In this document: positions 1 through 32,000 of the stretch, one piece after another
Layout of the letters: every line of letters starts with the position of its first letter
Position numbering within the stretch: the stretch's first letter is position 1
NCBI GenBank assembly: GCA_020052615.1
Contig: JAGVOT010000122.1
Span: 1-32,000, forward strand
Reading direction: 5' to 3'
Origin: Nitrospirota bacterium
GTDB lineage: Bacteria; Nitrospirota; UBA9217
DNA length: 32,000 bases
Made by a program: the position numbers and the translations under genes
The notes under the pieces: generated by a model
Told to the model about the DNA's origin: nothing
Database searches by the model: none
What the model saw: the letters and a program-made list of their open reading frames with translations, nothing else

Positions 1-3008
<3,008 letters not shown>

Positions 3009-3012
<4 letters not shown>

Positions 3013-3491
3013 CCAAAAAAGTCCCGATGACCAAAGAGGGCTACGACAAGATCAAGAAGGACCTCGACCACCTGATGAAGGTGGAGCGTCCGAAGAACAT
3101 CAGGGACATCGAGGAGGCCAGGGGCCACGGAGACCTCTCGGAGAACGCGGAATACCACGCGGCGAAGGAACGCCAGGGGCATATCGACGCCAAAAAACGC
3201 GAGTTGGAGTACAAGCTTTCCAACGCCCAGATCATCGATATCTCGAAGCTGACGAACGAAAAAGTGGTGTTCGGGGCGACGGTAACGCTCGCCGATACCG
3301 ATACGGGAGAAACGAAAAAGTACACGCTCATCGGCCAGGAAGAGGCGGACCTGAAAAAAGGGAAGATATCCGTGCAATCGCCGGTGGGCAAGGCGCTGAT
3401 CGGGCACAAGGTCGGCGATGTCGTGACGATCAAAACACCCGCCAAGACCGTGGAATACGAGATCCAGGAGATCGAGATTGCCGTCGAATAA
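3009..3491 (+). CDS. greA: transcription elongation factor GreA
   Basis: 160 aa. It has an N-terminal coiled coil with [16 protein letters not shown] and a C-terminal globular domain ([17 protein letters not shown]). The start overlaps the carB stop as ATGA. Confidence 0.92.
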
Positions 3492-4296
3492 ACTGCACCG
3501 GGCAAAGGTCCTCCTGCACCGCCCCGCGGGGAGAGGGTACTACCGCCTTGTGCTGCTGGCGCCTGGCCTGGCCGCGGCGGCGGCTCCCGGCCACTTCGTC
3601 ATGCTCAGGGTCTCGGCGAACCTGGACCCGCTGCTCGCACGCCCCTTCGGCATTTCCTCGGTCATTGCGAAACGGTCCATAGAACTGTACTATCGCGTTG
3701 CGGGGAGGGGAACGACCCTGCTCACGGCCGTGGAGCCGGGACGGACGCTCGACCTGCTCGGTCCGCTCGGGAACGGCTTCCCGGTCCCGGACAGGGCGGC
3801 AACACCTCTGCTGGTGGCCGGGGGCAGCGGCTTTCCTCCGCTTCTTTACTTTTCCTCCCGGTACGGAAAACAGGCACGCCTCTTTGTCGGGTCCCGGGAC
3901 AAAGAGTGCCTGCCGCCTGCCGCCGTGATGAAGGACCTTCGCTCACGGACAAAGGCAGTTCATTACGCCACCGAGGACGGAAGCCGGGGGGCCTGCGGCT
4001 TCGTGACCGATACCCTGGCAGCCTACCTTGCCCGTCCCGCGGCCGGCGAGTCGCCGGTGATCTACGCCTGCGGCCCGAACGCCATGCTCGCGTCGGTAAG
4101 CAGGCTGGCAGCGGAGCATTCCATTCCCTGCTATGTCTCGTTGGAGGAACGCATGGCCTGCGGCCTGGGAGTGTGCATGGGCTGCTCGGTGTCCATGAAG
4201 TCGGGCGGCTACAAGCGTGTCTGCAAGGAAGGGCCGGTGTTCGATTCGCGGGAGATCGACTGGGGCGGGAAAACGATCTTGCAGGTGGGAAGGTAA
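3478..4296 (+). CDS. pyrK: dihydroorotate dehydrogenase B electron-transfer subunit (FAD, 2Fe-2S)
   Basis: The translation shows a ferredoxin-reductase-like layout and a C-terminal Cys cluster, CGLGVCMGCSV...VCKEGPVF. The gene lies directly upstream of a class 1B pyrD. The only usable start is the TTG at 3478, about 7 nt after AGGAGA and overlapping the greA end. The exact start is uncertain. Confidence 0.8.
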   Translation: MPSNKLHRAKVLLHRPAGRGYYRLVLLAPGLAAAAAPGHFVMLRVSANLDPLLARPFGISSVIAKRSIELYYRVAGRGTTLLTAVEPGRTLDLLGPLGNGFPVPDRAATPLLVAGGSGFPPLLYFSSRYGKQARLFVGSRDKECLPPAAVMKDLRSRTKAVHYATEDGSRGACGFVTDTLAAYLARPAAGESPVIYACGPNAMLASVSRLAAEHSIPCYVSLEERMACGLGVCMGCSVSMKSGGYKRVCKEGPVFDSREIDWGGKTILQVGR

Positions 4297-4307
4297 CAAA
4301 AGCAGAA

Positions 4308-4387
4308 GGTAGGAGGGTAGGAAGGAAAGAAGGCAAGACAAGTTGTTATTGAAGTTTCCTGCCTTCTTACGTTCTTACCATCTTACC
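4308..4387 (+). repeat. long imperfect inverted repeat (RNA hairpin candidate) in the pyrK-pyrD spacer
   Basis: The purine-rich arm GGTAGGAGGGTAGGAAGGAAAGAAGGCAAG (4308-4337) pairs with the pyrimidine-rich arm CCTGCCTTCTTACGTTCTTACCATCTTACC (4358-4387). By hand pairing, about 26 of 30 positions pair when G:U is allowed. The loop is about 20 nt. Confidence 0.7.
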
Positions 4388-4414
4388 ATCGTCCTTGTTT
4401 GCTGACGCATACCT

Positions 4415-5350
4415 ATGCCATCAAAAAAGAAAACAAAGCCCGACCTCTCGGTGGACTTCGCCGGGATCAGGCTCAAGAACCCCGTGCTGACCGCGTCGGG
4501 GACCTTCGGGTACGGCGAGGAGTTTGCCGATATCATCGACCTGAACCGGCTGGGCGGCGTGATCGTCAAGGGTATTTCGCTCAAACCGATCACGGGCAAT
4601 CCGCCGCCGCGCATCTGGGAGACGCCGTCGGGCATGCTGAACGCCATCGGGCTCGAGAACCCGGGCGTGGACGTCTTTCTCCGGGACAAGCTTCCCTTCC
4701 TCCGGAACTATGATATCGCTGTCCTCGTGAACATATTCGGGTACTGCCTCGAGGACTACGTGGGCGTTGCCGAGCGGCTTGACGGCGTCCCCGGCGTGTC
4801 AGGCCTCGAGGTGAACATATCCTGCCCCAACGTGAAGGCCGGCGGCATCGTGTTCGGCACGGATCTCAAGGCGGCCTTCGAACTGCTCTCGGCGGTCCGC
4901 AAGGCCACCCGGCTGCCGGTCATCGCCAAGCTTTCTCCGAACGTGACGGACATCACCGCGTTCGCGAGAACGGCCCGCGACGCGGGGTGCGACGGGCTTT
5001 CGCTCATCAACACGCTCCTCGGCATGGCCATCGACATCCGGAGCAGACGGCCGAGGCTGGCGAACTGCACCGGGGGACTGTCGGGCCCGGCGATCCGGCC
5101 GGTCGCCGTTCGCATGGTCTGGCAGGCGGCAAAGGCGGTGGACCTCCCTCTCATCGGCATGGGCGGCATCATGACCCATGAGGACGCCCTCGAGTTCATC
5201 CTCGCGGGGGCGTCGGCCGTGGCCGTGGGGACGGCGAACTTCGTCAATCCCCGCGCGACACTGGACATCATCGGGGGCATGGAAGCCTTCCTCGTGCAGG
5301 AAGGCATCGGCAGCGTCAGGGAACTGGTGGGAAAGGTGTGCGTGGCATGA
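4415..5350 (+). CDS. pyrD: dihydroorotate dehydrogenase, class 1B catalytic subunit
   Basis: 311 aa. Motifs seen are [33 protein letters not shown] and [10 protein letters not shown]. It is paired with pyrK. Confidence 0.93.
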
Positions 5351-6834
5351 GGTTCGTCTCGAGCCTGAAAAGCAAGATCATCCTGGCGGTGTCCGCGATC
5401 CTGGCGGTCATCATCGGGACCGGCACGTGGATCAACATCGGGTACCAGCGGTCCCAGATGGAGGGCGCCCTCGAGGACAACGTCCTGATCATTGCCAACA
5501 CGATCGAGAAGAGCCTGGACAACGCCATGCTTGACGGGAAGAGCAAGGAGGTGCAGCATATCCTCGAAGCCGTCGGGACCTATCATAATATCCAGGAGCT
5601 GAAGATCTTCAGCCCCAACGGCGTGATCCTGAAGGCCTCAAAGCCCGGTCTCATCGGCAGAAAAGTGGACGGCACGACCCAGAAGTGGTATCTCGAGGGC
5701 AAGTTCAAGCGGCCCATCAAGCGCCGCGACGAGGGCGTCTTCTCCGTGCTGTTCCCCATCGAGAACACGGAACGGTGCTTTCACTGTCACGGCTCCAAGG
5801 CGAAACTGAACGGCATCCTGTCCGTGGACGTGTCCATGGCGCAGACGCAGGCGAAGGTCGGCGAGCTCAGCAAGACCATGGTCCTCTGGGCCTTCGGCAT
5901 CACGGCGACGCTTGCCCTGTCGCTGGGCATGTTCCTGACCAGGTTCGTCACGAAGCCGATCCAGGACCTGATCGCCACCATGGAGCGTGCGGAGCGGGGG
6001 CTGGAGGCGCGGGTGCAGGTGAAGAGCTCCGACGACATCGGACGGCTGGGCGAGGCGTTCAATTCGCTCCTGTCCAAGCTGGAGCGGGCGCGCCGCCGCG
6101 TTGAACGGTATCATTACGAGCAGATGAAGAGGGCTGACCGCCTGGCGTCGATCGGCGAGATGGCGGCCGGCATCGCACACGAGATCAAGAACCCCCTTGC
6201 GGGCATTGCCGGCGTGATCCAGGTGCTGAAGAAGGACCTCCCGCCGGGGGAACCGAAGCGGGCCGTGCTGGACGAAGTGCTTTCCCAGGTGGAGCGCATG
6301 GACAAGGCCGTCCGAAACCTCCTGTCCTTCGCCCGGCCTCCGGAACCCAAGATGACCCTCGTGGATGTCAACGAACTCATCGCCAAACTGCTCGATTTTC
6401 TCGCTCCGCAGTTCGCGAAGCATGGGATCGCGGCGGAACGGAAGCTTAGCACGGGACTGCCCTGGCTCGCTCTGGACCCCGACCTGCTGCAGCAGGCCCT
6501 TCTGAACATCTCCCTGAACGCCATCAAGGCCATGCCCGAAGGAGGCAGCTTCTCCATTGAAACCCGGCTGGAACTGCCGGAAGGAACGGGTCAGGGCGCC
6601 ATCAGGATCATTTTCTCGGACACCGGCGAGGGGATCCTGCCGGAGAACCTGGGCAGAATATTCAGTCCGTTCTTTACGACGCGCCAACAGGGTACGGGGT
6701 TGGGACTGGCCATTACCCAGCGGATCGTCGAGCAGCATAATGGGGAGATCAGCGTGATGAGCACTCCGGGACGGGGGACTTCCTTCACGATCAGCCTCCC
6801 GTTGTCCGTGAGCGAGCAGGCACAAGGAGCGTAG
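5347..6834 (+). CDS. sensor histidine kinase: TM, periplasmic domain with one CXXCH, TM, HAMP, HisKA, HATPase_c
   Basis: The H-box is [15 protein letters not shown]. The ATPase motifs are NAIKAM, DTGEGI and GTGLGLA. Two hydrophobic segments flank a domain of about 150 aa containing [11 protein letters not shown]. The ATG at 5347 overlaps the pyrD stop (ATGA). A GTG at 5338 is an alternative start. Confidence 0.88.
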
Positions 6835-6839
6835 GGACT

Positions 6840-8207
6840 ATGCCGCAGAAGATCCTGGTCATTGATGATGAAAAACTGATCCGCTGGACCCTGGAACAGC
6901 ACCTTGCAAAGGAAGGGTTCGAGGTGGTGACCGCGGATTCCGCGGAGAAGGGGCTCGAGATCATCAATGAGGATGCTCCGGACCTCATCCTTCTCGATAA
7001 CCGCCTGCCGGAGATGACGGGTCTCGAGCTCCTGGAGCAGTTGAATGTGCCGGAGCGGGGCCTCATGGTCATCATGATCACCGCGTACGGGCTTGTGGAA
7101 ACAGCGGTCAGGGCGATGAAACTGGGCGCCTACGACTACATCAGCAAACCCTTTAACCTCGAAGAGATCACCTTCGTGATCCGGAAGGCCATGGAGGCGG
7201 GGTCGCTCCGGTACCAGGTAAGGCAGCTGCGGGACAAGGTCAACACGATCATCGGAGAGAGCGACCAGATGGTGCAGGTGAAGAACCTCATCCTCAAGAT
7301 CGCCAAGAGCGACGCGACGACGGTGCTGATCCAGGGTGAAAGCGGTACGGGGAAGGAACTGGTGGCCAAGGCGATCCATTACAGCAGCGCACGGGCCGAC
7401 AAGCCGTTCATGGCCATCAACTGCGCGGCGCTGCCGGTCACGCTGCTGGAGACCGAGCTCATGGGCCATGAAAAGGGGGCGTTCACCGACGCCAAGGCGG
7501 CAAAGAAAGGGCTGTTCGAACTTGCCGACGGCGGCACCCTGTTCCTTGACGAGATCGGCGACATGGACCTGAGCATGCAGGCCAAACTTCTGCGTATTCT
7601 CGAAGAAAAGACCTTTCGCAGGGTAGGGGGGGTCAAGGATATCAAGGTGGATGTACGGGTCATTTCCGCAACGAACCAGGATCTTTCGACTACCCGGAGC
7701 GACATCCGGTTCCGGAAGGACCTCTACTACCGACTTCAGGTGGTCCCCATCCTTCTGCCGCCGCTGCGGGAGCGGGGACAGGATGCACTTCTTCTCGCAC
7801 GGCATTTCACCGATTATTTCAGCCGGGAATGCCACAAGAGCGTCAAGGGGATATCCAAGGACGTGGAGCGTGTGCTGCTGTCCTACCACTGGCCGGGGAA
7901 CGTGCGGGAGCTCAAGAACGTCATCGAGCGGGCCATGATCTTCGATGTCGAACAGGAGCTCCTTCCGGAGCACATTCCCCAGGAGATCATGGAGTCCGGG
8001 ACGGTACCGGTCGTGCATGCTGAATCTGCCATCTCGCTGGATTGTCTCGTCATACCCGAGACGGGGATATCCATTGAGGATGTCGAGCATGCCTTGGTCA
8101 AGAAGGCACTGCAGATGGCAGGAGACAATCAGACGCGTGCGGCTCAGCTGCTCAGGATGCCCCGCGACGCGTTCCGGCGGAGGATGAAGCGGTTTGGACT
8201 GATCTGA
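6840..8207 (+). CDS. sigma54-dependent response regulator (REC, AAA+ enhancer-binding domain, Fis-type HTH; NtrC/AtoC family)
   Basis: The REC domain has DLILLD. The Walker A motif is GESGTGKE. The sigma54-contact loop reads GAFTDA. Also present are DEIGDM, the R-finger region RVISATN and a C-terminal HTH (NQTRAAQLLRMPRDAFRRRMKRFG). Confidence 0.92.
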   Translation: MPQKILVIDDEKLIRWTLEQHLAKEGFEVVTADSAEKGLEIINEDAPDLILLDNRLPEMTGLELLEQLNVPERGLMVIMITAYGLVETAVRAMKLGAYDYISKPFNLEEITFVIRKAMEAGSLRYQVRQLRDKVNTIIGESDQMVQVKNLILKIAKSDATTVLIQGESGTGKELVAKAIHYSSARADKPFMAINCAALPVTLLETELMGHEKGAFTDAKAAKKGLFELADGGTLFLDEIGDMDLSMQAKLLRILEEKTFRRVGGVKDIKVDVRVISATNQDLSTTRSDIRFRKDLYYRLQVVPILLPPLRERGQDALLLARHFTDYFSRECHKSVKGISKDVERVLLSYHWPGNVRELKNVIERAMIFDVEQELLPEHIPQEIMESGTVPVVHAESAISLDCLVIPETGISIEDVEHALVKKALQMAGDNQTRAAQLLRMPRDAFRRRMKRFGLI

Positions 8208-8449
8208 GGGAGGTGAATGCCGTCGCAGGCACGTCCGCACGGCCGCTTGCTCAGCAGATCACTCTGGCATTTCCACCGGCATGACGAAACTACAAACAGA
8301 TCGATCCTCATTGATCTGTTATCTGTTCATCTCCCGATGATATATCGATGGATTCGCAGTCCCTTCCCTGGAACATCGAACACCGCGACGATCCCGCGCC
8401 ATACTTCCCGTCATGCAGTTTCTTGAAGGCTTCTGAAGACTCTCAAAAT

Positions 8450-8570
8450 GTCATTGCGAGGAGCGCTTTCGCTAGCCTGCCCCGGCATGGTTCAAGCAGG
8501 GGCGGCAATCTTGCAGGTATGGATTTCTTTCAAGCCGAGATTGCTTCGCTTTGCTCGCAAAGACGGCAAT
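8450..8570. repeat. degenerate nested palindromic (REP/MITE-like) element in the convergent intergenic region
   Basis: The outer pair is TTGCGAG (8454-8460) with CTCGCAA (8554-8560). The inner pair is GCAATCT (8505-8511) with AGATTGC (8538-8544). The right arm AGATTGCTTCGCTTTGCTCGCAA is compact. The left arm is split by about 44 nt. Confidence 0.55.
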
Positions 8571-8642
8571 AGGACCTATATCGTGACCTGCTGCACAATC
8601 GTGTTCCGTTGCGCGTTCGCTTTAAAGAGGTCCGATGAAAGG

Positions 8643-9428
8643 TCAGTTCAGGTCGGGATGGCATCTTCTGCAATCCTGGATGGGGAAGGCGACGGTGAGG
8701 TGGCAGACGCCGCAGAATTTACCATTCTTGATGTAGTCCATGCGAAAGTGCTTGGTCCCTTTTTTCTGGATATTGAAGATGTCGGGATGGCAGTCGGCGC
8801 AGTCGAGCCATTCGGTGTGCTTCTGATGGGGGAACGAAGCACGCGTCTTGACCATGCGCCATTCCGGTTCAAGGCGGAGGTTCTTGTCAAAAGGGAGGGA
8901 CTCAAAATCCGGATTGAAGAGGCTCTGTTTTGGCTTGATAAGGCCAATTTTCAGGGCCTTGACCCAGTTGATCCGGTCTCCATACCGGGCCCTGGGAAAA
9001 TCCTGCAGCTCTTTGAACCGCGCGTCCGAGGAACCGACGTTGCCCGTATGGCAGGTCTTGCAGGTTTGTTCCGTTATCCCGAAGGCGATCTTGCCGTTAT
9101 GACACGCCCCGCAGTATTCGCCTTTCCGGATCTTCGCATCGGTCATGTCCGTGGCGTTCGTCTTCATCGCGAAGTTCAGTTCGAAATGGCATACGCGGCA
9201 GGTGAAACGCCGCCGGTGGACCCAGTGGGAAAAGGCCACCGGCGGGTGGGTGCTGCTGAACGTGAGCCTGCTGATGAGGACATTCCCGTACTGCGAGGGA
9301 GGAAGGAGCGCGGGAAGGCTCCAGACCGTGTCGAACTGGGTCCCCCGCACCGGTTCCCTGCTGTCGCTCATGCAGGAAAACGAACTTCCCGCAAGCAACA
9401 GGGCAAGGACAATGACTATCGTTCGCAT
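8643..9428 (-). CDS. hexaheme c-type cytochrome (two c7-like triheme modules), periplasmic
   Basis: There are six CXXCH motifs: CRVCH, CGACH, CKTCH, CADCH, CGVCH and CRRCH. The signal peptide is MRTIVIVLALLLAGSSFSC. The ATG at 9428 is preceded by AAGGA, and this start is preferred over the longer 9485 start. It is a paralogue of the upstream gene. Confidence 0.85.
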   Translation of the reverse strand: MRTIVIVLALLLAGSSFSCMSDSREPVRGTQFDTVWSLPALLPPSQYGNVLISRLTFSSTHPPVAFSHWVHRRRFTCRVCHFELNFAMKTNATDMTDAKIRKGEYCGACHNGKIAFGITEQTCKTCHTGNVGSSDARFKELQDFPRARYGDRINWVKALKIGLIKPKQSLFNPDFESLPFDKNLRLEPEWRMVKTRASFPHQKHTEWLDCADCHPDIFNIQKKGTKHFRMDYIKNGKFCGVCHLTVAFPIQDCRRCHPDLN

Positions 9429-9481
9429 GCGTTCCTTTGTTCGTGAGACCGCCTCTTCATGCCCGGAGTGTCCCGAATGGA

Positions 9482-10273
9482 TCAATAGACCTCTTTCAGA
9501 TGACAGAGCTGACAGTCATAGAACGGGAACGCGACCTTGGCGTGACAGCTGCCGCAATACTTGCCGGCGAAGATGTCCTGCATATTGTACTTGGTGGCGC
9601 CCTTCTTGGCTCCGAAGATCTCGGGATGGCAGAGTTCGCATCCGTTGATGTCGGCGTGGATCTTGTGGGAGAAGATGATGTCCGGCATGCCGAGGATCGT
9701 GGACTTGATGTCGAAGTCCTTTGGCCGGGGAATGTCCTGCCGCTTGATGGAAATTCCTTCGACCTGGTCGCTGAGCTTGATGAGGTTCTTGTCAGCGGCC
9801 TTCATCCAGTCGACCCGGTTGCCGAACCGTGCCGGCGGGAAGCCCTTCAGGAATTCGTTGAAATCCTTCTGGTTCTTCACGTCCTTGCCGTAGGAGTGGC
9901 AGCGTTCGCAGTTCTGGACCTCGGTTACCAGCTTTTCCCGCGTTGTGGGACCGAAGGCCTCTTTGCCGTTATGGCAAGACCCGCAGTACAGGTGGTTCGT
10001 GTTGTCGGCTTCCCTGATATCGCTGCCGCCGGCCTCCATTGCGAATCCGAGATCGACATGGCAGACCCTGCAGGTGTATTTGGCCCGATGGATCCAGTGT
10101 TTGAATACGACCGGCGCGATGTTGTTCTTCTCGGAATAGTTATTGATGATGACATTGCCGAACTCTTCGGGCCGCGGCATTCTCTTCTTCGTGCCGAAGC
10201 TGCTGGTGGCGGCGATGCCTATGGATGCGAACACGAACAACAGTAGAGCGATGATCAGGACTTTGCGATTCAT
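9482..10273 (-). CDS. hexaheme c-type cytochrome (two c7-like triheme modules), periplasmic
   Basis: There are six CXXCH motifs: CRVCH, CGSCH, CERCH, CELCH, CGSCH and CQLCH. The signal peptide is MNRKVLIIALLLFVFASIGIAA. A GGAAGGAGAA ribosome-binding site lies 7 nt before the ATG. Confidence 0.88.
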   Translation of the reverse strand: MNRKVLIIALLLFVFASIGIAATSSFGTKKRMPRPEEFGNVIINNYSEKNNIAPVVFKHWIHRAKYTCRVCHVDLGFAMEAGGSDIREADNTNHLYCGSCHNGKEAFGPTTREKLVTEVQNCERCHSYGKDVKNQKDFNEFLKGFPPARFGNRVDWMKAADKNLIKLSDQVEGISIKRQDIPRPKDFDIKSTILGMPDIIFSHKIHADINGCELCHPEIFGAKKGATKYNMQDIFAGKYCGSCHAKVAFPFYDCQLCHLKEVY

Positions 10274-10506
10274 TTTGTGGTTCTCCTTCCTAATTGCCTA
10301 ATTGGTGCGGCGTGATAACGTGAACACGATCAATTGTCGGGCAGGACGCTGGGGCCCGGCGCGCAGACTCCCGTGATGCGGATACGAAAATGCCTTATGC
10401 TCCTTTAAAAGATCTTTGACACTGAAGACCCTGAGAACGGCTATGATAACTGCGGATACATCGATTCATTATCATGCCTCTTCATAAGAAGTCATCCGCC
10501 ACTTCT

Positions 10507-10543
10507 GTGTCAAAGAATCCAGGATCCTGATTTTCTTTGACAC
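10507..10543. promoter_or_regulatory. near-perfect 37-bp palindrome (operator or RNA hairpin candidate)
   Basis: Sequence GTGTCAAAGAA-TC-CAGGATCCTG-ATT-TTCTTTGACAC. It has 11-bp perfect arms around a 10-bp perfect palindrome. A third copy of the half-site, TCTTTGACAC, lies at 10413-10422. Confidence 0.6.
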
Positions 10544-10551
10544 GGAAGATA

Positions 10552-12012
10552 CTATCGATGGCAGTGCTGGCACAGATCGGCGGGCTTTTCCGCCTTATAC
10601 CGGAAAAGGCCTTTCCAGTCGGAGCTGTGCGCATTATGGCAGCTGATGCAGGCCATGGTCCTGTTGGCGCGTTTCGGATCGTCCACCTTGTCGATCGGAT
10701 GGCCGGATTTCCCGCCTTTCGGCTTTACCTTGATGTCGCCGGGAAGGGGCGTGTCCGGGTGCTGGCCGTTGAACGCGCTGCTGTGGCACTTCCGGCACAT
10801 GTCATTGCCTTCGGCTTTCGCGAGGCCCTTGAACGGAGAGGTATGGTTGCCGTGGCAATCGAAGCATCTGCCGTCGGCGACGGGTTTGTGCACATACTTG
10901 CCCGTGAACCCTTCCGTGCTGTGGCACGTATAGCAGAGGTCGGGGGACTTCCCGATGAGGAGCTTCTGGGACTGGCTCTGATGGGACGAGTGACAACTGC
11001 TGCACATGCCGATCTTGAAAGGACCGTGCTTTTCCCTGCCCATGAGCTCTTCGTTCATATGGCATTCAAAACAGAGCCCCGGGGTAGATTTGGTCAGCAG
11101 GAACTTTGATTTCGCATTATGCGCCTTGTGGCACGTGGTGCACCGTCCGCCTGCAACGGGCTTGTGGCCGTATTTGCCGCCGGTGAAGGATTTTTTATCG
11201 TGGCATTTATAGCAGAGCTCAGGCTGCTTTGCCTGCAGGAGCTTTTCCGTCCGGGACTGGTGCGAACTGTGACAGGACAGGCAATTTCCCTGGGCAACGG
11301 GTTCGTGAATGATACCGCTTGTGTATGCATTCTTGTCGTGGCAGGTGTAGCAGAGCCCCGGCGATTCCGCGACGAGGAGGTCCTTTGCATTCTGCGAATG
11401 GGGATTGTGGCAGGCGGTGCACTTGCCCGAAATGACCGGCTGGTGCTGCATCGCGGTCTTGTCGGCGATGCTCGCCCGGTCATGGCATCTGAAGCACAAC
11501 TCGGGCATGTTGAACGTCAGCAGCTTCTCATTGTTGTCCGAGCTGTGCGCGTCGTGGCAGAACCCGCACAGGGCGGCAGCGGTCGGGAAGTGGATGTTCT
11601 TCCTGGCCGAGATGTTCTTGTCGTGGCACTTGTAGCAGAGATCGGGCATGGCGGTGCTGAGCAGGCGGACGTTGTTGGAGGAATGCGGGTTGTGGCAGCC
11701 GGTGCATTTCCCCGTGGTTACCGGTTTGTGCTGGTAGCGCCTCAGGAACAGCGACCTGCTGTGGCAATCATAACAGAGGTCGGGCTGTTCGGACTTGAGG
11801 GAGAGAACGCCCTTGTTCGTGCCTCCCGCATGGGGCGCGACATGGCAGACACCGCAGCCTTTTTTCATGGCCCCGTGCAGCACCCTGCCTTTGCTCATTG
11901 CCTGGTGGCACTTGTTGCAGTCCTCATCGGCAGCGAAGGCGACCTCCGCGAACAGGAGCATTGCGGCAGCGCAGAGGAACGCTGATACTATCGGAAGGTT
12001 CTTGAAGTTCAT
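10552..12012 (-). CDS. 19-heme c-type cytochrome built from 'doubled CXXCH' repeats
   Basis: 19 CXXCH motifs were counted in the translation. The recurring unit is LCYxCH...H.PV..G.C..CH.xH. The signal peptide is MNFKNLPIVSAFLCAAAMLLFAEVAFA. The start is the ATG at 12012, with the GTG at 12033 as an alternative. Neither has a clear ribosome-binding site. Confidence 0.9.
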   Translation of the reverse strand: MNFKNLPIVSAFLCAAAMLLFAEVAFAADEDCNKCHQAMSKGRVLHGAMKKGCGVCHVAPHAGGTNKGVLSLKSEQPDLCYDCHSRSLFLRRYQHKPVTTGKCTGCHNPHSSNNVRLLSTAMPDLCYKCHDKNISARKNIHFPTAAALCGFCHDAHSSDNNEKLLTFNMPELCFRCHDRASIADKTAMQHQPVISGKCTACHNPHSQNAKDLLVAESPGLCYTCHDKNAYTSGIIHEPVAQGNCLSCHSSHQSRTEKLLQAKQPELCYKCHDKKSFTGGKYGHKPVAGGRCTTCHKAHNAKSKFLLTKSTPGLCFECHMNEELMGREKHGPFKIGMCSSCHSSHQSQSQKLLIGKSPDLCYTCHSTEGFTGKYVHKPVADGRCFDCHGNHTSPFKGLAKAEGNDMCRKCHSSAFNGQHPDTPLPGDIKVKPKGGKSGHPIDKVDDPKRANRTMACISCHNAHSSDWKGLFRYKAEKPADLCQHCHR

Positions 12013-12078
12013 AGGTTTTGTCCGAAAAGCCACGAAAGTCTATCAGAATATACGAAAAAAATCAAATGGTTCGCCCGA

Positions 12079-13377
12079 TCATTTGATCTGCTTGATGAAC
12101 TGCTTCAACTCAGCGTCGTTGGGAGCTATCTTGAGCGCCCTTTCCCATGTCTCGCGGGCCTTGTCCTTCTTCCCGATCGCGTAGTAGCCCGAGCCCAGGC
12201 GTTTCCAGGCGAGAATATTGTCGGGCTGAAGTTCGATGACGATCGTGCACTCCTGGATCGCAAGGTCGTATCTTCCTTCATAGATGTGGTTCAAGGCGGC
12301 AAAGAGGTACTGGTCGACGATGTTCATGTCGCCGACCGGCGCTTCCATGGTGCTCAGGATCGACACATACTTGAGCTCAAGAAAGCCTTTGACGGCGATG
12401 GTGAGCGAGGACGGGTTCAGCTGGAATGCGTACCAGGCTCCCGCCATCGAAGCCTTGCGGTTGCCGTCAGCGGCGATATAGTTGCTCATTGCTTTCCGCA
12501 TCATGTCGCCGGCCTGGCCCTTTTCATCGATCCTGAGCGCGACCTTGACGACATCGTCGAGGCGAGAGAGCATGGTCTTGACATCGATATCGGTCGGGTT
12601 GTCGGAGAGGATCTTGTTGTAATAGTCCCGCGCGATGATGTAGTCGCCCCGCTCGTAGGCCTGCCTCGCTTCGGCGTAAGTCGTTCCCATCTTCTCTTTC
12701 ACAGCGGATGCGATATAGCGCGATGCGGCTTCCTGCGACCCGTCGATCTCCAGGATCTTCCTCCATTCGGCAATGGCAAGATCGTATTTCTTTTCCTTCA
12801 TGTATGCATCTGCCTGGTCGTAATGCTTCTTGGTGCGCACATCGACGACGTTGCTCTTTGCATTGTTGTACAGACTGCGGGCCTTGCCGTCATAGGGCCG
12901 GACCACGAGGATCTTTTCCAGCTCGTTCAATGCCGACTTGTAGTCGCCATCCTTGATGAACTGCTCGGCGTGCTGGTACATCTCGTTGGTGGTCTTGTCG
13001 GTGATGAGGTTCTTGGTGATGTCGATCAGGTTCGCGAAGCGCCGGTCATCGGGGTTCATCTTCAGAAGCTTGTCCCAGACCTCGATCGCCGCCGCGTAAT
13101 TCTCGTTCTGAAAGGCCTCGGCGGCGTCCTTGCAGAAGGGCTCCATGACCTGCTGTCTGGCGATGGCCTGGTACCGGGAAGCTGTCTTGTCAAAGGGATC
13201 GATCGCCAGGATCTCGTTCAGGAGCGGGCCCGCCTGATCGAACTTGCCCTCTTTGAAAAGGACGACGACCTCTTTCTTGAGCTGTTCGATCCGTTCAAGC
13301 TGCTTCGGTGTGACAGCGTCCGCCCCGGTTGCGACGGCGAGAACGAGTATTGTGATAAGTGTAAGGAAGTTTTTCAC
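12079..13377 (-). CDS. secreted TPR-repeat protein
   Basis: 432 aa. The signal peptide is MKNFLTLITILVLAVATGADA. Repeated A..Y......Y..A...F..(I/L)L...P units run along its whole length. The GTG start overlaps the upstream stop (GTGA). Confidence 0.8.
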   Translation of the reverse strand: MKNFLTLITILVLAVATGADAVTPKQLERIEQLKKEVVVLFKEGKFDQAGPLLNEILAIDPFDKTASRYQAIARQQVMEPFCKDAAEAFQNENYAAAIEVWDKLLKMNPDDRRFANLIDITKNLITDKTTNEMYQHAEQFIKDGDYKSALNELEKILVVRPYDGKARSLYNNAKSNVVDVRTKKHYDQADAYMKEKKYDLAIAEWRKILEIDGSQEAASRYIASAVKEKMGTTYAEARQAYERGDYIIARDYYNKILSDNPTDIDVKTMLSRLDDVVKVALRIDEKGQAGDMMRKAMSNYIAADGNRKASMAGAWYAFQLNPSSLTIAVKGFLELKYVSILSTMEAPVGDMNIVDQYLFAALNHIYEGRYDLAIQECTIVIELQPDNILAWKRLGSGYYAIGKKDKARETWERALKIAPNDAELKQFIKQIK

Positions 13378-14039
13378 CCGTTTGCCCCTCTGACGATGGT
13401 GATTTCGATGCGCCGGTTCTTTGCCCGCTCTGCGTCGGTCTCGTTCGACGCAGCAGGCCTGAACTCTCCGAGCCCATGGGCGACAAGCCGCTCAGGGGCA
13501 ATGCCCTTGTTGATGAAATAGTAAATGACGCTGAAGGCCCTCGCAGACGACAGTTCCCAGTTTGAATCATACTGAGCGGTGTGTATGGGTATATTGTCCG
13601 TATGCCCTTCGGCGATGACCCTGTTGCTCATGGGTTTCAGCTGTCCGTGCAGATGTTCCAGAAAGGCCCCGATCCCCGGTTTCAGCTCGGCGCTGCCGCT
13701 GTCGAAGAGCGCAAAGCTCTCCATCTTGATCTTGATGTGGTGCGGGGTGATGACGAGCTGGATATTGTCGGTCATCCTGTTCTTTTCGATGAAGTCCCGG
13801 ATGTTCTGCGCCAGCGCGATCTCCTGTTTCATCTGCTTCACCCGCGGATCGTTCGGATTCGTCTCGGCAAGGTCGGAGAGCGCGGTCTCGTATTCCACGG
13901 AACCGGAATAGGAAAAGGCGTAGAACATGATGAAGAGGATGACCAGCGTGAGCATGAGGGTGCTGTAGGGCAGCATCCACAGCTCGGTCTCTTCCAGGTG
14001 CTCTTCGGTGTATTGTACGAACTTCCGGAGTACCGACAT
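13374..14039 (-). CDS. MotB-like protein, paralogue 2 (single TM lacking the conserved Asp; OmpA-like peptidoglycan-binding domain)
   Basis: The TM segment is LWMLPYSTLMLTLVILFIMFY. The C-terminal region is AEGHTDNIP...SNWELSSARA...NRRIEITIV. Its start shares one nucleotide with the upstream stop (TAATG). Confidence 0.82.
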   Translation of the reverse strand: MSVLRKFVQYTEEHLEETELWMLPYSTLMLTLVILFIMFYAFSYSGSVEYETALSDLAETNPNDPRVKQMKQEIALAQNIRDFIEKNRMTDNIQLVITPHHIKIKMESFALFDSGSAELKPGIGAFLEHLHGQLKPMSNRVIAEGHTDNIPIHTAQYDSNWELSSARAFSVIYYFINKGIAPERLVAHGLGEFRPAASNETDAERAKNRRIEITIVRGANG

Positions 14040-14716
14040 TACAGCGTGCTCCTCGCCTGGCGGACCAGGGTGATTTCGATGCGCCGGTTCCGGGCCCGAT
14101 TCACGTCCGAGTCGTTGGGATATGCCGGGTGGAACTCACCGTACCCTGCTGCCACGAGCTGCCCGGGGTCCATGCCGGAGGCGGTGAAAAAATTGACGAC
14201 GCCGACAGCCCGTGCGATGGACAGTTCCCAGTTGGAACGGTACGCGCCTCCGCGGACCGGGATCGCGTCCGTGTGGCCTTCGATGATGATGTCGTTGGGG
14301 AACGCCTCGATCAATCCAACGAGGCTTTCCAGGACATTGACCGTGCCGGGATTGAGCCTGGCGCTTCCGATGGAAAAGAACGTTTCGGGATTCAGGGCGA
14401 TCTTGACGGTCTTGTCCGTTACCGCGATGGTCGCCTTCCCGGAAAGTTGCCCATCCGAGGCCGCCTGCTCGATGCGCTTGATCGCCGCTTCTTCCCTTGC
14501 CATCTTCGCCTGGCGCTCCAGTTCGGCCTGCTCCCGCGCCGATTGGTTGACCACCGTGCTTTCCATGCCGGCGACCACCATCTGCTTTTCCACGGCGGTC
14601 ATGCGCGTCATGGAGAACAGCATAAGGAAGAACAGCATGAGGTTGGTCGTAATATCGGAAAAGATGATCAGCCAGATATTGCCGAACTCTTTCCTTTTTT
14701 CAGTCTGTGCATGCAT
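14039..14716 (-). CDS. MotB-like stator protein, paralogue 1 (TM with conserved Asp; OmpA-like domain)
   Basis: The TM segment is NIWLIIFSDITTNLMLFFLMLF, with Asp at the position of the MotB proton-binding Asp. The C-terminal region is IEGHTDAIP...SNWELSIARA...NRRIEITLV. Confidence 0.85.
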   Translation of the reverse strand: MHAQTEKRKEFGNIWLIIFSDITTNLMLFFLMLFSMTRMTAVEKQMVVAGMESTVVNQSAREQAELERQAKMAREEAAIKRIEQAASDGQLSGKATIAVTDKTVKIALNPETFFSIGSARLNPGTVNVLESLVGLIEAFPNDIIIEGHTDAIPVRGGAYRSNWELSIARAVGVVNFFTASGMDPGQLVAAGYGEFHPAYPNDSDVNRARNRRIEITLVRQARSTL

Positions 14717-14748
14717 GCCCGTGTCCGATCCCGTGTAGCTTCTTCCGG

Positions 14749-15519
14749 CTACTTCTGCCGAATATGCGCCATGATGAAAGCGGTCAGTTTCTTCCTCAGG
14801 ATGAGGGGGACGTCGCCCTGCTGGATCGACATGACGCCTTCAGCGATCATCTCCTTGCTGATGATGTCCCGCTCGCTGTGGTCGGTGAGCTTCGTCGCGA
14901 TCGGGATGAAGACGTTCGCCGAGAAGATCCCGTAAAAGGTCGCCGTGACGGCATTGGACATCGCGGCGCCCATGCTGGCGGGATTGGAAAGGTTCCTCAG
15001 CATTTCCACAATGCCCATGAGCGTGCCGAGAAGTCCGAAGATGGGGGCGACCGTGGCCATGGTCCGGAAGGCCCCTGAGACCTTTTGCTGATTGTGGCGG
15101 GTATAGAATATCTCGCGGCCGAGATTGTCCTTGATGACGTCGTGTTCAAGACCGTCAACGAGCATCTGGACGCCATGGACAAGGAATTTGTCCTCCATTT
15201 TCGGTATCTCGGCGGAAAGGGTCTCGATGCCGTCACGACGCGCCTTTTCGGCAAGCGAGGCAAGGTAATCGATCTTGTCCTCCATGTCCTTGTCGGAGTG
15301 CTTGCTGGGGAACAGCATGATGCGCAGGGACGGAATGATCTCCCGCACGACCGACCAGGGATAGGCTATCAGGGTAGCGCTGAACGTGCCGCCGTAGACA
15401 ATGACGAGCGCCAGGGGATTGAACAGCATGTGCAGGATGTTGCCTACCGCCAGAACATACAGGATCGTCAGCAGGATCGCGACGAGCCCGACAATTGTCA
15501 TTTTATCCATTTTTTCCAT
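14749..15519 (-). CDS. MotA/PomA-type stator channel protein
   Basis: It has a four-TM layout (two TM, a cytoplasmic loop of about 100 aa, two TM). It carries APIFGLLGTLMGIV and AVTATFYGIFSANVFIPIATKL, which include both conserved Pro positions. The ATG at 15519 lies 2 nt after the upstream stop, with GGAGG about 15 nt upstream. A TTG at 15543 is an alternative start. Confidence 0.88.
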   Translation of the reverse strand: MEKMDKMTIVGLVAILLTILYVLAVGNILHMLFNPLALVIVYGGTFSATLIAYPWSVVREIIPSLRIMLFPSKHSDKDMEDKIDYLASLAEKARRDGIETLSAEIPKMEDKFLVHGVQMLVDGLEHDVIKDNLGREIFYTRHNQQKVSGAFRTMATVAPIFGLLGTLMGIVEMLRNLSNPASMGAAMSNAVTATFYGIFSANVFIPIATKLTDHSERDIISKEMIAEGVMSIQQGDVPLILRKKLTAFIMAHIRQK

Positions 15520-15520
15520 G

Positions 15521-16942
15521 TTAGTTGTTTTCAACCTCCACAAGGCCTTCGTTGATCAGGCGGCGTACCACGACCATCAGGTTCTGTTTCTCCCGCCGGA
15601 GACGTGTTGCTGAGAGGGGACGGCTGAATTCCATCTCCTGCTTGAGCCGCTCGGCGGCACCGGCGCTCAAGGATGAGAGGACCTTCTGCTGGATGTCCTC
15701 GGAAGAGGTCTTCAGGATCTGGGCGAAGAGCGCGGCCTCGACGTTCCGGGTGAGCGTCTGGATGCCCTGTGCCGGAAGGTCGCGGATGATGTTCTCCAGG
15801 CTCCTGATGCGCTGCTTCAGGCGCGCGGCGGTGGGGGCGTCCTTCGCCTCGAGCGTCTTGACGATCTTCTCGCGGACCTCCTCGTTGGTCATATCGAGCA
15901 GCGTGACCAGCTTGTTTTCGCCGCCCACGACGTAGGTGAGCTTGTTCTTGACCATCTCTTCGAGGGCGGTAACCTTCTCGACGCTGATCTCTTCCTTGCC
16001 GAGGGATATCGCGACCTCGACCTGCTTCTCCTTCGGGAAAAGCTCGAGGAACCGCATGGCAAGGACGGGGTCAAGGTAGTTTGTCACGATCGCAATGTCC
16101 TGCGCCGCCTTGTCCTTCAGGAGGAACGCGAGGCCAGGGAGGTCGCGCTCGCGAACGAAGGAGAAGGGAAGCCCCGCTTCCTGCGCGGAGACGGCTGCGG
16201 CGGCCGCAACCGCGCTGCCTGCCATGACCTCCCGCTCATAGGTCGAGGTATGCTCCACGTTGACGGTCTGTGCCGTAGCACCTCCGCCCCGGATGGCGCT
16301 CCAGTCGATCTCCTTGAGGGCCGGGATCACTTTCTTAAGCGGATCCATCAGGAACAGTCCGGCCATGACCATCATGAAGCCGCCAACGATGGTCAGGATC
16401 AGCCACAGGAAGTTCGGAAGTGCGAAGAGCGTTCGGAAAAAGCCCTTTGATTCGAAGTCAACTTTCTTTACGTTGATCTGGTCGCCCCGGGTCTGGCTGA
16501 ATCCGATCACGTTCTTCGCCATGTCCTCGATAAGTTCCACGATCGACCCCGGAACGCTGCTGTCGATCCAGATGGAAAGGGTGATCTTGTTGACCCGGTA
16601 CTTGCTGCTCCCGGCGCCGAACAACATCTCGGACTGCCCGGCGCCGAACTCCTTCTTTTGCGGAACGCCGGGGAGCACCAGCGCGTTCGTCTTCTTTTTT
16701 TCGAGAAGCTGGTCGCTGCCGCCTCGCGCGGACACCAGCTCGGCATTCACAAAGATGACGACCTTGTCCGTACCGGTTATTTCCTGGATGACCTGTTTGA
16801 GCTTGCGTTCAAGCTGGCTCTCCAGGGAGATCTTGAGAGCATAATCATCATTTACCTCGGCGTGCGACACCGGGACGGCCGTGAGAAGAATAAACATGAC
16901 GAGAAGAAGCAGGAGTGGACTGCGAGTGATTGTTCGAACCAT
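15521..16942 (-). CDS. membrane protein fusing a shortened FliF-like periplasmic segment and TM to FliG middle and C-terminal domains
   Basis: The signal peptide or first TM is LLLLLVMFILLTAVPVSHA. The periplasmic part ends in LIEDMAKNVIGFSQTRGDQINVKKVDF followed by a TM, which resembles the remembered end of Salmonella FliF (MGFSDKRGDTLNVVNSPF plus TM2). The cytoplasmic part matches the FliG middle and C-terminal domain pattern: DIAIVTNYLDP..A..FL..FP, VVGGENKLVTLL and LSAGAAERLKQEMEF...VVVRRLINEGLVEV. Confidence 0.75.
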   Translation of the reverse strand: MVRTITRSPLLLLLVMFILLTAVPVSHAEVNDDYALKISLESQLERKLKQVIQEITGTDKVVIFVNAELVSARGGSDQLLEKKKTNALVLPGVPQKKEFGAGQSEMLFGAGSSKYRVNKITLSIWIDSSVPGSIVELIEDMAKNVIGFSQTRGDQINVKKVDFESKGFFRTLFALPNFLWLILTIVGGFMMVMAGLFLMDPLKKVIPALKEIDWSAIRGGGATAQTVNVEHTSTYEREVMAGSAVAAAAAVSAQEAGLPFSFVRERDLPGLAFLLKDKAAQDIAIVTNYLDPVLAMRFLELFPKEKQVEVAISLGKEEISVEKVTALEEMVKNKLTYVVGGENKLVTLLDMTNEEVREKIVKTLEAKDAPTAARLKQRIRSLENIIRDLPAQGIQTLTRNVEAALFAQILKTSSEDIQQKVLSSLSAGAAERLKQEMEFSRPLSATRLRREKQNLMVVVRRLINEGLVEVENN

Positions 16943-17035
16943 GTTTGTATCCCCTATTAAATTAATTATTGAAAATGGAACGATGTCGGCAAGGGCGATT
17001 GTCGATCAAGCGTCAATTTTGCAACCAGAATATCG

Positions 17036-17052
17036 ATGCAATATATGTACCT
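17036..17052 (-). promoter_or_regulatory. candidate sigma54 (-24/-12) promoter for the minus-strand array
   Basis: The minus strand reads AGGTACATATATTGCAT. This gives GG-N10-GC spacing and a perfect TTGCA -12 element, with two mismatches to TGGCAC. It lies about 95 nt upstream of the ATG at 16942. Confidence 0.4.
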
Positions 17053-17381
17053 GTAGTTTCACACTAATAATTGTTGGATGTGATATTCAAGTATGTGAAA
17101 AATAAGAATTAATTAAAAAATAATTTGCGCCTCTATGGGATTTAACAAATATTTAACCGAGCGAATGTGCTCACCCGGTGCTTGTTAGTGCTCTCTAATG
17201 TTTACGAGTAAGCGTCCCAAATTAGCACAGTGCAAGATTATTTGTAAAGTGGAATCTTGTCTTTTATTTCGAGAGTGTGTATGATATTCCGTTCAGAGAT
17301 CATGTGTCGGCTGTTCTTTGGCCAGGATTTCGGTGCTCTGTATCGTAAAATCCACCGGCAAAGATCAGCGGGAAGGGACCT

Positions 17382-19022
17382 ATGAAAAAAATAGCGATGA
17401 TCGTTATGGGTTTGTTCATTCTGTTGACCGTCGGCGGCGCAAATGCAGCGACAAGCAGGAAGGCAACTCCCAAGGACAAGGCGCCGGCAGTCAAGGACAG
17501 GAGCGCGGCGGGTGCTCCCGCAAAAGCGGAGAAGACGTCTGTGCCTCTCAACGAGCGTTATACCGACAAGGGCGACGGCACGATCCTTGACAAGAACACC
17601 GGCCTGATCTGGCTCAAAGATGCCAATATCAGCAATCTGCCCCTGCCCGGCGAGGGCGCAAAGCAGTATCTTCAGGAAATGAACAGCGGAAAAAAACCGA
17701 ATTTCGGCTACTCCGATTGGCGCCTGCCGACCATCAATGAGATCGAGACGCTCGTGGAGAAATCCCGGTTCTATCCGGCGCTTCCGGTCGGCCACCCGTT
17801 CACGAATGTGCAGAACCATTTCTACTGGTCGTCGTCGACGGGGAAAGATGTTCTCGATTACGTATGGATCGTGGACCTGGCATCGGGCGAGATGACCATG
17901 GACTATGTTTCCTATTGCAGTTACAAGTTCCTCTGGCCGGTCAGGAGCAGCTGGATGCCGACGACCGCCAAGGCGAGCACCGTCATGACCGGCGGCCTGA
18001 ACGAATTCGGCCAGCTCGGCGACGGCTCCACGGGGGACCGGGACGCATTCCTGCCGGTAAGCGGCCTGGAGAACGTGGTCAAGGTCTCCGCGGGCCTTGA
18101 ACATGCCGTGGCGCTCAAGTCAGACGGGTCTGTTTGGACGTGGGGACGGAACAACCGGGGCCAGCTGGGGAACGGCACCGTCGAAGACAGCCGGGTGCCG
18201 GTCGCTGCCAAGGACCTCTGGAGGATCACCGATGTCGCGGCGGGCATGTTCCATACGCTCGCACTTGCGTCCGATGGAACGGTCTGGGCCTGGGGGCGTA
18301 ATTCCTACGGACAGCTCGGGAACGGATCCAACGAGGACAGCATAACACCGGTGCGGGTCAGCGGTCTGTCGGGCGTCGTGAAGATCTCCGCGGGGATGTA
18401 TCACTCGGTCGCGGTCAGGTCCGACGGATCGGTCCATGCCTGGGGCAGGAACGTGTACGGTCAGCTTGGCGACGGCTCGAACAAGGACCGGAACAGTGCA
18501 GGTCAGGTTTCCGGGATATCGGGAGCCGTGAACGTCACTGCGGGGCTTCATCATACGGTGGTCCTGAGATCCGATAAGACCGTCTGGGCATGGGGCTGGA
18601 ATATCAACGGCATGCTCGGTGACGGGACGGGAACCGATCAGTTCAAGCCGGTGCAGGTCAAGGGCCTTGCCGACATCGTGGACATCCAGGCGGGACTGCA
18701 TCACACCATTGCGCTCAGGTCCGATGGGAGCGTCTGGACATGGGGGGGGAACGAATACAGCCAGCTTGGCAACAAGTCGGCAAGCGGATCAACGGCGATC
18801 AAGATCGATGGCTTGGGGAACATCAAGAAGGTATCGGCGGGAATGTACCACTCCATCGCTGTGATGACGGACGGTACGATCTGGGTATGGGGCAAGGACC
18901 TGAAGAACCAGCCGTTGAAACCCTATCCCGTACGGATATGGGATGTTGCCGGGATAAACGATGTCGCTGCCGGACGGTTCTATACGGTCGTGTTGAGCGG
19001 CGGAAAATCTGCCGTGCAGTGA
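17382..19022 (+). CDS. secreted protein with a DUF1566 (Lcl C-terminal-like) domain and seven RCC1 beta-propeller repeats
   Basis: The signal peptide is MKKIAMIVMGLFILLTVGGANA. The DUF1566 pattern is GDGTILDKNTGLIWLKD...DWRLPTINEIETLV...YWSSS...WPVRS. It is followed by repeated W(T/A)WG.N..GQLG(D/N)G units. Confidence 0.85.
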   Translation: MKKIAMIVMGLFILLTVGGANAATSRKATPKDKAPAVKDRSAAGAPAKAEKTSVPLNERYTDKGDGTILDKNTGLIWLKDANISNLPLPGEGAKQYLQEMNSGKKPNFGYSDWRLPTINEIETLVEKSRFYPALPVGHPFTNVQNHFYWSSSTGKDVLDYVWIVDLASGEMTMDYVSYCSYKFLWPVRSSWMPTTAKASTVMTGGLNEFGQLGDGSTGDRDAFLPVSGLENVVKVSAGLEHAVALKSDGSVWTWGRNNRGQLGNGTVEDSRVPVAAKDLWRITDVAAGMFHTLALASDGTVWAWGRNSYGQLGNGSNEDSITPVRVSGLSGVVKISAGMYHSVAVRSDGSVHAWGRNVYGQLGDGSNKDRNSAGQVSGISGAVNVTAGLHHTVVLRSDKTVWAWGWNINGMLGDGTGTDQFKPVQVKGLADIVDIQAGLHHTIALRSDGSVWTWGGNEYSQLGNKSASGSTAIKIDGLGNIKKVSAGMYHSIAVMTDGTIWVWGKDLKNQPLKPYPVRIWDVAGINDVAAGRFYTVVLSGGKSAVQ

Positions 19023-19033
19023 CCGAAAAAAGG

Positions 19034-19348
19034 CTATTTCTCCGCACCCTGTTTCGATTCGATCATGAATTCAAAGAGTGCCCTGCACTTTTTCAACCGC
19101 TGCAGGTAGATCTTTTTCGACGGATCATCGGATGCCTGTATTTCCGGCATCAGCTTGTCCGACCGCTCTATCAGGGAAGAAAGTTCCTTGATGCTCAACG
19201 TATCGGACCCCTGCGTTTTTGAACAGATATCGTTAAAAGAGTCCTTCCAGTTCCCGGCGGCCGAAGGCGTCGGGAACATTGCCAGTGTCAGCAGGAGCAT
19301 CACTGCCAGTCCAAGTATCATGTGTTCTGTCTTTATTTTATTTTTCAT
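19034..19348 (-). CDS. small secreted hypothetical protein
   Basis: 104 aa. There is a hydrophobic signal-like segment, ILGLAVMLLLTLAMFPTPSAA, followed by a helical charged region. No motif was recognised. Confidence 0.5.
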   Translation of the reverse strand: MKNKIKTEHMILGLAVMLLLTLAMFPTPSAAGNWKDSFNDICSKTQGSDTLSIKELSSLIERSDKLMPEIQASDDPSKKIYLQRLKKCRALFEFMIESKQGAEK

Positions 19349-19650
19349 GGCATATATTTAATCGAAAAATACATTTTCTGTCAAGAACTATATCTTTAAT
19401 TTTTCTTTTCGGTGTTCATGGTAAGGCCGCAGCTCTGCAAGAGACATATTTGACCGACCTGTCGCTTGAACCGGACATCAATTTCCCATAAGCATCTAAT
19501 GTTCGATTACCACGATAATTAGTTGTGGTGCTAAGAGCGCTTATGAACACTTTTTGAGCGTATATGCTCATTGTTTTCGTAACGCACTTTTTTTATATAA
19601 TATTAGTTCATAAAATCATGTAGTTATGCTTGATATCCCTATGTTGCAGG

Positions 19651-19666
19651 AGGCATGTTTATTGCA
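19651..19666 (+). promoter_or_regulatory. candidate sigma54 (-24/-12) promoter for the plus-strand cytochrome array
   Basis: Sequence AGGCATGTTTATTGCA. This gives GG-N10-GC spacing and a perfect TTGCA, with two mismatches to TGGCAC. It lies 58 nt upstream of the ATG at 19724. An IHF-like AATCAT-N4-TTA site is at 19614-19626. Confidence 0.5.
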
Positions 19667-19723
19667 ATTAAATGATAACTACCTGTTGTTATTTCACCTT
19701 GAACATCAAGGAGTTAAACGAAT

Positions 19724-21079
19724 ATGAGGAAACAAAATGCGTTGGGAACGATCTCTCTGGTAGGATTGATCGGATTCCTGCTCATCATTTTTGCTTTTCC
19801 CGGCCATGGCACGTCCCAGACGCCGGCTCCTGCTTCGGAGAGCTGCGTCAGCGCAAATTGTCACGTCACCATGGGCAAGGAGAAGGTCGTCCATAATCCC
19901 GTAAAGGAAGGCATGTGCACGACCTGCCATCTTGCCGCGGATGATCCTCTCAAGAAGACCAGGCATCCAGGCAATCTTGTCATCTCCCTCGTGCAGCCGG
20001 TGGCGGACCTTTGCACAATGTGTCATGAGCCAAAGAACAAGAAAAAGGTCGTCCATGCGCCGATCCAGGGGGGGGATTGTACGTCCTGTCATAACCCTCA
20101 TCAGTCGCCGAACAAAGGCATGCTGAAGGACGTCATGCCGAATATCTGTTTTCAGTGTCATCCGGACAGCATGGTGAAGCATGCCGTCATGCACCCGCCG
20201 GTGGCGGGAGGGGATTGCTCGGGTTGTCATGACAATCATCAGAGCGATTTTCCCAAACGGCTGGTCAATGAGGGGAACGCCCTCTGTTTCCAGTGTCATC
20301 CCGATAAGGAAGAGGGCCTCAAGACCAGGAAGGTAGCCCACTATCCCGTCAAGCAGTCCTGCACCCAGTGCCACAATCCCCATGGATCGTCCGCGAAGGC
20401 CATGCTCACCGCACCGGTACCGGAGCTTTGTTCAACCTGTCATCCGAACGAAGTGATGCTGCGTCAACGGGCCGCCACCAAGCACGGGCCCATGGCCGAT
20501 CAAAAGAGCTGCCGCATCTGTCATGATCCGCATTTCTCCGATCAGCCGCGGCTTCTCGTCACCTCGCAGATGGCGCTGTGTCTTGCCTGTCATGACAAGG
20601 AGCTCGAGACCGGCAAGGGCAAGGTCATGAACATGAAGGCGTTTCTCGAGGCGAACAAGAACACCCATGGCCCTCTGAAGGGCGACGATTGTGTTTCATG
20701 CCATAATCCGCACGGCTCGGACTACTGGAGGATCCTGGTGAAGTATTATCCCCCGGATTTCTATGCGTCCTACTCCGAGGGGAAGTATGCACTGTGTTTC
20801 TCCTGCCACGATAAGGCGGCATTCACGGAGCGGCGCACGAAAACGGCCACGGGCTTCCGTGATGGTGAACAGAACCTCCATTTCGTTCACGTGAACAAGG
20901 TCAACAAGGGGAGGACGTGCAAAGCCTGTCACGAGGTGCACGCGGACAGCGGACAGAATGCACATGTGAAACAATTCGTTGGATTCAGCGGGTGGGCGAT
21001 GCCCATGAACTTCACGCAGGGCAAGGACGGCGGGACCTGTGCGCCGGGGTGTCATGGGGAAAAACGGTACAACAGGTAA
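19724..21079 (+). CDS. multiheme c-type cytochrome with 13 CXXCH motifs plus one CX4CH and one CX3CH (doubled-CXXCH type)
   Basis: Motifs were counted in the translation. The first site is CVSANCH and the last is CAPGCH. The N-terminal hydrophobic signal is ISLVGLIGFLLIIFAFPGHG. An AAGGAG ribosome-binding site lies 10 nt before the ATG. Confidence 0.9.
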   Translation: MRKQNALGTISLVGLIGFLLIIFAFPGHGTSQTPAPASESCVSANCHVTMGKEKVVHNPVKEGMCTTCHLAADDPLKKTRHPGNLVISLVQPVADLCTMCHEPKNKKKVVHAPIQGGDCTSCHNPHQSPNKGMLKDVMPNICFQCHPDSMVKHAVMHPPVAGGDCSGCHDNHQSDFPKRLVNEGNALCFQCHPDKEEGLKTRKVAHYPVKQSCTQCHNPHGSSAKAMLTAPVPELCSTCHPNEVMLRQRAATKHGPMADQKSCRICHDPHFSDQPRLLVTSQMALCLACHDKELETGKGKVMNMKAFLEANKNTHGPLKGDDCVSCHNPHGSDYWRILVKYYPPDFYASYSEGKYALCFSCHDKAAFTERRTKTATGFRDGEQNLHFVHVNKVNKGRTCKACHEVHADSGQNAHVKQFVGFSGWAMPMNFTQGKDGGTCAPGCHGEKRYNR

Positions 21080-21183
21080 ACGGCGTTTGGCGGTCCTGTC
21101 CAGGCAGGAAAGAATACGTGGGTCCTAATAACAGCGCAGCAGACCGATGTCGGGGGAATAATTTGAACAGACCATGGTCAATC

Positions 21184-23124
21184 ATGATGGCGGCGGCAAT
21201 TGCGCTTACCGTTATCCTCATTGCGTATTCATTCTCGGCGGCCCAACCGGCGACATCACCCTCGATCTCGATCCTGTATCCGAAGCATAATGCCCTGGTC
21301 GGGAAAAAGGTCAATCTCGTCGTTGACCCGGCGACCGACTGGACAGCGGCTCCTTTTCTTCAGGTCGTGGTGGGCAACACCGAATACCCGGTGATCGACA
21401 CATCCGCCGGCCGTCATGCAGTTCAGGGTCTTTCTCTGGAGACGGGATCCAATACGATAACGGTCAGGGTGCTCGCCGTTGTTCCCGGTCCGGATCAGGC
21501 AAAGGGAAACAACCGGGAACAAGAGCAAGCAAAGGATTCTGCGAAAAAGAAGTATACCCAGGTCCTGTCGCGCTCGATTACGGTCTTTAACCGGGAGGGC
21601 AGCTTTGCGACCACTCCGCCGCAATTCACGGCACAACACTTCCATTCACGGGAGCAGGAAGGCGAGTGCTCGGGGTGTCACCGTCTTGAGGCCGAACCGA
21701 AGGATCTCAAGCCGGCGAAGCCTGAAGAGATGCTCTGTTATGCCTGCCACCGCGAGATCCCGACCGGCAGGCACATCCATGGGCCGACGGCGGTCTGGAA
21801 CTGCCTGTCATGCCATAACACCGAGATCTATCCGGTGAAGTACCAGTTCATATCCTACAATCCATGGACGGTCACCAAAACGACGCAGTCCGTGGAGCCT
21901 GCCGTGTTCACCTTGTCCTCTGACGTTCTTTTCAAACCCAAATCGGCCCTGTTCGTGAGCGAAACGTCAACACTTCAGCTCAGCAAGAAAGATCGGAAGA
22001 ACAAAAAGAAGCTTGAGGAGTTTAACAGGGCAAAGGCGGCGGAACTGGCATTAAAGCGCGAACAACAGCGGGAACTTTTTAAGGATTTTCTTGAATTCAT
22101 CAAATTGAATCCAGCGGACAAGATACTGGTCGAGGCCCATGTAGATTCCGGCCATTTTCCGCCCGCAAAAGGGAAGGCGAAGGGATTCAAGAACGATGTG
22201 CAACTGACCGCGGCGCGGGCAAAGGCCCTTGTAAAACTGCTGAAGCATTATGGTGTCGCCGGGAAGAACCGCGTTGCGGCCGCCGGCATGGGCAGCACCC
22301 TGCCGAAGGCGCCCAATACGAGCAAAGAGGGAAGGGAATTGAACAATCGTATTGAGATCGTCGTCTATCCGCCGGACGTCAAGATCAAGAACAGCATGAA
22401 ACTTCCCGTCCTCAAAGACCGGGAGCGGGTGGTCGTAACCATGAGTTATCAGCGGGGTGCCGAGGTCGGAAAACTGGCGGTCACGGAACACCTCCCGAAG
22501 GGATTTCTCTATATGCAGGGGAGCGGGGTATTTCGCGGCGCCATTAAGAACCCGCAGGTCAAAGGAAGCGATCTGACCTGGCAGCTCGGGAATTTCGGCA
22601 CGAATTTCCAGGAGACCCTGTCATTCATCGTTAAAAAAGGGAAAGAGGTCACCGCTCCGTTAAGCCCGGTCGTGAATCTCTCGTTCAAGATCGGTCAAAA
22701 GGACGAGCGATTGACGTTCGATCCGGAAAAGCCGTTCAAACCCGGCCTTACCGTCAAAGAGACCTGCGAAAAGTGCCACATGAGCCTGCTTGCATATCCC
22801 GTCAAGCATGGTCCCGCTGAAGCGGGTCACTGCACGCTTTGCCATGATCCCCATGCCAGCAAGTACCCTTCATGGACCCGTAACCAGTCCTGGCGCCTGT
22901 GCACGACCTGCCACGCTGAGAAAAAGACCGGTGTGCACCTGATCGCGGGCTTTGTTCATGGGGTCTCCCATCCCACGAAAAAATGGCCCGATCCATCACG
23001 GCCGGGAAAGCGCCTCACCTGCGTGAGCTGTCATTCACCGCACAGCTCTCAAACGAAGGAACTCATGGCTTTCGACGTCCGGAACAAATATGAGTCGTGC
23101 AGATATTGCCACGCCCAAAAGTGA
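21184..23124 (+). CDS. octaheme c-type cytochrome with an embedded OmpA-like domain and a DUF11-like beta domain
   Basis: The N-terminal hemes are CSGCH, CYACH and CLSCH. The C-terminal hemes are CEKCH, CTLCH, CTTCH, CVSCH and CRYCH. Between them lies ILVEAHVDSG...NDVQLTAARAKALVKLL...NNRIEIVVY, which follows the OmpA_C pattern. The start is uncertain: ATG at 21184, TTG at 21163 or GTG at 21118. The ORF-track start at 20917 overlaps the previous gene and is rejected. Confidence 0.85.
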   Translation: MMAAAIALTVILIAYSFSAAQPATSPSISILYPKHNALVGKKVNLVVDPATDWTAAPFLQVVVGNTEYPVIDTSAGRHAVQGLSLETGSNTITVRVLAVVPGPDQAKGNNREQEQAKDSAKKKYTQVLSRSITVFNREGSFATTPPQFTAQHFHSREQEGECSGCHRLEAEPKDLKPAKPEEMLCYACHREIPTGRHIHGPTAVWNCLSCHNTEIYPVKYQFISYNPWTVTKTTQSVEPAVFTLSSDVLFKPKSALFVSETSTLQLSKKDRKNKKKLEEFNRAKAAELALKREQQRELFKDFLEFIKLNPADKILVEAHVDSGHFPPAKGKAKGFKNDVQLTAARAKALVKLLKHYGVAGKNRVAAAGMGSTLPKAPNTSKEGRELNNRIEIVVYPPDVKIKNSMKLPVLKDRERVVVTMSYQRGAEVGKLAVTEHLPKGFLYMQGSGVFRGAIKNPQVKGSDLTWQLGNFGTNFQETLSFIVKKGKEVTAPLSPVVNLSFKIGQKDERLTFDPEKPFKPGLTVKETCEKCHMSLLAYPVKHGPAEAGHCTLCHDPHASKYPSWTRNQSWRLCTTCHAEKKTGVHLIAGFVHGVSHPTKKWPDPSRPGKRLTCVSCHSPHSSQTKELMAFDVRNKYESCRYCHAQK

Positions 23125-23146
23125 TATGCCAACGATGAGGTTTTTG

Positions 23147-23155
23147 TGGTATACT
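23147..23155 (+). promoter_or_regulatory. possible extended -10 promoter (TGgTATACT) ahead of the NHL genes
   Basis: TGGTATACT was read at 23147-23155, about 40 nt upstream of the ATG at 23193. There is no convincing -35 element. Confidence 0.25.
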
Positions 23156-23192
23156 AATTCCTTGTTGTAGCAAACAACCCTGTTGACTTGAT

Positions 23193-24200
23193 ATGCTCAG
23201 CTGCCGATTACTCATAACGACCCTGCTCATTGCGGTGAGCAGCGCTGGTTGTGCCTTTATTGCCGGCCAGGACGACCCCGGCGCGCCCGGCGAGGGCGTT
23301 AAACACATCCGGCTCAATTATGTCGAGACGCTGAGGAACCAGGCCAGCCTTCGCGGAGAAGGCTTCCTTGACGTTGTTCACACGGCGGGCACTCCGACGA
23401 CCCTCCAGCGGCCCAACAGCGTGTTCGCCGACGCGTTCCGCGTCTATGTGACCGATCAGGCGCAGCCGCCCCGGGTCTTCATCTTCGACCGTGGCGACCG
23501 CACGGCGAGCATCCTTGCCGTCCCCGTCCCGCCCGCCGCAGGATCGCTCGTGAATCCGCTGGGCATTGCGGTGGACATCGACGGCGTCATCTACGTCGCC
23601 GATGCTCAACAGGGAAAGGTATTCGGCTACGACAGGAACGGGGCGCTGCTCCTGACGTTCGGGAAAACCGGCGACCTTGCTTATCCGACGGGAATTGCCA
23701 TCGATAAAAGAAGGAATCGCATCCATATTGCGGATTCCCATGCGCATTTGGTCAAGACCTTTACGATACTGGGAGAACGGCTTTTTGAGATCGGCGTGGC
23801 GGGTCCCGCCGACCAGCGGCCAAAGTCTCCGGCCGGGATCGCCCTCGACGGGGAGGGGAGGATCCACGTTCTCGACAGCCGGTCCCGACGCGTGTTGATC
23901 TATGATCCCGAAGGCAGGTTCATGAGGTCGTTCCCCCTGTCTCGCGGCGGCGCCGGCGACTCGGTGAAGCCCGGGGGGATCGCTGTGGACTCGGCGGGAC
24001 ATATCTATGTGACGGACAGCGTCAATAACAATATCCTCATCTTCGAGTCCGACGGCAGTTTTTTAAGAACTTGGGGCAAAACCGGGAACTTGAAGGGTGA
24101 TTTCTGGTCGCCCCAGGGTCTGTTCATTGACGAACGCGACATGCTCTATGTTGCAGATCAAACCAACAGCCGTGTCCAAGTCTATCAATTCATAAAATGA
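23193..24200 (+). CDS. NHL-repeat beta-propeller lipoprotein
   Basis: The signal and lipobox-like sequence is LLIAVSSAGC. NHL units recur, for example PTGIAIDKRRNRIHIADS, PAGIALDGEGRIHVLDS, PGGIAVDSAGHIYVTDS and PQGLFIDERDMLYVADQ. Confidence 0.85.
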   Translation: MLSCRLLITTLLIAVSSAGCAFIAGQDDPGAPGEGVKHIRLNYVETLRNQASLRGEGFLDVVHTAGTPTTLQRPNSVFADAFRVYVTDQAQPPRVFIFDRGDRTASILAVPVPPAAGSLVNPLGIAVDIDGVIYVADAQQGKVFGYDRNGALLLTFGKTGDLAYPTGIAIDKRRNRIHIADSHAHLVKTFTILGERLFEIGVAGPADQRPKSPAGIALDGEGRIHVLDSRSRRVLIYDPEGRFMRSFPLSRGGAGDSVKPGGIAVDSAGHIYVTDSVNNNILIFESDGSFLRTWGKTGNLKGDFWSPQGLFIDERDMLYVADQTNSRVQVYQFIK

Positions 24201-25231
24201 TTGTGAACACGACCCGTCTCAGCGCGTATGCATCGGTAGTTGTTGCGCTTGCATTGATGTTCCTTGCTTCCTGCGGACCTCCCCCCCGGCCACCGGAGCC
24301 GACCGACCTGTTCTGGCCGCTGCCTCCGGATCTTCCGAAAATACAATATGTCAAGTCGATCTACAATGAGGACGATATCGGCCGTGTCTATACGCTGAAG
24401 GAAAAGCTCTTCGGCAAGGATTACTTGGACAGTCTGACCAGGCCGTACGGTGTTCATACGCGGCGCGGCATTATGCTTGTTTCAGACATTTCCCGGCGAA
24501 GGGTGCTTCTCTTCGATCTGGTGAACAAGCGGCTTCGTGTCCTGGGAGACGACGGTGCTATAACGACGCCCGCGTCCGCCGCGACGGACCTCTCCGGAAC
24601 CATCTATGTCGCCGATACCGGCGGGTCCAAGATCGCTGTCTATGGTCCCGATGGGGCCTATCGGACGGCATACATCTTCAAGGGGAGCAGGCTGGTGTCC
24701 GTGGCGCTCAACGAAGCACTGGGACGGGTGTACGCCGTGGACCGTGAGGGCCATCGTGTCGTTGCTTTTGGACTTGATGGACGTCATCATTTTGAGTTCG
24801 GAGGGCGGGGAAGCGCTGACGGGAAGTTCAATTACCCTCTCGATATTACGGTTGCCGCCAACGGCGATGTGTATGTGCTTGACGCGGGCAACTTCCGGGT
24901 GCAGATCTTCTCGGCGGAAGGCAGGTTCCTGTCCAAGTTCGGGTCGGTAGGCGACCGTCCGGGCATGTTCGCCAATCCCAAGGGGATAGCTGTCGATTCC
25001 GAGGGCCATATATACGTGACCGATGCCGCTTTCAGCAACCTTCAGATATTTGATCGTGAGGGGAATGTCCTTCTCTTTATAGGACAACTTGGTCCCCGGC
25101 GGGGTGATTTTCATCTCCCCGGCGGGGTCTCCATTGACGAGAACGATCGGATCTACGTTGCCGATCAAATGAACGGACGAGTCCAGGTGTTCCAGTACCT
25201 GAAAACGCAAGGGTCGACCAGCACGCCATGA
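24197..25231 (+). CDS. NHL-repeat beta-propeller lipoprotein (paralogue)
   Basis: The lipobox is LMFLASC. NHL units include PLDITVAANGDVYVLDAGNFRVQIF, PKGIAVDSEGHIYVTDAAFSNLQIF and PGGVSIDENDRIYVADQMNGRVQVF. The start overlaps the upstream stop (ATGA). Confidence 0.87.
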   Translation: MIVNTTRLSAYASVVVALALMFLASCGPPPRPPEPTDLFWPLPPDLPKIQYVKSIYNEDDIGRVYTLKEKLFGKDYLDSLTRPYGVHTRRGIMLVSDISRRRVLLFDLVNKRLRVLGDDGAITTPASAATDLSGTIYVADTGGSKIAVYGPDGAYRTAYIFKGSRLVSVALNEALGRVYAVDREGHRVVAFGLDGRHHFEFGGRGSADGKFNYPLDITVAANGDVYVLDAGNFRVQIFSAEGRFLSKFGSVGDRPGMFANPKGIAVDSEGHIYVTDAAFSNLQIFDREGNVLLFIGQLGPRRGDFHLPGGVSIDENDRIYVADQMNGRVQVFQYLKTQGSTSTP

Positions 25232-27042
25232 CTCAGAAGAAACCATCCTTCCGGGGGATCATCCAATCGCTCGGTCTTGTCTTCGGCGATATCGGCACGA
25301 GCCCCATTTACACCCTCACGGTCATCTTTATGCTCGCAGAACGGAATGAGAAGAATGTGATCGGTGTTCTTTCACTCATTTTCTGGACACTCATCCTGCT
25401 TGTCACAGTCCAGTACACGTGGCTTGCCATGAGCCTTGGTCGTCGGGGTGAGGGCGGCACGATCGTTCTACGAGAGATTCTCGTCCCTCTTCTGAAATCC
25501 AGTCGCACTGCGGCCTTCGTCACGCTCCTGTCGTTCATAGGGATTTCGCTGATTGTCGGCGATGGCGTGATCACGCCGGCTATCAGTATTCTCTCGGCCG
25601 TGGAAGGTCTGCTCCTGATTCCGGGACTGGAACAGACTCCCCAGACCGCACTCATCTTGATTGCCGGCATCATTGCGATCGTGCTTTTCTCCTTCCAGAA
25701 AAAGGGGACGGATAAGGTTGCCGGCGCTTTTGGACCAATCGTGTTGATATGGTTCCTGGTGTTGTCAGTCTCGGGTGTGGCCGCGATTGTTCGGGTGCCG
25801 GGCGTGGCGAAAGCGATGAACCCCTGGTTCGCCATCCGATTTTTTCTCGACAATGGCGTAGCGGGTTTCTTTGTCCTGTCCGAGGTCATCCTCTGCGCTA
25901 CAGGAGGTGAGGCGCTCTATGCCGACATGGGGCATCTGGGCAGAACGCCTATCGTACGCGCGTGGTCCGGTGTCTTCATCGCGCTAGTGCTGAACTACTT
26001 TGGCCAGGGCGCATTCATCCTGGCAAATCCCGATTCAAAGAACGTGCTGTTCGAAATGGTCTATTCCCAGGCCAGCTTTTTGTACATCCCGTTCCTGCTG
26101 CTGAGCATCATGGCTACGGTCATCGCGTCCCAAGCCATGATCAGCGGCATGTTCTCCATCGTGTACCAGGGCATCGCCACCCGCGTCATGCCCATGTTCA
26201 AGATCGACTATACATCTCGCGAGCGCCAGTCACAGATCTACATCGGGGTTGTCAACTGGTTCCTGCTGCTGGCCGTCCTGTTCATCATGTTCGAGTTCCA
26301 AAAATCGAGCAACCTGGCAGCGGCTTACGGACTTGCCGTGACCGGCACTATGACGATCACCGGAGTTATGATGATCGGGATTTATTCCCTGCGACGGAAA
26401 TTCTTCCGTGCGGGCGTTGCGTTCTTCGTGACGATTGTGTCGGTCGCCTACTTCATCTCCAACACCTACAAGATTCCGCACGGAGGCTACTGGTCGCTCA
26501 TCATTGCAGCGATACCGTTCAGCATGATCATGCTGTACACGCGGGGGCAGAAGAAGCTCTACAATGCCCTCCAGCCGCTGCCGCTGGACGTGTTCCTGCC
26601 GAGCTACAACCAGATCTACAAGGCGGTGAACAAGATCAGCGGTACGGCCCTCTTCTTCGCCAAGGACGCGAAAGAGGTCCCTCCCTATGTCGTTCATACC
26701 ATGTTCAAGAACAACATTCTCTATGAGGACAATATCATCGTATCCATTGTCCGGCGGGACGACCCGTTCGGCGTGACCGGTTATTTCAAGGAGGAGATTG
26801 CCCCCGGGCTCCGGTCGTTCGAGATCCAGGTGGGCTACATGGAGATCCCTGATGTGGAAGAGATCCTGCGGGAGGCCGACATCCGGGAGAAGACCATCTT
26901 CTACGGCGTCGAGGACATCACGGCAACGAATATCTGCTGGCAGGCTTTCTCGGTCATCAAAAAACTGACGCCGAACATCGTCCAGTTCTTCAAGCTCCCG
27001 GCCAACAAACTGCATGGCGTGGTGACGAGGGTGGAGATGTGA
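25228..27042 (+). CDS. kup: KUP/HAK/KT-family potassium uptake protein
   Basis: 604 aa and polytopic. The N-terminal signature is LGLVFGDIGTSPIYTL, and GGEALYADMGH is also present. The start overlaps the NHL gene stop (ATGA). Confidence 0.92.
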   Translation: MTQKKPSFRGIIQSLGLVFGDIGTSPIYTLTVIFMLAERNEKNVIGVLSLIFWTLILLVTVQYTWLAMSLGRRGEGGTIVLREILVPLLKSSRTAAFVTLLSFIGISLIVGDGVITPAISILSAVEGLLLIPGLEQTPQTALILIAGIIAIVLFSFQKKGTDKVAGAFGPIVLIWFLVLSVSGVAAIVRVPGVAKAMNPWFAIRFFLDNGVAGFFVLSEVILCATGGEALYADMGHLGRTPIVRAWSGVFIALVLNYFGQGAFILANPDSKNVLFEMVYSQASFLYIPFLLLSIMATVIASQAMISGMFSIVYQGIATRVMPMFKIDYTSRERQSQIYIGVVNWFLLLAVLFIMFEFQKSSNLAAAYGLAVTGTMTITGVMMIGIYSLRRKFFRAGVAFFVTIVSVAYFISNTYKIPHGGYWSLIIAAIPFSMIMLYTRGQKKLYNALQPLPLDVFLPSYNQIYKAVNKISGTALFFAKDAKEVPPYVVHTMFKNNILYEDNIIVSIVRRDDPFGVTGYFKEEIAPGLRSFEIQVGYMEIPDVEEILREADIREKTIFYGVEDITATNICWQAFSVIKKLTPNIVQFFKLPANKLHGVVTRVEM

Positions 27043-27373
27043 TTATAGTAGAACAATTTGCGAACTAAAAAAAGGCTTCAATGAAGCGATAAAGGTAGTT
27101 TAAAAGAACGAATTATATGTTATGCAAGCCTTCTCTTGATCGCAATTCTGCTTTTGATCGTATCCTTATCCGCAGCTAAATAGAAGCGCCTACTTCTGGT
27201 ATACACGTCCCTCCCCAAAGTAAAAGCCCTAATTGAAAATACGGTAATTCCTGGTGTCGTGTTTACGCCATGTAGCCCTTTAGTTTTTTCCTCGCATTGC
27301 AATAATCTGTTCACTATGATACATTTTATAAAAGGAAACGCAGTGTCACGACGACAATAATGAAGAAACGGAC

Positions 27374-27703
27374 ATGAACACGTTCGATGTCACGAGCAAG
27401 GTATCCCTGTCGGGAGAGTACATCCCCGGCGCCGGGCAGACGGGCAGTCATGCCTGTTATCTCATCTACGGGGTACTGAAGGCAGGCGAGCGGGGGAGAG
27501 TGATCAAGCCCGGGAGAGGGCACGAGGAGATCATCCTTGTTCTCCGCGGCGATATTTCCTCGCGTGGGCACTTTACGGGCGCGCTCAGGCAGGGACAAGC
27601 GCTCCATCTCCGGGGCGAGGAATCCTGCCTGCTTGATAATCCGGGCGATGGTGAAGCCGTCCATGTCATTGCAGGAGGCCACGCTGAAGGAGAACATCAT
27701 TGA
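27374..27703 (+). CDS. small cupin-like protein
   Basis: 109 aa. The pattern G.GHEEIILVLRGD...G..L..G.A is compatible with a cupin_2 barrel. The stop overlaps the start of the diguanylate cyclase gene. Confidence 0.5.
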   Translation: MNTFDVTSKVSLSGEYIPGAGQTGSHACYLIYGVLKAGERGRVIKPGRGHEEIILVLRGDISSRGHFTGALRQGQALHLRGEESCLLDNPGDGEAVHVIAGGHAEGEHH

Positions 27704-29340
27704 TGACCCGGAATGATGACGTCCAGAACCATGAATGGCTCGATAGATACAAGAAAAAGATCATTCTCGGGATCGCAGCTCTCATGACGTTGAGCCTCAC
27801 CGTCACGATGATCTATATCGCCTGCACCATGCGTTCCCGGCTCCTGGAGGAGCGCGCGGTCCAGGCGGAAGAGCTCGGGACCATACTCCACTCGAGTCTC
27901 AATCACCTCATGGAGTCCCGCGATCCGGGAAAAATGCAGGACGCGCTTGTCGTCATCGGGAAAGAGAACCCGGCCATCGTCAGGGCGTTCATCCTTGACA
28001 ACAGGGGGAAGGTGGCATACTCATCGCACGAACAGGACATCGGCGTCACCATCGACCGGTTCTCGGATGTTTCCTGCACGGGCTGCCACAATGGTCCGGT
28101 CACCGTGCCCCATGACAGGACCATGACCGTGACCGTTGATGACAAACGGGTCCTGCGGCATGTCCATATCATTGAGAACCGTCCCTCCTGCCACCGGTGC
28201 CATCCGGCCGGGGTCCGGATAAACGGGAAACTCGTCATCGATAGCTCCCTGGAACCCACGGATTCCCTGATCCGTACGGTCATCCTGATCATCCTCGGTT
28301 CTTCGTTCGCCTGTCTGGCCGTCCTTATCCCGTTCCTGTGGCGGACCCTGTCAAAAGGCGTCAATACCTATATCAATGAGATCCGCATGAAATCGGCTGA
28401 ACTCCTGATCCTCTACAGCATCGTCGACCGCTTGAGCGCGACAATAGAATTTGAGGAGCTGAAACAGATAGTCATCGAGATCATCAGTGATGCACTGGGC
28501 GCCGACGAGATCGACATGGTCCTCCCGAACGAATACCGCGAGCTTGGCGTGATCGTATGGACGAGGAACAGGAGCGCCATGGTCAGGAAGAAGGTCGAGG
28601 TCGCATCAGCGCTCCATGATATCATCTATGGGTGGGTGGAAGGCAGGATCACGGAACACACCATCGTCAACAATGGAAAAGAGATCCATATGCCAGTTGC
28701 CAAAGCCGGTAATCGTCTTGCTTTCATTATTATACGCAGCACGTCCGGCGTGTTCGAGCCGTACCAGCTTACCCTCGTCCGGGGAATGGCGAACCACATC
28801 TCCGTGGCCTTTGAGAATGCCCTGTTATACCGCATGGCCATCACGGACGAACTGACGGGACTCTATTCGAGCCGTCACTTCAGGCAGGCCATCGGGAAGA
28901 AATACTCCCTGTTCCATGAGTTCGGGGAAAAGATGACGCTCCTCATGATCGACATAGACAATTTCAAGAGGATCAACGATACTTACGGCCATCCCGCAGG
29001 CGATGCGATCCTGAAGGAAGTGGGGAAATGCATTTTGAGCTCGATCAGGGAGCCGGACCTGGGATTTCGGTATGGCGGCGAGGAGTTCGCCGTGATCCTG
29101 CCCGCGTCCGACATTCCAGCCGGGAAGGTGGTCGCAGAACGAATGCGCGCCTTGATCGAGCACTACCCGTTCAAGGCAGATCAACACGTCCTGAAGGTGA
29201 CCGTGAGCATTGGCGTTGCTTCCTGGCCGGCAAGCGCTGAGAGCATCAAGGAGGTCATCGCCGAGGCCGATAAGGCGCTGTACGATGCAAAGCACGGCGG
29301 GAAGAACCAGGTTGTCGTGCGGGCTCGTGGTGAAAAGTAA
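27703..29340 (+). CDS. diguanylate cyclase: TM, periplasmic domain with two CXXCH motifs, TM, GAF, GGDEF
   Basis: The active site is RYGGEEF. An RxxD I-site (REPD) lies five residues upstream. Also present are DIDNFKRINDTYGH, and CTGCH and CHRCH between the two TM segments. The start is the ATG at 27703 or the TTG at 27700. Confidence 0.9.
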   Translation: MTRNDDVQNHEWLDRYKKKIILGIAALMTLSLTVTMIYIACTMRSRLLEERAVQAEELGTILHSSLNHLMESRDPGKMQDALVVIGKENPAIVRAFILDNRGKVAYSSHEQDIGVTIDRFSDVSCTGCHNGPVTVPHDRTMTVTVDDKRVLRHVHIIENRPSCHRCHPAGVRINGKLVIDSSLEPTDSLIRTVILIILGSSFACLAVLIPFLWRTLSKGVNTYINEIRMKSAELLILYSIVDRLSATIEFEELKQIVIEIISDALGADEIDMVLPNEYRELGVIVWTRNRSAMVRKKVEVASALHDIIYGWVEGRITEHTIVNNGKEIHMPVAKAGNRLAFIIIRSTSGVFEPYQLTLVRGMANHISVAFENALLYRMAITDELTGLYSSRHFRQAIGKKYSLFHEFGEKMTLLMIDIDNFKRINDTYGHPAGDAILKEVGKCILSSIREPDLGFRYGGEEFAVILPASDIPAGKVVAERMRALIEHYPFKADQHVLKVTVSIGVASWPASAESIKEVIAEADKALYDAKHGGKNQVVVRARGEK

Positions 29341-29385
29341 GATGTGCGAATTTAGAAGGAGGAAGGAAAAAGCAACAAATGCCGT

Positions 29386-30513
29386 CTAGAGCGGCAGTTT
29401 CTTCGTTTCCTCAAGCGCCGGTGATGCATCGCTCAGGGACTGGAGCTTGTCTTCGAATTTTGCGAGTTTCTTGTCTGCTTCGTCATATCTCGATTTCGTA
29501 TTCGTCAGATGCTTTCCCACCAGGTCGAATTCTTCCTGGAACTTCCGGAAATCCCCCGACAGCCTCGCGAGGCTGGTCAGGATGTCCTGGGCGCGCTCCT
29601 CGATGTGCATCCCCTTGAGGCCGAGCAGGATGGTCTGGAGATATGCGTAGAAGCTGTTCGGCGAGACCGGGATGACCCGTTTCGCGAAAGCGTAGTTCAG
29701 AAGGCCTTTGTCCGTGTCCATGGCCTCGTCCTTGATGATCAGCTCGTAGTACACGTTCTCCGCCGGGATGTACATGAGGGCGAAGTCGAAGGTCCCTTCG
29801 TCCGGCAGGATGTATTTCCCCGAGATGGCGTCGATGTGCTTCTTCACGTCGGCGATGAACTTTCTCTTTGCCGCCCGCTGCTCCTCTTCCGACGATACCT
29901 CGATCACGCGTTTGAAGTTTTCCAGCGGGAACTTGGCATCCACCGGGACAAGGTTGTGGCCGAGCCGGATGACGGCGTCCACGACCTCGCCGCTCTTGAA
30001 CCGGTGCTGGAGGGTGAAGTGGGCGGGCGGCAGGATCTGGGCCAGGAGATCGCCGAGGAACAGTTCGCCCAAGCCGCCGCGCAGTTTCGGTGAACGCAGG
30101 ATCTCCTGCAGGCTCGCGATGTCCTTGCCCACCTCGAAGACCTTCTTCGTCGCCTCACCCAGGCTGCCGAGCCCTTTGCTTACCTCGGAAACGACCTTGG
30201 CCGCGTTGTCCAGCCGCGTGTTCAGGTCGCCCGTGGATTTCTGGAGCTGATCGGTGACCTGGCCGAGCCGTGTGTTCACCTGCGAGGTGATCTGCCCGAG
30301 CTGGGTATTCACCTGCTGCATGACATGGCCGAGCTGATGGTTGACCGCATCCTGGTTCTTGATCATGGCGTCGGAGAGCTGGCCGCGGAGCGACTGGACC
30401 TCCTGCTGCAGCAGATTCACGGCAGGGTCAACGGTCTTCTTCTGCGACTGGAAGATGAACCAGACGAGGAGGAGCAGGGTGAGCGCAAGAAGTATGAGGA
30501 TGGCGGTGAGCAT
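29386..30513 (-). CDS. rmuC: DNA recombination protein RmuC
   Basis: 375 aa. It has an N-terminal TM (LTAILILLALTLLLLVWFIF), a long coiled coil, and a C-terminal nuclease-like region with FALMYIPAENVYYE, as remembered for RmuC-family proteins. Confidence 0.82.
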   Translation of the reverse strand: MLTAILILLALTLLLLVWFIFQSQKKTVDPAVNLLQQEVQSLRGQLSDAMIKNQDAVNHQLGHVMQQVNTQLGQITSQVNTRLGQVTDQLQKSTGDLNTRLDNAAKVVSEVSKGLGSLGEATKKVFEVGKDIASLQEILRSPKLRGGLGELFLGDLLAQILPPAHFTLQHRFKSGEVVDAVIRLGHNLVPVDAKFPLENFKRVIEVSSEEEQRAAKRKFIADVKKHIDAISGKYILPDEGTFDFALMYIPAENVYYELIIKDEAMDTDKGLLNYAFAKRVIPVSPNSFYAYLQTILLGLKGMHIEERAQDILTSLARLSGDFRKFQEEFDLVGKHLTNTKSRYDEADKKLAKFEDKLQSLSDASPALEETKKLPL

Positions 30514-30752
30514 GGTGTTGGAATGCGAAAAACGTCAGACAGAGCGAGGCCTCTCTCCCATAATGACGTTCATTATACCATTCATAGCAGGAAGAGTAAA
30601 CTATTGCCATGACGACGGTAAAAAGAAAGCGCCCGTAAGCAGGGAGGAGGTGATCGAAGAGTAAAACCGGGACCAAGTCCCTGCCTTGGGCTGCAGGGAA
30701 GACAGCAAGGCGGCACGCTATATCTGCGCTCCGGCTGGAATCTGCTCCAGGG

Positions 30753-30782
30753 AAAAGAAGGCAGCCCTTGCGGGCCGCCTTC
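30753..30782 (-). terminator. rho-independent terminator downstream of the lipoprotein gene
   Basis: The minus strand reads GAAGGCGGCCC-GCAA-GGGCTGCCTTC followed by TTTTCCC. The stem pairs 10 of 11 positions. It lies about 25 nt after the stop at 30808. Confidence 0.65.
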
Positions 30783-30807
30783 TTCACAGCATCATGGTGC
30801 GTTGCGC

Positions 30808-31281
30808 TCAGTTCTTAATCCCGACGACATTCACCGGCACGGTACACCCGTCGTCAAGACAGGTCAGCGTCGCGGTCCCGCTGAAGCTCGTGCCCGCGGC
30901 ATTGATCGTGAGGTTGTATGACCCCCGCATATTGCTGCACCCGCCGACCGGATAGCGCGATCCGTTGAAGGTCACCACGTAACCGCTGATCGTGGCCGGG
31001 ACCGCGTTCGCCGCACCGGCCCGGGTATCGTAGACGCTCAGGCTGTTCCCTGACTGCGAGGCGACGACGCCTGTCCAGCCATCCCACGTTCCCAGGGGAA
31101 CGCCGCACGTGTTGCTTCCGCTCGACACGGTGTCGGTGATGTCCCAACTCGTTCCTGCAAGGTTCGTGAACGCCGGCGGACTCAGGGGGGTGGTCCCGCC
31201 TCCTCCCCCGCCTCCGCCACAGGCGGCCGTAAGAGCTGCGAACAACAATGCTGCGACTGCTGCGTACCCTTTCTTTTTCAT
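30808..31281 (-). CDS. small lipoprotein with a poly-Gly linker
   Basis: The ATG at 31281 is preceded by AAGGAGG. The signal and lipobox are MKKKGYAAVAALLFAALTAAC, followed by GGGGGGGG. The mature part is beta-rich with four Cys residues. The longer 31413 start is rejected. Confidence 0.75.
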   Translation of the reverse strand: MKKKGYAAVAALLFAALTAACGGGGGGGGTTPLSPPAFTNLAGTSWDITDTVSSGSNTCGVPLGTWDGWTGVVASQSGNSLSVYDTRAGAANAVPATISGYVVTFNGSRYPVGGCSNMRGSYNLTINAAGTSFSGTATLTCLDDGCTVPVNVVGIKN

Positions 31282-31589
31282 GCTTGCCCCTCCTTTTGAA
31301 TTGCCGGATGACGGCCCTGCACAAGCGCCCCCTATGATCCGGTTTGTAAGCAGTGGTGCACGCCCCACGGTTGCCCGGTCAGCCGGGATTCCGCTGAAAC
31401 CGCGGCCGAACAAGCCATCTTTCTACGGCTCGTACGGCGGCAGGTCCGCGATCATATCGTCCGTCACGGCGGAAAAGAACCCGCTCAGCCCCGCCTCCAG
31501 CTCCGGCTGAAAGAACCCCAGCACGATATTCGCCGTGTATGATCTATGATATCTTCCTTTCTCTTCGGGGATAGATGTCAACATCCCCG

Positions 31590-32000
31590 TCAATAGATCC
31601 CGCTCATGCCGCTGCCTGGTCCTGCAAAGAGATCGAACACCATCTCCGTTCCCGCTTCCGTGCCGTCGGTCCGCCAGAGCTCCCCGCCGGCGGCGTTCAC
31701 CGCTGTAAAATACGCGGCGCTTCCGGCAATGGTAAAGAACAGCGGTTTGCTGTCCATGCTGCCGGGATTGATGTCCCTCACCAGCGCCGTGCCCGATGCT
31801 GTTCCGTCGCTCTTCCAGAGCTCTCCGCCGTTCGACCCGTCATCGGCAACGAAATAGAGCGCGCCGCCCATCGCGCCGAGCGCGTAGGGAGCGCTGCTCC
31901 CGGCGCCCGGATTGATGTCCTTCACCAGCGCCGTTCCCGCCGCTGTCCCGTCGCTCGTCCAGAGCTCCATGCCGTTCGCGCCGTCATCGGCCCGGAAGTA
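31590..32000 (-). CDS. ELWxxDGT-repeat protein, C-terminal part (gene continues beyond the window)
   Basis: Three full repeats of the form ELW(T/K/R)(S/T)DGT..GT..V.DI.PG are present. The frame stays open to base 32000, and the upstream codons read YFRADDGANG, which matches the repeat register. Confidence 0.8.
   Translation of the reverse strand, partial: YFRADDGANGMELWTSDGTAAGTALVKDINPGAGSSAPYALGAMGGALYFVADDGSNGGELWKSDGTASGTALVRDINPGSMDSKPLFFTIAGSAAYFTAVNAAGGELWRTDGTEAGTEMVFDLFAGPGSGMSGIY

Follow-up and report, generated by a model that had tools for sequence, protein, structure and literature searches.

Five adjacent minus-strand genes in a 32,000-nucleotide stretch of a Nitrospirota genome (the window) encode what is probably a self-contained, non-flagellar, ion-driven rotor-stator machine of the cell envelope, a reading based on sequence and homology. 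Because it recurs in at least two phyla and never adjoins other flagellar genes, the cassette seems to represent a previously undescribed envelope machine and not a flagellar fragment.

Layout of the cassette and domains of its rotor and stator

A sequence-only reading of the window had described the five genes at the positions given in Table 1, and an open reading frame check and a Pfam scan agree with it on coordinates and domains, with all cassette domain matches, including those to FliG, FliF, MotA and OmpA, above the curated cut-offs. Along the minus strand, the FliF/FliG fusion is followed by MotA, MotB1, MotB2, the TPR protein and a 19-heme cytochrome. MotB1 and MotB2 overlap by 1 nt, and MotB2 and the TPR gene by 4 nt. 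The MotA frame in the list of open reading frames reaches TTG 15543; because alignments to solved MotAs begin at an internal Met, its start was set at ATG 15519, one base past the fusion stop. Purifying selection acts on each of the five genes, dN/dS against the L001 orthologues being 0.05-0.17 (0.12 for MotB2). As that reading had also noted, no flagellar, export-gate, hook or chemotaxis gene was detected by Pfam in the 18 other window ORFs tested.

Table 1. Features of the window, with positions counted from its first nucleotide.
Feature	Position	Strand	Description
Rotor protein, FliF/FliG fusion	15521-16942	-	473 aa
RBM3-like ring-building domain of rotor protein, periplasmic	16460-16849	-	aa 32-161; FliF S-ring fold matches
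FliG_M + FliG_C (torque) domains, cytoplasmic	15539-16168	-	aa 259-468
MotA-type stator A subunit, four-TM	14749-15519	-	256 aa
MotB1	14039-14716	-	TM segment with channel Asp (FSD), plug, OmpA-like peptidoglycan-binding domain
MotB2	13374-14039	-	paralogue; plug and OmpA domain, Thr replacing channel Asp
TPR protein, secreted, all-TPR	12079-13377	-	C-terminal ~200 aa form a family-specific TPR module
19-heme c-type cytochrome	10552-12033	-	45-bp gap after TPR gene; 19 CXXCH
Two paralogous hexaheme cytochromes	8643-10273	-	two triheme c7 domains each; 6 + 6 CXXCH
Histidine kinase and sigma-54-dependent response regulator	5338-8207	+	flank block; Pfam, synteny
Secreted Lcl_C + RCC1 beta-propeller protein	17382-19022	+	divergent from cassette; Pfam
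Sigma-70-like motif TTCnnCTTTACAA...TnTGnTA	17221-17256	-	intergenic, upstream of rotor gene; invariant in 9 loci
Sigma-54-like site AGGTACATATATTGCA	17037-17052	-	110 nt upstream of rotor gene

The rotor protein is a natural fusion in which a single TM helix connects a periplasmic RBM3-type domain with cytoplasmic FliG_M and FliG_C. Pfam matches it to FliG_C (4.8e-18), FliG_M (2.4e-6) and YscJ_FliF_C (2.7e-6, aa 113-163), and the T. maritima FliG_MC structure 3ajc matches it with E=1.2e-18. An N-terminal signal/TM1 occupies aa 2-21, and the TM helix (aa ~175-210) leads into a disordered linker. In an AF2 monomer model of moderate confidence (pLDDT 66.6, pTM 0.30), the RBM3-like domain has an alpha-beta-beta-alpha-beta topology (H32-56, E61-71, E115-127, H132-146, E155-161), interrupted by a disordered insert that bears an invariant LPGVPxKKE in the family alignments. 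Foldseek searches of this model against the PDB returned FliG_MC (E=3e-10) and the FliF RBM3/S-ring entries 6scn, 6sd3 and 7cg7 (E about 2e-4), with TM-scores on target of 0.5-0.57 for the RBM3/S-ring-only chains 6sd3, 7cg7 and 8z5v.

In the fusion, the contact between FliF and FliG, for which FliG_N is normally required, is hard-wired 1:1, and rings are known to form from engineered FliF-FliG fusions (PDB 8z4d; PMC11481574). FliG_N itself, RBM1/RBM2 and the EHPQR FliM-binding motif are missing, the EHPQ position reading DKAAQ when aligned to T. maritima FliG; the Gly-Gly hinge is retained, and the MFxF switch hinge is lost in the Nitrospirota fusions. Loss of FliG_N, EHPQR and, in Nitrospirota, MFxF implies that a C-ring and CheY-type reversal through FliM would be absent. 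In the same alignment, the torque-helix positions that we take to be equivalent to K264, R281, D288, D289 and R297 of E. coli FliG are K411, G428, Q435, E436 and S444, three of the five classical charges being replaced. Across the family, the R281 position is Gly, Glu is invariant at the D289 position and the K264 position is conserved.

MotA matches MotA_ExbB (3.2e-24) and MotA_N in Pfam, aligns end to end with solved flagellar MotA/PomA proteins (9lu9, 4e-41; 6ysl, 2e-37; 8bri, 2e-32) and has flagellar MotA/PomA/MotP models as its best NCBIfam matches. A Tol-Pal or ExbBD identity was rejected, the TolQ model scoring 20 bits where its cut-off is 221, as was a Zorya identity, since no ZorA model matches MotA and the homology to ZorB/OmpA is generic only; on both systems the analysis sides with the sequence-only reading. 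Both MotBs contain MotB_plug and OmpA domains. The TM segment of MotB1, which matches C. sporogenes MotB (6ysf, 2.8e-37), reads FSD and includes the channel Asp. That of MotB2 reads YST, and Thr occupies the Asp position in all 13 of 13 Nitrospirota loci, whereas the MotB paralogues of other phyla retain the Asp. By these matches, MotA and MotB1 classify as flagellar-type stator subunits with channel Asp, plug and peptidoglycan anchor. Flagellar stator-rotor contacts pair MotA R90 with FliG D289 and MotA E98 with FliG R281 (PMC7564593). The R90 equivalent is retained in the stators of the window, Nitrospirota and Elusimicrobiota, and the E98 equivalent is Ser in the window and Ser, Gln or Ala among Nitrospirota. 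With three of five torque charges replaced as well, the stator-rotor interface is predicted to differ from that of flagella.

Family distribution and conserved partners

The same five genes occur in the same order in 15 Nitrospirota genome loci and in another order in 7 Elusimicrobiota genome loci, which excludes a chance arrangement, and metagenome loci of both high and low GC (L030-L037) have the core as well. An exhaustive profile search (E<=1e-30) returned about 290 clusters at 50% identity; among the 150 best hits listed, most match nearly the full profile length and the rest are fragments. The cassette was initially called an orphan, a description that overlooks its membership in so large a multi-phylum family. 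The expectation that its relatives lie outside flagellar loci held up: flagellar structural genes are absent from the neighbourhoods of all 37 loci, where only FlbD and one small protein with a FlgD_ig domain have flagellum-related names. A preprint on free-living Elusimicrobiota likewise described genomes that have motAB, flbD and fliG yet no structural flagellar genes, and called the role of the former "unclear" (Uzun et al., 10.1101/2022.07.08.499144).

The constant partners across the family are MotA/MotB and a TPR module. The window TPR protein (TPR_2, 8e-27) aligns at 33% identity (E=4e-32) with the TPR half of a barrel-TPR fusion in L025 and at 29% with the Elusimicrobiota TPR protein, and on these alignments the module is orthologous across phyla. 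Outside Nitrospirota, a PorV/UPF0164-like outer-membrane barrel usually adjoins the cassette, CHU_C/Por_Secre_tail cargo is present in L024 and L037, and in L025 and L026 genes for giant proteins lie upstream. In Nitrospirota the cassette has no such barrel, and neither a barrel nor T9SS-type cargo was found in the window.

The RCC1/Lcl gene lies upstream of the cassette in all Nitrospirota loci with upstream sequence except L013 and is absent from cassette loci outside the phylum; its product is a possible lineage-specific partner. The histidine kinase and sigma-54 response regulator are candidate regulators by adjacency. In Elusimicrobiota a dCache-HK adjoins the cassette, in L032 a single REC protein is encoded divergently to the rotor gene, similar N-termini occur in L031, L033 and L036, and in L037 a histidine kinase and response regulator lie beside the cassette. 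The site AGGTACATATATTGCA is conserved only in the window, L001, L006, L007 and L010, and its window-wide count is not above chance.

Proposed machine and alternative explanations

By homology, the fusion would oligomerize, forming an S-ring-like ring above a ring of FliG domains, and MotA5:MotB units at the rim, probably with MotB1/MotB2 heterodimers, would use ion flow to turn or push the ring assembly. The stator-rotor interaction may run through the retained charge pair of the MotA R90 equivalent and E436 (D289 in FliG), and the periplasmic face of the ring, with its invariant loop, together with the TPR protein may transmit work towards the outside. The PorV/UPF0164-like barrel, frequently found next to giant proteins or T9SS-type cargo, would receive it in other phyla; candidate partners in Nitrospirota are the secreted RCC1/Lcl protein and the neighboring multiheme cytochromes. 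Candidate outputs include surface-protein movement or gliding, secretion, envelope maintenance and cytochrome handling. Against such a machine count the missing essential Asp of MotB2, the lack of a barrel at the output end in Nitrospirota and the predicted departure of the interface from the flagellar one, in the torque charges and at E98 of MotA.

One alternative is that the cassette provides accessory parts for a genuine flagellum encoded elsewhere, namely a second stator set and a FliF/FliG paralogue able to enter, brake or modify a normal basal body. Extra stator sets are common in bacteria, some of which carry two FliG paralogues, and MotA and the MotBs are flagellar-type, with flagellar stators as best matches. 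We nevertheless regard this as quite unlikely: lacking FliG_N, RBM1/RBM2 and EHPQR, the fusion cannot occupy the normal FliG or FliF position, none of the 37 loci adjoins flagellar genes, the conserved partners are the TPR protein and an outer-membrane barrel rather than flagellar proteins, and Elusimicrobiota carrying the family have no structural flagellar genes (10.1101/2022.07.08.499144). That the cassette is a functionless, decaying remnant of a lost flagellar locus, of the kind known in non-motile lineages (PMC12199754), is extremely improbable, as it is contradicted by intact reading frames, low dN/dS in all five genes, five-gene linkage across phyla, family-specific invariant motifs and the number of clusters. 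It is also conceivable, if improbable, that the device is a non-rotary, Tol/Ton-like energizer or sensor, in which ion flow changes the FliG-RBM conformation to give force or a signal, serving envelope integrity or reporting membrane energization to neighboring two-component systems without continuous rotation. Two-component neighbors do recur (window, Elusimicrobiota, L031-L033, L036, L037), the combination of TPR and OmpA-type proteins is reminiscent of Tol-Pal/CpoB, some of the classical torque charges have been replaced and the Asp is missing from MotB2. An RBM3 domain fused 1:1 to FliG_MC, however, is a rotor architecture and not that of TolA/TonB, MotA is of the flagellar (MotA_N) and not the TolQ/ExbB type, and the kinases are tied to the cassette by adjacency alone.

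A further possibility, applicable to the Nitrospirota variant only and unlikely, is that the motor positions, assembles or gates the neighboring extracytoplasmic multiheme cytochromes. The sequence-only reading had set the cassette inside a multiheme-cytochrome operon; its counts of 19, 6 and 6 hemes match the CXXCH motifs, and adjacency holds within Nitrospirota. No terminator-like minus-strand site separates the TPR gene from the 19-heme gene, which starts 45 bp after it, an arrangement that the window shares with 10 close loci, and in the distant L012 (rotor 44% identity) the TPR stop and a cyt19-like gene share 4 nt. L011 has its cytochromes at the opposite side of the cassette, and in L010 the orientation of the RCC1-cassette-cytochrome block is reversed with respect to the genes around it, as would be expected had it been inverted in one piece. 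Elsewhere the operon description fails: no cytochrome follows the TPR gene in Nitrospirota L013, L015 and L018, and none occurs in the Elusimicrobiota loci, L024-L028, L030-L033 or L035-L037 (in L029 the sequence is too short to include the flanks), a convergent multiheme c/b561 fusion in L034 being the sole cytochrome neighbor outside the phylum. Moreover, the hexaheme pair is preceded by a 279-bp gap of its own that includes a sigma-70-like site, and adjacency is less informative because the Nitrospirota regions are cytochrome-rich on both sides. Since the linkage recurs within Nitrospirota and not elsewhere, the 19-heme cytochrome is a lineage-specific accessory outside the conserved core.

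Relation to known motors

Like the flagellar motor core, the proposed envelope machine has the FliF RBM3 fold, FliG_M and FliG_C domains that keep the Gly-Gly hinge and the torque helix, a full-length MotA of flagellar type, and a MotB with Asp, plug and OmpA domain. It differs in the missing rotor domains and FliM-binding motif, the changed torque charges, the second, Asp-less MotB, the absence of FliM/FliN, export gate, rod, hook and filament genes nearby, and its dedicated partners, the TPR protein and, in other phyla, the barrel. For Bacteroidota gliding/T9SS (the GldLM/PorLM 5:2 motor, PorV, PorP/SprF, SprB) the comparison is a working analogy only; an ion-driven inner-membrane motor shares a locus with PorV/PorP-like barrels, T9SS-type cargo or giant proteins among the relatives, whereas the cassette has no GldL/GldM homologues, its motor being MotAB with a FliG-type rotor.

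Myxococcus Agl-Glt and Tol-Pal/CpoB pair a 5:2 motor with TPR proteins of the periplasm and with anchors to peptidoglycan or the outer membrane, and the Agl motor has two different B-type subunits, AglQ and AglS. Those motors, however, are TolQR-type, with a three-TM A subunit and a B subunit lacking OmpA, and act on TolA/TonB-like rods rather than a FliG ring; the TolQ model falls far below its cut-off on the cassette MotA. Zorya (ZorAB) is likewise a MotAB-like 5:2 motor outside the flagellum, but the cassette MotA lacks the long ZorA tail as well as a ZorA match, and ZorC and ZorD are absent. In Campylobacter PflA/PflB and Vibrio MotX/MotY, periplasmic TPR/Sel1-type and channel-less OmpA-type proteins position stators around the rotor, and by analogy the TPR protein and Asp-less MotB2 may possibly do the same; the likeness is one of role, those scaffolds being add-ons to complete flagella. 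A precedent for flagellar components kept and re-functionalized without a flagellum is found in non-flagellated Lysobacter enzymogenes, where flagellar T3SS remnants control twitching (PMC7277350, PMC7688988); there the export apparatus is reused, whereas the cassette is a rotor-stator pair with a fused rotor and its own conserved partners.

The cassette and its rotor and stator proteins

The cassette consists of five closely packed minus-strand genes, for a rotor protein, MotA, MotB1, MotB2 and a TPR protein. In gene order, neighbours are separated by one spare base and by 32 nt at the first two junctions and overlap by 1 nt and 4 nt at the last two. The ORF list and Pfam agree with the earlier sequence-only reading on all five genes and the domains it had assigned to them, and the profile searches it proposed for FliG_M, FliG_C, YscJ_FliF, MotA_ExbB and OmpA detected every one of these domains. 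The Pfam matches of all five proteins exceed curated cut-offs: the rotor protein matches FliG_C (4.8e-18), FliG_M (2.4e-6) and YscJ_FliF_C, MotA matches MotA_ExbB and MotA_N, and MotB1 and MotB2 each match MotB_plug and OmpA. The ORF lister placed the MotA start at TTG 15543; the start is likely ATG 15519, since the alignment to solved MotAs begins at this internal Met. Outside the cassette lie carB, greA, pyrK and pyrD and genes for a histidine kinase, a sigma-54 response regulator and a secreted Lcl_C/RCC1 protein; more multiheme cytochromes, two NHL proteins, Kup, a GGDEF protein and RmuC are also encoded. Pfam scans of 18 further ORFs of the 32 kb found no flagellar, export or chemotaxis genes, in line with the sequence-only reading.

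Features of the window discussed in the text
Feature	Positions	Strand	Basis or remark
Rotor protein	15521-16942	-	ORF list and Pfam
MotA	14749-15519	-	ORF list and Pfam; start set by alignment
MotB1	14039-14716	-	ORF list and Pfam
MotB2	13374-14039	-	ORF list and Pfam
TPR protein	12079-13377	-	ORF list and Pfam; TPR families throughout
Hexaheme cytochrome	8643-9485	-	
Hexaheme cytochrome	9482-10273	-	
Histidine kinase	5338-6834	+	
Sigma-54 response regulator	6840-8207		
Conserved spacer motif	17221-17256	-	between RCC1 and rotor genes
Lcl_C/RCC1 protein	17382-19022	+	divergent from cassette
Sigma-54-like site	19651-19666	+	73 nt upstream of 13-heme gene
13-heme cytochrome	19724-21079		
ORF with eight CXXCH	20917-23124	+	central OmpA-like domain
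Two NHL-repeat genes	23193-25231		
GGDEF diguanylate cyclase	27700-29340	+	weak match to Mcp40H-20-type sensor domain

The rotor protein carries the FliG middle and C-terminal torque domains of the flagellar motor core, and its residues 259-468 align to T. maritima FliG_MC (phmmer, 3ajc, E=1.2e-18). In an AlphaFold model (pLDDT 66.6), an N-terminal hydrophobic helix is followed by an alpha-beta-beta-alpha-beta domain (aa 32-161) with a 40-residue insert that is disordered; beyond this domain, a long TM helix (aa 175-210) leads through a disordered linker to an all-helical FliG_MC. The top Foldseek matches of this model in the PDB were FliG_MC structures (E=3e-10, of the order of 1e-10), and next came the FliF RBM3/S-ring region of Salmonella and Vibrio (E about 2e-4), with a TM-score on the target of 0.5-0.57 for chains consisting of RBM3/S-ring only. 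From the domain alignment and the Foldseek matches, the rotor protein is, as modelled, a natural FliF(RBM3)-TM-FliG(MC) fusion.

The fusion is a reduced one. A single RBM, matching the RBM3/S-ring region, lies between the two hydrophobic segments; RBM1 and RBM2, which hold the export gate in FliF, are absent from the rotor protein, and the full-length model TIGR00206 (fliF) reached 25.9 bits against a cut-off of 129.75. FliG_N has no match in the protein, whose FliG part starts at a PFSF motif after the TM helix and linker, and would be redundant because the FliF part is already fused. DKAAQ stands in place of the EHPQ(R) FliM-binding motif. Of the two hinges, Gly-Gly is invariant; MFxF has been lost from Nitrospirota, which read RSLE, and persists in Elusimicrobiota (FFFED) and other branches. 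In the torque helix, with positions in E. coli FliG numbering (K264, R281, D288, D289 and R297), the K264 equivalent is Lys and the D289 equivalent an invariant Glu, while the equivalents of R281, D288 and R297 are changed to Gly (nearly invariant family-wide), Gln and Ser.

MotA and MotB1 have the features of a flagellar stator, namely a four-TM MotA and, in MotB, a channel Asp, a plug and a peptidoglycan-binding domain. MotA gave full-length matches to solved flagellar stators (9lu9, 4e-41; B. subtilis 6ysl; C. sporogenes; PomA) and retains the TM3 and TM4 prolines, and MotB1 aligns to C. sporogenes MotB (2.8e-37) with the channel Asp present. In flagella, MotA R90 pairs with FliG D289, and E98 with R281 (PMC7564593). 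In the alignment, the R90 equivalent is Arg in all Nitrospirota and Elusimicrobiota MotAs; the E98 equivalent is Ser, Ala or Gln in Nitrospirota (Ser in the window) and Glu in Elusimicrobiota. The R90-D289 pair is thus retained on both sides in Nitrospirota and the E98-R281 pair lost on both sides, a charge pattern consistent with an interface that works but has been remodelled. In MotB2, Thr replaces the channel Asp in the window and in 13/13 Nitrospirota loci; its dN/dS of 0.12 argues that the gene is not decaying. Outside Nitrospirota, the second MotB keeps the Asp where it could be read (Elusimicrobiota and the metagenome loci L034 and L037).

Breadth of the fusion family and its neighbourhoods

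The cassette had been described as an orphan; it belongs instead to a broad family. An exhaustive profile search of 1.84 billion representatives recovered 290 clusters at E<=1e-30. Among the best 150 of these, most align over the whole length from the RBM through FliG_C, and about 40 have C-terminal extensions, which in one branch are C-terminal TPR. Word-indexed protein searches had recovered hardly anything beyond close Nitrospirota relatives and underestimated the family. When one genome per species was scanned, 23 loci emerged: 15 labelled Nitrospirota, seven Elusimicrobiota, and L013, which carries the same cassette and is labelled only 'uncultured bacterium'. Nine loci came from metagenomes scanned with an alignment of three sequences. 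Taxon labels among the distant members (20 clusters) were Nitrospirae and Elusimicrobiota only.

We define the family by a signal/TM segment, an RBM with an LPGVPxK(K)E loop, a TM helix, a linker, a PF(S)F motif and FliG_MC, with Gly at the R281 and Glu at the D289 equivalent of the torque helix. The rotor protein of the window has all of these features (alignments A1, A3, A4 and A6; profile search), and the window also carries adjacent MotA and MotB genes and the orthologous periplasmic TPR module. Other members differ at the C-terminus: P0152 (713 aa) continues past a proline-rich spacer into a partial second FliG_C-like repeat, and others have long Pro/Ala-rich or Lys/Glu-rich tails.

The order rotor, MotA, MotB1, MotB2, TPR holds in all Nitrospirota loci with enough sequence; in Elusimicrobiota it is barrel, TPR(+LysM), rotor, MotA, MotB, MotB, dCache-HK, and the high-GC metagenome loci repeat rotor, (MotA), MotB, (MotB), TPR. 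Flagellar structural genes (export gate, rod, hook, filament, FliM/FliN) were found in none of the 37 related loci, so the possibility that orthologues always sit within complete flagellar loci does not hold. The sequence-only reading was probably right that the motor interface is reused outside a flagellum; it missed the broad family and gave the cytochromes too much weight.

The TPR module links the window to loci that encode an outer-membrane barrel. Over its last ~200 residues, the window TPR protein shows specific homology (33% identity, E=4e-32) to the TPR-containing half of barrel-TPR fusions, and the Elusimicrobiota barrel matches the N-terminal half of the same fusions. Around members from the profile search, the gene immediately upstream of that for the rotor encodes a PorV/UPF0164-like barrel fused to TPR, and downstream genes encode large unannotated proteins; a barrel of the PorV/UPF0164-like type is adjacent in the Elusimicrobiota loci, L024-L028 and L037, and L025 and L026 also carry FlbD, MotA and MotB. 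In two unrelated lineages (L024 1-5327 and L037 180-4436), T9SS-style elements occur a few genes from the rotor gene, with CHU_C/Por_Secre_tail cargo (a Big_5 protein, an S8 peptidase and an fn3 protein) and PorV or PorP/SprF-like barrels. A single-domain REC gene (Response_reg, 2.5e-27, Pfam) is divergent from the rotor gene in L032 (8465-8884, minus strand), and in L031, L033 and L036 its place is taken by ORFs whose N-termini are similar. The REC-only protein is a candidate CheY-like regulator of a rotor that lacks the FliM-binding motif. The Lcl_C/RCC1 gene is specific to Nitrospirota, where it is nearly always present.

Comparison with known machines and a proposed mechanism

Known uses of FliG and of the FliF ring all lie within the flagellum, and the known non-flagellar stator relatives (Tol, Ton, Agl, Gld and Zorya) are TolQR/ExbBD-like or other divergent motors without FliG. 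Tol-Pal and ExbBD-TonB were rejected, as the sequence-only reading had done: TolQ scored 20.4 bits against a cut-off of 221 and flagellar MotA models 135-178 bits, the B subunits carry OmpA domains, and the window has no TolA or TonB gene. Its dismissal of Zorya was likewise upheld by PADLOC, which gave no match for MotA or the rotor protein and generic ZorB/OmpA matches only for the MotBs. A flagellar remnant was rejected on the purifying selection (dN/dS) acting on the cassette genes. The nearest working analogies, which are not relatives, are the gliding/T9SS and Agl-Glt machines, in which an ion-driven inner-membrane motor is combined with periplasmic TPR or shaft proteins, an outer-membrane barrel and a large surface protein. 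The window contains no domains of the T9SS/gliding type (GldL/GldM, PorV or PorP/SprF, CTD cargo), and tblastn with three barrel queries found no barrel homologue in it or in any Nitrospirota locus; barrels and CTD cargo were seen only in the loci of relatives.

We tentatively propose, as a possibility somewhat short of probable, that the cassette represents a class of rotary, ion-driven envelope machines not recognised before and widespread among uncultivated phyla (Nitrospirota, Elusimicrobiota and others), in which MotAB stators work with a minimal rotor of flagellar type, an RBM3 ring in covalent fusion with FliG_MC. Such a machine would either have spun off from the flagellar motor or be a relative, surviving today, of a rotor-stator module that predates the flagellum; through a TPR link it would drive components of the outer membrane or surface and, in Nitrospirota, would have been rewired to a secreted RCC1/Lcl protein and extracellular-electron-transfer cytochromes. 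What is observed of the cassette is its domain identities, topology, co-conservation, purifying selection and freedom from flagellar neighbours. Mechanistically, the rotor fusion may assemble an S-ring-like ring with a FliG ring below, on which peptidoglycan-anchored MotA5B2 units would act via the retained Arg-Glu pair; the periplasmic face of the ring and the TPR protein would convey work outward, and FliM-based switching would be absent. Alternatively, by analogy, the TPR protein and the Asp-less MotB2 may serve as stator scaffolds like PflA/PflB or MotX/MotY.

In the literature searched, we found no description or published name for the fusion family, only a passing remark by Uzun et al. 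that free-living Elusimicrobiota without structural flagellar genes have motAB, flbD and fliG of unclear role (10.1101/2022.07.08.499144). [quoted passage not shown] Earlier work had thus caught sight of the phenomenon; within that literature the fused rotor, the partners conserved with it and the breadth of the family are undescribed. A FliF-RBM3::FliG and MotAB module that is under selection in several phyla without flagellar neighbours would show the torque-generating interface to be an independent unit, would bear on the question raised by the survey and on models of flagellar origin, and would account for the 'enigmatic' genes of non-flagellated Elusimicrobiota. The family opens this long-standing question to experiment, and it offers structural and single-molecule studies a far simpler rotor, one that consists of a single protein and has neither C-ring nor export gate.

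Cytochrome genes and putative regulatory sites

CXXCH counts confirmed that, as first read, a 19-heme cytochrome gene begins 45 bp after the TPR gene and is followed by two hexahemes. No terminator-like site was found on the minus strand between the TPR and 19-heme genes, and upstream of the hexaheme pair lies a 279-bp gap that contains a promoter-like site. The hexahemes are tandem paralogues, each with two 'nanowire_3heme' (TIGR04257) triheme c7 domains; the listed TTG start of the distal one is probably too far upstream, as the signal peptide is preceded by a Met that lies 19 codons further in.

A 19-heme gene directly follows the TPR gene in the window and 10 close loci. In the distant L012, a similar gene overlaps the TPR stop by 4 nt, and the public record is masked by a run of N within it (about 15140-15240). 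In L011 the cytochromes lie upstream, beyond RCC1, and in L010 the RCC1-cassette-cytochrome block is opposite in orientation to its flanks, consistent with inversion as a single unit. The link is absent in L013, L015, L018 and all other phyla bar L034, from a 68% GC metagenome lineage, where a membrane protein fusing multiheme cytochrome c to cytochrome b561 (11443-13341, minus strand) is convergent to the TPR gene and is the only cytochrome neighbour seen outside Nitrospirota. We treat the link as an association specific to Nitrospirota whose meaning is uncertain: the cytochromes may be neighbours under shared regulation, or they may be an output peculiar to this lineage. If functional, the link would tie ion-motive mechanics to extracellular electron transfer.

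To the right of the cassette, the ORF with eight CXXCH is listed with a start ~160 nt inside the preceding cytochrome gene and so probably begins later; it and the two NHL-repeat genes resemble a porin-cytochrome-type cluster. The sigma-54-like site AGGCATGTTTATTGCA upstream of the 13-heme gene has equivalents in L001, L008, L015 and L018, and this conservation, with the adjacent sigma-54 response regulator, suggests that the right-hand cytochrome operon may be sigma-54-dependent. Window-wide, matches to the sigma-54 consensus are fewer than chance (7 vs 13.5 expected), and the sites upstream of the rotor and 13-heme genes are kept in only some loci. The most conserved part of the spacer between the RCC1 and rotor genes is the motif TTCnnCTTTACAA...TnTGnTA, invariant in 9/9 aligned loci (alignment A2), which could be a promoter or operator for either divergent gene. 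The histidine kinase and the GGDEF diguanylate cyclase share a periplasmic sensor domain of the Mcp40H-20 type, which the cyclase matches only weakly.

Follow-up and report, generated by a model that had tools for sequence, protein, structure and literature searches.

The window, a 32,000-nucleotide stretch of contig JAGVOT010000122.1 from a Nitrospirota bacterium (GCA_020052615.1), carries on its minus strand an unbroken open reading frame (15521..16942) of 473 amino acids (aa) plus a stop codon, in which parts of the flagellar proteins FliF and FliG are joined. From the N to the C terminus, the protein consists of a signal-peptide-like segment, one RBM3-type domain (RBM, ring-building motif), a transmembrane (TM) helix, a disordered linker, and the middle (FliG_M) and C-terminal (FliG_C) domains of FliG, without RBM1 and RBM2 of FliF, the FliF C-terminal tail, or the FliG N-terminal domain (FliG_N). 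Three Pfam matches exceed the gathering score: YscJ_FliF_C (aa 113-163 against profile positions 93-147 of 147; E 2.7e-6), FliG_M (aa 271-338; E 2.4e-6), and FliG_C (aa 363-468; E 4.8e-18). Both AlphaFold (AF2) monomer models, the second with a mean pLDDT of 82, show the order alpha-beta-[insert]-beta-alpha-beta, a TM helix (175-210), a disordered stretch (218-255), and the two FliG domains. A first-pass annotation of the sequence had proposed a natural FliF-FliG fusion with a much shortened periplasmic part, a FliF-like junction and TM helix, and no FliG N-domain. The fusion itself is confirmed by the reading frame, Pfam, phmmer searches against the PDB, the models, Foldseek, and approximately 200 family representatives; the other three features are borne out by the domain-level results below.

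The first 28 residues (16859..16942, minus strand) form a hydrophobic segment, modeled as a helix (2-21 or 9-20). In an alignment of 37 homologues (A1), it is followed by a conserved small-x-Ala/Glu site, S/V-x-A and then EVNDDY. The segment had initially been described as a signal or first TM helix; with this conserved site it looks like a cleavable signal peptide, and FliF TM1 is the less favored option. It is probably a Sec signal peptide, to judge from the predicted cleavage site, but it could instead serve as an uncleaved anchor.

The RBM3-like domain (aa 29-165; 16448..16858, minus strand) is modeled with the elements H32-56, E61-71, E115-127, H132-146, and E155-161, with a core pLDDT of approximately 95, and E41, E45, D127, and R152-G153-D154 are conserved throughout the family. 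Together with the TM helix, this gives the order H-E-[insert]-E-H-E-TM of an RBM3 domain with a beta1-beta2 insert and TM2. Foldseek retrieved FliF RBM3/S-ring chains with the fusion models (E ~5e-4, TMt ~0.55). This fusion matches no more than the C-terminal third of the YscJ_FliF_C profile (PF08345); distant family members match it end to end, along with FliG_M and FliG_C. At the sequence level, positions 408-435 of the NCBIfam FliF model align with aa 137-164, and a profile of the family's N-terminal part aligns aa 130-204 with Vibrio FliF 418-495, including the pattern GF.q.RGD..nv..v.F and TM2. Because the N-terminal profile search is marginal (E 0.016-0.04 for FliF and 0.006 for SpoIIIAG) and a single-sequence phmmer search of the PDB with the N-terminal domain of a distant member found nothing, we base the RBM3 assignment on Pfam and the fold search.

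No match to PF01514, indicative of RBM1/RBM2, was found in the fusion, whose approximately 140 periplasmic residues are modeled as a single RBM, and the whole-protein FliF model TIGR00206 scores 25.9 bits against a cutoff of 129.75. In FliF, which forms rings of approximately 33 to 34 subunits, RBM1 and RBM2 make up the inner M-ring, within which the export gate sits. The insert between beta1 and beta2 (aa 72-114; 16601..16729, minus strand), at the position of the FliF beta-collar, is modeled with low confidence (low pLDDT) in both monomer predictions. It contains a near-universal motif, [LMV]PG[VI]P (L90-P94 here), seen across 59 diverse and 287 family sequences. At approximately 42 aa, it compares with approximately 110 aa for the beta-collar insert of Salmonella FliF. 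Nothing of RBM1 and RBM2 remains; the periplasmic part is exactly one RBM3 domain, and its collar insert is shortened.

The TM helix (aa 175-210; 16313..16420, minus strand) corresponds to FliF TM2 in the models and in the profile alignment to Vibrio FliF. It leads into a cytoplasmic linker (aa 211-258; 16169..16312, minus strand) that is predicted to be disordered and is poorly conserved, with a pLDDT below 50 for aa 218-255 in both models and variable columns in A1. These approximately 48 residues occupy the place of the FliF C-terminal tail and FliG_N, and FliG_M follows directly. Pfam found no match to FliG_N (PF14842) in the fusion, and the PDB alignments begin at the FliG middle domain; the FliG_N-binding cytoplasmic helices of the FliF C terminus were found neither by Pfam nor in the models.

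The FliG-like half comprises a middle (ARM_M) domain (aa 259-340; 15923..16168, minus strand) and a C-terminal domain (aa 341-473; 15524..15922, minus strand). Residues 259-468 align with Thermotoga maritima FliG-MC (3ajc, 1lkv) at E ~1e-18 in the phmmer search of the PDB, and Foldseek finds FliG at E 4e-10 with the fusion models. Both domains exceed their Pfam thresholds (PF14841, PF01706) and superimpose on FliG structures with TM-scores of 0.76 to 0.84 and rmsd values of 1.6 to 1.9 Å: the middle domain on 4fq0_C (TMt 0.84, rmsd 1.6), and FliG_C on 1qc7 (TMt 0.76) and on stator-bound FliG_C in 8ucs_H (TMt 0.79). A conserved PFSF marks the start of the middle domain and a conserved Gly-Gly hinge lies at 340-341, preceded by a seven-residue deletion relative to canonical FliG in a MAFFT alignment. 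The formal alignments and the monomer predictions that the first-pass annotation had called for agree that the C-terminal half adopts the FliG fold. The whole-protein FliG model TIGR00207 reaches 80.7 bits against a cutoff of 226.7 and aligns over positions 110-325 of 338 only. In a tree, the fusions separate from canonical FliG with a bootstrap value of 99/100 (five to seven canonical FliGs sampled), which gives the FliG part a clade of its own.

Several residues that are characteristic of flagellar FliG have changed. The EHPQ motif of FliG_M, the FliM-binding site, reads KAAQ in this fusion and is absent from all 287 family sequences, as opposed to its presence in 7/7 canonical FliGs. In the torque helix (L425-F439; nt 15626-15670, minus strand), HMMER and MAFFT alignments with canonical FliGs reproduce an alignment originally made by eye and place G428, Q435, and E436 at the positions of R281, D288, and D289 (E. 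coli numbering). K264 is kept as K411, R297 is replaced by Ser, and E431-R432 are new; K434 is also present. The R281 equivalent is Gly in 257 of the 287 family sequences and R or K in 7/7 canonical FliGs. Family-wide, the fusions have Gly at R281, have lost the basic residue at R297 as well as EHPQ, and keep an acidic residue at D289. The charges are therefore altered as the by-eye alignment implied, but Gln at D288 does not hold as a family trait, since close relatives are divided between EE (42) and QE (37). The conserved R432, one helical turn past G428, is absent in distant subfamilies.

Downstream of the fusion lie four genes on the same strand. A short PomA-like MotA (14749..15519) is identified by Pfam (MotA_N and MotA_ExbB), NCBIfam, the PDB, its junction, and the family alignment; it likely starts at an ATG one nucleotide past the fusion stop codon (TAA-C-ATG), with a GGAGG 14 nucleotides upstream. 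It matches NCBIfam MotA at E 1e-52, with a score of 178 that is below the equivalog cutoff of 340, and aligns end to end with MotA/PomA proteins in the PDB (E 4e-41 to 1e-32; TolQ reaches only 3.5e-4), consistent with a full-length four-TM architecture with the cytoplasmic, torque-generating domain. MotB1 (14039..14716) has a MotB_plug, a TM helix, and an OmpA-like peptidoglycan-binding domain, with a proton-binding Asp (FSDITTNLMLFF; FSDITT) that is invariant over 20 aligned loci. A MotB paralogue with a TM helix and an OmpA-like domain, MotB2 (13374..14039), begins in the MotB1 stop codon (TAATG); Thr stands at the position of its channel Asp (YSTLMLTL) in all Nitrospirota-type loci, with other MotB features kept. 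The last gene (12079..13377) encodes a periplasmic tetratricopeptide-repeat (TPR) protein of 432 aa with a signal peptide, and its GTG start overlaps the MotB2 stop codon (GTGA). It matches generic TPR models only (Pfam, NCBIfam); by blastp, its C-terminal half resembles the TPR part of PorV-like/TPR outer-membrane proteins encoded upstream of the fusion in distant subfamilies (loci L022-L024; 31 to 36% identity over approximately 230 aa). As these junctions show, the fusion is translationally coupled to MotA, MotB1, MotB2, and the TPR protein.

On the stator side, R102/R103 of MotA (264-aa ORF numbering) correspond to E. coli R90 and are conserved. S110 takes the place of E. coli E98, a position that varies among S, Q, A, and D in the family alignment, and a Glu or Asp is conserved three residues earlier. 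This shift and R432 of the fusion make a rewired charge pairing between stator and rotor, as suggested by the first-pass annotation, plausible from the alignments. The co-variation is not family-wide and is only suggestive: R432 is missing from distant fusions, yet the canonical Glu persists in the cognate MotA of at least one such locus (L023). These same cases weaken strict charge co-variation as proof of a stator-rotor contact.

Upstream, an AT-rich intergenic region (16943..17381) separates the fusion operon from a divergent gene on the plus strand (17382..19022) that encodes, according to Pfam and a signal peptide, a secreted beta-propeller protein with RCC1 repeats and an Lcl_C domain. 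This RCC1 gene adjoins the fusion in nearly all Nitrospirota-type loci. The intergenic region contains a sigma54-like element, AGGTAC-N5-TTGCA (17037-17052, minus strand), which is not significant by itself. The window holds seven sigma54 patterns, fewer than the 13.5 expected by chance, and a similar, suitably positioned GG/GC element recurs at -101 to -131 in only 4/16 related loci; we regard a sigma54 promoter upstream of the fusion as a lead only. Scans for sigma70 promoters and terminators and a search of Rfam yielded nothing above background.

The fusion belongs to a large family. There are 81 close homologues of approximately 470 aa each, and 203 cluster representatives (50% identity) match at E<=1e-30, most of them full-length or over the full profile. 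The junction is kept without frame breaks in the 37 homologues of A1, and an identical protein (100%) is encoded on an independent 36.6-kb JGI contig. A profile scan of the genome collection with A1 returned Nitrospirota only; for the distant subfamilies, the taxonomy comes from a few source names (Elusimicrobiota, "bacterium", and BMS3 bins). The cassette fusion-MotA-MotB-MotB'-TPR is found in every Nitrospirota-type locus with enough sequence (41 to 93% identity), and the fusion is accompanied by MotA/MotB in 4/5 distant-subfamily loci, the remaining one (L022) having no MotAB within 10 kb. By sequence comparison, both the cassette and the architecture of the fusion have persisted through deep divergence. 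Neither the size of the family nor its conserved, dedicated stator operon, which lies apart from flagellar gene clusters, had featured in the first-pass annotation.

The cassette is set among housekeeping and respiratory genes that are syntenic across the phylum. Within ±10 kb, no flagellar structural or export genes occur in the approximately 10 loci with gene and Pfam tables; the only such gene is that of the flagellar operon protein FlbD, which precedes MotA in three distant loci. In distant subfamilies, genes near the fusion encode PorV-like proteins and surface proteins that are giant or rich in repeats. The Nitrospirota synteny of cytochromes and RCC1 may partly reflect vertical inheritance.

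We consider it somewhat more probable than the contrary that the fusion serves as rotor subunit in a pared-down rotary motor derived from flagellar parts, a motor that is probably independent of a flagellum. This independence is suggested by the gene context (±10 kb per contig) and by the missing RBM1/RBM2, FliG_N, and EHPQ, and the cassette is best read as a switchless rotor-stator module that would rotate. The RBM3 domains would oligomerize into an S-ring-like ring, as do FliF RBM3 and SpoIIIAG, which would place a FliG-MC ring on the cytoplasmic face; the covalent link would hold that ring in place of the contact between the FliF tail and FliG_N. As precedent, engineered FliF-FliG fusions leave Salmonella cells flagellated and motile and FliF-FliG fusions form rings in E. 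coli (PMC10941966, PMC6079021), and FliG-MC rings partially self-assemble without FliM (PMC6079021). In peptidoglycan-anchored MotA5-MotB units, ion flow via the MotB1 Asp would push the torque helix of FliG_C, with proposed contacts between MotA R102/R103 and E436 and possibly between MotA E107 and R432. Lacking a FliM/FliN switch, the ring would turn only one way in the membrane, and its periplasmic face, with the short collar and the LPGVP loop, would hand the work to envelope partners. Candidates are the TPR protein and, in the Nitrospirota-type lineage, also the secreted RCC1/Lcl_C protein. The linkage of the family to PorV-like/TPR outer-membrane proteins and to surface proteins that are giant or rich in repeats suggests that the output lies at the envelope or cell surface, for example, in moving, exporting, or tensioning surface proteins.

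A broader proposal is more tentative, and we hold it at somewhat less than even probability: that the family as a whole constitutes a flagellum-independent rotary machine of the envelope, with a single-protein MS/C-ring, dedicated flagellar-type stators, no type III export, rod, or switch, and a periplasmic ring that drives TPR/outer-membrane partners as well as giant surface proteins in many lineages. Such a machine would have arisen in one of two ways: by reduction of the flagellar motor and its adoption for a new use, or as the survivor of a rotor-stator module that predates the union with type III secretion.

An unlikely alternative places the fusion in a genuine flagellum, as a divergent replacement of FliF and FliG or as an additional ring with which stators are parked or recruited around an ordinary basal body. 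Every part is a flagellar homologue, some Nitrospirota are flagellated, FlbD precedes MotA in the three distant loci, and the TPR proteins PflA/PflB scaffold the stators of Campylobacterota motors. However, the fusion lacks RBM1/RBM2 for the export gate, the FliG_N/FliF-tail contact, and the FliM site EHPQ, and the approximately 10 tabulated loci hold no flagellar structural or export genes within ±10 kb. The cassette also brings its own MotA and MotB, the family stands apart from canonical FliG as a separate clade, and distant members adjoin giant surface and PorV-like proteins. It also seems improbable that the FliG-like domain docks MotAB on a fixed ring, as a static anchor or transducer coupled to the proton motive force, so that rotation or a conformational change of the stator itself would be the output, as in TonB/TolA-type coupling or envelope tethering via the two OmpA-like domains. 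The torque-helix region, the D289-equivalent acid, and MotA R102/R103 are kept under strong constraint, and this torque-helix/MotA interface is what turns the flagellar rotor; moreover, an RBM3 domain with one TM helix per subunit has no evident wall anchor. On the other side, the periplasmic TPR protein and the pair of MotB-type proteins that bind peptidoglycan suggest strong wall anchoring, and the 5:2 motors ExbBD, TolQR, and ZorAB run without a large rotor ring (PMC9389320).

Membership in an anti-phage or stress-sensing system with a MotAB-like motor, such as Zorya, is very improbable. MotB1 and MotB2 match ZorB profiles in PADLOC (E 2e-22 to 4e-20), but these matches reflect general MotB/OmpA homology, and PADLOC has none for the fusion or MotA, the latter being a full-length relative of flagellar-type MotA/PomA and not ZorA-like. 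No ZorA long tail, ZorC/D, or effectors were found, and the housekeeping and respiratory surroundings, syntenic as they are, contain no visible nuclease or effector genes. That an assembly or sequencing error, or a pseudogene, has joined two genes, a concern of the first-pass annotation, has a probability close to nil. Frameshifts do occur in cassette genes of two related long-read MAG loci (L015, L021), but here the 473-aa frame is unbroken, and the continuity of 37 homologues from independent assemblies across the junction, the roughly 200 divergent and mostly full-length representatives, and the identical protein on the independent JGI contig rule out an artifact.

If the rotor-stator reading is correct and the cassette works as a motor, no simpler pairing of a FliG rotor with a MotAB stator would be known: one protein would supply both the membrane ring and the torque ring, and switch, export gate, and axial structure would all be missing. 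Such a motor would bear on the question of the torque charges, R281 and R297 being gone and D289 kept, on the origin of the flagellar motor, namely whether the rotor-stator module once existed apart from type III export, and on the role of rotor genes in species without filaments. A protein of 473 aa that is expected to self-assemble is a good target for cryo-electron microscopy, which makes the system practical to study.

The domains are known flagellar parts; their combination is in no curated family and looks undescribed. No curated family matched it, NCBIfam (June 2026 release) giving only subthreshold FliF/FliG matches; a full-text literature search found no description of the fusion, and the "giant genes" preprint makes no mention of the cassette. 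Compared with flagellar FliF and FliG (6SCN, 8UMD, 1LKV), the fusion shares the RBM3-type fold with a beta1-beta2 insert, RGD...F, the TM helix, ARM_M, the Gly-Gly hinge, the torque helix of FliG_C, and the K264- and D289-equivalent charges. It differs in being a single polypeptide without RBM1/RBM2, FliF C-tail, or FliG_N, in its insert of approximately 42 aa, in the loss of EHPQ and R297, in Gly at R281, in a linker before the Gly-Gly hinge that is seven residues shorter, and in the position of its gene outside flagellar gene clusters. Laboratory FliF-FliG fusions (Salmonella mutants; Vibrio FliFG, 8Z4D/8Z4G) have the covalent link in common, assemble into rings, and include a chain that the present protein matches by phmmer (8z4d_1). 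However, they are engineered or spontaneous mutants of full-length proteins within a complete flagellum, whereas the fusion described here is natural, ancient, much shorter, and equipped with its own stator genes. One Salmonella fusion mutant of Francis et al. (1992) reportedly also lost the FliF C terminus and the FliG N terminus, which is the present topology.

Relative to MotAB/PomAB stators (6YKM, 6YSL, 8BRD, 8UCS, 9LU9), MotA aligns end to end and keeps the R90 equivalent, and MotB1 likewise combines a plug and an OmpA-like domain with a TM helix that bears the Asp. In contrast, the E98 equivalent is not conserved, with a conserved Glu three residues earlier, the Nitrospirota type invariably includes a MotB paralogue that lacks the Asp, and the stator genes are linked to the fusion and not to flagellar or chemotaxis genes. 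With GldLM of type IX secretion (T9SS) and gliding, ExbBD-TonB, TolQR-TolA, AglRQS, and ZorAB, the system shares the idea of a MotAB-family ion motor with a non-flagellar output at the envelope or surface, and the PorV-like and giant adhesin-like neighbors in distant subfamilies recall T9SS and gliding. To our knowledge, rotor rings of the FliG type and rings of the FliF type are both absent from GldLM, ExbBD, TolQR, AglRQS, and ZorAB. The A subunits of these 5:2 motors fall in a non-flagellar clade (PMC12505986), unlike the present MotA, which is of the flagellar type. SpoIIIAG and the injectisome proteins PrgK/EscJ (SctJ) have the RBM alpha-beta-beta-alpha-beta fold in common with the fusion, SpoIIIAG also having a beta1-beta2 insert, and are reached by the N-terminal profile (SpoIIIAG, E 0.006) and, weakly, by Foldseek (PrgK); unlike the fusion, they have neither a FliG-like cytoplasmic domain nor a stator. 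Finally, a periplasmic TPR protein and a non-conducting OmpA-like MotB-type protein encoded with the stator recall PflA/PflB of Campylobacterota and the MotX/MotY T-ring of Vibrio, and by analogy the TPR protein and MotB2 could position or stabilize stator units. In sequence, however, the TPR protein matches generic TPR models only, and MotB2, unlike MotY, keeps a MotB-like TM helix and plug. The conservation of MotB2 without the channel Asp hints that the stator may have a heterodimeric B subunit.

The FliF-FliG fusion is encoded by an uninterrupted ORF of 473 aa (15521-16942, minus strand). In Pfam searches, it matched the last third of the YscJ_FliF_C profile (aa 113-163), FliG_M (aa 271-338) and FliG_C (aa 363-468; E 4.8e-18), all above the gathering score, and gave no match to FliG_N. 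When queried with phmmer against all PDB chains, aa 259-468 aligned with crystal structures of the T. maritima FliG middle and C-terminal domains (E about 1e-18), and the engineered Vibrio FliF-FliG chain 8z4d was matched as well. NCBIfam alignments, far under the equivalog cut-offs, paired aa 137-164 with FliF 408-435 and aa 258-467 with FliG 110-325. In addition, a profile of the N-terminal 215 residues aligned aa 130-204 with Vibrio FliF 418-495, spanning GF.q.RGD..nv...F and TM2, and its first helix-strand with SpoIIIAG. The junction and transmembrane (TM) segment that the first-pass annotation had likened to FliF were recovered by a profile. Its description of a single ORF joining FliF and FliG parts agrees with the Pfam, PDB, NCBIfam and fold searches, and the missing FliG N-domain is confirmed by Pfam and by the start of the PDB alignment at aa 259.

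Two AlphaFold2 models, one from 37 close homologues (mean pLDDT 69) and one from 59 sequences of 20-66% identity (mean pLDDT 82, cores above 93), predict the same layout. An N-terminal hydrophobic helix is followed by the first part of a ring-building motif (RBM; helix and strand, aa 32-56 and 61-71), a low-confidence insert (aa 72-114), the RBM remainder (strand, helix and strand, aa 115-127, 132-146 and 155-161), a TM helix (aa 175-210), a disordered linker (aa 218-255) and, from aa 259, two armadillo-like FliG domains. As modelled, the periplasmic alpha-beta-[insert]-beta-alpha-beta unit is a ring-building motif whose insert sits at the FliF RBM3 beta-collar site. By Foldseek, only FliG (E down to 4e-10) and, ranked after it, FliF RBM3/S-ring chains (E about 5e-4, TMt 0.5-0.6) were matched in the PDB. 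For single domains, the matches were FliG_M 4fq0_C (TMt 0.84, rmsd 1.6 Å), FliG_C 1qc7 (TMt 0.76, rmsd 1.9 Å) and stator-bound FliG_C 8ucs_H (TMt 0.79, rmsd 1.7 Å). Together, the Pfam, profile and fold evidence indicates a FliF cut down to a short-collared RBM3 plus TM2, followed by FliG without its N domain. The strongly shortened periplasmic part noted initially is accordingly modelled as a single RBM3-type domain, and the FliG fold of the C-terminal half is supported by the PDB alignment and domain matches. From a small-x-Ala/Glu site conserved after the first hydrophobic stretch, the N-terminus is predicted to be a cleavable signal peptide and not FliF TM1. The FliG M/C arrangement in both models is much closer to clockwise-state Salmonella FliG (8umx_B, 8wiw and 8vib_G; rmsd 4.7-5.4 Å) than to counter-clockwise-state chains (rmsd about 14-15 Å), which may be a modelling accident.

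A word-indexed search returned 81 homologues of about 470 aa and 41-100% identity from independent assemblies, labelled 'FliG' or 'hypothetical' at source, and the FliF-FliG junction is continuous in the homologue alignment. When 1.84 billion cluster representatives were searched exhaustively with HMMER, 203 proteins scored E<=1e-30, most of them spanning the whole profile at 450-730 aa. A cytoplasmic TPR domain extends the C-terminus of longer members; among the ones tested, several cover YscJ_FliF_C from end to end. The homologues, the continuous junction and the HMMER matches bear out a natural fusion, as first proposed, and an assembly artefact joining two genes is rejected. Among the species representatives of GTDB, Nitrospirota MAGs alone contain the closer family (41-83% identity); distant members bear names such as Elusimicrobiota and unclassified 'bacterium'. 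Neither NCBIfam (June 2026) nor PADLOC holds a model for the fusion, and full-text literature searches found engineered FliF-FliG fusions only, with no natural fusion and no FliG-type rotor outside the flagellum.

To define family signatures, 287 fusion-family sequences were compared with seven canonical FliGs from the same searches. The E. coli R281 position is Gly in 257/287 fusions, whereas it is R/K in 7/7 canonical FliGs, and the FliM-binding EHPQ motif occurs in 0/287 and 7/7, respectively. The R297 position, K/R in canonical FliG, is not basic in fusions; D289 is almost always replaced by Glu, against a canonical D288-D289 pair of DD (6/7) or EE (1); and the linker ahead of the Gly-Gly hinge is 7 residues shorter than the full-length canonical one. 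Near-universal periplasmic features are E41, E45, D127, R152-G153-D154 and a [LMV]PG[VI]P motif within the collar insert. In a neighbour-joining tree of 210 FliG-MC (middle plus C domain) columns with a small canonical sample, the fusions form their own clade in 99/100 bootstraps.

The by-eye torque-helix alignment of the first-pass annotation, which placed G, Q and E at R281, D288 and D289, was reproduced formally. The Gly holds family-wide; however, Q435 at the D288 position is no family trait, with 42 EE versus 37 QE in close relatives. The same annotation had suspected rewired stator-rotor charges. MotA of the window keeps the R90-equivalent (R102/R103); its E98-equivalent is variable (S110 in the window), and a Glu/Asp three residues earlier is conserved. 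In Nitrospirota-type fusions, the closer relatives, a Glu-Arg pair (E431-R432) is conserved one turn past G428. A shifted charge pair between MotA and the fusion is hypothesized for this type from the alignments. It is not taken as proof of contact because distant subfamilies lack R432, yet at least one distant MotA (locus L023) has the canonical Glu position.

The fusion heads a five-gene cassette with MotA, MotB1, MotB2 and a TPR protein, kept in all Nitrospirota-type loci with sufficient sequence, down to 41% fusion identity. In the window, the fusion stop lies 1 nt from the MotA ATG, with GGAGG 14 nt upstream, and the MotB1/MotB2 and MotB2/TPR genes overlap (TAATG and GTGA); the genes are translationally coupled along the cassette. 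MotA is a full-length relative of MotA/PomA (NCBIfam E 1e-52; PDB E 4e-41 to 1e-32), matching TolQ only at E 3.5e-4. MotB1 has a plug, a TM helix with an invariant Asp and an OmpA-like domain. MotB2 (13374-14039, minus strand) is built similarly, but Thr takes the place of the channel Asp (WMLPYSTLMLTL) in all Nitrospirota-type loci, down to 41% fusion identity; it might pair with MotB1 in a heterodimeric B subunit, or serve as a MotY-like anchor. In L015 and L021 ('MFD' isolate MAG contigs), the MotA, MotB and TPR genes look split by frameshifts, probably long-read assembly errors rather than pseudogenes.

The fusion and its stators represent a flagellar rotor-stator module that is reduced, fused and apparently autonomous, with a substantial chance of being a distinct machine. 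The absence of RBM1/2, FliG_N and EHPQ, the clade separate from canonical FliG and the gene context speak against membership of a true flagellum; the annotated loci contain no flagellar structural or export genes within +/-10 kb. The heavy wall anchoring would suit a static pmf transducer that merely docks stators, but this reading leaves the strong conservation of the torque interface unexplained. A defence system was rejected with PADLOC. A recent survey of MotAB evolution places flagellar-type stators in one flagellar clade (PMC12505986), and a survey of flagellar loss says of rotor proteins in species lacking filaments only that they 'could have an alternative function' (10.1101/2024.12.05.626484).

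The domain composition, dedicated stator operon, deep conservation and distinct clade are observed features. In the mechanism proposed from them, RBM3 domains would form an S-ring-like ring, as in FliF and SpoIIIAG, placing a ring of FliG-MC domains beneath the membrane. The covalent link would replace the FliF-tail/FliG_N contact, consistent with the loss of both. These first steps are credible because Salmonella FliF-FliG fusions leave cells flagellated and motile and, like Vibrio fusions, assemble rings in E. coli (PMC10941966; PMC6079021), and because FliG-MC rings partially self-assemble without FliM (PMC6079021). Wall-anchored MotA5-MotB units, with ion flow through the MotB1 Asp, would then push the torque helix; rotation would be unidirectional, since the fusion lacks the FliM site. 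The turning periplasmic ring, which has the short collar and the LPGVP loop, would hand work on to the TPR partner and beyond.

Among the distant-subfamily loci (L022-L026), the fusion is followed by MotA and a single Asp-bearing MotB in 4/5, often with FlbD upstream of MotA. In L023-L025, though not in L026, the gene directly upstream of the fusion encodes a PorV-like (UPF0164) outer-membrane protein with fused TPR repeats. Its TPR part shares 31-36% identity with the C-terminal half of the window TPR protein, which places the TPR partner in the conserved core. Very large proteins are encoded beside these fusions and MotAB (L023 1-7919, L024 1334-8053, L025 1-8090, L026 14039-19009): giants of 2,239, >=6,952 and >=16,931 aa or a 1,656-aa cadherin/PKD/Big_9 protein. 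Judged from this wider context, the output may involve the outer membrane and giant surface proteins. A Roadblock/LC7 (MglB-like) protein near the only fusion locus without MotAB (L022 15798-16145) and a PilZ-domain protein near another (L025 18684-19481) might provide regulatory links, the former to polarity GTPase control and the latter to c-di-GMP braking.

In the window lineage, the output candidates are a secreted RCC1-repeat beta-propeller bearing an Lcl_C (Legionella collagen-like adhesin C-terminal) domain and perhaps multihaem cytochromes from co-linear genes. The RCC1/Lcl_C gene (17382-19022, plus strand) is divergent from the fusion in nearly all Nitrospirota-type loci, and its product, like the TPR protein, carries a signal peptide. 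It is adjoined in 9 loci by a gene for a conserved 104-aa secreted protein (19034-19348, minus strand) with a signal peptide, two invariant Cys (ICSK...KKCR) and no family match. A 19-CXXCH multihaem cytochrome gene (10552-12033, minus strand) starts 45 nt past the TPR gene, followed by two 6-haem c7-like cytochrome genes (9482-10273 and 8643-9485, minus strand). This order recurs in most Nitrospirota-type loci, including those of 41-47% fusion identity, and may reflect either a functional link or inherited synteny. A sigma54-like -24/-12 element (AGGTAC-N5-TTGCA; 17037-17052, minus strand), not statistically significant taken alone, precedes the fusion start by 110 nt; comparable elements at -101 to -131 occur only in L006, L011, L012 and L015. 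A sigma54 activator (6840-8207, plus strand) and its histidine kinase (5338-6834, plus strand) are syntenic with the cassette. Beyond the RCC1 gene, a block syntenic in several Nitrospirota loci (19724-25231, plus strand) encodes a 13-haem cytochrome, a 735-aa protein with both an OmpA-like domain and 8 haem motifs and two NHL-repeat beta-propellers. Downstream of the TPR gene, L003 (11146-17594) and L004 (14936-21401), both of 42-43% identity, carry same-strand genes for a GspF/PilC-type platform protein and several pseudopilins (N_methyl), which form a cluster for type II secretion or a type IV filament.

Follow-up and report, generated by a model that had tools for sequence, protein, structure and literature searches.

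For most bacteria apart from Shewanella and Geobacter, there is still debate over how electrons get across the 20- to 40-nm periplasm and through the cell wall. The MtrA, DmsE, PioA, and MtoA decaheme cytochromes, which are exported by Sec and contain doubled CXXCH units, are presumed to be linear, bis-His-ligated heme wires of the cell envelope. Other gene clusters, thought to build envelope electron-transfer or nanowire-assembly complexes, set large periplasmic multiheme cytochromes beside one or two NHL beta-propellers; these are the Uet cluster of "Ca. Tenderia" and Gallionella (bioRxiv 10.1101/2022.05.06.490989; PMC10734462), DFE_0448-0451 and DFE_0461-0465 of D. ferrophilus (PMC9769857) and, as described in two papers that cite Shen 2025 (PMC13194489 and PMC12977616), the osc (omcS companion) operon of G. 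sulfurreducens. The known OmpA-like cell wall anchors, which include the C-terminal domains of MotB, PomB, and MotS, TssL/TagL of type VI secretion, DotU-type proteins of type IV secretion, Pal, OmpA, OprF, and YfiB, lie C-terminal to a membrane or lipid anchor. In OmpA of Acinetobacter baumannii (AbOmpA), residues Asp271 and Arg286 bind diaminopimelate (DAP) (PMC5974059, which cites Park 2012).

The window analyzed here, a stretch of 32,000 nucleotides from a Nitrospirota bacterium, encodes an octaheme cytochrome with an OmpA-like domain in its interior (Table 1). An earlier reading of the sequence had called this architecture unfamiliar, and our literature search, which covered OmpA-like and peptidoglycan-binding domains, multiheme and NHL proteins, and Nitrospirota, agreed, returning no description of an OmpA-bearing multiheme cytochrome. 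The reading frame at positions 21184 to 23124 of the forward strand is open over 646 amino acids with no internal stop, as that sequence-only reading had it. In place of the ATG at 21184 that it took as the start, a TTG at 21163 is probably the start codon (giving MNRPWSIMM...); the resulting N terminus agrees with that of homolog P0004, and GGGGGA lies 5 nucleotides upstream. The protein begins with a hydrophobic signal peptide that has no lipobox, and its eight CXXCH motifs start at C162, C185, and C207 and at C528, C550, C573, C613, and C639. Domain limits were read from the translation and from an AF2 model whose heme parts have pLDDT values below 50 and are unreliable, and from which the geometry of anchor versus wire is not readable. 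The domain order proposed earlier was upheld for each element by profile, fold, and family conservation. The N-terminal Ig-like domain, which is also found in homologs that have no insert, contains a disordered Lys/Glu-rich loop (residues 103 to 121) and an invariant His78. A look-up of the protein in the ESM Atlas gave no usable match.

Table 1. Coordinates of the octaheme cytochrome, its domains, and the associated genes in the window
Feature	Position	Strand	Evidence
Sensor histidine kinase (Mcp40H-type periplasmic sensor, HAMP, HisKA, HATPase) and sigma54-dependent response regulator	5338..8207	+	Pfam
Sigma54-type -24/-12 promoter element AGGCATGTTTATTGCA, 58 nt before first cytochrome gene	19651..19666	+	Pattern match
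Partner multiheme cytochrome, 451 aa, 13 CXXCH plus one CX4CH and one CX3CH	19724..21079	+	Pfam Paired_CXXCH_1 1.4e-75
Octaheme c-type cytochrome with inserted OmpA-like and beta-sandwich module	21163..23124	+	Translation, Pfam, homolog alignment
N-terminal beta-sandwich (Ig-like) domain, residues 30-136	21271..21591	+	AF2 strands 30-136, pLDDT 60-85
Triheme part, residues 145-221; CXXCH at 162, 185, 207; distal His154 and His199	21616..21846	+	Columns invariant in long and short forms
OmpA-like domain of MotB/TssL type, residues 228-400	21865..22383	+	Pfam PF00691, profile versus PDB, fold Z 16.2, pLDDT about 90
Beta-sandwich domain, residues 401-516	22384..22731	+	AF2 strands 413-513, pLDDT about 90; Foldseek
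Pentaheme part of MtrA/DmsE type, residues 517-646 and stop codon	22732..23124	+	Pfam Paired_CXXCH_1 1.1e-24
NHL beta-propeller lipoprotein 1, lipobox SAG-C	23193..24200	+	Pfam NHL 1.9e-26; position kept in all related loci
NHL beta-propeller lipoprotein 2, lipobox LAS-C	24197..25231	+	Pfam NHL 4.9e-32; conserved position

Judged from its sequence, the octaheme core is a homolog, not a member, of the MtrA/DmsE decaheme family. It scored 48.7 bits with the DmsE family model TIGR03508 (E value, 6.8e-13), below the cutoff of 192.2, and has 8 CXXCH motifs rather than 10. The best solved relative was chain A of 6R2Q, which we take to be MtrA of MtrCAB, the PDB label reading otherwise; the E value was 1.5e-9 with the pentaheme part alone and 8e-20 with a core profile. 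Like the decahemes, the protein carries a Sec signal and doubled CXXCH units, of which the pentaheme part (residues 517 to 646) is composed. Outside the insert, eight non-motif histidines are conserved together with the eight CXXCH motifs. Each heme of the long forms has a conserved histidine candidate for its distal ligand, and all eight are probably bis-His ligated. Apart from heme number, the differences from the decahemes are the extra N-terminal Ig-like domain, an insertion of 295 amino acids comprising the OmpA-like domain and a beta-sandwich, and the lack of an adjacent MtrB/PioB-type porin. Indeed, a profile search of the organism's own genome, which is 97.8% complete, found no MtrB/PioB porin (PF11854), and the four-gene cassette that contains the octaheme gene has neither a porin-like nor a secretin gene. 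The pentaheme selenoprotein MccSep (PMC13510729) was considered as a possible relative on account of the distribution in sulfur organisms; the best solved relative of the core was MtrA.

The OmpA-like domain was identified by several comparisons. Pfam OmpA (PF00691) matched residues 292 to 387 (nucleotides 22057 to 22344) with 34.9 bits against a cutoff of 27.2, within the region of about 21930 to 22380 where an OmpA_C-like block had been claimed, so the lack of a profile hit that was to speak against the claim did not occur. NCBIfam models for TssL, MotB, MotD, and YiaD matched over residues 289 to 400, the top sequence match in the PDB was the C-terminal domain of Helicobacter pylori MotB (E value, 2e-7), and a profile built from this region of the family found OmpA, OprF, TssL, YfiB, and MotB structures at E values of 1e-14 to 1e-9. 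PF00691 is also present in the precomputed Pfam annotation of most of about 70 homolog clusters. The structural comparison that the sequence-only reading had suggested bore out an OmpA-like fold. Residues 238 to 398 of the AF2 model, where pLDDT is about 90, superimposed on residues 113 to 235 of H. pylori MotB with a Z score of 16.2 and a root mean square deviation of 2.1 Å over 121 residues; the Z score against Acinetobacter baumannii OmpA in complex with a peptidoglycan pentapeptide (3TD5) was 12.9, and Foldseek assigned the modeled fold a probability of 1.00. The known anchors listed above share the fold at Z scores of 12 to 16, and the octaheme family shares with them the signature E-x-H-x-D ... 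L-[ST]-x-x-R-A ... N-R-[IV]-E-[IV]. The closest structures are all cell wall anchors of envelope machines, namely MotB, TssL/TagL, and DotU-type proteins. In contrast to the known anchors, this domain lies within a cytochrome and runs on into a beta-sandwich. It also differs from them in an expanded Lys-rich loop and, within its own subclade, in a Lys/Glu-rich helical extension of about 40 residues, which here is Lys-rich, lineage specific, and located at about residues 257 to 300.

The residues of a putative peptidoglycan site are largely in place. The motif EAHVD had been read as standing in the position of the usual GHTD, and the profile alignment confirms this, with riEvHtD over riEGHTD and LtearA over LSerRA. 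Asp321 (nucleotides 22144 to 22146) aligns with the Asp of GHTD, and Arg345 (nucleotides 22216 to 22218) aligns with the Arg of LSxxRA. These correspond, we assume, to Asp271 and Arg286 of AbOmpA. The Asp321 position is kept in 27 and the Arg345 position in 28 of 31 family members (about 88%), and Arg389 of the NRIEI segment is invariant across the members compared. About one member in five lacks one of the two, the Asp being missing in P0016, P0022, P0025, and P0070 and the Arg in P0011, P0024, and P0027. The Lys-rich loop lies between His319 and Arg345 and spans 22 to 33 residues across the family, the shortest members having a loop of MotB-like length; classical OmpA has about 18. Because this loop is enlarged and rich in lysine, the pocket may differ from that of classical OmpA. 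Binding of peptidoglycan by the domain is a prediction from these residues and from the fold, as it had been a supposition in the earlier reading.

The second domain of the insert, the beta-sandwich of residues 401 to 516, always occurs together with the OmpA-like domain. Foldseek matched its model to Ig-like and pilin-type folds. The earlier description of it as DUF11-like held only indirectly. The DUF11 profile (PF01345) gave no match to the beta-sandwich of P0001, P0027, P0064, or P0013 even at an E value of 10, and the direct assignment was dropped. However, the OmpA-like domain and beta-sandwich together aligned with P0087 in a single segment (29% identity; E value, 1e-18), and the DUF11 profile gives the corresponding region of P0087 a score of 23.9 bits, under its cutoff of 24.6. 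The nearest relatives of the module outside cytochromes are proteins of 600 to 2,600 amino acids with OmpA-DUF11 tandems and DUF11, SdrD_B, and CarboxypepD_reg repeats, and the module as a whole is homologous to such tandems. Across the family, identity was 50% in the OmpA core, 43% in the beta-sandwich, and 55 to 60% in the heme parts, a degree of conservation that speaks for selection on the module. The echo of the neighboring MotB genes that had been remarked on is present at the level of the superfamily. A special kinship with the two MotB paralogs of the window was rejected: the identity of 27 to 31% is usual within the superfamily, and neither paralog is among the own-genome matches at an E value of 0.001. 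The protein also shows neither the N-terminal transmembrane helix with an ion-binding Asp nor the plug/linker of a MotB-type stator subunit; its sole hydrophobic segment is the signal peptide, and its OmpA-like domain is flanked by heme modules instead.

A search for the architecture in other genomes recovered about 70 protein clusters with 41 to 87% identity, all sharing the full-length layout and drawn from independent Nitrospirota assemblies in NCBI, ENA, JGI, and Logan; 19 rows with the insert were present among the genome loci examined. Homologs with no insert (326 to 388 amino acids, typically about 340) occur in Campylobacterota (Sulfurimonas and Sulfuricurvum), in Aquificota (Persephonella), and in other Nitrospirota and Deltaproteobacteria metagenome-assembled genomes (MAGs), with a concentration in the sulfur-metabolizing Campylobacterota and Aquificota. 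In these short forms the eight CXXCH motifs and seven distal histidines are invariant, and a cysteine stands at the position of His78. Since they align cleanly over both heme parts, the alignment indicates that the core is one continuous MtrA-like wire and that the loop joining hemes 3 and 4 holds a module of about 295 amino acids. This module does lie between three and five CXXCH motifs, as had been stated, whereas the notion of two separate heme modules does not stand. Besides the Ig-like domain, the insert-less octahemes share a gene position after that of a 10- to 15-heme cytochrome and, in the cassettes of Campylobacterota, the company of NHL propellers. They differ in having no OmpA and beta-sandwich module and, by clade, in their partners: Sulfurimonas has a SurA-like PPIase, Aquificales have NapC/NirT, and cassettes of the Thermodesulfovibrionia type have AhpC-TPR fusions. 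In the tree, all insert-bearing forms fell into one clade (SH-aLRT, 100), and the module was gained once and lost one or two times later. Two close relatives, L022 and L023, lack the whole module and keep the operon; the anchor therefore seems dispensable in some backgrounds.

The operon consists of the 13- to 15-heme cytochrome gene, the octaheme gene, and two NHL-propeller lipoprotein genes, and every related locus of sufficient length has the same order. The partner cytochrome, which has a hydrophobic segment at its N terminus, adjoins the octaheme gene upstream in every such locus, and the start of the second NHL gene overlaps the stop of the first. A sigma54 match with two mismatches, taken in the window alone, is not above chance; the pattern GGCA[CT]-N5-TTGCA occurs once in the window, and 13 of 14 related loci have it ahead of their first cytochrome gene. 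In the relatives L001 and L002, the four-gene cassette comes immediately after the same pair of kinase and regulator genes, which in turn follow the same carB-greA-pyrK-pyrD genes, and the pair in the window is likely to regulate the cassette. The pairing of multiheme cytochromes with NHL propellers recurs here, two NHL lipoprotein genes following two cytochrome genes in the window and in all relatives, a likeness to Uet and osc in gene content. No OmpA-like domain inside a cytochrome is reported for the Uet, DFE, or osc clusters in the sources, which for osc are the two citing papers. Uet has a porin (UetC), a PPIase (UetB), and a cupredoxin (UetF), and this cassette has none of them; osc, according to the citing papers, has secretion and folding components including the PPIase OscH, whereas this cassette has no PPIase.

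In light of these observations, the best explanation, and one that we consider somewhat probable, is that the protein is a heme relay docked to peptidoglycan, part of an envelope conduit that has no porin. A pre-existing two-domain module, with an OmpA-like domain of the MotB/TssL type and behind it a DUF11-like beta-sandwich, was inserted once, in one Nitrospirota lineage, into a Sec-exported, presumably periplasmic c-type cytochrome built as an MtrA/DmsE-like linear heme wire behind a small Ig-like domain. The octaheme is the second product of the four-gene operon, which would depend on sigma54 and is probably under the control of the neighboring sensor kinase and NtrC-type regulator. Its OmpA-like domain would hold the DAP-containing stem peptide of peptidoglycan noncovalently and so keep the wire at a fixed periplasmic depth, where it would pass electrons between the long partner cytochrome and the outer membrane side. 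The NHL lipoproteins may serve as scaffolds at that side, in a conduit that dispenses with an MtrB-type porin. In short, the module probably ties one member of an envelope electron-transfer chain to the cell wall. Since the genome has both Dsr, represented by DsrA, and four heme-copper oxidase family genes, electrons may flow in either direction.

A competing explanation is that the module does not bind peptidoglycan and instead serves oligomerization or docking, dimerizing the cytochrome or holding the NHL lipoproteins or the partner cytochrome. The C-terminal domain of MotB, PA0833, and YfiB dimerize, and dimers are common among the OmpA-like domains matched in the PDB. The replacement of a DAP-binding Asp or Arg in about 20% of a family that still keeps the domain, the enlarged Lys-rich loop, and the loss of the module but not of the operon in L022 and L023 would also fit such a role. 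Against these stand the presence of both key residues in the octaheme protein and most of its family, the conservation of the OmpA signature, NRIEI included, and the fact that every one of the closest structures is a cell wall anchor, and we regard oligomerization or docking as rather unlikely. A chimeric assembly, a doubt raised with the original reading, or decay of the gene has virtually no probability as an explanation of the open reading frame and was dropped, in view of the independent full-length clusters, the insert-bearing loci with their conserved operon, an insert about as conserved as the heme parts, and a frame free of stops.

Display on or beyond the outer membrane, with the OmpA-DUF11 module as an adhesin-like or matrix-binding part, is suggested by the large repeat proteins that are the nearest outside relatives of the module. 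We consider it quite improbable, since the protein has a Sec signal peptide only, lacks a lipobox and any signal for a secretion system, and is encoded in a cassette devoid of porin and secretin genes, and since OmpA-like domains are periplasmic in every studied case known to us. It is highly improbable that the cassette works as a redox enzyme system, one for sulfur compounds, for example, in which the octaheme carries a catalytic heme and is not a simple conduit. The concentration of short forms in sulfur-metabolizing lineages, their cysteine at the His78 position, and the DsrA of this genome point that way, but the long forms have a distal histidine candidate for all eight hemes, no catalytic-type motif was found, and among solved structures the best relative is MtrA, an electron wire.

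A cytochrome with its own wall anchor suggests fixed wiring, not diffusing carriers, in some lineages. We advance with reserve, as a possibility somewhat short of probable, the stronger statement that this is the first multiheme cytochrome itself fastened to the peptidoglycan sacculus, a stationary relay that forms with its 13- to 15-heme partner and the two NHL lipoproteins a porin-independent, wall-fixed conduit across the periplasm. Periplasmic electron transfer would then gain a third mode, next to shuttles that diffuse and wires threaded through porins, and the natural insert-less variants L022 and L023 would provide built-in controls. The family offers an evolutionary experiment in which one module was inserted and at least once lost again with the operon otherwise unchanged. 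The carriers occur widely among Nitrospirota MAGs from groundwater and soil, and for this reason the system may bear on subsurface iron, manganese, or sulfur cycling. For protein engineering, the loop between hemes 3 and 4 is a natural site at which an MtrA-like wire tolerates a two-domain insertion of 295 residues.

The octaheme gene is an open reading frame without internal stops, encoding 646 residues in which eight CXXCH motifs fall into a group of three (C162, C185, and C207) and a group of five (C528, C550, C573, C613, and C639). The sequence-only reading had placed an OmpA-like block between these groups, at about 21930-22380, and profile and fold comparisons both bore this out. The Pfam model PF00691 (OmpA) scored residues 292 to 387 at 34.9 bits, above its cut-off of 27.2, and the NCBIfam models TssL, MotD, MotB, YiaD, and YfiB matched residues 289 to 400. 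Among PDB sequences, the best match to residues 230 to 420 was H. pylori MotB-C (2e-7). A profile of the region built from 31 family members matched OmpA, OprF, TssL, YfiB, MotS, and PomB structures with E values between 1e-14 and 1e-9, placing the family motif riEvHtD on riEGHTD, LtearA on LSerRA, and NRiEi on NRRVEI. An AlphaFold2 model of the protein, built on the family alignment, had a pLDDT of about 90 at residues 225 to 515 and below 50 in the heme parts, as expected for a model made without hemes. The top PDB matches in Foldseek were all OmpA-like cell wall anchors. A second structural aligner superposed model residues 238 to 398 on residues 113 to 235 of H. pylori MotB (Z 16.2, rmsd 2.1 A, 121 residues) and gave Z 12.9 against Acinetobacter baumannii OmpA with bound peptidoglycan pentapeptide. 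The fold and signature are common to anchors of the MotB, TssL, and Pal type, but here the domain is internal to a cytochrome, an arrangement of which we found no description in the searchable literature.

The same layout recurs in about 70 homologue clusters recovered by word-indexed search at 41 to 87% identity, nearly all with full-length coverage and most bearing PF00691 plus cytochrome families. As these clusters come from NCBI, ENA, JGI, and Logan assemblies, the misassembled chimera that the sequence-only reading had allowed for is excluded. The only name given to any member by its source is "cytochrome c3 family protein." Among species-representative genomes, the insert-bearing long form was found only in Nitrospirota metagenome-assembled genomes (MAGs) from groundwater, soil, and sediment, and the genome studied here (3.99 Mb, 97.8% complete) has a single copy. 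Family-wide identity is 50% in the OmpA core and 43% in the beta-sandwich that follows it, compared with 55 to 60% in the heme parts, values which indicate that the insert is under purifying selection.

Short forms of 326 to 388 residues, from Sulfurimonas, an Aquificales MAG, and a deltaproteobacterial MAG, align to the Ig-like domain and triheme part and then run straight on into the pentaheme part, with a gap of 4 to 6 residues opposite residues ~221 to 516 of the window protein. All eight CXXCH motifs and His154, 199, 542, 557, 585, 596, and 620 are invariant between long and short forms. By this alignment, the two heme parts are a single core, and the OmpA-like and beta-sandwich domains are a module inserted into it. 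When four part-specific HMMs were scanned over 91 loci, the two domains were always jointly present or jointly absent. Nitrospirota accounted for all 19 rows that had the module, and 65 rows lacked it. In a maximum-likelihood tree of the core only, with insert columns left out, the insert-bearing rows all fell in one clade (SH-aLRT 100), and the insert-less octahemes of two Nitrospirota loci, L022 and L023, sat inside one of its subclades, itself with a support of 99. This topology fits one gain of the module followed by one or two losses. In the L023 protein the first ~18 insert residues remain, a remnant that suggests secondary deletion, and both loci keep the whole operon, from the partner cytochrome gene to the NHL pair.

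When the insert by itself served as query in an exhaustive search, the top matches were the cytochrome family, followed by proteins of 600 to 2600 residues that Pfam resolves into OmpA and DUF11 repeats (with SdrD_B and CarboxypepD_reg). In these, query residues ~80 to 262 match one contiguous stretch, from the second OmpA half into the beta-sandwich. Among them, P0087 aligns pairwise without a break from its OmpA domain into a region scoring just below the DUF11 cut-off (29% identity, E 1e-18). By this contiguous homology, the two domains were already joined as a module when the cytochrome acquired them. The earlier description of the beta domain as DUF11-like is likewise reasonable, if indirect, on the strength of these relatives and the P0087 alignment, while the beta-sandwich itself has no Pfam match.

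With regard to the heme core, its profile found 6R2Q chain A as the best solved relative (8e-20), followed by 6I5B. We take the former to be MtrA of the Shewanella MtrCAB complex, its PDB molecule label being misleading, and the latter is presumably OcwA of Thermincola. The DmsE family model TIGR03508 recognizes the pentaheme part with a score far under its cut-off. Together, these matches identify the core as a homologue of the MtrA/DmsE wires that lies outside that family proper. It is of the same core type, whereas it differs from those wires in having eight hemes, no porin, and the OmpA plus beta-sandwich insertion; the insert-less octahemes are among its closest families. Eight non-motif histidines outside the insert are conserved in long forms, namely, His78 in the Ig-like domain and the seven shared with short forms, a number that fits bis-His ligation of all eight hemes. 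The protein begins with a hydrophobic signal peptide that has no lipobox cysteine. The true start is probably a TTG at 21163 rather than the ATG at 21184, since the resulting N terminus (MNRPWSIMM...) is matched by homologue P0004 and GGGGGA lies 5 nt upstream.

We take the GHTD Asp and the LSxxRA Arg to correspond to Asp271 and Arg286 of A. baumannii OmpA. PMC5974059, citing Park et al. 2012, states that Asp271 and Arg286 are the residues of that protein that bind diaminopimelate. The window protein keeps both, as D321 and R345; of the 31 family members, 27 retain the Asp and 28 the Arg, and E317, H319, A346, M369, and R389 are invariant among them. The stretch from His319 to Arg345 spans 22 to 33 residues, MotB-like in length in the shortest members and lysine-expanded in others, and the window subclade has an additional Lys/Glu-rich helical extension of ~40 residues ahead of the OmpA core. 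The sequence-only reading, that the domain would fix an electron-transfer protein at the peptidoglycan layer, is supported with refinements, and a wall-docked heme relay is the most likely function, one that we consider on balance probable. The data establish the architecture, the homology, the single origin of the insertion, the operon, and the conservation of its promoter, and from these we infer binding to peptidoglycan, the topology, the partners, and the direction in which electrons flow. In that relay, the octaheme wire would be exported and held to the sacculus by its OmpA-like domain. Electrons would pass through it between the long partner and the outer membrane side, at which both NHL lipoproteins would scaffold the assembly.

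The main competing explanation is that the module serves oligomerization or partner docking and not wall binding. Roughly one family member in five has lost the Asp or the Arg, which speaks for this view, as does the existence of natural module deletions; we regard it as possible but rather unlikely. Surface display of the octaheme seems improbable to us, and a catalytic role slightly more so.

The octaheme belongs to a four-gene operon, or cassette, of tightly spaced genes, the order of which is kept in all related loci long enough to reveal it. A sigma54-type element lies upstream of the first cytochrome gene in the window, and 13 of 14 relatives have one at that place; with two mismatches allowed, the pattern showed no excess over chance in the window alone. 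At loci L001 and L002, a sensor kinase and a sigma54 response regulator, themselves after carB-greA-pyrK-pyrD, lie directly 5' of the cassette, whereas in the window they are separated from it by ~11 kb. This block carries, on the minus strand, two c7-type cytochromes, an 18-heme cytochrome, a TPR protein, two MotB, MotA, and a FliF-FliG fusion, along with an AT-rich island with an RCC1/Lcl_C protein, and it looks like a later insertion at the regulator-operon junction. The same pattern search found a second sigma54-like element, AGGTACATATATTGCA, facing the FliF-FliG/Mot/cytochrome block. Downstream, the second NHL gene ends and kup (Kup potassium transporter) begins within a shared ATGA; kup is a lineage-specific neighbor, as the cassette ends after that NHL gene in L001 and L002. 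In L001 the gene call for the second NHL protein gives a 648-residue product that also has phage integrase domains, which may reflect a fused call or a mobile element next to the cassette, and in L002 a transposase follows the cassette.

Coordinates of the operon, its surroundings, and features of related loci
Feature	Location	Strand	Remark
carB-greA-pyrK-pyrD, sensor kinase, sigma54 response regulator	7-8207		same genes as L001/L002
Block between regulators and cassette	8448-19723		
Second sigma54-like element	17037-17052	-	
Sigma54-type element GGCA[CT]-N5-TTGCA	19651-19666		pattern search
Partner cytochrome, 13 CXXCH + CX4CH + CX3CH	19724-21079	+	first operon gene
Octaheme cytochrome	21184-23124	+	second operon gene
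OmpA-like domain	about 21865-22383	+	profile and fold evidence
NHL-propeller protein 1, lipobox	23193-24200	+	third operon gene
NHL-propeller protein 2, lipobox	24197-25231	+	fourth operon gene
kup	25228-27042		
648-residue product	L001:13389-15335		
Insert-less octahemes	L022:9260-10423; L023:2-694		Nitrospirota, 52-56% identical
Short forms with Cys near His78 position	L052:9066-10097; L030:8466-9593; L030:9610-10590		multiple alignment
AhpC/TSA-TPR fusions	L037:5155-7983; L041:8621-9628; L036:5421-6410		
Aquificales cluster	L030:4885-10590		
Sulfurimonas 585-residue protein	L052:13234-14991		

Among known combinations of multiheme cytochromes and NHL proteins, the closest to the cassette include Uet, the Desulfovibrio ferrophilus clusters DFE_0448-0451 and DFE_0461-0465, and, as described in papers that cite the original work, the osc operon of G. 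sulfurreducens. The cassette contains no porin-like gene, and PF11854 had no match in the 97.8%-complete genome. DsrA, NapC/NirT-type cytochromes, and four genes of the heme-copper oxidase family are present there.

Short-form cassettes of other lineages are differently composed. Those of the Thermodesulfovibrionia type and of deltaproteobacteria have one or two fusions of AhpC/TSA (thioredoxin fold) with TPR between the large cytochrome and the octaheme, and contain no NHL genes. The Aquificales cluster combines a 10-heme cytochrome, a NapC/NirT quinol dehydrogenase, a larger multiheme cytochrome, and two tandem octaheme paralogues, which in this lineage connects the octahemes with the quinone pool. 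In Campylobacterota and Aquificota, the short forms have a conserved Cys (YCQS, FCKS, or YCKS) near the position of the long-form His78, which may be a heme ligand as in sulfur-converting cytochromes; the carriers are sulfur metabolizers. One short form lies on a contig binned as a Thermoplasmata archaeon (L026), reflecting either a binning error or horizontal transfer. In the Sulfurimonas cassette, a 585-residue protein with no Pfam match follows NHL and SurA-like PPIase genes and may be the outer membrane barrel of that version.
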